From contig NZ_MJEH01000002.1 in NCBI RefSeq assembly GCF_001742425.1, forward strand, positions 59,793 through 83,792: 24,000 bases of DNA, written 5' to 3'. This document shows, piece by piece, positions 1 through 24,000 of this stretch; position 1 is the stretch's first letter, and the number at the start of each line of letters is the position of its first letter. The DNA comes from Bacillus solimangrovi (GTDB taxonomy: Bacteria > Bacillota > Bacilli > Bacillales > Bacillaceae_N). The notes below the pieces were generated by a model. That model ran no database searches and had not been told where the DNA came from. It saw only the letters and a list, made by a program, of their open reading frames with translations. The position numbers and the translations under genes are program-made.

Positions 1-1002
1 ATAAAGATATTACGGAGTAGTATTATAGATTTTACAGGTTTAATTATTATTGGTTTAACTCTTTTGCTTTTTTCGTTTAGTACAAGCTTTAATGGTGCCT
101 TAACTTTCCCTCCTTCTGTTTTAGATTTGAATACAATTTTTCTAAGTATTTTAATAGAAGCTCTTCCTTTTATTTTAATAGGAGTATTAATTGCTGGAAT
201 GATTCAAATCTTTGTAACCGAAGAACATATTCAAAAGTGGATTCCTAAAAATAAAGTAATGGCAGTTATTATGAGTTGTGTTGTTGGAGCACTTTTTCCT
301 GCTTGTGAATGTGGCATTGTTCCAATTGTTCGCAGACTTATTTCAAAAGGTGTACCAATTTATGCAGCTATCGGTTTTATGTTAACGGGCCCACTAATTA
401 ACCCAATTGTCATTGCCTCTACTTACATGGCATTTGGAAACAATATTAAGATGGCTGGACTACGTATGGGGTTAGGTTTCTTAATTGCTATTCTCGTTGC
501 TTTGACAATAAGCTTTGTTGTTAAAGGTAACCAATTAAAAACATCAATAAGTATTAAAAGTACTCATTCACACTTACATATACAAGAAAAATCTTTTATG
601 AGCCTATTCTGGTCAATGTTAATTCATTCTATTGATGAGTTTTTTGATATGGCAAAATTTCTTATTATCGGTGCTTTCTTAGCGGCGTTTGTACAAACCT
701 ACATACCTGCAAAAACATTATTGGAAACAGGTAGTGGTCCCGTTTCCTCTTTACTCGTTATGATGGGATTAGCATATGTTCTATCATTATGTTCTGAGGC
801 CGATGCCTTTATTGGTGCTTCCTTTAGCAGTATTTTTCCTACTCCGTCGATTTTAGGCTTCTTAATTTTCGGACCGATGATCGACTTGAAAAATACGTTA
901 ATGATGTTAAGTGTTTTCCGATATAAGTTTGTGATGGGCTTGCTTGCATTGGTCATATCAACAGTTTTTATTACGATTATGCTTTTACAAAGCTTTCTAT
1001 AA
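1..1002 (+). CDS. Multi-pass permease, COG0701/DUF318 (YraQ/ArsP-like) family; 5' end probably lies upstream of the window
   Basis: Frame 1 is open from position 1 to the TAA at 1000-1002. The first candidate start (TTG 64) has no Shine-Dalgarno, so the true start is probably off-window. The protein has many hydrophobic segments. Motifs FLSILIEALPFILIGVLIAG and FPACECGIVP fit this permease family. The partner gene follows after 12 nt. Confidence 0.8.
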   Translation: MKILRSSIIDFTGLIIIGLTLLLFSFSTSFNGALTFPPSVLDLNTIFLSILIEALPFILIGVLIAGMIQIFVTEEHIQKWIPKNKVMAVIMSCVVGALFPACECGIVPIVRRLISKGVPIYAAIGFMLTGPLINPIVIASTYMAFGNNIKMAGLRMGLGFLIAILVALTISFVVKGNQLKTSISIKSTHSHLHIQEKSFMSLFWSMLIHSIDEFFDMAKFLIIGAFLAAFVQTYIPAKTLLETGSGPVSSLLVMMGLAYVLSLCSEADAFIGASFSSIFPTPSILGFLIFGPMIDLKNTLMMLSVFRYKFVMGLLALVISTVFITIMLLQSFL

Positions 1003-1014
1003 GGAGGTAGAACT

Positions 1015-1950
1015 GTGAAATTTTCTTATCAGCAAGCTATAAGAGCAGTGATATTATTTGCATTTTCAGCAATGCTTTTTAAGCTACATTTTACAGGAGA
1101 CATAACCAAGTTTATCAACCCAAAATATGTCGGTTTAAGTCAGTCTGCTTCAGTCATCTTTTTATTTTTATTTTTTATCCAAATAACAAGAATTTGGAGT
1201 GTGAAAGAACATAACCACGAGCATTGCTCTCATGAAGCCGATAACTGTGGACATGACCATGGAAATTCAGCTTTTAATGTTAAGAAGTTAATATCCTATA
1301 TAATTATCATTATCCCTTTATTAACTGGGCTCTTTCTTCCTCCAAAGGTTCTCGATTCATCTATTGCAGCTAACAAAGGAGGTATGGCGGTTTTAACCAA
1401 ACAGACATCCTCCGAGAAAGAAACAAATAACCCTGCAACACTAGATACGAATGACGATGATACACAAAGTGAAGTAACATTTGAGCATAGTGCAGCGAAC
1501 CCTAGTATAACCGAAGCCCAAAAAGAAATTTCCAAGGAAGAATTTGATCAGCTTATACAAAAACTAGTGACGACTCCTGTTATTGAAATGAATGATTATG
1601 TTTTTAGCTCCTACTATCAGGAAATCAGTAAAGATATCAATAGATTCAAAGGAAGAAATATTGAATTAAAGGGTTTTGTATACAAAGAGGATGGATTTGA
1701 TGAAAATCAACTTGTACTTTCAAGATTTCTAATTACTCATTGTGTAGCAGATGCCAGCATCATCGGATTGCTTTCAGAATTCAAGGAAGCTTCTAGTATT
1801 GAACAGGACACATGGATTGAAGCCAAAGGAGTGTTGGATATTACGAACTATAATGGAATGGAACTTCCTTACATCAAAATTTCTGAATGGAAAAAAATAA
1901 AGACTCCTGAAGAACCTTATCTTTATCCTATCAGTGTAAGAATTTTATAA
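1015..1950 (+). CDS. TIGR03943/DUF1980 family membrane protein (YcgQ-like), partner subunit of the upstream permease
   Basis: GTG 1015 lies 7 nt after AGGAGG (1002-1007). The layout is N-terminal TM helices, a His/Cys-rich loop (EHNHEHCSHEADNCGHDHG), another TM, then a soluble C-terminal domain. Adjacency to a COG0701 permease is the typical arrangement for this family. Confidence 0.8.
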   Translation: MKFSYQQAIRAVILFAFSAMLFKLHFTGDITKFINPKYVGLSQSASVIFLFLFFIQITRIWSVKEHNHEHCSHEADNCGHDHGNSAFNVKKLISYIIIIIPLLTGLFLPPKVLDSSIAANKGGMAVLTKQTSSEKETNNPATLDTNDDDTQSEVTFEHSAANPSITEAQKEISKEEFDQLIQKLVTTPVIEMNDYVFSSYYQEISKDINRFKGRNIELKGFVYKEDGFDENQLVLSRFLITHCVADASIIGLLSEFKEASSIEQDTWIEAKGVLDITNYNGMELPYIKISEWKKIKTPEEPYLYPISVRIL

Positions 1951-1956
1951 TAAAAA

Positions 1957-1984
1957 CAGGTTGGCCCTAAACCATCTTGTTTTG
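1957..1984 (+). terminator. Possible rho-independent terminator after the permease pair
   Basis: The stem is caggttgg (1957-1964) / ccatcttg (1972-1979), with one mismatch and one G-U pair. It is followed by tttt. Confidence 0.4.
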
Positions 1985-2158
1985 ATTATTAAATTATCTT
2001 TTTAAGGATAATAAATTAAAAATTATAGCTACCATATATATGTTTAGAGAAGCTGGATTTCCATATTCCCATCATCTATATTTACAGTAACGTCATATTT
2101 TTAACAGAAGAGTTGTTATCTGAACTATCACAGAACTTGTGACAGAAACCAGTGAAGA

Positions 2159-2194
2159 CAAAAAAAGACACAACTCCAATAAGGATTGTGTCTT
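2159..2194 (-). terminator. Rho-independent terminator of the VOC-family gene
   Basis: A perfect 9-bp stem aagacacaa (2165-2173) / ttgtgtctt (2186-2194). On the minus strand it is followed by a T6 run, just downstream of the stop at 2208. Confidence 0.7.
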
Positions 2195-2207
2195 TTCATT
2201 TCCACAA

Positions 2208-2570
2208 TTAAAATGTAACAACACCAAGTTGGTTGCCATCAGGATCAAATAAATCAAAAAATCTCATCCCGTCTCCACCTTGAATTTCATTCACTTTAAC
2301 TCCACGTTCGGTTACAAATGTATAATAACCATCGATATCTTCACAGTAAAAATTGAATGGAATATGATTTCTTTCTGGCATTTCATCAACTTTGTACAAA
2401 GTTAATGCTGTTTTTATTTCACCTTCTTCATCAAATCGAAAACCTACATATTGTTCGTCAATGCTACGATATACCACTTTAAAAGGAAATATGCTCATAT
2501 ACCATTCTTCAGCACTACTAATATCAGTAACAGGGACAAAAACGCTATCAATTCTTCTAACTGATTTCAC
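2208..2570 (-). CDS. VOC (glyoxalase/bleomycin-resistance/dioxygenase fold) family protein
   Basis: A 120-aa ORF. GTG 2570 lies 8 nt after AGGAGG (complement of 2579-2584). The size, the N-terminal IDSVFVPVTD strand and the C-terminal FFDLFDPDGNQLGVV motif are typical of VOC-fold proteins. Confidence 0.8.
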   Translation of the reverse strand: MKSVRRIDSVFVPVTDISSAEEWYMSIFPFKVVYRSIDEQYVGFRFDEEGEIKTALTLYKVDEMPERNHIPFNFYCEDIDGYYTFVTERGVKVNEIQGGDGMRFFDLFDPDGNQLGVVTF

Positions 2571-2750
2571 TTTAACATCCTCCTATTTTTTATATCTATT
2601 AATTATTTTAATAACACACTTAATTAAGTTTGTTCATCAAAATGTTTTATGATACCTCATTTTAGAAATGTTATATTCAATTTCAAACATATACACACTA
2701 TATATGGTAAAATTATGTCAAATAAATCTATAGATTGTAAGGTGAAGAAT

Positions 2751-4526
2751 ATGCCAGATTGGTCCTATCATATTATATTTAAACCGATGTTAACGAAACT
2801 ATCCCCTTACACCTCTAGGGAGTTTATTCATCGTGGAATGAATGCAATCGCTTCTCTTCCAGTCGGTTCTCATATTATAAATTTCCTAGGTCGGGAAGAA
2901 TGTTCTCCTCTTCTTGAGAAACAACTTGATGGAGTGAAGTATAACAATCCTGTTGGACTTTCTGGGAAGATTGATCCTTTACTATCAGGTACAAAGGCAT
3001 TTTCACATTTAGGGTTTGGTTTCATTGAAATTGGGCCTATAACGATGAAACCAAGCTTGAATGCTCAACTTCCGATTATCAACAGAGAAGATAAACAAAT
3101 CCATTTCCCTTGCAAACATGAGTCTATTGGTTTAGAAACAACTATCGATAAACTAACAACAATCAAAAAGAAACAACCTTTATTCATGAGGATTTCAGGA
3201 AGTAAAGCAGAGATTTTCACAATGATTCAAGAATTAGATTCATATGCAGACGGCTATATTATTGAATCATATGATCCTAGTTATGTTACATTAACCTCTA
3301 AACCGATTTATGTCGTTGTTCCATCTAATGAAAAAACTGAAACTTTAGTAAACTTATTTCATACATTCTCTGGTGTAATAATTGACGGGGATTCATTTAT
3401 AGAAATATTAAATAGTGTACAACGTCTAAAAAAAATAGACTCCTCAAAAACTATTCTGACGTCTGGAGGAATTCATGAACCAGACCAAGCATTACAATTG
3501 CTAAATGCAGGTGCAGATTTAGTTATGTTAGTTGACGGTTATGTATTTTCTGGACCTGGTTTGACGAAAAGAATAAACGAAGCATTACTGAACAGAGTTG
3601 AGCAACCTTCTCTTCCGCAAAAAGGATGGAAGTCGTATTGGATATTCGGGCTACTTATTTTCCTTGGAGGATTACTTGCATTATTGTTTAGTTTAACTAC
3701 TATTATTCTCCCATATGATGAATTATTTTTAAATACAAAAAAAGAAAATTTATGGAATTTTAATGATAGAATTATGCTTTTTATGGCACATGATCGCATG
3801 ACATTAGCTGGCACGATGATTTCAGGTGGCATCGTGTATATGAATCTTGCTAAAAACGGTATTAGAAGAAAACTTAAGTGGTCAAAACAAGTTACAGATA
3901 TTGCTGCTATTATTGGCTTTTTAGGCATCTTTTTATTTATTGGTTACGGTTATTTTGATTGGTTGCATTTAGTGTTCTGGATCACCCTACTACCATTTTA
4001 TATATATGGTTTTTATCAAACTAGAAATGTACAAGGAACTCCTACTTCAACGAATCTAAAAAATCATAGAGCTTGGCAAATGTCTTTGTTGGGACAATTT
4101 TTGTTTGTATTATTAGGGTTTTCTTTTGTGTTTGGTGGAATCATTATTTCAATTTATGGGGTAACTTCAGTCTTTGTTCCAACTGACTTACTATATATTT
4201 GTATGAGTATTGACCAATTACAATCCTTTAATGAAAATTTATTATCATTAATTGCCCATGATCGTGCAGGATTTGGAAGTGCTTTATTAAGTGTCGGATT
4301 ACTCGTACTCATGATTGCTCTTTGGGGATACCAGCAAGGAAACAAGTGGGTTTGGTGGACTTTTTTTATTGGCGGCCTGCCAGCTTTTATTACTGCTATT
4401 TACGTTCATTTTGCAATTGGATATACAACCTTTATTCACTTATTACCTGCGTATTTTGCGTTTATCGTCTACATTTGTGGCTTGATCGTTAGTTATTCCT
4501 ATTTATCAAAGATTAATCCTGAGTGA
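2751..4526 (+). CDS. Dihydroorotate dehydrogenase (class 2)-like N-terminal domain fused to a C-terminal ~8-TM membrane domain
   Basis: ATG 2751 is preceded by AAGGTGA (2739-2745). The ORF-track start at 2649 has no RBS. NPVGLSGKIDPLLSGTKAFSHLGFGFIEIGPIT and TSGGIHEPDQALQLLNAGADLVMLVDGYVFSGPGL resemble the first and last conserved PyrD blocks. The C-terminal ~300 aa are hydrophobic and carry two AHDR-containing repeats. Confidence 0.75.
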   Translation: MPDWSYHIIFKPMLTKLSPYTSREFIHRGMNAIASLPVGSHIINFLGREECSPLLEKQLDGVKYNNPVGLSGKIDPLLSGTKAFSHLGFGFIEIGPITMKPSLNAQLPIINREDKQIHFPCKHESIGLETTIDKLTTIKKKQPLFMRISGSKAEIFTMIQELDSYADGYIIESYDPSYVTLTSKPIYVVVPSNEKTETLVNLFHTFSGVIIDGDSFIEILNSVQRLKKIDSSKTILTSGGIHEPDQALQLLNAGADLVMLVDGYVFSGPGLTKRINEALLNRVEQPSLPQKGWKSYWIFGLLIFLGGLLALLFSLTTIILPYDELFLNTKKENLWNFNDRIMLFMAHDRMTLAGTMISGGIVYMNLAKNGIRRKLKWSKQVTDIAAIIGFLGIFLFIGYGYFDWLHLVFWITLLPFYIYGFYQTRNVQGTPTSTNLKNHRAWQMSLLGQFLFVLLGFSFVFGGIIISIYGVTSVFVPTDLLYICMSIDQLQSFNENLLSLIAHDRAGFGSALLSVGLLVLMIALWGYQQGNKWVWWTFFIGGLPAFITAIYVHFAIGYTTFIHLLPAYFAFIVYICGLIVSYSYLSKINPE

Positions 4527-4641
4527 TATTAAACAAAACACTTTTTGTATCATTCAAACCATTGTATGACCCAGAACACCTCTCTTCGCTTCTCATATAC
4601 TACAAGTGTAATAACTTTTAGTTTATGAAAGGAGCTGAAAA

Positions 4642-4908
4642 TTGGTGCAAATAGATAAAAAATACGTTATATATTTTTTAAGTTTCTTAGGTGCTGGCGT
4701 TGCAATGATTGCTTTAGCAGGTATAGGTATTGGGATTGGTACTGCTGGCGGAGCAGCCCTTGAAGGTATTGCAAGACAACCAGAAGTTACTAGTACAATT
4801 CAACAAACACTTCTGTTATTAGTTGTATTACCTGAATTATTCTTAGCATTCCTTGCTTTCGTTGTTGCGATAATTATTATTCAAACAATTAGAAATTGCA
4901 GATGTTAA
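4642..4908 (+). CDS. F-type ATPase c-subunit (proteolipid, AtpE)-like protein, solitary copy
   Basis: GGAG (4631-4634) lies 7 nt before TTG 4642; GTG 4645 is an alternative start. The protein is a two-helix hairpin with a Gly-rich helix 1 (GIGIGIGTAGGAALEGIARQPE). EGIARQPE is identical to the loop of Bacillus AtpE. A Glu in helix 2 (VVLPELF) sits at the same spacing from RQPE as the ion-binding Glu of AtpE. Confidence 0.7.
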   Translation: MVQIDKKYVIYFLSFLGAGVAMIALAGIGIGIGTAGGAALEGIARQPEVTSTIQQTLLLLVVLPELFLAFLAFVVAIIIIQTIRNCRC

Positions 4909-4917
4909 GAGAATTTT

Positions 4918-4947
4918 AACCGCTACTGATTAAAACTTGTAGCGGTT
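4918..4947 (+). terminator. Hairpin terminator after the c-subunit-like gene
   Basis: A perfect 9-bp stem aaccgctac (4918-4926) / gtagcggtt (4939-4947), 10 nt after the stop. The trailing T-tract is weak (aattatatt). Confidence 0.55.
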
Positions 4948-5090
4948 AATTATATTGCATTGATGGTTGAGGTTATTTTCAATTTATGTGCTTTATTACT
5001 TAAGTTTTTCTTGATGGAATCATTTAAATTCTCAAATAACTGACCACATCGAAATTTATTAAGTTTTACAAATAAAAGCACTTAAAAAAA

Positions 5091-5873
5091 TCAGTTACAA
5101 ATACTAGCGATGTTACTATTGTTGCACCTATTACCAATTAAATTGTTATCATCTTGATCTATAATATCAAGGTTCCCATTACCGAGCACATGATTAAAAA
5201 AAACATCATTTTCATTTGAATTTCCAGATAAACTTATTCCGTTTAGAACATTATCATTCACTACATTTCTCTTTATCAAGTTATCGTCTGAATCATCTTC
5301 TATAACAATCCCATTGTTATTACTTATGACATCATTTCCTTTAACTAAATTACTTTTTGCATTGTCCAATTCAATGCCTATAGAATTATTATTACAACTA
5401 TTCTTTTCAATCTTGTTCTGATTTGAATCGGCTAGAAATATCCCCTCAACACCACCATTACAACGATTGTTCATAATTTTATTTTCATTTGAACTAGATA
5501 ACACAATATTTAAACCGTATTGTTGTACAGTGAAATTTTGTACGATTACTCCTGAAGTTCCATTCAGTGTTAAACCATTACCTCCTATCATTGTTCCATC
5601 TAGTACAGGTTTCATTTTCCCTAACCCAATTAAATTTAAATTATCTTTATTTATGACAACATTTTGAACATATGGGCCTCCACTTGCTCGCACAAAAATA
5701 ATATCTCCTTCTTCTGCCTCATTAACTGCTTCTTGAATTGTAGGAAAATCATTTGGCACAACGATTGTTTTTTCGTTCAAAAAAAAGATTGCTAACCCAA
5801 TCACTGAACCTATAAAAATAAGACATACAAAACTACAAATTATTGAAATTATCAAATGTTGTGATGTTTTCAA
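5091..5873 (-). CDS. Membrane-anchored right-handed parallel beta-helix repeat protein (NosD/PbH1-like)
   Basis: TTG start at 5873 with GGTGGAAG upstream. There is an N-terminal TM anchor (LIISIICSFVCLIFIGSVIGLAIFF). Repeated Asn/Gly-rich ~22-aa turns follow (NKIEKNSCNNNSIGIEL, NLVKGNDVISNNNGIVI, NLIKRNVVNDNVLNGISL), as in beta-helix repeats. Confidence 0.75.
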   Translation of the reverse strand: MKTSQHLIISIICSFVCLIFIGSVIGLAIFFLNEKTIVVPNDFPTIQEAVNEAEEGDIIFVRASGGPYVQNVVINKDNLNLIGLGKMKPVLDGTMIGGNGLTLNGTSGVIVQNFTVQQYGLNIVLSSSNENKIMNNRCNGGVEGIFLADSNQNKIEKNSCNNNSIGIELDNAKSNLVKGNDVISNNNGIVIEDDSDDNLIKRNVVNDNVLNGISLSGNSNENDVFFNHVLGNGNLDIIDQDDNNLIGNRCNNSNIASICN

Positions 5874-6100
5874 ACTTCCACCATCCTATACACTTAGCTT
5901 GAACACCTTGCTTAGTCCTCAATCATTTACTATATAGATTGTTTATTTAGTGATTGATAGTCTTTTTAACCATATTGTATGCTTTAACTCATTATTTCGT
6001 TTAGACGATATTCTATAAAAATGGACTATAGTTGTTTCTGTACCTGTATTTTTATTGGATTTAAAGGATAAATCTTTATTGCACTTAGTCTTATTAGAAA

Positions 6101-6140
6101 CAAAAAAGACTTATCAAAAAATTGAAATTTGATAAGTCTT
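6101..6140 (-). terminator. Rho-independent terminator of the ABC/DUF4097 operon
   Basis: A perfect 13-bp stem aagacttatcaaa (6106-6118) / tttgataagtctt (6128-6140). It is followed by a T-run on the minus strand, 13 nt after the stop at 6153. Confidence 0.8.
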
Positions 6141-6152
6141 TCTTGATAATTA

Positions 6153-6944
6153 TTAATCTAAATTGATACTTCCTGATAACGTATGAATTGACAATTTTGG
6201 TCCGTTTGCTCCCAGTTCACTTTGTAACTTATTACCTGCCCCTTGAGAAATGATCTTCTCTGCTGCAAATAATGATGTTTTAATTTTACCTGATTCTGTT
6301 GCTGCATCTACGATTAAGCTATTAGGCTTCTGGTTAAAGTTAACTACAATTTTACCAGAAAGTGTATTAATATTACTATCACTACCTAACATTCCATTGT
6401 GTGAAAGTATTATATTCCCAGTTTGATTGGTAATTACAAAATCTCCATTAGCATTTTCCAATTCTACGTTTCCAGCCACATTTTCACTAAATAATTTATT
6501 ACTATCAATCCCATTTATCGATATATTGCCTGAGTCTGTTGTAAATACTAATTCCTCCGCTTTCAGACCCTCACCAGAAATATTACCTGATGTAGAGATT
6601 AAGCTGATTTTCTTATACATCGTATTTGGTACATCTAGGTATAGTGTTTTAGTTTTTAAATTTACGATGCCTGATGAATTTTCTAAATTTACTTTCAACA
6701 CATTGCCTTCAACTGTTGCAGGAATATCTTCAACATCTTCCATATTTACTTTCACTGTACTATCATTACTTGGACGAACTTCAATATTTTGACCATCCGC
6801 TTTCACATAAATTTCTTCAACGTTTCCTCCCTCGAACGATTTACTTTCAAAGTTTGATGCAGAATCTGAATTGCAAGCGCCCAGTAATAACACCATAAAT
6901 CCAATACTAAATAGTGTAATCATTCTATTGTTTAGCTTTCTCAT
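6153..6944 (-). CDS. Lipoprotein with DUF4097-like beta-strand repeats (putative adhesin fold)
   Basis: ATG 6944 lies after AGGAGG. The signal peptide has a lipobox (LLLGAC). Repeated SGNIS/SGKI/SGSI strand motifs run through the protein, which ends SGSINLD. The start overlaps the upstream permease stop by 20 nt. Confidence 0.8.
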   Translation of the reverse strand: MRKLNNRMITLFSIGFMVLLLGACNSDSASNFESKSFEGGNVEEIYVKADGQNIEVRPSNDSTVKVNMEDVEDIPATVEGNVLKVNLENSSGIVNLKTKTLYLDVPNTMYKKISLISTSGNISGEGLKAEELVFTTDSGNISINGIDSNKLFSENVAGNVELENANGDFVITNQTGNIILSHNGMLGSDSNINTLSGKIVVNFNQKPNSLIVDAATESGKIKTSLFAAEKIISQGAGNKLQSELGANGPKLSIHTLSGSINLD

Positions 6945-8565
6945 GATATCCTCCTTTAGAATAATCAGTTTTATTTATACCCTTTGTTCTTCCTAAGCTT
7001 AAACTACCAGTTTGTACCTGCTGAATCATGAGAGCAGTGATAAAGAACACGACTGTAAGAATTATATAAAGGTTGTTATGTGCAGTAGAAACACCTAAAA
7101 AGTCAAGATAAGGTAAGTCATTTACTGGGCCCATGTACCACCACAACATATAAATAACTTCAAATAGTTTTCTCGATCCACTCAATAATCCTAAAGCAAA
7201 GCTCAATGTAGGAATGAAAAATACACCTACTAACCATGAATAAAAATATGTCATTTGCCCTTGCATTAAGAATTGAACGAATATACCTGATGACATGAGT
7301 ACAGTAATAAAAATCCCAGAAATCCATACAGCAGCAAATTTATATATTGGTGGACAACTAGATAAGATTAACTCTCTAGTAAAGTATGTCTTTTCTCTCG
7401 TACCCATTTGAGACCAAATAACAATTGGCATAACCATTAGAAGAGGTAACCAACTTTGAATTTTGTCAAATGGAATTAAAATACTTCCAGTTATCATTCC
7501 TAAGACTAAAAGATACCACCAAATAGAATTACCTTTTAACATGATTCGTAACTCAGCTCGAATTAAGCGTGATAAATGAATACGTCTACTTTTTTCAACT
7601 GGTGATAACTTGAATCCCTTTTTCTCTGCACTTTCAACAATAAAGTTATTTTTACTCTTAAAGAGTGCAAGCTTTTTATTAAGCAGTTTTTTCTTTTCTT
7701 CCTTAAAGCGTGAAAATATCATAGATGAAAGTAATGTTAGAATCATCGCAATTAACACCCAAATCACGCGTTGTGTTAATAGATGTGAGTCCCACTCAAC
7801 ACCTTGCCAAATAAATGTTGCAATTTGCCCTTCTGTTGGATAATAACCGAAACTTCCCCCTTCTTGACTTTGAGCAATGAAAGGATATTGTATCGCTGCT
7901 TCACTTACCATGTCAGATCGAATCGCATCTAGTCCAAACAAATCCCAAAAACTACTAGGGCTTGCGATTGAAATTACACTAAAGAAAATCCAAAAACAGA
8001 AGAATACGATATTACCTATCACACCTTTTAAAACAGGTAAGACGTCAAATAAAACAGTTAAAGACGCTAATACTAATAGAGAAGGAATAGCGATAAATAG
8101 AAATGGTGCGAAGTAATCCCATAATTGTAGCTGATAACTTTCTCCACGTATTAATTGCATAATGATAAACGCAATCATCATAATACTTTCTATGACAACT
8201 AATACAAGAAAATTTGATATCGCTTTTCCTGAAATGTAACGGAAATTACTAATTGGTGTAGCTGCAATGATTTGTCCAACTTTCAACAATTGATCTTCTG
8301 TTATTTGACTTCTCAACATATAGAATCCAAATAACCATAGCAATAAGGTTGTAAGCATAGCTGCCATGCCGCCAAGCCATGCAGAATTATATACTCCACG
8401 TACTCCCCCAATATAAAATACTTCATAACCAGCTGTAGATGATGGTACACATGCATACCCAATAAAAATACTTAAACCAATAATAATGAGAAATGAATAG
8501 CTTCTCATTTGTTTAATGAGATTATTCTTCATTAAATAAACATACGATTCAAATGTATGGTTCAT
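6925..8565 (-). CDS. ABC transporter permease, fused double membrane domain (546 aa)
   Basis: Its ATG overlaps the stop of the upstream ATPase gene (ATGA at 8562-8565). Two blocks of about 6 TM helices are separated by a basic cytoplasmic linker (FKEEKKKLLNKKLALFKSK...). Confidence 0.8.
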   Translation of the reverse strand: MNHTFESYVYLMKNNLIKQMRSYSFLIIIGLSIFIGYACVPSSTAGYEVFYIGGVRGVYNSAWLGGMAAMLTTLLLWLFGFYMLRSQITEDQLLKVGQIIAATPISNFRYISGKAISNFLVLVVIESIMMIAFIIMQLIRGESYQLQLWDYFAPFLFIAIPSLLVLASLTVLFDVLPVLKGVIGNIVFFCFWIFFSVISIASPSSFWDLFGLDAIRSDMVSEAAIQYPFIAQSQEGGSFGYYPTEGQIATFIWQGVEWDSHLLTQRVIWVLIAMILTLLSSMIFSRFKEEKKKLLNKKLALFKSKNNFIVESAEKKGFKLSPVEKSRRIHLSRLIRAELRIMLKGNSIWWYLLVLGMITGSILIPFDKIQSWLPLLMVMPIVIWSQMGTREKTYFTRELILSSCPPIYKFAAVWISGIFITVLMSSGIFVQFLMQGQMTYFYSWLVGVFFIPTLSFALGLLSGSRKLFEVIYMLWWYMGPVNDLPYLDFLGVSTAHNNLYIILTVVFFITALMIQQVQTGSLSLGRTKGINKTDYSKGGYHEKAKQ

Positions 8566-9437
8566 TGTGTCACACCCAACGACGAAATATAGTAGAGGTA
8601 TGCATCTTCTAATGAAGAAGGCAATGAGGTAGCATTATAATTAGGGCGTTTTTCTGATATAATTCGTGCATGCACTCCGTCACTTCGATGAATAGCGCTA
8701 CTAATCGCATATTGCTCTTGCATGTTTTGAAGCTCTGATGTTGGGATAACACAATTCCAAACTTTATTATCAACACTTTTAATAAGGTATTCTGGCGTAG
8801 TGTGAGTAACTAGTCTGCCTTTTGATAGAACTGCAATGTTAGGTGCAATTGATTCAATGTCTGTTACGATATGAGTAGAAAGAATAACTATCCTATCTGA
8901 TGACAAGGTAGAAAGTAAGTTTCGGAACCTAATCCTTTCCTGTGGATCTAATCCAACAGTAGGTTCATCTACAATTAGTAGTGATGGATCATTTAATAAA
9001 GCTTGAGCAATACCAACTCGCTGTTTCATTCCTCCTGAAAATCCTCCTAATAACCTCTTTCGATCATTGGCTAAATTCAATGCTTCTAATAGTTCATTGA
9101 TTCTTTTCTTAGAAGATTTAATCGACAACCCTTTTATAGCTGCCATGTACTCAAGAAATTCTATTGGATTCATATTTGGGTAAACACCAAAATCTTGAGG
9201 TAAATACCCTAATTCTTTTCGTAAATAATTAGGGTTTTGTGCAATATCAACCCCATTCCATAATATTGTGCCACTTGATGGTTTTTCAATTGTTGAAAGC
9301 ATGCGCATCAAAGTCGACTTTCCTGCCCCATTAGGTCCCAACAAACCTAATACACCGGGTTTTAAATCTAATGTCACATTCTGAAGAGCCTGTTTTTGAC
9401 CATAATTTTTTGAGACTTGCTGTATAGTAAGCTCCAT
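8562..9437 (-). CDS. ABC transporter ATP-binding protein
   Basis: Walker A GPNGAGKST, signature FSGGMKQR and Walker B LLIVDEP are present. GGAGG lies 7 nt upstream of ATG 9437. Confidence 0.92.
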   Translation of the reverse strand: MELTIQQVSKNYGQKQALQNVTLDLKPGVLGLLGPNGAGKSTLMRMLSTIEKPSSGTILWNGVDIAQNPNYLRKELGYLPQDFGVYPNMNPIEFLEYMAAIKGLSIKSSKKRINELLEALNLANDRKRLLGGFSGGMKQRVGIAQALLNDPSLLIVDEPTVGLDPQERIRFRNLLSTLSSDRIVILSTHIVTDIESIAPNIAVLSKGRLVTHTTPEYLIKSVDNKVWNCVIPTSELQNMQEQYAISSAIHRSDGVHARIISEKRPNYNATSLPSSLEDAYLYYISSLGVTQ

Positions 9438-10027
9438 ATAAATACCTCCAATGTAAATCTTTATAATTTTCTATCTTCTTGATGTAACTTTCATTGTTTG
9501 CTTACTATTATCATAAACAGCTAAAGTAAAATTAAGGTAAAATAAAAGCAAAATCGAAGTAAGATTATAAGCTTTTAACTTAATGGTCCATTAATAATGT
9601 TTCTTCTATATCAAATGTAGATCTTATTATTAAAAACAGATCATCTCAGCTATTTTGTAAAAAACATCTCATTATAAAAATTTATTGTTCATTATGTTCA
9701 ATCATTAAAAAGGGATTATTTGTGAAGAGTGATCGCGAGAAATTGTTACAGATTGATTATTTTAAGATCAAAATTAAAGAAGAATTTGCGAAGAACGAAC
9801 AAGTAACTATTAAAGAAACTAAGCTTTGGTGGTTACTATAGAACTGTTAATTATTTCGAAAATAATTCGATTTCTTTTCAAACATAAAAGTAGCACTACA
9901 GAATTAATCTAATCAGTAGTGCTACTTCACATTAATACATTACGTTCAGAAAGACGAGATGTTATTGGGAGTACTAGCAAGGAAATAGAATCAAATGTCG
10001 CTAACACATTTAAGTATTTTAACTTGT

Positions 10028-10059
10028 AAGATAAAACAACCACCTACTAAAACAGGTGG
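10028..10059 (-). terminator. Possible terminator downstream of the 10172-11783 ABC pair
   Basis: A 6-bp GC-rich stem ccacct (10040-10045) / aggtgg (10054-10059). It is followed on the minus strand by ttgttttatctt. Confidence 0.4.
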
Positions 10060-10129
10060 ATTTAGAAATATATATCATCGACTATTGTCTTTTCCTTCAC
10101 TAAACTGATTAACTTTTTCTATTACTATA

Positions 10130-10150
10130 TTGAAATATTTAATATTTCAA
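10130..10150. repeat. Perfect 21-bp AT-rich palindrome
   Basis: The sequence is ttgaaatatt-t-aatatttcaa, 22 nt downstream of the permease stop at 10172. Confidence 0.6.
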
Positions 10151-10171
10151 ACCACAAGAAATAATTTTATA

Positions 10172-10867
10172 TTAGCTTACATCCTCAACCTCTACTTTAC
10201 GTATTGCTATGTATGCTATGAAAATACCTAAAACTGCAAGAAAAGTTGGTATTAGGATTATTGAACCAACAGAAAAACTATTAGTATTAAAACCTAAAAC
10301 CGTTACGATAAGGATGGAGGAAATTATAGTGACTGGCACAGACTTTTTTTTCATACCAAAATATAACGGGATTAAGCTTAATCCGGCAGTAGCAACAGAA
10401 TTAGTAAGGATTTTAAGCAACTGTTGAATTATAATTAATACGCTTAGTTGTTCTGGTACAAATTTAAAAAAGTTATCCATTACAATAAAAGAAGCAGATA
10501 TAAATATACTAGAAAGGATAATGGTTGTTAAACTCCAACAAACCACAATTATTAATTTTGCTCCCAATAATGCTTTTCTGTTTACAGGGTATGAAAACAA
10601 AACTAAGATGGTTTTATTTTTATATTCCTCAATAATTAACTTTGCAATAAGTACTGATGCAAAAATTGTAAAAGTTGCACCAACAAGTAAATTCAAAATG
10701 TTAAAAGCTTCTGAATATTGTCCGAAAGCAATCACACCATTATCTTTTCTCTCTGCGAAAGGAATAAGAAACATGAAAAATAGTAAGATTAAATTAGCAA
10801 GAACAATCCACTTATTATATACACTAAATTTGAATTTGTTTCTTTCTAGTTTGATTAGTCTTAACAT
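10172..10867 (-). CDS. ABC-2 type small permease (6 TM), antimicrobial-peptide/lantibiotic-immunity-like
   Basis: AAGGAGAG lies 9 nt upstream of ATG 10867. The N-terminus MLRLIKLERNKFKF followed by 6 hydrophobic helices is typical of small ABC-2 immunity-type permeases. It is coupled by overlap to the upstream ATPase gene. Confidence 0.8.
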   Translation of the reverse strand: MLRLIKLERNKFKFSVYNKWIVLANLILLFFMFLIPFAERKDNGVIAFGQYSEAFNILNLLVGATFTIFASVLIAKLIIEEYKNKTILVLFSYPVNRKALLGAKLIIVVCWSLTTIILSSIFISASFIVMDNFFKFVPEQLSVLIIIQQLLKILTNSVATAGLSLIPLYFGMKKKSVPVTIISSILIVTVLGFNTNSFSVGSIILIPTFLAVLGIFIAYIAIRKVEVEDVS

Positions 10868-11783
10868 CTGTGCTCTCTCCTTTTATAAGGTTTAAATAAT
10901 AATTTTCTAATGATTCAGTTTTTTTGTGAATAGACTCAATCTCTATATCACTAATTATTAGTCTCTTTGCAATTTCTTTTTGTGGAACATGAGAGTCATA
11001 GATGTGAATAACTGATTTACCTATAAGTTTAAAGTTTGTAATGTGCAATTCATTTTCTAAGATTTCAGTTGTGTATGTTGAATCCTTTGTAACTATTTCA
11101 ATATAATCAGGTTTTTTTTCGCGTATAGTATCCAATCCAATTTCCTCAATTAATTTACCATTATGAAGAACACCAATCGTATCAGCAAGATGTTCTATTT
11201 CTCCTAAAATATGACTAGAAATTAAAATAGTTGTTCCATACGCCTTGCTCATCATTTTTAATATATTTCTTATTTCTCTAATACCCGAAGGATCTAATCC
11301 GTTAATAGGTTCATCCAAAATGAGAAGTTTAGGATTAGTAATTATAGATCTTGCAATACCCAGTCGTTGTTTCATACCTAATGAAAAGTTTTTTACAGCT
11401 TTATTACCCGTATTTCTCAAGTTAACAAGTTCTAATGTGTCATCAATTGCATCCATATCGTTAAAATTCATATACTTACAATGAATTTCTAAATTTTCTT
11501 TTGCAGTAAGTTCGTCATACAAAATAGGAGTTTCTATGATATTACCTACTTTTTCTAAATATTCATAAGATGAACTTGAAATAATATCACCGAAAATCTC
11601 TATCTCTCCACTTGTTGGTTTAATTAAATTTACAAGCATTTTCATAACCGTCGTTTTTCCTGAGCCATTTGGACCTAGTATTCCGTAAATCTCTCCATTT
11701 TTTATATTCAAATTAACATCTGACACAACCTCTATCCCGTTAAATGATTTAGTCAAGTGACTTGTTCGTATAGTGTAGAACAT
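10824..11783 (-). CDS. ABC transporter ATP-binding protein
   Basis: Walker A GPNGSGKTT, signature FSLGMKQR and Walker B LLILDEP are present. AAGGAG lies 8 nt upstream of ATG 11783. The 3' end overlaps the permease start by 44 nt. Confidence 0.92.
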   Translation of the reverse strand: MFYTIRTSHLTKSFNGIEVVSDVNLNIKNGEIYGILGPNGSGKTTVMKMLVNLIKPTSGEIEIFGDIISSSSYEYLEKVGNIIETPILYDELTAKENLEIHCKYMNFNDMDAIDDTLELVNLRNTGNKAVKNFSLGMKQRLGIARSIITNPKLLILDEPINGLDPSGIREIRNILKMMSKAYGTTILISSHILGEIEHLADTIGVLHNGKLIEEIGLDTIREKKPDYIEIVTKDSTYTTEILENELHITNFKLIGKSVIHIYDSHVPQKEIAKRLIISDIEIESIHKKTESLENYYLNLIKGESTDVKTNQTRKKQIQI

Positions 11784-11845
11784 AAAAATATCTCCTTTTT
11801 TTTAAAATTTAGAGTCTACAACTTTACCTTCTTACTCTAACGTTT

Positions 11846-12580
11846 TTACTTTCGTCGAGATATTGTAAGGTAACTACATAAAAAACCTATAAAACACCAT
11901 ACCGTCAAAGCTATCCATGTTACACCTTTTATATCAAAGTTTTCAGGAGATAAAGCTCCTCTCACTGCGTTGGCCATATGCTCTATCGGTAGTAACGCAT
12001 GGATTATTTCTAACCACTCTGGAAGACGTTCGGCTGGAAAATTAATAGGTGAAAAAAGTAATACACCGATCATAAGTACTTGAGAAAGCAGTTGTGCTAT
12101 AGAAGGAGGTAACAAAACTGATATTGCGTAACCTACACAAATGGAAGTTAATCCTACAAAAAGTAGTATAGCTATTGCAAATGGATTGAAGGAAACTAAA
12201 ATATCAAAACGCACAGAAGCTATAATTAGTGCAAGTATAATACCAGGTATCGTTATAATAATCCATACGATTGCGTCTACTAACAGATATAAGAGACGAG
12301 GCAATGGCCATGTGAGCATATACTCAAAAGTTCCTTTCGTTTTTGACTCAGCAATCCCCTGAGGTAATATAACAAAACCAATAGCAAGTAGAATTACTGT
12401 TGGAGCCCCAGTTGTTAGGTAAATTGAACTCGTGTTATCTAACTCTGGTATTAAAAATGAAAAGCCAAAAACAATGCCCACAGACAACAATGTTTGAACT
12501 ATGATAAACAAAGGAAACATTACCCGCATGCTCAATAATTTCCAACGTAATAATAGAAAAAAACCACTGTTAAACAACAT
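11846..12580 (-). CDS. ABC-2 family transporter permease (DrrB-like)
   Basis: I place the start at ATG 12580 (AGGAGG 9 nt upstream) rather than the ORF-track start at 12640. The protein has 6 TM helices. The start overlaps the ATPase stop by 11 nt. Confidence 0.8.
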   Translation of the reverse strand: MLFNSGFFLLLRWKLLSMRVMFPLFIIVQTLLSVGIVFGFSFLIPELDNTSSIYLTTGAPTVILLAIGFVILPQGIAESKTKGTFEYMLTWPLPRLLYLLVDAIVWIIITIPGIILALIIASVRFDILVSFNPFAIAILLFVGLTSICVGYAISVLLPPSIAQLLSQVLMIGVLLFSPINFPAERLPEWLEIIHALLPIEHMANAVRGALSPENFDIKGVTWIALTVWCFIGFLCSYLTISRRK

Positions 12581-13520
12581 TATCTGTAACCTCCTGATTC
12601 TCCATTTTCTCTTGAGGTTTGATCCATTTAAAATATGCATCTTCTAATGTTATTGGACTTAAAGTATATTCTTCTATTTCGTTTGTTAAACGAAGATGTT
12701 CTACCCACTGTACAGCTTCAGAAACAAATGCTTGCGGAATTGACAAAAATACCCTTGCACCTGAATGCATAGTAATATTAGCAAAATCAGGTATTGGAGG
12801 GATAGAGTGTTCGGGTTGAATAACTAATTGTAATCGAAGGTTTCCTTCAAGATCTCTTTTTAATTGGGATGGAGTACCCGAAGCAAGTACTTCTCCTTCA
12901 CTAATAATAGCTAAACGATCTATAAATTGCTCAGATTCTATTACATTATGTGTAACTATAAGAACGGCAACCCCATTCTCAGCAAGTAAACGAATTTGAT
13001 TCCACAATAAACGTCTTCGGACTGGATCTATATCATTAGTAGGTTCGTCAAGTATGACGAGTTTTCCAGGAACTACTACCGTCATACAAAAAATAACTAA
13101 ACGTTTAATCCCCCCTGACAAATTTGTGGCCATTTTATTAGCCCATGGCTCTATATTTAGTTCCTTTAAAAGATAATCTGTGCGTTGAGCTACCTTATGT
13201 CGATCACCTTTGCGCATTCGTCCAGCTAATTCAATAGCTTGCTTAGGTGTTAATCCCTCTATTGATACTTGTGATTGCGGTTGCATAGTACATAGTTTAC
13301 GTGCTTGTTGAGGATTAGAAACAATATCTACTCCATCTATTGTAATCGTACCTGAACTAGGCTTCATTGAACCAATTATTTGCGAAACAAGTGTAGTTTT
13401 TCCTGCACCATTAGGTCCTAATAAACCAAATATTTCTCCAGGATTAACGGATAAAGAAATCTGATCATTCGCTTTGACACCCTTTGAGTACTCTTTTACA
13501 ACATTATTTACTAACAGCAA
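12570..13520 (-). CDS. ABC transporter ATP-binding protein (DrrA-like)
   Basis: TTG 13520 has AGGAGG upstream. Walker A GPNGAGKTT, signature LSGGIKRL and Walker B LVILDEP are present. Confidence 0.9.
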   Translation of the reverse strand: MLLVNNVVKEYSKGVKANDQISLSVNPGEIFGLLGPNGAGKTTLVSQIIGSMKPSSGTITIDGVDIVSNPQQARKLCTMQPQSQVSIEGLTPKQAIELAGRMRKGDRHKVAQRTDYLLKELNIEPWANKMATNLSGGIKRLVIFCMTVVVPGKLVILDEPTNDIDPVRRRLLWNQIRLLAENGVAVLIVTHNVIESEQFIDRLAIISEGEVLASGTPSQLKRDLEGNLRLQLVIQPEHSIPPIPDFANITMHSGARVFLSIPQAFVSEAVQWVEHLRLTNEIEEYTLSPITLEDAYFKWIKPQEKMENQEVTDNVV

Positions 13521-13593
13521 AAAACCATCCTCCTTTTATTTGTTTTAATGAATCCCATAGAAAAAAAGCGATTTAATTTGTAAACACATAACA

Positions 13594-13637
13594 ATTATAC
13601 TAAATAGAATTTAAATACTAAAAAGAATTTATATTCT
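13594..13637. promoter_or_regulatory. Divergent promoter/operator region between the TetR gene and the ABC operon
   Basis: A consensus TATAAT lies on the minus strand (complement of 13594-13599), with a weak -35 TTTAGT 17 nt upstream. An 18-bp tandem direct repeat (13596-13613 tatactaaatagaattta; 13614-13631 aatactaaaaagaattta; 16/18 identical) overlaps it. The short inverted repeat AGAAT-TTAT-ATTCT lies at 13624-13637. Confidence 0.45.
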
Positions 13638-13687
13638 ATACAGTATGTTAACTAGATATGTTATTATTGTCAAGAGGAGGAAGAAAA

Positions 13688-14326
13688 ATGAGTAGAAAAC
13701 GCTTAACCCAGGAAGAACGAAAACAAGAAACACGGAAAATGTTATTGGAATCAGCAGCTGAAACTTTTGCTAAGCTTGGTTTTCATGGAGCTTCTGTAGA
13801 TAAAATCGCAGAGTTTGCTGGATTCACTAAAGGAGCAATATACGCACATTTTAAATCTAAAGAAGAGTTATTCCTTGCCTTATTAGAACAACAAATGCAA
13901 TCACATGTTAATACCATTCATCAAATAATGGATGAAGAACATTCATTAGAACATTTCATTAAAAAAATGGGGCATTATTTTGACATGGATAGAGAGCAAA
14001 ATCAAGCCTGGAGTTCACTTAATATGGAATTTCTTTTATATGCTATGAGAGATGAATCAGTACGCCAAAAATGGACAGACATGATCTTGGAATCCGTAGA
14101 ACAACTTTCAGATGTAATAACAAAAATGAAGTCGGATGAAGAGGGAGAATCTAATTTGTCACCTGAAGAACTAGCCTGGACCATTCTATCAATAGAAAAT
14201 GGGATGGCTATTTTTAATATTATTGCAGGAAACAATACCCCATCAAATTTATACGGAAAAGCACTACAAAATATTCTCCAGCCTTCCTCGTGTAAAGACA
14301 TTGATTCAAGCTCCAAAATAAAATAG
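13688..14326 (+). CDS. TetR/AcrR family transcriptional regulator
   Basis: ATG 13688 lies 7 nt after GAGGAGG (13674-13680). The N-terminal HTH (FHGASVDKIAEFAGFTKGAIYAHFKSKEELF) is a typical TetR signature. The gene is divergent from the ABC operon. Confidence 0.9.
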   Translation: MSRKRLTQEERKQETRKMLLESAAETFAKLGFHGASVDKIAEFAGFTKGAIYAHFKSKEELFLALLEQQMQSHVNTIHQIMDEEHSLEHFIKKMGHYFDMDREQNQAWSSLNMEFLLYAMRDESVRQKWTDMILESVEQLSDVITKMKSDEEGESNLSPEELAWTILSIENGMAIFNIIAGNNTPSNLYGKALQNILQPSSCKDIDSSSKIK

Positions 14327-14364
14327 TTCCAAACGATCAATATTTTTCTGTCTATTATATATTT

Positions 14365-14392
14365 AGGCTGTCGTACTAATTTTCGACAGCCT
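14365..14392 (+). terminator. Hairpin downstream of the TetR gene (possible terminator)
   Basis: A perfect 9-bp stem aggctgtcg (14365-14373) / cgacagcct (14384-14392). No clear T-tract follows. Confidence 0.35.
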
Positions 14393-14494
14393 GAAACGTA
14401 TCCCAAAAGTTATTAATAGTATGAAAAAAACAACATGAAAGGCAAACATCGTTTAAATTTCAAGCTGATTAATGTTCTTCCAAACAGATTAATG

Positions 14495-14530
14495 GTAAAA
14501 TAAAGAACCTAACCATGTTAAGGCTAGGTT
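14495..14530 (-). terminator. Probable terminator of the 14538-15023 gene
   Basis: A 9-bp stem with one mismatch: aacctaacc (14506-14514) / ggctaggtt (14522-14530). It is followed on the minus strand by ctttatttta. Confidence 0.5.
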
Positions 14531-14537
14531 AAATTAA

Positions 14538-15023
14538 TTATAATGAAAATTCTTTTTTTAAAATCTTCGCATAGATATTGCCGTTATTTAAAAATGTTGA
14601 TTCATCTAAGATTCTAGAGTTATCCCAATTCAATAATACTTGTGGGATTCTTAAATAAAACTCTAGACCATTCCAACCTATAGAATCAAAATTATGAATA
14701 CAGTAATCTATGAAATTAGCAATATCTTTTTCATTAAAGGTTATATTAATTAAATCATCCCTAAAACTATCTATGTACTCGCTTGAATGTGAAGTACCTG
14801 TCAGATTACCGGCAAAATATCCTCCACTTTGACTAAAAGATAAAAATTGAATATCATTTTTAAATACAGTTTTAGGTATTTCTAAAATAGCTTTAGCATT
14901 GTCCTTTGTTATTTCATATCTTCTTACTAATTCAATTAACATTTCAATATCCGAAAGATCAAAGTTTTCATTTAAAAATTTTTTATATAATTGATTAAAC
15001 ATTCTAGAAATTTCAATATCCAA
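14538..15023 (-). CDS. Hypothetical protein, 161 aa, no recognised motif
   Basis: TTG 15023 lies 7 nt after AGGAG (complement of 15031-15035). It is the only long ORF at this position and has its own terminator. I recognised no family. Confidence 0.6.
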   Translation of the reverse strand: MDIEISRMFNQLYKKFLNENFDLSDIEMLIELVRRYEITKDNAKAILEIPKTVFKNDIQFLSFSQSGGYFAGNLTGTSHSSEYIDSFRDDLINITFNEKDIANFIDYCIHNFDSIGWNGLEFYLRIPQVLLNWDNSRILDESTFLNNGNIYAKILKKEFSL

Positions 15024-15144
15024 ATTACCACTCCTAATATTTAGAATTATTTGTATTTTATCACAGATTAATTTTTTCGCAAATTCCCAATAAATCTACT
15101 ATGACTCATCAAAATTATGAATATCAAGTCCATTTTTAAACGTA

Positions 15145-15507
15145 ATGAAAAAATTAAAAGCTCAAGAACAAACAATTAATTCTAAAACTTGTTTTGGAGA
15201 TATATTAGAAGAGGCGTTGAAGAAAGCATATGCGGACATCCGAACTTGGTGTGAATTAATTGTGGAAGAGGGTTTCTTTAATAATGTTATACGGAGATAT
15301 GAGCCAAATATTATGTTTACAAAAGTTAAGGATATTAAGGGTGACTTTGTTAATGAACTTGCTTCAGTAACTGATTTATTTGAAAAATCTTGTCGTTGGA
15401 TGACTGGACACAGTCAGCATACCGAGACTCAGCATATTCGGGCAACTAAAGAGTCTTTTAATGACGATATAAAATATATTCATAGACTTTACGAGCAATA
15501 CAAGTAA
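15145..15507 (+). CDS. Hypothetical protein, 120 aa; possibly a 3' gene remnant
   Basis: A clean ORF, but ATG 15145 has no Shine-Dalgarno and an in-frame stop lies at 15118. It is co-directional with the next three genes. Confidence 0.4.
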   Translation: MKKLKAQEQTINSKTCFGDILEEALKKAYADIRTWCELIVEEGFFNNVIRRYEPNIMFTKVKDIKGDFVNELASVTDLFEKSCRWMTGHSQHTETQHIRATKESFNDDIKYIHRLYEQYK

Positions 15508-15557
15508 AAGACTAAGTTGTTGTATTAATAAACGAGTGAAAAGCAAGAGGTGAATTT

Positions 15558-16106
15558 ATGGGGTTAAATATAAGAAACTTAAAAAAAGGATTGGAAATAA
15601 AAATTAACAAATGTATTGCTCTTTTAGGAGAAGAATACGCATCTTTAAATTACACTATATACTTTTATGAAAACCGAGAAAAACTCCTTAAAGAACAAAA
15701 AAATAAGCCTGATATGAAGGCGGAGCAATATACACAGATATTCAATGGTGAAACTGAGACTGCGGGTGTAACTATTGGAGAAATGGGGAGAATAAAAATT
15801 TTCCTATTTCTTTTCGGGGATATAAAAAGAGACCCTAATGAAATCATTAGTTTAATCGGTAATTTATATCATGAGATTCGCCATGCTTGGCAAAATGAAA
15901 ACAAGTTGTTCCAAAATGAAGAAGAAATATCTACAATTGATGGAAATCTCGATTCATATCTTAAACTGCCATCTGAAAAGGATGCATATCGATTCCAGGA
16001 AGAACAAATGCAAAAACATGGAGAAAAAATATTAGAGATTTTTGGTTTTAATTTAAAGTTTACATATCAGTTAAAGCCTGAAATAAGAAAGGTTATATAT
16101 CCATAA
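15558..16106 (+). CDS. Hypothetical protein with HExxH zinc-metallopeptidase-like motif
   Basis: GAGGTGA (15547-15553) lies upstream of ATG 15558. The motif is LYHEIRHAWQ, with downstream acidic residues (SEKDAYRFQEEQ) that could supply a third ligand. Confidence 0.65.
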   Translation: MGLNIRNLKKGLEIKINKCIALLGEEYASLNYTIYFYENREKLLKEQKNKPDMKAEQYTQIFNGETETAGVTIGEMGRIKIFLFLFGDIKRDPNEIISLIGNLYHEIRHAWQNENKLFQNEEEISTIDGNLDSYLKLPSEKDAYRFQEEQMQKHGEKILEIFGFNLKFTYQLKPEIRKVIYP

Positions 16107-16151
16107 AATCAATTTTGAGTAACGGTATCATAATAAATAAAATCATAGTAA

Positions 16152-17159
16152 TTGTTGGTGAATAGAGTGAACAAAAATGAGGTAAAAGAACATATTAGGT
16201 TTTATATGGATAACTATAATATTTATCCCCGAACACTTAAGACTGAAAATATTGGGAATAGGGATAAGCAGTTTATAGGGGATAAGAATAAGAGAAAGTG
16301 TAGATTTTGCGGAAAAGAAAAAGAAGAAACAACATTTAAAAAGGTAGCCCATGCTATACCTGAATTAGTTGGGAATAAGGTTTTGATTTCATTTGAAGAA
16401 TGTGATGAATGTAATAAAGTATTCTCTAAACTTGAAAGTGAGTTAGCAAATTATCTCTCATTTGAACGCTCTACCACAGGTATAAGAGGGAAAACTGGGA
16501 TTCCAACCTATAAGCATAAAAACGGTTTAAGGATAGAGCATGACAAAGAAAAGAGCAATAGGTTCATCATTCAAGATTATATTGACAGCGGAAACATTGT
16601 TGATGATGCCACTGATAATTCCTTTACGATAAAGGGAGAGAGATTTCCGTTTATCCCAATGGCTGTTTATAAATGTTTTGTAAAAATGGCCCTTTCGATA
16701 ATGCCCAAACATTATTTGCCTTATTTCTGGGAGACATTTGAGTGGATTAGAGAGGAAGACCATTCACAACATGGAAAAGTGGTTTGTAAAGTTTTTGAAC
16801 AGTTTATTCCAGGGGGAAAACCATTTGCTGATATAGAAATGTTCTTGGCTATACGTAAATGGGAATCGAGAGAAAAAACGCCATTTGGTATCTTTTTAAT
16901 TTGCTTCGGAAATTTTTGTTATCAGGTTTATCTACCATTTGCAGGACCAGATACTATCGAAAGTGAGTTAGAAGAATCACAAGAGACATTAAAGTATTTG
17001 TTGTTACCTTGTAAGTATGCACTGGTCTTGCCAGAAGGTACAATTCATACAATTTCTAAAGATTTTTCATCAAGTGAAAAGACGAAGGGACAAACAATAG
17101 ATATTACATACTCTTATGATAAAAAAGAGGTTTTAAGAGAATTTAAAAATGAATCATAA
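16152..17159 (+). CDS. Hypothetical protein with N-terminal CxxC...H...N...CxxC HNH-like zinc-finger module and an unknown C-terminal domain
   Basis: The sequence KCRFCGKEKEETTFKKVAHAIPELVGNKVLISFEECDECNKVF has the spacing of a zinc-finger beta-beta-alpha-Me (HNH) nuclease. The start is ambiguous: TTG 16152, GTG 16167 or ATG 16206, all in frame. Confidence 0.65.
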   Translation: MLVNRVNKNEVKEHIRFYMDNYNIYPRTLKTENIGNRDKQFIGDKNKRKCRFCGKEKEETTFKKVAHAIPELVGNKVLISFEECDECNKVFSKLESELANYLSFERSTTGIRGKTGIPTYKHKNGLRIEHDKEKSNRFIIQDYIDSGNIVDDATDNSFTIKGERFPFIPMAVYKCFVKMALSIMPKHYLPYFWETFEWIREEDHSQHGKVVCKVFEQFIPGGKPFADIEMFLAIRKWESREKTPFGIFLICFGNFCYQVYLPFAGPDTIESELEESQETLKYLLLPCKYALVLPEGTIHTISKDFSSSEKTKGQTIDITYSYDKKEVLREFKNES

Positions 17160-17231
17160 TAACAAAAACTAATCGTTTTAAGGATTAGCTTTCTTAAAAT
17201 CTTGTTAAGGAAAATAGGGAGGGTAAGATAA

Positions 17232-17648
17232 ATGGAAACAAATGAAAAAGAAGAATTGATGCTCTTGAGTCGTGAAGCTGTGTTAAATGAAATAGGAATT
17301 AAGAGTGAGGTTGAACTTGCAGAAAACAGCAATTTCTTAAGATTCTTAGGTTTAACTAATAGACTTGATATAAGAGTTTTAGAGAAAATGCTCCCAGCAA
17401 TTCCGAATGTGACAAATCTACTTAAGCAAAATCAGGATTTTATACTAAATGGTATAAAGGAGCAAAAAGAGGTTTCTGTTAAGGCACTCGAAAGTTTTAA
17501 TAAAACAAAAGAAATCATTGCTGAAAAATTAAAAAAGGATAATCTCACTCCCGAACAATGGATAGAACTTATAAAATTGCTCGATAAAAGTAAACGCCAA
17601 GCAACCCCTGATTATACAACAGAAGTTGTTAATTTAGAGGTTGCTTGA
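17232..17648 (+). CDS. Hypothetical helical protein, 3' end replaced by IS66 sequence (disrupted gene)
   Basis: GGGAGGG lies 8 nt upstream of ATG 17232. From 17590 onward the reading frame runs inside the IS66 terminal repeat, so the last ~19 codons and the stop are IS-derived. Confidence 0.5.
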   Translation: METNEKEELMLLSREAVLNEIGIKSEVELAENSNFLRFLGLTNRLDIRVLEKMLPAIPNVTNLLKQNQDFILNGIKEQKEVSVKALESFNKTKEIIAEKLKKDNLTPEQWIELIKLLDKSKRQATPDYTTEVVNLEVA

Positions 17649-19251
17649 CGTGTGTATCACTTTTTATCGGTACCTTGCAAATAGCCGGTAGATCCGTTGA
17701 CCACGGCAAAACTTTATCGATTTCTTCTTTATTGGTTAAATCGATATTTGGTAGCACTTCAAACAAATATTGAAGATAATGAAAAGGACTTAAACCATTC
17801 TCTTTTGCGGTTTCAACCACACTATACATCACGGCACTCCCTCTAGCACCTCGCGGTGTATTCGAGAACATCCAATTTTTTCTCCCAATCACAAACGGTT
17901 TAATGGAACGTTCACTTCTGTTGTTATCGATTTCTAAATGACCATCTAATAAAAACGCTTCAAGTTGATTCCATTGATTCAAACAATAAGTAATCGCTTT
18001 GCCAAGGGCGCTTTTGGGTAAAACACGATCCTTTTGTTCATGAAGCCATGCTGAAAAAAGGTCCAAAATGGGCCTGCTTTTTTCAAGTCTCTGCTCATAT
18101 CGTTCTGTAGGGGTGACATGCTTGAGTTTTTTCTCGATAGAATAAAGTTGATTACAAAAGCGTAAACCTTCGCTCGCCTTCACCTTTTTCCTCTCTTGTA
18201 AGTCAGGTAAAGCCTTTAAAGCTTCATCAAACTTACGTCTCGCATGCGCCCAACATCCCACAAGGATAACATCCGGTACCTGATTATAACCACGATATCC
18301 ATCTACTTGTAAAAACCCTTGAAAACCCGTTAAAAAACTTTTCGGATGCTCGCCTGCTCTTGTTGGTTGATAATCATAGAGAACAATCGGGATATCTTCT
18401 TGTCCTGTACGATATAACCACAGATAAGATTTGGTTGTAGCTGATCGTCCAGGTTCACGTAAGACTTGGAAAGTCGTTTCATCCGCATGAAGGATGGTTC
18501 GATTAAGCAGATGTTCATGCATCCTTTCATATAAAACCACTAACCATTGATCAGCTCCATATAATAACCAATTTCCCATCGTTTGTCGTGATAAAAAAAT
18601 TCCCATTCGTTCAAAATGTTTTTCTTGACGATAAAGAGGTAAACCTTCTACATATTTTTGAGACATAATATACGCCATAATGGAGGGAGAAGCGATACTT
18701 TTAGGAAAGGCAGGTGCTGGCATATTCGCTGTTACAATCGGCGTAGCGATCTCATCTTGTTCACACTGACGACAAGCATAGACATATCGTTTATGTTCCG
18801 TCACCTTTACTTCCGCAGGAACAATTGTCAGTTCCTTTCGGACTTCTACACTCATCTCATGTAACGTACCACCACAGCATGAACAAACCTGTTCTTCATC
18901 AGCTAAACGATATTCAACCGTTTCGATAGGCAAGTTTTGGACAGACTCATCCCTATGACCACGTTTCTTTTTACGACGATAGGTGATCGTTTCAACAGCT
19001 GGTTCGGGTACTTCAGAATCACTTTCTTTCTCGGCCTCATTAAACAGTTCTAGAGCGAGTTGATTTTCCGGTGTTTTTTCGCTAGACGTACCAAACTGTT
19101 TTTGTTGGCTAAGACGAAATTGTTCTTCGTACCATCTCACTTTTTCCGTGAGTTCTTCTACTTGAGATTGAAGAGATTCAATTGTAGGTTGAGTGGAATG
19201 TATTGTTTTCATAGATAAAGGGATTCGACAAGAATATTCAAATTCCTTCAT
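17629..19251 (-). CDS. tnpC: IS66 family transposase TnpC
   Basis: 540 aa. An N-terminal leucine-zipper-like helix is followed by a Cys cluster (CSCCGGTLHEM...YACRQCEQ) and a DDE-type core (HADETTFQVL, VDGYRGY, GCWAHARRKF). This matches IS66 TnpC. Confidence 0.9.
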   Translation of the reverse strand: MKEFEYSCRIPLSMKTIHSTQPTIESLQSQVEELTEKVRWYEEQFRLSQQKQFGTSSEKTPENQLALELFNEAEKESDSEVPEPAVETITYRRKKKRGHRDESVQNLPIETVEYRLADEEQVCSCCGGTLHEMSVEVRKELTIVPAEVKVTEHKRYVYACRQCEQDEIATPIVTANMPAPAFPKSIASPSIMAYIMSQKYVEGLPLYRQEKHFERMGIFLSRQTMGNWLLYGADQWLVVLYERMHEHLLNRTILHADETTFQVLREPGRSATTKSYLWLYRTGQEDIPIVLYDYQPTRAGEHPKSFLTGFQGFLQVDGYRGYNQVPDVILVGCWAHARRKFDEALKALPDLQERKKVKASEGLRFCNQLYSIEKKLKHVTPTERYEQRLEKSRPILDLFSAWLHEQKDRVLPKSALGKAITYCLNQWNQLEAFLLDGHLEIDNNRSERSIKPFVIGRKNWMFSNTPRGARGSAVMYSVVETAKENGLSPFHYLQYLFEVLPNIDLTNKEEIDKVLPWSTDLPAICKVPIKSDTHVKQPLN

Positions 19252-19260
19252 CTGTAATTA

Positions 19261-19617
19261 TTATAGAATCGTTCTTGCATGTACGGCTTGATGTCCTTGT
19301 TTTTGATGAAAAGAAAATCCATCAAGAAGCCATCTAAACTGCCGTCTTGATATGGTAAGTGGTACATTAGGAGATTGAGTTGGCCATTCAAACGTTCCCT
19401 TTTCTAACCTGCGATAGTGCAACCAAAAACCATTATGTTCCCAAACAAGAATTTTTAGTTTATCGCGTGAGCGATTGCAAAAAACAAATAAACAAGAAGA
19501 AAAGGGATCTAACTCAAACTCTTCCTTTACAATGACTGCGAGTCCATCAATAGATTTACGTAAGTCAGTTGCCCCTTGTGCCAGGTATACCTTTTCAATC
19601 GCTTTTTCTGAAATCAT
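19261..19617 (-). CDS. tnpB: IS66 family accessory protein TnpB (Orf2)
   Basis: 118 aa. DLRKSIDGLAVIV...LFVFCNRSRDKLKILVWEHNGFWLHYRRLEKGTFEWP is the characteristic IS66 Orf2 sequence. It overlaps the tnpA stop by 4 nt. Confidence 0.9.
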   Translation of the reverse strand: MISEKAIEKVYLAQGATDLRKSIDGLAVIVKEEFELDPFSSCLFVFCNRSRDKLKILVWEHNGFWLHYRRLEKGTFEWPTQSPNVPLTISRRQFRWLLDGFSFHQKQGHQAVHARTIL

Positions 19618-19934
19618 AATTCTTTTACCGACTGCATGACTTGGAGAAGTACTTGTGAAGTAAAAGGTCCATCTAGTTCGATGGTTACTTCATTCATATG
19701 AATACGAATGGTAGTATTGATTTCTTCTTCTATAGTAGGAACACTCATTGGAATCCAATTTGCGGACTTATTCTTATTTGGTTCTTCCGTTTCAGGGGAT
19801 AATTTTTTCAGCCAGTAATAAAGCCGATGAACCGGAAGGTTCTGTTTTTGACACCAAGCAGCTTTTGATAGCCCACTTTCTTTAAAGTCAAGGATATAGG
19901 CTTCCCATTCTTTCTCTATTCGTTGTTTTTTCAT
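19614..19934 (-). CDS. tnpA: IS66 family accessory protein TnpA (Orf1, HTH)
   Basis: I place the start at ATG 19934, 7 nt after GGGAGG. The track's GTG at 19949 sits on top of that RBS. It is a small HTH-like protein (GLSKAAWCQKQNLPVHRLYYWLKK). Confidence 0.8.
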   Translation of the reverse strand: MKKQRIEKEWEAYILDFKESGLSKAAWCQKQNLPVHRLYYWLKKLSPETEEPNKNKSANWIPMSVPTIEEEINTTIRIHMNEVTIELDGPFTSQVLLQVMQSVKEL

Positions 19935-20047
19935 AGAAAAACCTCCCACATATATCAGTATGTAAGAGATTATCTCATGGATTATTTACAGATTGTACGT
20001 GGGCACTATTTGACGCTTACTTCCAAACAGATGACAAGTTATTGATT

Positions 20048-20097
20048 TCTAAAAAACCGATAAATACACATATATTACAATGTGTACTTATCGGTTT
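20048..20097 (-). terminator. Rho-independent terminator of the thioesterase operon
   Basis: A 17-bp stem with one mismatch: aaaccgataaatacaca (20054-20070) / tgtgtacttatcggttt (20081-20097). It is followed by T6 on the minus strand, 23 nt after the stop at 20120. Confidence 0.8.
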
Positions 20098-20119
20098 ATG
20101 TATTTCTTTATATTTGAAA

Positions 20120-20878
20120 TCATTTCTTTAATAGGTCATTACTAATAATCTCTAATACTTCTGCTGTACGATTATTAAGGAAGAAGTGCTCACCTTCAAC
20201 TTGATGCACCTCACAATTATTAGAAGTGTGTTCCCTCCATTCTTCTAAATATTCAATAGAAGTATAAGGATCATTTGTTCCACCTATTACTGTAATGGGG
20301 ATATTTAATATTTTTTCTTGTTCATAAGAATATGTCTCCACCATTTTAAAATCGTTCCTAATAATAGGTATAACGAACTCCATTAGTTCTTTATTTTGCA
20401 AAAGTAACTCTGGTGTTCCATTTAGTTCTCTGAGTCGATTAATAAATGTTTCTTGGTCAAGTTTATGAATTGGTGGTTTTAAACGAGGAATATGAACTGC
20501 ATTTCTTCCAGATAAAAACAGCCTTTCTGCATTATTAATCTTTCTTCTTCTCAACTCTCTTGCTAACTCAAAACAAATCAACGCTCCCATACTATGACCA
20601 AATAAAGCATATGGTCTATCAATATATGGCTCAATTTCCTTCGCAATTTCTTTAACTAAAAAAAGAATATTATCATATGATGCCTCACCTATTCGATTTT
20701 CACGTCCTGGTAGTTGTATTGGACATACTTCTATTTTATTTGAAATACTAGACATCCATTGATGATAAATTGTTGCTCCCCCACCTGCGTATGGTAAGCA
20801 AAAAAGACGTACGGAACTACTATTAGAAAATTTATTAACAAATAACCAAGGACTATTTTTCATTACCGTTTTTTGCAT
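20120..20878 (-). CDS. Type II thioesterase (NRPS/PKS editing thioesterase, GrsT/SrfAD-like)
   Basis: AGGAG lies 7 nt upstream of ATG 20878. The protein has FCLPYAGGGATIY, the GHSMG nucleophile elbow and a C-terminal GEHFF histidine motif. Confidence 0.9.
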   Translation of the reverse strand: MQKTVMKNSPWLFVNKFSNSSSVRLFCLPYAGGGATIYHQWMSSISNKIEVCPIQLPGRENRIGEASYDNILFLVKEIAKEIEPYIDRPYALFGHSMGALICFELARELRRRKINNAERLFLSGRNAVHIPRLKPPIHKLDQETFINRLRELNGTPELLLQNKELMEFVIPIIRNDFKMVETYSYEQEKILNIPITVIGGTNDPYTSIEYLEEWREHTSNNCEVHQVEGEHFFLNNRTAEVLEIISNDLLKK

Positions 20879-20941
20879 GTTAACTCTCCTTTAGTAAAAA
20901 ATCCAGTTTTTAAACCTCCTGTACCTTTATTCTATTCTTTA

Positions 20942-22843
20942 TTAAACAAAGAAAATAACATCTAAAAAACTAACATATATTAAGGCACCTATCCCAGCTA
21001 AAATCACCAGTATATAAAATATTTTGTTCCATAAAGGTAAAAAGTTTCTTTTCCAAACCGACACCAACGAATAACATAAGAACAACACACTAGTGGCAAT
21101 TCCTATACTAACCAAATTAACTACAATTAATATATAATGCCTAAAACTATCACTTTGACTAAACATCACCATAATCATACTTATAGCCAGAAACAAATTT
21201 AATAAACAAATTAAATTAACGATTATTTTAGTACGCCGTTCTATCCCCTTATATTTTTTCTTTCTTCTAAACAAGTTAATAAAACTCAACATACACCCTA
21301 ATATAGAAATAATAATAACAAAAGATCTTATATATGTTTCCATGAAAGCCTCTAGTGTACCTAGTTTTTCTAATGTTTGTATCGGTACATTCATATCAAC
21401 AATTAAATATTTGTTTCCTTCTTTATCTTCTTTTAATAAAATGCTCCTACTATTTTCTTTATTTACAAATAAACCCCTTTCTATTTGTATATAATCCCCA
21501 CTTAGACTTGTGTCAAACACCTTCAAGTTTAGTTCTCCATTTTGATCTATACTTACTTTCATTTTTAAGAATAAGCCTCTTATTTTTAAAGGACCCTCTA
21601 ATAACCTTTGTGCAAAAACATAATCTCCCTCGAAATCCTTCAAATCCTTATTGGATTTAAAAGGGCGTTCTTTTAAATTTTCTAGTTTTTGATCCAAGTT
21701 AACTTTTAAAAATTTATATAGTTCTTCCTCAAAACCATTTCGTAGTTGTCCATCATCTAGTGTATTATAAGAAATAAAATAACCTAGATTCTCTTCCGGT
21801 AATATTGACAACTGACTTGTAAACAGATCCGCGTCTCCATCATGCATGATTATCTTATTATTCTTAAAATTCTCATGAAATCCATATCCATATCCGGGCA
21901 TTAAATTATGTTGAGTAAACTGGCGATTTTGCATACTAATAGCCGTTTCTTCTTTTAGTATTCTTTTGTCTCCATATTTGCCATTTTGAAGATGTGCAGT
22001 TAAGAATTTCGACATATCGTTAGAAGTTGAAACAATTGAACCTGCAGGATGAACAATGATGCTCCCAAGAGGTTTTTCGACAAAATTTCCATTTTTGTAA
22101 TTATACCCTTTTGACATCTCAGATAACATACTTGATGATAGAGAATATCTTGTGTTTTTCATATTAAGAGGTTTAAAAATATTTTCTTCAACATATTGAT
22201 CGAAAGGTATCCCACTCACTTGCTCTACAATATGTCCTATTAAGGCGTATCCGTAATTACTATACTGAATTACTTCTCCTGAAGGTCTAATAAGAGGAGG
22301 CATATTATTTTTTATAGTATCATACAAAGGAACTGGTTCATCTAACAATTTTTCGCTATATATACCGTCAACACTTTCTGCGAAACCACCTGTATGTGTT
22401 AAAAGGTTTGCTAATGTTATAGGTGTATCATATTTAGTGTCTATTTTTAAACCTTTTAAATACTTATTAATATCCGTATCTAAGTCAATTTTACCTTGTT
22501 CAACTAACTGCATTGCTGCAGTTGCTGTAAAGATCTTTGTAACAGAGCCTACTCTAAAAAATGTTTTATTGGTATCTACTGGTATTTTCTTCTCTACATC
22601 AGAATAACCATATCCTTTTTTTAGTAAGACTTCTCCATCTTTCACCACAACTATAGTTGCTCCAGCAATATGATATTCTTTTAAGCTTTTTTCCATGTAA
22701 TTGTCTATCATTTCTTCAAAGTCTTCAATTTTTGCTAATTCACTAGAATTTTGTGCAAGTACTGACGTACACATAAAAAACATGATGAACACAAAGGTAA
22801 TACAAAAATTTAATGCCTTATAATAACATTTTTTCCACTCCAT
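20942..22843 (-). CDS. Serine hydrolase, beta-lactamase/PBP (S12) fold, with signal peptide and four C-terminal TM helices
   Basis: The signal peptide ends VLA-QN. It has the SxxK motif (SVTK) and a YSN motif (QYSNYGY). The C-terminal ~140 aa form four hydrophobic helices. Confidence 0.85.
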   Translation of the reverse strand: MEWKKCYYKALNFCITFVFIMFFMCTSVLAQNSSELAKIEDFEEMIDNYMEKSLKEYHIAGATIVVVKDGEVLLKKGYGYSDVEKKIPVDTNKTFFRVGSVTKIFTATAAMQLVEQGKIDLDTDINKYLKGLKIDTKYDTPITLANLLTHTGGFAESVDGIYSEKLLDEPVPLYDTIKNNMPPLIRPSGEVIQYSNYGYALIGHIVEQVSGIPFDQYVEENIFKPLNMKNTRYSLSSSMLSEMSKGYNYKNGNFVEKPLGSIIVHPAGSIVSTSNDMSKFLTAHLQNGKYGDKRILKEETAISMQNRQFTQHNLMPGYGYGFHENFKNNKIIMHDGDADLFTSQLSILPEENLGYFISYNTLDDGQLRNGFEEELYKFLKVNLDQKLENLKERPFKSNKDLKDFEGDYVFAQRLLEGPLKIRGLFLKMKVSIDQNGELNLKVFDTSLSGDYIQIERGLFVNKENSRSILLKEDKEGNKYLIVDMNVPIQTLEKLGTLEAFMETYIRSFVIIISILGCMLSFINLFRRKKKYKGIERRTKIIVNLICLLNLFLAISMIMVMFSQSDSFRHYILIVVNLVSIGIATSVLFLCYSLVSVWKRNFLPLWNKIFYILVILAGIGALIYVSFLDVIFFV

Positions 22844-23044
22844 TCATATTCCCCCCCATAAAAAATTTATATTAGTAAGGCTTATATTCCATATACTAAC
22901 AGAAACCATTTACTAAACGAATCATTTTCATAAAATCAAAGCCTTGTAGTTCATAGGTTCTAAGACATAAAAAAAGGAGTAACTCCCCAAATGTCGAATG
23001 AGTATGCGACCAAACCAACTCTTTAGAAAAAAGGGGGAATCCTT

Positions 23045-23212
23045 ATGACTGCTATGCGACAAATATGTCTCTTTGAACTACAAGATTTATATGAATTAGA
23101 ACCTATCAAGCGATTTAAAGCAATTTTTTCAGAAATTGATATTGATCCTCTTATCTATGCTATATCTAAAAAATCAATTTACGGCTCATCTCTATTAATT
23201 GAAATAAGATGA
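23045..23212 (+). pseudogene. Truncated N-terminal fragment of an IS transposase (55 codons)
   Basis: AGGGGGAA lies upstream of ATG 23045. The product MTAMRQICLFELQDLYELEPIKRFKAIFSEIDIDPLIYAISKKSIYGSS resembles the conserved N-terminus of Bacillus IS4/IS5-superfamily transposases. It stops after 55 codons, next to the PPTase gene end. Confidence 0.45.
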
Positions 23213-23219
23213 AAAGTGT

Positions 23220-23903
23220 CTATTTATCTGAATTATATAATTCTTCAAGACTTAATTCTTGAAGAGAAAGCGCTTCTGTATCTAAGTTACCCTCTACGAC
23301 AATAGAAATGAGATAATCTTGTGATGGGTAGAAACTGTAATAAGTAAAGCCTCGCTTTTTTTCAACCATTTTATGTAGTGGCACATTTATTGTCTTAGGA
23401 TCTATTGAGAAACCTTTACCAATTGCTTTTATATATGCTTCTTTTCTAGTCCACACAAAATAAAAGGCTTCTTGTACCTTTTCAATATCAGTTTTAGATT
23501 CAACAAATCTCCTTTCACCTTCTGTAAACATTAAGTCCATTACTTCTAGTGAGTCGTAAGGAACAAACTCTACATCTATCCCTACTTCCCTACCTTCACT
23601 CAAAATACAAGCAATCATATTTCCTGAATGGGTTAAGTTAAATGATAATGGATGGTTTTTAAGATATAGCTTTCCATAGTCATCTGGGTATAATGTTAAC
23701 TCGTTGATAGGAATTCCTATATCATTTGAAAGTGCCCATTTCAGTAATACTCTACCTAGTAAAAATTCTTTTGCTTTATCTTCATTTAGATATTGGCAAT
23801 AACGCTGCAACTCACTCTGATCTAAATAATTTATGAACCAGCTAATCTGAGATTGATTGAGTTTATTTGAAATATTCATCCAATAAACCGTTTCTCTGTG
23901 CAT
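23220..23903 (-). CDS. 4'-phosphopantetheinyl transferase, Sfp type
   Basis: AAGGAAGTGA lies upstream of ATG 23903. The protein has the motifs GIDVEFV and WTRKEAYIKAIGKG (the PPTase W/F-x-x-K-E-A-x-x-K motif). Confidence 0.9.
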   Translation of the reverse strand: MHRETVYWMNISNKLNQSQISWFINYLDQSELQRYCQYLNEDKAKEFLLGRVLLKWALSNDIGIPINELTLYPDDYGKLYLKNHPLSFNLTHSGNMIACILSEGREVGIDVEFVPYDSLEVMDLMFTEGERRFVESKTDIEKVQEAFYFVWTRKEAYIKAIGKGFSIDPKTINVPLHKMVEKKRGFTYYSFYPSQDYLISIVVEGNLDTEALSLQELSLEELYNSDK

Positions 23904-24000
23904 TTCATCACTTCCTTTCTCTTATGGATACTTAATTTGAATTACTATTCTTCACTTTACTAAAATTATTGCTTATACCGATACTTTTCCAATTATAAAT

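Follow-up and report, generated by a model that had tools for sequence, protein, structure and literature searches.

The gene at positions 2751 to 4526 of the window, a stretch of 24,000 nucleotides of Bacillus solimangrovi DNA, encodes a two-module inner-membrane protein. Its N-terminal cytoplasmic module is a pseudoenzyme, which still has the fold of class-2 dihydroorotate dehydrogenases (DHODH), with the helices that face the membrane and some of the glycine loops for phosphate binding, and is devoid of the catalytic serine and of nearly every FMN and orotate contact. The second module, a membrane domain with no described relative in Pfam, NCBIfam or the PDB, probably performs the protein's actual job. 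We are practically certain that the protein is not a dihydroorotate dehydrogenase, and highly confident that the membrane domain is its functional, conserved and autonomous core. The features of the locus, all on the forward strand, are:

2705 to 2713, forward strand: extended −10 promoter-like element TGgTAAAAT, putatively of sigma-A type (from direct reading)
2739 to 2745, forward strand: ribosome-binding site AAGGTGA, 5 nt 5′ of the ATG (direct reading of the sequence)
2751 to 4526, forward strand: coding sequence, 591 amino acids plus stop, fusion of a DHODH-like barrel and an 8-helix membrane domain (orthologues, intact loci, purifying selection)
2751 to 3605, forward strand: class-2 DHODH-like TIM barrel, catalytically dead, amino acids 1-285 (profile searches, model, alignments)
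2751 to 2900, forward strand: N-terminal helical subdomain, amino acids 1-50, MPDWSYH..SREFIH..FLGREE (conservation, model, E. coli PyrD alignment)
3627 to 4025, forward strand: membrane repeat 1, amino acids 293-425, helices 1-4 (prediction, model, hhalign, conservation)
3708 to 3722, 3789 to 3797 and 3957 to 3968, forward strand: repeat 1 motifs LPYDE, HDR and DWLH
4068 to 4508, forward strand: membrane repeat 2, amino acids 440-586, helices 5-8 (prediction, model, hhalign, conservation)
4176 to 4187, 4257 to 4265, 4407 to 4409 and 4422 to 4439, forward strand: repeat 2 motifs VPTD, HDR, H553 and YTTFIH

The open reading frame counted from its first ATG spans positions 2649 to 4526 of the forward strand. 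The ribosome-binding site AAGGTGA speaks for 2751 as the true start, rather than that first ATG, and the resulting protein of 591 amino acids (MPDWSY...) begins with the same invariant N-terminus as all homologues; full-length orthologues are 50-68% identical to it. A generic consensus scan left the TGgTAAAAT element unflagged because it is without a −35 hexamer, and the output of the consensus promoter and terminator scan was no better than chance. In many of the 84 loci a similar TGnTAnAAT element precedes the orthologue by 40-70 nt.

The sequence-only reading had likened the first ~310 amino acids, N-terminal helices included, to class 2 PyrD, and profiles and Foldseek bear this out for amino acids 1-285. 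Pfam PF01180 matches with E 8.8e-10 and 38.7 bits, against a gathering threshold of 27, over amino acids 55-155 and a C-terminal stretch; the match covers the profile partly and therefore attests common ancestry with the fold family but not the enzyme's function. With the NCBIfam class-2 PyrD models the E values go down to 1e-25 while the scores, 54-91 bits, stand against curated cut-offs of 200-619: the best equivalog score is 90.7 bits for a cut-off of 267 and TIGR01036 gives 63.1 for 200, both below cut-off (NF00364x-NF00365x were also tested). Class-2 DHODHs of the PDB match two blocks only, amino acids 50-138 and 229-286. The similarity is well beyond chance, yet partial.

Structure prediction leads to the same fold. 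The AlphaFold model of the 591 amino acids, ligand-free as are the others used here, has a pLDDT of 84.7 and a pTM of 0.85, and the best 50 Foldseek matches in the PDB are all class-2 DHODHs (E 8e-11 to 1e-9, TM-scores of 0.63-0.72 per target). Model and matches agree on a TIM barrel with the N-terminal two-helix quinone/membrane subdomain that defines class-2 DHODHs. All eight barrel strands are retained, as are the glycines of β7 (GG, amino acids 239-240) and β8 (G..GPGL, amino acids 263-271). Amino acids 1-50, with helices at 3-14, 19-35 and 39-47 in the model, align with the N-terminus of E. coli PyrD and are the counterpart of the helices that form the quinone funnel and associate with the membrane in class-2 DHODHs. 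They are the best-conserved part of the barrel half, with 24 invariant residues in 23 orthologues, and the MPDW[STF]Y start is common to distant relatives too. The pTM of the whole model suggests that barrel and membrane modules are docked.

The active site is lost. From the letters it had been noted that the central substrate and catalytic motifs of PyrD could not be found, HFPCKHES and IIESYDPS standing in their positions; this by-eye alignment is upheld against the real E. coli PyrD, whose INRMGFNN aligns with IHFPCKHES and AINISSPN with YIIESYD, and the loss extends across the family. The FMN contacts of the E. coli enzyme, which UniProt/HAMAP annotation gives as K66, T86, N139, N172, K217, T245, the G268 loop, G297 and Y318/S319, were verified for residue number against the same sequence, and the equivalent positions were surveyed in 112 Bacillaceae orthologues and 87 distant relatives. 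The catalytic base serine (E. coli Ser175, in the N-I-S-S-P-N loop) is Asp in the window protein; a Ser stands at its position in 7 of the 112 orthologues, the P-N that follows being deleted in 77 of them, and in 11 of the 87 distant relatives, there without the surrounding motif. Both K66 and T86 are replaced by Pro in every orthologue, N111 by Phe in 109, N139 by Arg in 100 and N246 by Glu in 75; N172 is retained in one and replaced by Glu, Asp or Ser; K217 has become Ser or Ala, and T245 Glu or Asp; N177 is deleted or replaced, and nothing is left of the GGLSG loop. Of the FMN contacts, G296/G297 and G320 alone persist, and positions 172, 212 and 213 are acidic in the orthologue alignment. 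None of the 87 distant relatives has more than one of nine core residues, and catalytic and binding residues are missing in all 199 proteins.

The replacement residues are themselves conserved: F119 in 109 of 112 orthologues, R147 in 100 of 112 and in 71 of the 87 distant relatives, and also P96. Median dN/dS in 40 pairs is 0.21 for the barrel; for the membrane domain, in 40 pairs too, dN/dS is 0.10. Between the two options first put forward for the barrel, repurposed or degenerate, such purifying selection argues for the former and against decay.

The ~300 amino acids of membrane helices seen in the sequence are confirmed as eight predicted helices at residues 293-586, which modelled alone reach a pLDDT of 92.4 and a pTM of 0.92. 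The initial picture of a barrel tethered to a membrane module holds for the fusion, with the refinement that the membrane module, not the barrel, appears to be the conserved autonomous core. The domain is an internal duplication of 2×4 helices (hhalign of the two repeats: probability 99.8%, E 1e-28). At least 99% of 369 homologues share 17 of its residues, 13 of which never vary, and a nearly invariant cluster comprises five His, four Asp, two Arg and one Tyr, the two HDR motifs included. The five His, each kept in at least 99% of the homologues, are predicted at the outer ends of helices 2, 4, 6, 7 and 8. Since the density of Lys plus Arg is 0.17-0.21 on loops 2, 4 and 6 and 0.01-0.08 on the motif-bearing loops 1, 3, 5 and 7, all 17 residues are predicted on the outer face, with the cluster where membrane and water meet. 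The inner face and the membrane core showed no conserved polar residue among the 369 homologues.

Neither Pfam at E≤10 (33 members) nor NCBIfam returned anything for the membrane domain. Foldseek found nothing significant in the PDB, the best E being 0.17 among the 50 matches listed, which comprise no similarity to solved cytochromes, quinone enzymes or transporters. The sole PDB match of the membrane profile, to RNA polymerase beta through the short motif IPFLEHDDANRA (E 0.013), was judged spurious. PADLOC anti-phage profiles matched neither the window protein nor its stand-alone, actinobacterial or desaturase-fused relatives.

The full fusion is intact in 80 of 80 Bacillales loci; Cytobacillus firmus and Evansella cellulosilytica are among the species with an orthologue. 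The membrane domain is present in at least 560 species genomes, and a search of 1.84 billion representatives gave 1320 clusters at E≤1e-3. It also occurs in stand-alone proteins of ~325 amino acids with no barrel, and in actinobacterial forms of ~500 amino acids, which mycolicibacteria such as M. peregrinum carry, the barrel domain has shrunk to ~190. A second kind of fusion joins it to FA_desaturase-family domains, di-iron desaturase/hydroxylase-like, with the membrane domain N-terminal in 18 clusters and C-terminal in three, and all three His boxes are intact in every such fusion. One further candidate, P0371, with a BNR-like C-terminal region, carries an internal lipoprotein-like signal sequence, so that the gene caller has probably run two genes together. 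No relevant DHODH-like membrane fusion was found described in the literature.

The genomic surroundings name no partner. In all-against-all clustering of open reading frames from 80 loci, every neighbour family was confined to 13 loci or fewer; the families found are an SDR, a two-component pair, an ABC ATPase and an NCS2-type permease, none of them consistent, and no cell-envelope gene neighbourhood was found in these loci. There are no pyr genes in the window and no pyr context in the 84 loci. Rfam detected no riboswitch or PyrR attenuator near the gene in the window and seven further loci. No Zur box lies near the window gene, and Zur, Fur and PerR boxes are not enriched upstream in the 84 loci; the perfect Zur boxes of locus L011 belong to a divergent rpsN2-cobW operon more than 500 nt away. 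Some metal-related neighbours occur here and there: a ZIP transporter in locus L008, the said operon in L011 and, within the window, a His/Cys-rich ArsP_1/TIGR03943 permease pair. A stand-alone homologue (L092) has a DusB two genes upstream; this is a genuine DusB above its cut-off, and the neighbourhood is therefore a coincidence. The atpE-like open reading frame downstream of the window gene was found in no other locus.

As leading explanation, to which we give an even chance, we propose an outward-facing cofactor or metal membrane module that would act on lipophilic substrates, with the dead barrel as its cytoplasmic cap; that the role is one in redox or lipid processing is held at slightly short of even. 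In the model, the His/Asp/Arg/Tyr cluster would be a cofactor- or metal-binding catalytic site, for which the candidates are: (i) heme, held by paired His of helices 2/4 and 6/8, at which the five conserved His and the fusion to di-iron enzymes hint indirectly; (ii) a His/Asp metal centre, and (iii) a quinone-type H/D/R/Y site. The substrate might be a lipophilic molecule of the membrane, menaquinone or another isoprenoid, or an acyl lipid. The barrel could serve as a rigid cytoplasmic cap or a regulatory domain whose helices, once a quinone funnel, would be turned towards the membrane domain. A tie to redox or lipid chemistry of the membrane is drawn from the partners, which are either a barrel derived from a quinone enzyme or, in both orders, di-iron desaturase/hydroxylase-like domains. 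The position of the cluster counts against this explanation, since it lies on the membrane face opposite both partner domains, at a distance over which electrons could not pass directly to a di-iron or flavin site in the cytoplasm. The missing fold similarity to solved cytochromes, quinone enzymes or transporters and the want of a recurrent operon partner or known regulator site weigh against it as well. The presence of the motif in both repeats fits a symmetric pore or binding site too. A bolder and more tentative version takes the 2×4-helix HDR domain as an unrecognised class of cofactor-binding membrane module, for which, in the Bacillaceae/actinobacterial lineage, a class-2 DHODH would have become a dedicated non-catalytic subunit; through the module's outward heme, metal or quinone site, cytoplasmic enzymes directed at lipids or quinones would be linked to chemistry on the outside of the membrane.

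Less probably, the protein is a transporter or channel in which the parallel 2×4-helix repeat conducts an ion or metal, as a pore or by alternating access, with the outer His/Asp/Arg ring as entry or selectivity site and the dead barrel as a ligand-sensing regulator comparable to CBS or TrkA domains. The symmetric duplication with the same polar motif in each half, the richness of the helices in glycine and the His/Asp clusters, typical of metal sites, would suit such a function, as would the scattered metal-related neighbours (ZIP, rpsN2-cobW, ArsP_1/TIGR03943). However, a membrane core and inner face with no conserved charged or polar residue argue against a transport pathway, those neighbours do not recur (13 of 80 loci being the maximum for any neighbour family), no Zur, Fur or PerR box precedes the gene in the 84 loci, and the Foldseek matches to MFS and CLC proteins are noise (E>0.1, best 0.17; TM 0.1-0.25; rmsd ~20 Å). 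Desaturase fusion in both orders would also be left unexplained.

Equally improbable is an outer-leaflet lipid enzyme, in which the cluster would be a hydrolase, phosphatase or transferase site, possibly metal-dependent, with a lipid head group or a polyprenyl-phosphate-linked molecule as its substrate while the cytoplasmic partners bind the same lipid class in the inner leaflet. In its favour are the invariant H, D, R and Y at a membrane-water interface, predicted on the outer face, and PAP2 phosphatases and intramembrane Zn hydrolases presumably have similar residue types. The enzymes from which the two partner domains descend handle lipophilic substrates, and the barrel, with its standard phosphate-binding glycine loops, has weak matches to GGGP/PcrB prenyl-glycerol-phosphate synthases (E 0.0037-0.07). 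The latter, however, span generic phosphate-binding strands only, no PAP2, BacA or hydrolase family matches in Pfam at E≤10 or, by fold or sequence, in the PDB, and the cell-envelope neighbourhood is wanting.

That the barrel still works as an electron-transfer flavodomain is a good deal less credible. FMN would sit in a reshaped pocket where F119, instead of substrate, stacks on the flavin and R147 takes the part of the lost lysines, and electrons would be exchanged with the membrane module with no dihydroorotate oxidation. The retained β7 GG and β8 G, the purifying selection and the conserved F119, R147 and P96, suggestive of a defined pocket, are consistent with this. Against it, the two lysines, four asparagines, threonine and GGLSG loop that hold FMN are all lost, positions 172, 212 and 213 are now acidic, and the domain is shrunk to ~190 amino acids in actinobacteria and wholly missing in other members. 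Hardly any weight is left to a divergent housekeeping quinone-dependent DHODH, to which the PF01180 score above threshold and the database names of the orthologues would point, given the residues missing in 199 of 199 relatives, the scores far under the curated PyrD cut-offs and the use of class-1B PyrD/PyrK of the pyr operon for UMP synthesis in Bacillaceae, or to a decaying pseudogene or assembly fusion, since all 80 loci preserve the architecture, with dN/dS of 0.1-0.2.

The label 'dihydroorotate dehydrogenase' carried by the orthologues in public databases is a misannotation, and metabolic reconstructions that trust it would gain a class-2 DHODH unable to work. The family offers a clear case of a pseudoenzyme, a flavoenzyme fold under selection after its cofactor and substrate contacts were lost, in a graded series from full barrel to shrunken barrel to no barrel. 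It also brings to light a large, highly conserved and confidently modelled membrane domain without entry in Pfam, NCBIfam or the PDB, carried by aerobic soil and marine bacteria, mycobacteria and Nocardia included, in which the His/Asp/Arg cluster and the two-way desaturase fusion are testable leads for a new membrane activity. If the cofactor-module reading is true, a new membrane enzyme or redox family of more than 1300 sequence clusters would be hidden under the 'PyrD' label.

Among known systems, class-2 PyrD (PF01180, TIGR01036; E. coli 1F76, human DHODH 1D3G) has the same eight-stranded TIM barrel and N-terminal quinone-funnel subdomain, and shares the blocks β1 NPVGLSG, β2 GFGFIEIGP, β7 GGI and β8/C-terminal GY.F.GPGL..RI. 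The window protein differs in that Ser175, K66, T86, N111, N139, N172, N177, K217 and N246 are replaced and GGLSG deleted, its barrel is ~50 amino acids shorter, it scores at most one third of each curated cut-off, and its 8-helix membrane domain occurs in no canonical PyrD. For the membrane domain, the only meaningful per-target TM-score among the Foldseek matches listed is that of the DoxX-like NACHO/TMEM35A (PDB 9H9E chain B), which matches one four-helix half (TM 0.55 per target, 157 columns) with probability 0.41, E 3.3 and 16% identity and with no Pfam DoxX match; a DoxX-like relationship of that half is unproven. Heme A synthase CtaA/Cox15 is a pseudo-symmetric 2×4-helix membrane protein in which helices 2, 4, 6 and 8 carry conserved His close to the outer face. 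The architectures are alike, ~300 amino acids of duplicated four-helix bundle with long outer loops 1 and 3, and in the membrane domain, too, each of these helices bears a single invariant His at its outer end. However, it has no PF02628 match at E≤10 (33 members), CtaA/Cox15 is absent among the 50 Foldseek PDB matches listed, and we know of no counterpart in CtaA of the HDR motifs or of H553/Y558. The described fusion partners of di-iron membrane enzymes are electron-transfer proteins, namely cytochrome b5 at either end, rubredoxin, and ferredoxin with reductase (PMC8918992), AlkB-rubredoxin and AlkB-ferredoxin-reductase fusions being among them (PMC8918992, PMC10113152). Such donors are small soluble heme or iron-sulfur domains, whereas the 8-helix module is integral to the membrane and its conserved residues are predicted to face outward, away from the di-iron site. 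As in the cytochrome b5-desaturase fusions, the module stands at either end of desaturase domains, and it may be regarded as akin to the electron-donor fusions by analogy, not by membership.

The gene lies in a single long open reading frame. The ATG at 2751, rather than the first ATG of that frame, is supported as its true start, since MPDW[ST]Y opens every homologue, AAGGTGA precedes the codon and an extended −10-like element falls within the longer frame.

2649-4526, + strand: the single long frame in the ORF listing of the window
2705-2713, + strand: extended −10-like element TGgTAAAAT, within that frame
2751-4526, + strand: the gene, with a 591-aa product; RBS-like AAGGTGA 5 nt 5′ of the ATG

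In the homologue search the nearest relatives are Bacillaceae; the G + C content of the window is about 0.29-0.35, the IS element excepted. Sigma-A-type extended −10 elements are frequent 5′ of the orthologues, a pattern suggestive of constitutive, monocistronic expression.

In fold and descent the N-terminal half is a member of the class-2 branch of the PF01180 superfamily of dihydroorotate dehydrogenases (DHODH). The Pfam match (E 8.8e-10) is confined to residues 55-155 and a C-terminal stretch, the class-2 PyrD models of NCBIfam reach E values down to 1e-25 yet score 54-91 bits where the curated cut-offs are 200-619, and the class-2 DHODHs of the PDB align in two blocks (residues 50-138 and 229-286). 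The AlphaFold model, built from 23 orthologues (pLDDT 84.7, pTM 0.85), contains all eight strands and the three N-terminal helices, and the Foldseek matches listed are all class-2 DHODHs (E 8e-11 to 1e-9, TM 0.63-0.72 per target). Within the barrel, conservation is highest in the N-terminal 50 residues, the region that in class-2 DHODHs provides the quinone funnel and the membrane-association helices. The sequence-only reading had described a DHODH-like barrel fused to membrane helices, and proposed a structure prediction, an alignment with curated PyrD and a survey of the fusion; Pfam, NCBIfam, PDB and Foldseek, together with the full fusion in the best 80 genome matches, confirm the observation.

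The catalytic, FMN and orotate residues have been replaced or deleted, as the alignment of E. coli PyrD with 112 full-length orthologues demonstrates. Residue numbers were checked against the E. coli sequence; the roles are those that we take these positions to have.

Positions of E. coli PyrD, their roles and their state in the 112 orthologues
K66, FMN/substrate: P in 112/112
T86, FMN: P in 112/112
N111, substrate: F in 109/112
N139, FMN: R in 100/112
N172, FMN/substrate: E, D or S; N in 1/112
S175, catalytic base: variable; S in 7/112
N177, substrate: deleted in 77/112
K217, FMN: S or A
T245/N246, FMN/substrate: acidic
GGLSG loop, FMN: deleted

In this alignment the β7 GG and the β8 G..GPGL are all that survives. 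Each of 87 far more distant members (N-domains of 300-400 aa) keeps at most one of nine core residues, with the same replacements as the orthologues at T86 (P in 73/87) and N139 (R in 71/87). The central motifs that could not be found by eye are thus absent family-wide, and the N-terminal half fails every PyrD functional criterion tested (catalytic serine, FMN contacts, orotate contacts, curated score). Nevertheless, a median dN/dS of 0.21 over 40 orthologue pairs, with 0.10 for the membrane half, indicates that the barrel is not decaying. Hence the earlier reading of a "repurposed or degenerate flavoenzyme" domain is supported, with repurposing the better fit: the protein is not a DHODH, and its N-terminal half is a pseudoenzyme barrel under selection. 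A housekeeping DHODH and a pseudogene or artefact are both effectively excluded.

Conserved and autonomous, the membrane half forms the core of the protein. Residues 291-591, used alone as query, retrieved stand-alone proteins of about 305-340 aa (metagenomes, a Planctomycetaceae MAG), Paenibacillus forms, and actinobacterial proteins of about 500 aa (Mycobacterium/Mycolicibacterium, Nocardia, Streptomyces, Williamsia) that start with MPDWTY and have no Pfam match; the latter have an N-domain of some 190 aa, homologous to the Bacillaceae barrel but reduced in size (hhalign probability 78%, E 1.7e-5). The membrane-domain profile collected 1320 clusters at E ≤ 1e-3 and 477 at E ≤ 1e-30 from 1.84 billion representatives, and the genome scan placed the domain in at least 560 species; the best 80 genome matches come without exception from Bacillales, each with the complete fusion (about 600 aa). 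The domain is a duplicated four-helix unit (hhalign of the repeats, probability 99.8%, E 1e-28; model pLDDT 92.4, pTM 0.92). Seventeen residues are at least 99% conserved in 369 homologues, 13 of them without exception: D323, F344, H347, D348, R349, W377, H406, G463, D479, H503, D504, R505, G509, H553, Y558, H563 and P566. The core is novel, duplicated and highly conserved, with an invariant His/Asp/Arg/Tyr cluster.

In the 369 sequences, K + R per residue is 0.17-0.21 in loops 2, 4 and 6 and 0.01-0.08 in the motif-bearing loops 1, 3, 5 and 7. Under the positive-inside rule, these loop charges would place the barrel and both termini in the cytoplasm and the His/Asp/Arg cluster outside; on the inner face no conserved polar residue was seen among the 369 homologues.

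The C-terminal half is in no described family and appears to constitute an undescribed one. Pfam gave no match even at E ≤ 10 for 33 members of the domain, nor did NCBIfam or PADLOC; the sole PDB sequence match was a motif resemblance, judged spurious. By fold, the best E value among the PDB matches listed was 0.17, and the only suggestive one was the DoxX-like four-helix NACHO (TM 0.55, probability 0.41). In one sense the fusion is ordinary, since databases already hold orthologues, but it is misnamed and unstudied: a DHODH-derived pseudoenzyme joined to a domain outside the described families.

Genomic context is uninformative. Individual neighbourhoods differ, any one neighbour family occurs in at most 13 of the 80 loci compared, no riboswitch was found near the gene and no Zur, Fur or PerR box upstream of it. 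The surroundings in the window and in relatives' loci are as follows.

64-1002, + strand: ArsP_1 permease, weakly like the Cu/Zn efflux proteins SO_0444/SaoE
1015-1950, + strand: TIGR03943/DUF1980 subunit with a His/Cys-rich loop, HNHEHCSHEADNCGHDHG
4642-4908, + strand: atpE-like orphan ORF, 88 aa, with a GIARQPE loop and an acidic residue in helix 2
about 4917-4950: hairpin 3′ of that ORF
5091-9437, − strand: includes a NosD-like β-helix protein, a DUF4097 "toastrack" lipoprotein and a 546-aa polytopic protein without Pfam match, whose start overlaps the stop of an ABC ATPase gene
10824-14326: two more ABC ATPase genes, an ABC-2 permease gene and a TetR regulator
17629-19949, − strand: IS66-family element (540-aa transposase, TnpB-like 118 aa, small 111-aa ORF)
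20120-23903, − strand: thioesterase, 633-aa β-lactamase-family protein and 4′-phosphopantetheinyl transferase in a row
Gracilibacillus caseinilyticus locus L011, 5425-5505: two near-perfect Zur boxes, AAATCGTAATTATTACGAAT and TAGTAATGATTACGATTT
Rossellomorea vietnamensis locus L014, 14368-14454, − strand: c-di-GMP-I riboswitch, 67 bits

The first two genes form a pair, probably a metal transporter, which is not a conserved neighbour of the fusion family. The atpE-like ORF, 115 nt 3′ of the DHODH-like gene with its own RBS (AAAGGAG) and no clear terminator between them, resembles the ATP synthase F0 c subunit (ATP-synt_C, E 6e-11) and reaches no NCBIfam c-subunit cut-off (35.5 where TIGR01260 requires 43.95); the window has no other atp genes, and none of 92 related loci has this ORF. 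The IS66 stretch has a G + C content of 0.37-0.41 against about 0.31 around it, and the genes at 20120-23903 look like nonribosomal peptide/polyketide accessory genes of a cluster running past the window. The L011 boxes head a divergent operon (rpsN paralogue, cobW, Pyr_redox_2, FeoB-like, cobW) and adjoin the orthologue, yet lie more than 500 nt from its start; the L014 riboswitch, about 5.5 kb downstream of the orthologue, is unrelated to it. In Mycolicibacterium peregrinum (L005/L006, 6373-10123) the homologue of about 500 aa is 12 nt 3′ of a phosphoglucomutase/phosphomannomutase-family gene and convergent with upp (uracil phosphoribosyltransferase), the sole pyrimidine-related neighbour among the loci seen.

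The informative signal is domain partnership, the membrane core being recurrently fused to lipid- or quinone-directed redox enzymes. Class-2 DHODHs pass electrons to the membrane quinone. The eight-helix module is also fused to FA_desaturase-family domains (PF00487), N-terminally in 18 clusters and C-terminally in three (90% identity); their three His boxes are intact (HDLVH, HL[HND]HH, HLEHH), and the closest curated model, far below its cut-off, is CrtR-type β-carotene hydroxylase. Fusions that are independent and in both orders argue for functional coupling. Carriers identified by organism name belong, to judge from these names, to aerobic lineages of soil or marine habitats. In the fusions of membrane di-iron enzymes described so far, the partner is a protein that transfers electrons: cytochrome b5 (at either end), rubredoxin, or ferredoxin together with its reductase (PMC8918992). 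The module is unlikely to act as a simple donor in the manner of cytochrome b5 unless other cofactors exist, because its conserved site would lie opposite both partner domains across the membrane.

In P0300, a 487-aa metagenomic protein, the membrane domain is followed by a type II chorismate mutase domain (PF01817, E 1.8e-12); this single case may be a gene-calling fusion. Menaquinone synthesis draws on chorismate.

In the explanation that we tentatively favour, the outward cluster would bind a cofactor or metal: heme, ligated by paired His residues of helices 2/4 and 6/8, a metal at a His/Asp centre, or a quinone at a site of that type. The module would act on a lipophilic membrane molecule, and the barrel, docked on the cytoplasmic side, would cap or regulate it while retaining its former quinone-funnel helices. 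The boldest reading, in which such outward-facing, cofactor-binding modules make up a new class, is less likely than not. The main weakness of the favoured explanation is geometry, the conserved site being on the face away from both partner domains. A transporter or channel regulated by the barrel is rather unlikely, set against an inner face that shows no conserved polar residue; an outer-leaflet lipid hydrolase or transferase, which would have the outward cluster as its active site, is doubtful to the same degree. An electron-transfer barrel still holding FMN, with the fold retained and the FMN positions lost, is very improbable.

The architecture of the membrane half resembles that of heme A synthase CtaA: 2 × 4 helices, with helices 2, 4, 6 and 8 each bearing a single His at the outer end. 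Homology between the two finds no support in sequence or in the Foldseek matches listed.

What the first reader, a model, noticed from the sequence alone, without database searches (positions are those of the whole stretch)
14478..20032. Identical 12-nt direct repeat brackets the hypothetical-gene island plus the IS66 element
TTCCAAACAGAT occurs at 14478-14489, in the spacer between the TetR terminator and the first island gene. It occurs again at 20021-20032, immediately abutting the IS66 right end. Random 12-mer coincidences do occur somewhere in 24 kb of AT-rich DNA. By a rough composition-based estimate, though, the specific 12-mer flanking the IS end recurs by chance with probability under 1%. 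The ~5.5-kb segment from 14490 to 20020 would then be an insertion into an ancestral TetR/thioesterase intergenic spacer. This fits its AT-richness and lack of housekeeping content. The 12 nt exceed the 8-bp duplication usual for IS66, so the mechanism is unclear.
Basis: partly seen in the sequence, partly recalled or inferred. Interest (0 to 1): 0.6.

Follow-up and report, generated by a model that had tools for sequence, protein, structure and literature searches.

The report
12-nt repeat bracketing IS66 mosaic island
The identical 12-base repeat is real, but the 5.5 kb it brackets is a patchwork of three unrelated pieces, so it is more likely an ordinary insertion-sequence scar plus a coincidence than the footprint of one insertion.

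Summary
TTCCAAACAGAT sits at 14478-14489 and 20021-20032 and nowhere else in the 3.84-Mb genome. The right copy abuts the last base of an intact IS66-family element (17590-20020).

The bracketed DNA is not one unit. It has three parts:
- 14490-15141: an extremely AT-rich piece carrying a real but uncharacterised 161-aa gene.
- 15142-17589: 99.3-99.4% identical to part of a four-gene PDC-S06-type defence cassette. That cassette is intact in four other assemblies, as cargo of Tn7-like elements. Here it is cut inside its 851-aa ATPase gene and, at the other end, by the IS.
- 17590-20020: the IS itself, a new isoform about 85% identical to its nearest relatives.

The IS has no 8-bp target duplication (CGATAAAA on the left, TTCCAAAC on the right), although relatives make perfect 8-bp duplications.

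No empty site could be found. The sister species lacks the whole window, and tetR and thioesterase are not adjacent in any relative searched.

A random 12-mer recurs within 6 kb in 0.76% of trials. My verdict is that the repeat is most likely (about 0.5) a coincidence next to an IS-mediated deletion joint. A genuine duplication from IS66-driven co-mobilisation (about 0.3) is not excluded.

The parts
13688..14326 (+). TetR-family regulator gene, the left neighbour. It is divergent from an ABC-transporter operon and has typical G+C (34.6%).
   Evidence: Pfam TetR_N, E 2.6e-15. The gene call is 212 aa. Orthologues reach 78% identity in other Bacillales, in other genomic contexts. G+C.
14478..14489 (+). 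Left copy of the 12-mer TTCCAAACAGAT, preceded by C at 14477. It overlaps an 8-bp local direct repeat GATTAATG (14467-14474 and 14487-14494).
14490..15141 (-). Very AT-rich orphan segment. It carries a 161-aa gene (14538-15023, minus strand), its terminator (14506-14530) and its promoter region.
   Evidence: G+C 24.7%, the 0.2th percentile of the genome. No homologue among 5.8 billion proteins by word search. 41 remote full-length homologues at 36% identity or less by HMMER, so it is a real family. No Pfam or PDB match. Terminator. No DNA match to the cassette loci.
15134..15141 (+). The octamer TTTTAAAC immediately left of the cassette breakpoint. It matches the IS right-flank octamer TTCCAAAC at 6 of 8 positions.
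   Evidence: Read directly from the sequence.
15142..17589 (+). Stump of a four-gene PDC-S06-type defence cassette. It contains the last 120 codons of an 851-aa AAA_13 ATPase (15145-15507), a 182-aa HExxH protein (15558-16106), a 335-aa HNH protein (16152-17159), and the first 119 codons of a 177-aa membrane protein (17232-17589).
   Evidence: 99.3-99.4% identity over 2448 bp to L104, L113 and L114, and in two pieces to L112. All four carry the intact cassette next to TniQ/TnsD genes. PADLOC PDC-S06 matches profile positions 750-847 of 851. Pfam HNH_5. phrog_26663.
17590..20020 (-). Intact IS66-family element of 2431 bp. Left end GTAAACGCCAAG..., tnpC 17629-19251, tnpB 19261-19617, tnpA 19614-19949, right end ...TTTGACGCTTAC. 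The flanks are CGATAAAA and TTCCAAAC, so there is no target duplication.
   Evidence: Pfam DDE_Tnp_IS66 (E 6.7e-103), zf-IS66, LZ_Tnp_IS66 and TnpB_IS66. Ends fixed by alignment to relatives. Uniformly about 85% identical to Bacillus cereus-group copies. Single copy in the genome.
20021..20032 (+). Right copy of the 12-mer, abutting the IS right end. From 20025 it also reads AAACAGATGA, the same 10 nt that span the IS insertion point in the uninterrupted 177-aa gene.
20120..20878 (-). Type II thioesterase gene, the right neighbour, in a cluster with an S12 hydrolase and a PPTase.
   Evidence: Pfam Thioesterase, E 1.4e-47. The best hit among 300 genomes of the order is 38% identical.

Best explanation
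The 5.5 kb is a multi-step mosaic, not one insertion, and the 12-mer match is most likely a coincidence next to an ordinary IS scar.

Inferred order of events:
1. An AT-rich gene of unknown function (the 161-aa gene) already lay convergent to tetR.
2. A piece of a PDC-S06-type defence cassette, normally cargo of Tn7-like elements in other Bacillales, was acquired recently next to it.
3. A lineage-specific IS66 element inserted into the last gene of that cassette, after CGATAAAA, which is a typical target for this IS group.
4. An IS-mediated adjacent deletion (or a recombination with a lost second copy) then removed the 3' part of that gene and whatever followed. This joined the IS right end to TTCCAAAC in the 3' spacer of the thioesterase gene.

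That explains why the IS has two unrelated flanks and no 8-bp duplication.

Shown: the mosaic structure, the exact breakpoints, the missing duplication, and the absence of the deleted gene part from the genome.
Inferred: the order of events, the deletion mechanism, and that the second TTCCAAACAGAT 5.5 kb away is chance.
For: The IS ends are exact and its flanks differ: CGATAAAA versus TTCCAAAC.

Relatives make perfect 8-bp duplications that abut GTAAGCG ends:
- 7 of 9 copies in Paenibacillus psychroresistens do so.
- A 3747-bp composite in Bacillus yunxiaonensis is flanked by TTTTGGTA.

The uninterrupted gene reads CGATAAAA|CAGATGATAG in four alleles. Its 3' part is absent from the whole genome.

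The three parts have different histories:
- Cassette homology stops exactly at 15142 and 17589 in four independent assemblies.
- The cassette has 99.3% relatives, whereas the exact IS proteins occur only in this strain's own runs and the nearest IS is 85% identical.
- The 161-aa gene has no relative above 36% identity.
Co-transfer of all three parts from one donor is therefore unparsimonious.

There is no IS66-like end at 14486-14800 or at 15100-15400. There is no similarity beyond 13 nt between the two repeat sites.

An empirical 0.76-1.1% of random 12-mers recur nearby, and TTCCAAAC itself occurs five times on this strand of the window.

Unchecked notes from this scan record other IS66 copies without duplications at deletion scars.
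Against: The left copy does not fall just anywhere. It lies in the roughly 210-nt gap between tetR and the 161-aa gene, where composition says a foreign/native boundary must be. This lowers the chance probability to roughly 1e-4 to 1e-3.

The first 8 nt of the repeat are exactly what half of an IS66 duplication would look like.

Two further coincidences are left unexplained:
- The right flank shares 10 nt (AAACAGATGA) with the uninterrupted target gene at the insertion point.
- The cassette breakpoint starts with GTAA and is preceded by TTTTAAAC, which matches TTCCAAAC at 6 of 8 positions.

No allele without the deletion has been seen.
Confidence: 0.5

Rival explanations
1. The repeat is a genuine target duplication. 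IS66 transposase joined the IS right end to TTCCAAAC in an ancestral tetR/thioesterase spacer, and the IS moved together with the 3.1 kb beyond its left end (161-aa gene plus cassette stump). The left joint was not made by an IS end. It was made by an illegitimate join using the microhomology AGAT, which extends the 8-bp duplication to 12 bp.
For: - The exact 12/13-mer is unique in the genome, with one copy flush with the IS terminus and the other in the compositional boundary gap.
- The first 8 nt equal the duplication length of this IS family.
- This IS lineage can carry DNA lying beyond its left end inside an 8-bp duplication, as in L028, with the same unit in L044.
- The joined flanks would give a plausible 250-nt convergent spacer with two terminators.
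Against: - There is no IS66-like end or remnant at 14486-14800. In L028 the second end is a true inverted IS fragment.
- 12 bp is not the family's 8 bp.
- One-ended movement is not documented for IS66, to my knowledge.
- It needs an unsampled donor in which the cassette stump, the orphan gene and this IS were already joined, although only the cassette has close relatives in public data.
- No empty site was found.
Confidence: 0.3
2. The mobile unit is 15142-20020. The transposase used the true right end and a surrogate left end (GTAATG...) inside the ATPase gene, in the manner of ISEcp1-type transposition units. TTTTAAAC and TTCCAAAC would then be a decayed 8-bp duplication, and the 12-mer is chance.
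For: - The cassette breakpoint begins with GTAA, the conserved IS66 terminus. GTAA density is 0.0053 per nt.
- The octamer to its left matches the right-flank octamer at 6 of 8 positions, about 0.6% by chance.
- Both octamers fit the A-run targets seen at other copies.
Against: - A cassette still 99.3% identical to its relatives implies a recent event, so two substitutions in 16 nt of duplication are unlikely.
- Beyond GTAA, the site is no more IR-like than average GTAA sites: it scores 8 of 14, the mode of the genome-wide distribution.
- Local alignment to the IS ends is not significant.
Confidence: 0.1
3. The 12/13-mer is the core of attL/attR left by a site-specific recombinase that integrated a larger element, later trimmed by the IS.
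For: Direct repeats of 12-13 nt are typical of att cores. The bracketed DNA is foreign.
Against: - There is no integrase or recombinase gene in or near the segment.
- There is no tRNA in the window.
- The right copy would have to coincide to the base with the IS terminus.
- There are no flanking arm-type repeats.
Confidence: 0.03

Closest known systems
IS66-family insertion sequences (IS66, IS679, ISRm14, ISCro1 type)
   Same: It has three coupled genes, tnpA-tnpB-tnpC, with the Pfam domains TnpB_IS66, LZ_Tnp_IS66, zf-IS66 and DDE_Tnp_IS66. Its length is 2431 bp. Its imperfect terminal inverted repeats begin 5'-GTAA.
   Different: This copy has no 8-bp duplication. It is only about 85% identical in DNA to the nearest copies found, in the Bacillus cereus group and Peribacillus, so it is a new isoform.
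IS-anchored adjacent deletions
   Same: An intact IS truncates a gene, has two unrelated flanks and lacks a duplication. The missing gene part is absent from the genome.
   Different: No undeleted allele of this locus is available, so the deletion is inferred rather than mapped. The extra 12-mer match has no counterpart in those cases.
Transposition units made by an IS plus a second or surrogate end (ISEcp1-type units; the 3747-bp IS66 composite in L028/L044)
   Same: An IS plus adjacent passenger DNA is bracketed by a direct repeat, one copy of which abuts the IS end.
   Different: In L028 the far end is a true inverted 236-bp IS fragment and the repeat is 8 bp. Here the far end has no IS-like sequence and the repeat is 12-13 nt.
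PDC-S06 candidate defence system (PADLOC-DB), carried as cargo of Tn7-like elements
   Same: The 120-aa ORF matches the last 100 positions of the PDC-S06 profile. The four-gene order (ATPase, HExxH protein, HNH, small membrane protein) is the same as in L104, L113 and L114.
   Different: Only a stump is present. The ATPase lacks its first 731 codons and the last gene is cut by the IS, so the cassette is very probably non-functional.
IS4/IS231-type elements and MIC231 cassettes (10-12-bp duplications in Bacillus; from my own knowledge)
   Same: The duplication length would fit, and these elements are known to carry passenger genes in Bacillus.
   Different: The two ends of 14490-20020 are not inverted repeats of each other, and the segment contains no IS4-family transposase or ends.

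Membership tests
IS66 family insertion sequence (the element 17590-20020) | tnpA-tnpB-tnpC gene set with a DDE_Tnp_IS66 transposase | tested here: met
   Pfam: DDE_Tnp_IS66 E 6.7e-103, zf-IS66, LZ_Tnp_IS66, DDE_Tnp_IS66_C, and TnpB_IS66 E 4.9e-40. The small upstream ORF has no Pfam hit.
IS66 family insertion sequence (the element 17590-20020) | Terminal inverted repeats beginning 5'-GTAA | tested here: met
   The left end reads GTAAACGCCAAG and the right end GTAAGCGTCAAA on the opposite strand. Homology to five full-length relatives starts and stops exactly there.
IS66 family insertion sequence (the element 17590-20020) | 8-bp target-site duplication abutting both ends | tested here: not met
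   The flanks are CGATAAAA and TTCCAAAC. Relatives show perfect 8-bp duplications in 7 of 9 copies.
IS66 target-site duplication (the 12-mer pair read as such) | Length of 8 bp | tested here: not met
   The identity is 12 nt, or 13 with the IS terminal C.
IS66 target-site duplication (the 12-mer pair read as such) | Each copy abuts an IS66-type end (GTAA...) | tested here: not met
   The right copy abuts the IS right end. The left copy is followed by TAATGG..., which has no significant similarity to either IS end.
IS66 target-site duplication (the 12-mer pair read as such) | An empty site with one copy of the repeat exists in relatives | tested here: inconclusive
   The sister species shares no DNA with the window. 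The only other assemblies of this locus are identical to it. Exact flank searches in metagenomes gave 0 hits.
Composite or surrogate-end transposition unit (as in L028, or ISEcp1-like) | A second inverted IS end or IS fragment at the far boundary | tested here: not met
   L028 has a 236-bp inverted right-end fragment. The window has none at 14478-14800 or 15100-15400, and the only + strand match to GTAAGCGTCAA (two mismatches) is the IS's own left end at 17590.
Integrase-mediated genomic island (attL/attR core) | A tyrosine or serine recombinase gene in the island, and a tRNA or other conserved integration target | tested here: not met
   No recombinase domain occurs in any ORF from 13658 to 20878. 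There is no tRNA or tmRNA in the window.
PDC-S06 candidate defence system | A full-length AAA_13 ATPase of about 850 aa with its partner genes | tested here: not met
   Only profile positions 750-847 of 851 are present. The intact 851-aa gene is seen in L104 and L112-L114. Window homology starts at 15142.

The most novel reading that the evidence does not exclude
An IS66-family transposase moved its element together with 3.1 kb of DNA lying beyond its left end, using only its right end. The other joint was made by host repair at a 4-nt microhomology, leaving a 12-bp instead of an 8-bp duplication. That would be a one-ended, ISEcp1-like gene-capture mode not described for IS66.
Probability: 0.25. 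Interest if true: 0.55.

Novelty: new member of a known kind. Interest (0 to 1): 0.3.

Why it matters
If the repeat is coincidental, this is routine genome decay: a recently imported anti-phage cassette killed by truncation and by an insertion sequence.

Two points are still useful. The locus defines a new IS66 isoform with exact ends. It also shows that a PDC-S06-type cassette travels between Bacillales as Tn7-like cargo.

If the repeat is a true duplication, it would show that IS66 elements can capture and move neighbouring genes with a single end. That matters for how defence and resistance genes spread. It would be directly testable with a simple transposition assay in a laboratory Bacillus strain.

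Tried and rejected
- Empty-site search. DNA and protein searches of the same-genus genome found no tetR orthologue, no thioesterase, no S12 hydrolase and essentially no DNA of the window.
- Exact-protein look-ups found only two Logan assemblies that are 100% identical to the window.
- Exact flank patterns in metagenome contigs gave 0 hits, twice.
- Gene-order test. The best tetR orthologue (78%, Gracilibacillus) is followed by chromate-transporter genes, not by a thioesterase. Among 300 genomes of the order, 6 have a tetR orthologue and 19 have a weak thioesterase hit. The two are never near each other. This is uninformative because those thioesterases are 38% identical or less.
Reads were therefore not examined, and read laying was not attempted.
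- Dispersed-motif idea: rejected, since there are only two copies in the genome.
- Larger hidden duplication around the repeat: rejected.
- Degenerate IS end at the left boundary or at the cassette breakpoint: rejected.
- Recombinant (chimeric) IS: no sign of one. Identity to relatives is uniform along the element.
- Island DNA in phage records: no match. In plasmid records only the 182-aa gene matched, and it lies in unrelated contexts.
- A target-sequence preference that would explain the shared AAACAGAT: not seen in other verified targets.
- Function of the 161-aa family: no Pfam or PDB match.
- Literature search on the IS66 mechanism returned nothing specific.

Full report
**Observation.** TTCCAAACAGAT is present at 14478-14489 and 20021-20032 on the + strand. 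These are the only two copies in the 3.84-Mb, 64-contig genome, which has 3 copies of the 11-mer and 13 of the 10-mer. The identity extends one base to the left (C at 14477 and at 20020), and on the right that C is the last base of the IS. Beyond these 13 nt the two sites share nothing. The junctions are not an assembly artefact. The IS is single-copy, and two independent Logan assemblies of the same strain are 100% identical over 13.0 and 9.2 kb.

**The insertion sequence.**
- Pfam identifies tnpC (17629-19251), tnpB (19261-19617) and a small tnpA-position ORF on the minus strand.
- Related copies on Bacillus cereus-group plasmids and in five genomes align from 17590 to 20020 and no further.
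- The element is therefore 2431 bp, with left end GTAAACGCCAAG... and right end ...TTTGACGCTTAC.
- It is uniformly about 85% identical to those copies, which are 93-99% identical to each other. Its exact proteins occur only in this strain's runs.
- Its flanks are CGATAAAA (left) and TTCCAAAC (right), so there is no 8-bp duplication.

**What relatives of this IS do.**
- In Paenibacillus psychroresistens (63% TnpC identity), 7 of 9 copies have perfect 8-bp duplications flush with the GTAAGCG ends.
- In the closer lineage, none of the five other full copies has matching flanks.
- For one of them, L028 from Bacillus yunxiaonensis, the partner octamer TTTTGGTA lies 1313 bp beyond the left end, after an inverted 236-bp fragment of the IS right end. 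There, an 8-bp duplication brackets a 3747-bp composite of IS plus passenger DNA. The same composite is 99.4% identical in Ectobacillus.
- So 8 bp is the rule. Passenger DNA can be carried, but with a true second IS end.

**The 'island' is a mosaic.**
- Window 15142-17589 is 99.3-99.4% identical to L104, L113 and L114, and in two inverted pieces to L112.
- Those loci carry an intact four-gene cassette: an 851-aa AAA_13 ATPase, a 182-aa protein, a 335-aa HNH protein and a 177-aa protein. The cassette lies in the cargo of elements encoding TniQ/TnsD.
- The window's 120-aa ORF matches only the last 100 positions of the PADLOC PDC-S06 profile. This confirms an earlier unchecked note that the ORF is a 3' remnant.
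- Homology ends exactly at the IS left junction. The uninterrupted gene reads CGATAAAA|CAGATGATAG in four alleles, and its 3' part is absent from the whole genome.
- To the left, 14490-15141 has no DNA match to these loci. It has 24.7% G+C, the 0.2th percentile of the genome.
- That segment carries a 161-aa gene with its own terminator. The gene has only remote homologues, 36% identity or less, 41 in 1.84 billion representatives, and no Pfam or PDB match.

**Empty site.** None could be obtained.
- The only same-genus genome shares no DNA with the window and lacks tetR, thioesterase and S12-hydrolase orthologues.
- tetR orthologues (up to 78%) lie in other contexts. The thioesterase has no relative above 38% in 300 genomes of the order.
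- Exact flank searches in metagenomes found nothing.

**Weighing chance.**
- Empirically, 0.76% of random 12-mers in this genome recur on the same strand within 6 kb, and 1.1% within 12 kb.
- That is not negligible for a reader scanning both flanks of an IS.
- However, the left copy falls in the roughly 210-nt gap between tetR (typical composition) and the AT-rich gene, where a boundary is expected on independent grounds. This lowers the chance figure to about 1e-4 to 1e-3.
- Against a real duplication: the length is 12-13, not 8. The left boundary has no IS66-like end. There is no recombinase or tRNA. The three parts have very different representation in public data. This argues that they were not delivered together from one donor.

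**Best reading (about 0.5).** The locus was built in steps.
1. The cassette piece was imported next to the AT-rich gene.
2. The resident IS inserted after CGATAAAA. A-rich octamers of this kind flank many related copies.
3. An IS-mediated adjacent deletion, or recombination with a lost copy, then joined its right end to TTCCAAAC.

On this reading the 12-mer is coincidental.

**Rival readings.**
- A real duplication from IS66-driven movement of the IS plus 3.1 kb, with a microhomology joint on the left (about 0.3).
- A surrogate-end unit 15142-20020, suggested by GTAA at the breakpoint and by TTTTAAAC matching TTCCAAAC at 6 of 8 positions (about 0.1).
- An att core left by a site-specific recombinase (about 0.03).

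**Unexplained under all readings.** The right flank shares AAACAGATGA with the uninterrupted target gene exactly at the insertion point.

**Verdict.** The DNA is foreign, but a single insertion with a 12-bp duplication is not shown. The IS is a new member of a known family in an ordinary decay context. This scan has noted IS66 copies without duplications at deletion scars before, on other DNA.

Noticed in passing
window 20025-20034, and L104:10381-10395: The IS right flank reads TTCC-AAACAGATGA-CAAG. The uninterrupted 177-aa gene reads CGATA-AAACAGATGA-TAGAG across the very point where the IS sits. This is a 10-nt identity between the old and the new right flank of the IS, and no model I tried explains it. 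I estimate it as roughly 1e-3 by chance.
   Followed up: partly
window 15134-15147: The cassette breakpoint begins with GTAA (GTAATGAAAAAAT), the conserved IS66 terminus. It is preceded by TTTTAAAC, which matches the IS right-flank octamer at 6 of 8 positions. Beyond GTAA the site is not unusually IR-like.
   Followed up: yes
L028:728-4474 and L044: A 3747-bp IS66 composite (full IS, 1077 bp of passenger DNA, and an inverted 236-bp right-end fragment) is flanked by a perfect 8-bp duplication TTTTGGTA in Bacillus yunxiaonensis. The same unit is 99.4% identical in Ectobacillus panaciterrae.
   Followed up: yes
L104, L112, L113, L114: A four-gene PDC-S06-type cassette (851-aa AAA_13 ATPase, 182-aa HExxH protein, 335-aa HNH, 177-aa membrane protein) is nearly identical in four unrelated sequencing runs. 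In each it lies in the cargo of a TniQ/TnsD (Tn7-like) element. All four contigs end about 100 bp after the last gene, which suggests a repeat there. In L112 the part corresponding to window 16366-17589 is inverted, splitting the HNH gene.
   Followed up: partly
window 14467-14494: An 8-bp direct repeat GATTAATG occurs at 14467-14474 and 14487-14494. The second copy overlaps the last 3 nt of the left 12-mer and is followed at 14495 by GTAAAAT. This is probably chance in AT-rich DNA.
   Followed up: no
window 8755, 14327, 14478, 20021, 21051: The octamer TTCCAAAC occurs five times on the + strand of the window and never on the - strand, against 0.74 expected per strand (Poisson P about 0.001, post hoc). 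The copies share no further context. The copy at 14327 reads TTCCAAAC-GAT, one base short of the 12-mer.
   Followed up: partly
window 15558-16106; L011, L012: The 182-aa HExxH gene also occurs alone, at 76-77% DNA identity, on Bacillus cereus-group plasmids in unrelated neighbourhoods. On a B. toyonensis plasmid it lies next to a CD-NTase/SAVED pair.
   Followed up: partly
L026, L030, L046, L008: Four further full-length copies of the related Bacillus IS66 (93-99% identical to each other) have no matching 8-bp flanks within the DNA held. Whether they are also composites with a distant second end could not be checked with 0.3-1.4 kb of flank.
   Followed up: partly

Follow-up and report, generated by a model that had tools for sequence, protein, structure and literature searches.

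The region between positions 14538 and 17589 of the window, a 24,000-nucleotide stretch of Bacillus solimangrovi DNA, is not a unit but a mosaic derived from rearrangement. Positions 15142-17589 are a former piece of Tn7-like transposon cargo, and only the middle two genes of this fragment, encoding a 182-residue zincin-like protein and an HNH_5 nuclease-family protein, are intact (Table 1). The region, which was analysed together with the adjoining IS66 element to position 20020, is probably what is left of a decayed defence island, whose plausible working part is an HNH nuclease acting alone or assisted by the zincin-like protein. The original prediction had described a coherent five-gene novel system. 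All five open reading frames (ORFs) exist where they were placed, but the apparent system is rearrangement debris around two intact genes: one ORF is an orphan without homologues, two are truncated genes, and no partner of HNH_5 is conserved across 75 loci. The result for the locus is mainly corrective. The useful lead is the HNH_5 family, which occurs in hundreds of species, on plasmids and in transposon cargo, is repeatedly found next to defence genes, and is absent from PADLOC.

Table 1. Features of the region and the adjoining insertion sequence (positions in the window).
Feature	Position	Strand	Details
161-residue orphan ORF, TTG start	14538..15023	-	outside the conserved fragment
Tn7-like transposon cargo fragment, both ends truncated	15142..17589	+	2,448 bp; blastn
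Pseudogene stub: 3' remnant (last 120 codons) of an 851-residue RloC-like ABC/SMC-type ATPase gene (AAA_13; PDC-S06)	15145..15507	+	PADLOC and homologue alignment
Intact 182-residue DUF3920-like zincin (HExxH...E) protein	15558..16106	+	motif conservation, family matches
Intact 330-residue HNH_5 nuclease-family protein	16167..17159	+	ORF opens at TTG 16152 (335 residues)
First 120 codons of a 167-residue gene	17232..17589	+	ORF reads on into the insertion sequence to 17648
IS66-family insertion sequence	17590..20020	-	tnpC 17629-19251, tnpB 19261-19617, tnpA 19614-19949

In a blastn comparison, the fragment aligns without gaps and at 98.98% identity to Bacillus subtilis DNA (JXHR01000028; L001, 8976-11423), the two copies being separated by 25 substitutions. 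TniQ/TnsD is encoded upstream of the matching cargo DNA in L001 and in two further loci (L087 and L088), and such Tn7-like carriage (PMC8649781) is, beside the gene neighbourhoods described below, what points to defence. The B. subtilis-type cargo encodes, in order, an 851-residue RloC-like ABC ATPase, the 182-residue zincin-like protein, a 330-residue HNH_5 nuclease, and a 167-residue protein. Complete forms of all four co-directional genes are found together in Tn7-like cargo and on one metagenome contig. The co-directional ORFs of the window are separated by 50, 45, and 72 nt, in keeping with the short gaps of 45-72 nt first reported.

The segment had also been called compositionally distinct and flanked by mobile elements. 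Its GC content of 31.6% does not bear out the former when set against 32.4% for the whole window and 28.1-38.8% for stretches of 2.4 kb, and lower GC is confined to the 0.8 kb that hold the orphan ORF (25.8%). The latter is true of the right side, where IS66 lies, but not of the left breakpoint at 15142, which shows no mobile element. A megablast search of positions 14400-17700 against plasmid and phage collections returned no match, an Rfam scan of positions 13500-20500 found no RNA family, and an NCBIfam scan of the ORFs in the region gave nothing useful.

At the left end of the fragment, the 120-residue ORF, formerly taken for a small accessory protein, is the 3' fragment of the ATPase gene, a gene that has lost about 730 codons here. 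Over residues 732-851 of the intact B. subtilis protein the identity is 98%. The stub's match to the PADLOC model PDC-S06 (E=4.5e-16) covers only model positions 750-847 of 851, whereas the intact homologue matches this model over its full length (residues 47-847, E=5e-86) and AAA_13 as well. The blank that had been expected from PADLOC therefore fails for the stub but holds for the two intact genes, for neither of which PADLOC has a model. The intact homologue shows the published RloC layout, an ABC ATPase with a CxxC in a long insert (PMC3458546, PMC3710099), in that it carries a Walker A motif (GENGSGKS), an ABC signature (SEGEQ), a D-loop, and a CxxC (PCIFC) within such an insert. The N-terminal ABC ATPase, coiled-coil insert, and CxxC zinc hook that define RloC and PrrC have been lost from the window by deletion, leaving the last 120 codons alone. 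RloC and PrrC have a C-terminal HEPN domain with a catalytic Rx4-6H motif; an Rx4H sequence (RWMTGH) occurs at stub residues 84-89, but its arginine is not kept in a Comamonadaceae homologue (L035). The C-terminal domain of the stub gave no HEPN, Abi_C, or PrrC match in Pfam or PADLOC, matches of relatives to the PrrC model are confined to the ATPase region, and a sequence search of solved structures with the ATPase returned generic ABC matches only. Anticodon-nuclease activity is only putative for this protein.

At the right end, the last ORF is 97.5% identical to residues 1-120 of the B. subtilis 167-residue protein, and the homology stops exactly at 17589, confirming that IS66 cuts this gene. 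The 167-residue protein has no family match, and the C-terminus missing from the window looks hydrophobic. The genes of the insertion sequence match the Pfam families DDE_Tnp_IS66, zf-IS66, LZ_Tnp_IS66, and TnpB_IS66, and it is bounded by GTAAACGCC... at 17590 and ...GACGCTTAC at 20020. Elements of this family are recognised by a tnpA-tnpB-tnpC arrangement, terminal inverted repeats of the GTAAGCG type, and an 8-bp target duplication. No such duplication is present at the flanks of this copy (cgataaaa versus ttccaaac), which fits a secondary rearrangement.

The larger of the two intact genes likely starts at GTG 16167, judging from its homologues. Its product is 97% identical to the B. subtilis 330-residue protein and matches phrog_26663 over its full length (E=5e-43). 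The zinc-finger HNH-like character noticed at the outset is upheld by a Pfam HNH_5 (PF14279) match at residues 50-98 of the 335-residue ORF, with 36.1 bits against a cut-off of 27.5, and by the CxxC...H...N...CxxC arrangement of residues expected of a His-Me finger, since 16 diverse homologues all keep C45, C48, H62, N70, C79, C82, and N83. The predicted nuclease assignment thus holds at the level of motif and family. Members of the family have about 320 residues, of which a conserved C-terminal part of about 230 residues is kept across phyla; this part, and the lack of any characterised member, set the family apart from other HNH/His-Me finger nucleases. Jablonska et al. (2017; PMC5714182) list HNH_5 (PF14279) in group 1 and also as the only family in the uncharacterised group 8. 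In a literature search on PDC-S06, PF14279/HNH_5, and DUF3920, functional studies of the two intact genes did not turn up. The AF2 model of the protein (pLDDT 85.9, pTM 0.87) has no structural match at full length in PDB or BFVD, so any role given to the C-terminal part is a guess, and a sequence search of solved structures returned no match.

HNH_5 genes are present in at least 255 confirmed species genomes from many phyla and on 96 plasmids. Their surroundings were clustered using three genes on each side at 78 loci (75 non-redundant), and no neighbour is conserved across the non-redundant set. A plain listing of the 128 immediate neighbours includes HmaB, DpdF, LmuB, ThsB/TIR, Avs2, PD-Lambda-3_B, PDC-S02, and PDC-S06, together with restriction enzymes of types IIG and IV, HEPN_LA2681, Mrr_cat, and AbiH. 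It is from such gene neighbourhoods alone that a defence role of HNH_5 is inferred. With known defence proteins beside HNH_5 elsewhere, the PDC-S06 stub, and the Tn7-like cargo, the genes are of the defence-island or mobile-cargo type that had been proposed. McrA-type enzymes of type IV restriction are single-gene HNH nucleases that have an extra domain and no methylase partner. As one mobile HNH gene scattered among defence genes, HNH_5 would be analogous to them, although neither its sequence nor its structure resembles McrA-type binding domains.

The smaller intact gene encodes the HExxH motif noted previously, as HEIRH at residues 105-109. All of 61 relatives share H105, E106, Q112, E140, and A143, while H109 and D142 are at least 90% conserved, so that the family shares with small zincins (DUF3920, DUF6782, ImmA/IrrE M78, SprT-like) an HExxH followed downstream by an invariant Glu. 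DUF3920 is matched by 46 of the 61 relatives and DUF6782, a putative metallopeptidase family, by 13, but the window protein itself reaches only 18.1 bits against DUF3920, below the cut-off of 27.3. Matches to other small zincins are sporadic: Peptidase_M78 is matched weakly by three relatives (best E=0.0011) and SprT by one. The arrangement of ImmA/IrrE, an M78 peptidase with an adjacent HTH repressor, was not found, as the window and most loci lack a neighbouring HTH gene, and a single locus (L097) has an HTH gene adjoining the relative. Zincins head the list of PDB folds for the AF2 model (pLDDT 90.5), the best being 4l7a and 7y7o and the nearest folds a putative zinc peptidase and YbeY, but with probabilities of 0.2-0.5 these matches are non-significant. 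The metallopeptidase-like assignment, too, holds as far as motif and family go.

The two genes are neighbours at a distance of 45-53 nt in the window and in B. subtilis, B. manliponensis, and Viridibacillus arvi; in B. infantis and B. wiedmannii their locus tags adjoin, and on one further contig (L110) they are adjacent too. The co-occurrence whose test had been proposed is seen in about six Bacillaceae lineages, but it is not general: B. mycoides, B. cereus, and relatives further removed have the 182-residue gene without an HNH_5 neighbour, and HNH_5 has no conserved partner. What survives as a unit is at most a two-gene pairing confined to one Bacillaceae clade. A Pseudoalteromonas plasmid considered as a second instance of the pair was rejected, the protein encoded upstream of HNH_5 there, likewise of 182 residues, being unrelated.

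In B. solimangrovi, the first ~730 codons of the ATPase gene were lost by a deletion or recombination, and the 3' end of the 167-residue gene by a rearrangement linked to IS66. If the region is a decayed defence-island fragment, the HNH_5 protein would be the effector, a putative His-Me-finger DNA nuclease whose C-terminal part of ~230 residues probably gives target recognition or regulation. In most genomes it would be a lone mobile defence-island gene that cuts foreign DNA (e.g., modified DNA, in the manner of type IV restriction) or serves in abortive infection. Within a single Bacillaceae clade it appears to travel with the zincin-like protein, for which the part of an accessory or an independent neighbour is likelier than that of an antitoxin. 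The stub, the truncated last ORF, and the orphan would add nothing to any 'system'. If HNH_5 does protect against phages, a common single-gene nuclease would be added to the defence catalogue, and the pairing in Bacillaceae would make it practicable to study how an accessory protease takes part in immunity based on a nuclease.

A bolder version of this proposal, which we regard as doubtful, is that HNH_5 is a widespread, unrecognised anti-phage nuclease that in Bacillaceae has been coupled with a DUF3920-like zincin, perhaps along with the RloC-like ATPase, in a protease-assisted nuclease system, the reciprocal knock-outs in the B. subtilis transposon copies reflecting the cost of the full set. 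An ancestral multi-gene system of a broadly Septu-like kind is unlikely; here the RloC-like ATPase would serve as sensor or regulator, the zincin and HNH_5 proteins as effectors, possibly with the 167-residue protein, and the window copy would be dead. In Tn7-like cargo and on a diverged contig, the four genes follow one another in the same direction, 44-72 nt apart, and in distant Comamonadaceae HNH_5 is directly preceded by a PDC-S06 ATPase gene (at L030 and L033 across a 59-nt gap, and at L035). No visible gene is broken in the second, diverged four-gene block (HNH_5 82%, ATPase tail 97%, and last gene 90% identical), so the four could work together, in which case the ATPase-less window copy is perhaps non-functional, not autonomous. 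Each ATPase-bearing copy of the B. subtilis type has one middle gene broken, by a stop at E140 of the 182-residue protein, a stop at W232 of HNH_5, or an inversion through HNH_5, a possible sign of a costly set, although this pattern is drawn from three or four closely related elements. Moreover, the ATPase accompanies HNH_5 at only 5 of the 78 loci (3 or 4 of them independent), the two-gene pair is intact without it in B. manliponensis and V. arvi, and the catalogue entry of PDC-S06 is for a stand-alone candidate. Septu (the ABC ATPase PtuA with the HNH protein PtuB) resembles the B. subtilis cargo and the three Comamonadaceae loci in that an ABC-type ATPase gene precedes an HNH gene. However, PtuA matches the Comamonadaceae ATPases weakly (~1.5e-5) and is missing from the matches of the B. 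subtilis ATPase, the 335-residue HNH_5 protein has no match to PtuB models even at E<=1, the linkage of ATPase and HNH_5 is restricted to few loci, and in Bacillus a zincin gene stands between them.

That the pair instead constitutes a toxin-antitoxin or toxin-immunity module, in which the small upstream protein neutralises a nuclease toxin, is very unlikely, despite the upstream position of the small gene, the short gap of 45-53 nt, and co-inheritance in several Bacillaceae lineages with similar divergence (73-80% versus 70-74% identity). About 70 other HNH_5 loci have no 182-residue partner, where obligate co-occurrence would be expected, and the partner is found alone in the B. mycoides, B. 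cereus, and more distant genomes mentioned above. The 182-residue family also keeps an invariant, catalytic-type HExxH...E. A toxin would not be tolerated on its own in such a module, and an antitoxin role is disfavoured by the B. subtilis L001 copy, which has its 182-residue gene stopped at the invariant E140 while HNH_5 is still intact.

A role of HNH_5 outside defence, as a selfish endonuclease of the homing type or as a prophage gene, is highly improbable. HNH genes are common among homing endonucleases, a PHROG family exists for the protein, and its genes are carried on plasmids and transposons, but just 2 of 50,697 phage records contain HNH_5, its contexts are not introns, inteins, or phage modules, and its large C-terminal part is conserved across phyla. 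A five-gene defence or toxin system spanning positions 14538-17589 is scarcely credible, for although the ORFs are real, closely spaced, and in a defence-type setting, the 161-residue ORF lies outside the conserved fragment and has no homologue, the 120-residue and fifth ORFs are a gene stub and a truncated gene, respectively, and the set of five was seen solely in B. solimangrovi assemblies.

The 161-residue ORF has no Pfam, PADLOC, NCBIfam, or PHROG match, and its sole match among 5.8 billion proteins was to itself, in B. solimangrovi. A scan for promoters and terminators stayed at background level apart from one terminator-like hairpin, which lies past the stop of this ORF at 14530-14506 on the minus strand.

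The five ORFs of the island and their motifs are real and lie where the original prediction placed them, and the defence-type setting it sensed is judged correct; the five-gene system it proposed is an artefact of rearrangement. Exact protein matches place the window in Bacillus solimangrovi. The core of the island is transposon cargo, a 2,448-bp piece truncated on either side, because window positions 15142-17589 match positions 8976-11423 of a Bacillus subtilis locus (JXHR01000028, here L001) with 98.98% identity, zero gaps and 25 substitutions, and blastn finds no further match to the window in the rest of this 21-kb locus. The B. subtilis genes lie downstream of the TniQ/TnsD genes of a Tn7-like transposon, in the order 851-aa AAA_13 protein, small gene, HNH_5 gene and 167-aa gene; the 335-aa protein has its closest homologue in the HNH_5 product (330 aa, 97% identical). 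Defence genes are abundant in Tn7-like cargo (PMC8649781). Upstream of the ATPase, the same cargo (L001 3525-6525) encodes a DUF1835/DUF3658 protein and three more co-directional genes of 197-276 aa without a family match.

Coordinates of the island ORFs in the window and of related features in homologous loci
Feature	Locus	Position	Strand	Remark
161-aa ORF	window	14538-15023	-	
120-aa ORF	window	15145-15507	+	
182-aa ORF	window	15558-16106	+	HEIRH = residues 105-109
335-aa ORF	window	16152-17159	+	Pfam HNH_5
138-aa ORF	window	17232-17648	+	
IS66-type transposase gene	window	17629-19251	-	next after the five ORFs
182-aa gene	L001 (keeps ATPase)	9392-9940		stop at invariant E140 (E140*)
HNH_5 gene	L087/L088 (keep ATPase)	10610-11602		W232*
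HNH_5 and neighbouring 276-aa gene	L086 (keeps ATPase)	682-1473 and 5358-5558		inversion breaks the 276-aa gene and, at codon 67, HNH_5
PDC-S06 ATPase / HNH_5	L030/L033	7122-9782 / 9842-10963		
PDC-S06 ATPase / HNH_5	L035	6471-9131 / 9992-10960		

The left breakpoint falls 3 nt ahead of an internal ATG, with no mobile element visible there. On the right, homology to the 167-aa gene stops at 17589 and an IS66-family element encoding tnpA, tnpB and tnpC starts at 17590, its ends reading GTAAACGCC... and ...GACGCTTAC at 20020. The flanks (cgataaaa and ttccaaac, within 17580-17589 and 20021-20028) show no 8-bp target duplication, which, together with the absence of the remaining 3' end of the 167-aa gene from the whole window, implies that the IS marks an IS-associated deletion or a recombination between IS copies rather than a simple insertion. 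Just beyond the right IS end, an 18-nt inverted repeat (20054-20097; 94% complementary, 8-nt loop) lies downstream of a thioesterase gene (20120-20878, minus strand) and is probably its terminator. The island had also been described as compositionally distinct and AT-rich, a view that its base composition contradicts: the conserved part has 31.6% GC against 32.4% for the whole window, a clearly lower value (25.8%) is confined to 0.8 kb at the 161-aa ORF, and the true outlier is the IS (38.9%).

The 120-aa ORF is a gene stub. Residues 732-851 of the 851-aa B. subtilis protein share 98% identity with it, and the PADLOC candidate models PDC-S06 match it (E=4.5e-16) only at positions 750-847 of 851. 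In the intact protein, the PDC-S06 match is full-length (E=5e-86), and AAA_13, SMC_N and LmuB match as well; Walker A, ABC-signature and D-loop motifs are present, and a long insert contains a CxxC. This protein thereby shares the layout published for RloC, a Rad50-like anticodon nuclease (PMC3458546, PMC3710099). Within the stub, RWMTGH fits the HEPN Rx4-6H motif. Any HEPN identity of this C-terminal region is putative, because HEPN and PrrC models do not match the stub and one distant homologue lacks the arginine.

The 335-aa protein matches Pfam HNH_5 at residues 50-98 (36.1 bits; curated cut-off 27.5) and phrog_26663, a phage family of unknown function, over its whole length (E=5e-43). Its relatives, ∼310-340 aa long, span Bacillota, Pseudomonadota, Bacteroidota, Campylobacterota and many MAG lineages. 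The gene occurs in at least 255 GTDB species genomes. It is carried by 96 plasmids, of which 76 are Acinetobacter plasmids, but by just 2 of 50,697 phage records. The Acinetobacter plasmid homologues (L108 1172-2560, A. baumannii plasmids) are annotated as a longer HNH endonuclease of 462 aa that has additional N-terminal sequence, and many of the 76 plasmid records are conjugative. Across 16 diverse members, CRFC...AHAIPE...GN...ECDxCN is invariant (C45, C48, H62, N70, C79, C82 and N83), as are several C-terminal positions. The AlphaFold model is confident (pLDDT 85.9, pTM 0.87); Foldseek finds no significant match to it in PDB or BFVD, and a sequence search of PDB gives none.

When ORFs were called in 78 HNH_5 loci and three genes per side were clustered, no recurrent neighbour family emerged, with small exceptions: B. 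subtilis and three Comamonadaceae loci have a PDC-S06-type ATPase directly upstream, and a few neighbours are clade-specific. Many known or candidate defence proteins occur among the 128 immediate neighbours, including HmaB, DpdF, LmuB, ThsB/TIR, Avs2, PD-Lambda-3_B, PDC-S02 and PDC-S06, together with restriction enzymes of types IIG and IV, type II methylases and Pfam matches to HEPN_LA2681, Mrr_cat, AbiH and YhcG. Such surroundings are the hallmark of a self-contained mobile gene resident in defence islands, the enrichment being qualitative. In Delftia, Acidovorax and Ottowia, the ATPase directly upstream (886 aa) is just 22-28% identical, yet the adjacency is the same as in Bacillus. In Lysinibacillus, the upstream product is either Abi_C or an unknown protein of 270 aa. 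Lysinibacillus loci L104-L107 (∼4073-6020) carry an HNH_5 51% identical to that of the window, with an Abi_C (HEPN-type) gene of 280-290 aa 85 nt upstream and a TnpB/Cas12f1-like gene also preceding; here the nuclease may have a further local partner, an RNase-type gene.

The 182-aa protein is best described as a small putative zincin. A word-indexed search returns 23 clusters, all at least 56% identical and every named one from Bacillaceae, and HMMER profile searching, run exhaustively over 1.84 billion representatives, finds only 82. H105, E106, Q112, E140 and A143 are invariant in 61 relatives and H109 and D142 nearly so; 46 of the 61 match DUF3920 and 13 match DUF6782, a putative metallopeptidase family, with sporadic weak matches to M78, M91 and SprT-like families. 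The AlphaFold model is confident (pLDDT 90.5), and its best PDB matches, a putative zinc peptidase and YbeY, are not significant.

Co-occurrence of the 182-aa and 335-aa genes holds in part. The former precedes HNH_5 by 45-53 nt in the window, the B. subtilis cargo, B. manliponensis, Viridibacillus arvi (where the pair adjoins a Gabija-like pair) and a metagenome contig (L110), and the two carry adjacent locus tags in B. infantis and B. wiedmannii. The 182-aa gene also stands alone: close to CRISPR-Cas in B. mycoides, flanked by Mrr and DndB/FRG genes in B. cereus and after an HTH gene in one further locus; more distant relatives adjoin a DncV-like NTase or KAP NTPase. In the three scanned loci with the 182-aa gene alone (L091, L093 and L097), tblastn detects no HNH_5 remnant. 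The pairing is thus real but confined to the HNH_5 clade of at least 65% identity.

Near-identical copies of the Tn7-like cargo that keep the ATPase each carry a different knock-out, and the B. solimangrovi copy has kept both middle genes and lost the ATPase. L110 holds an ATPase tail (97% identical), the 182-aa gene, HNH_5 (only 82%) and the last gene (90%); all seem intact, although the contig begins inside the ATPase gene. The E140* in L001 breaks the 182-aa gene and argues against an essential antitoxin role for its product. Drawn from few independent elements, this decay could reflect either a costly full set or ordinary cargo decay. The main rival reading, that ATPase, zincin and nuclease formed one system now dead in the B. 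solimangrovi genome, seems rather unlikely. The likeliest working content is an HNH_5 nuclease that in most genomes would work by itself, accompanied here by a zincin specific to the clade. We hold this overall picture with reasonable though not strong confidence; any specific mechanism would merit much lower confidence. The locus holds modest interest; the HNH_5 family merits experimental test.

The 161-aa ORF lies outside the conserved fragment, with no link to the other island genes found. Its sole match among 5.8 billion proteins is itself, and no family library gives a match. It is probably a real orphan gene, because, by our own arithmetic, the chance of an open frame of 161 codons at 26% GC is ∼5e-7 per start and a terminator-like hairpin follows its stop. 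Further upstream, a dense minus-strand run (5091-13520) encodes three ABC-transporter ATPase/permease sets, a NosD/beta-helix protein, a DUF4097 protein and a 546-aa unknown protein, beside a divergent TetR regulator (13658-14326). Unrelated to the island finding, this run looks like export or immunity-type transport.
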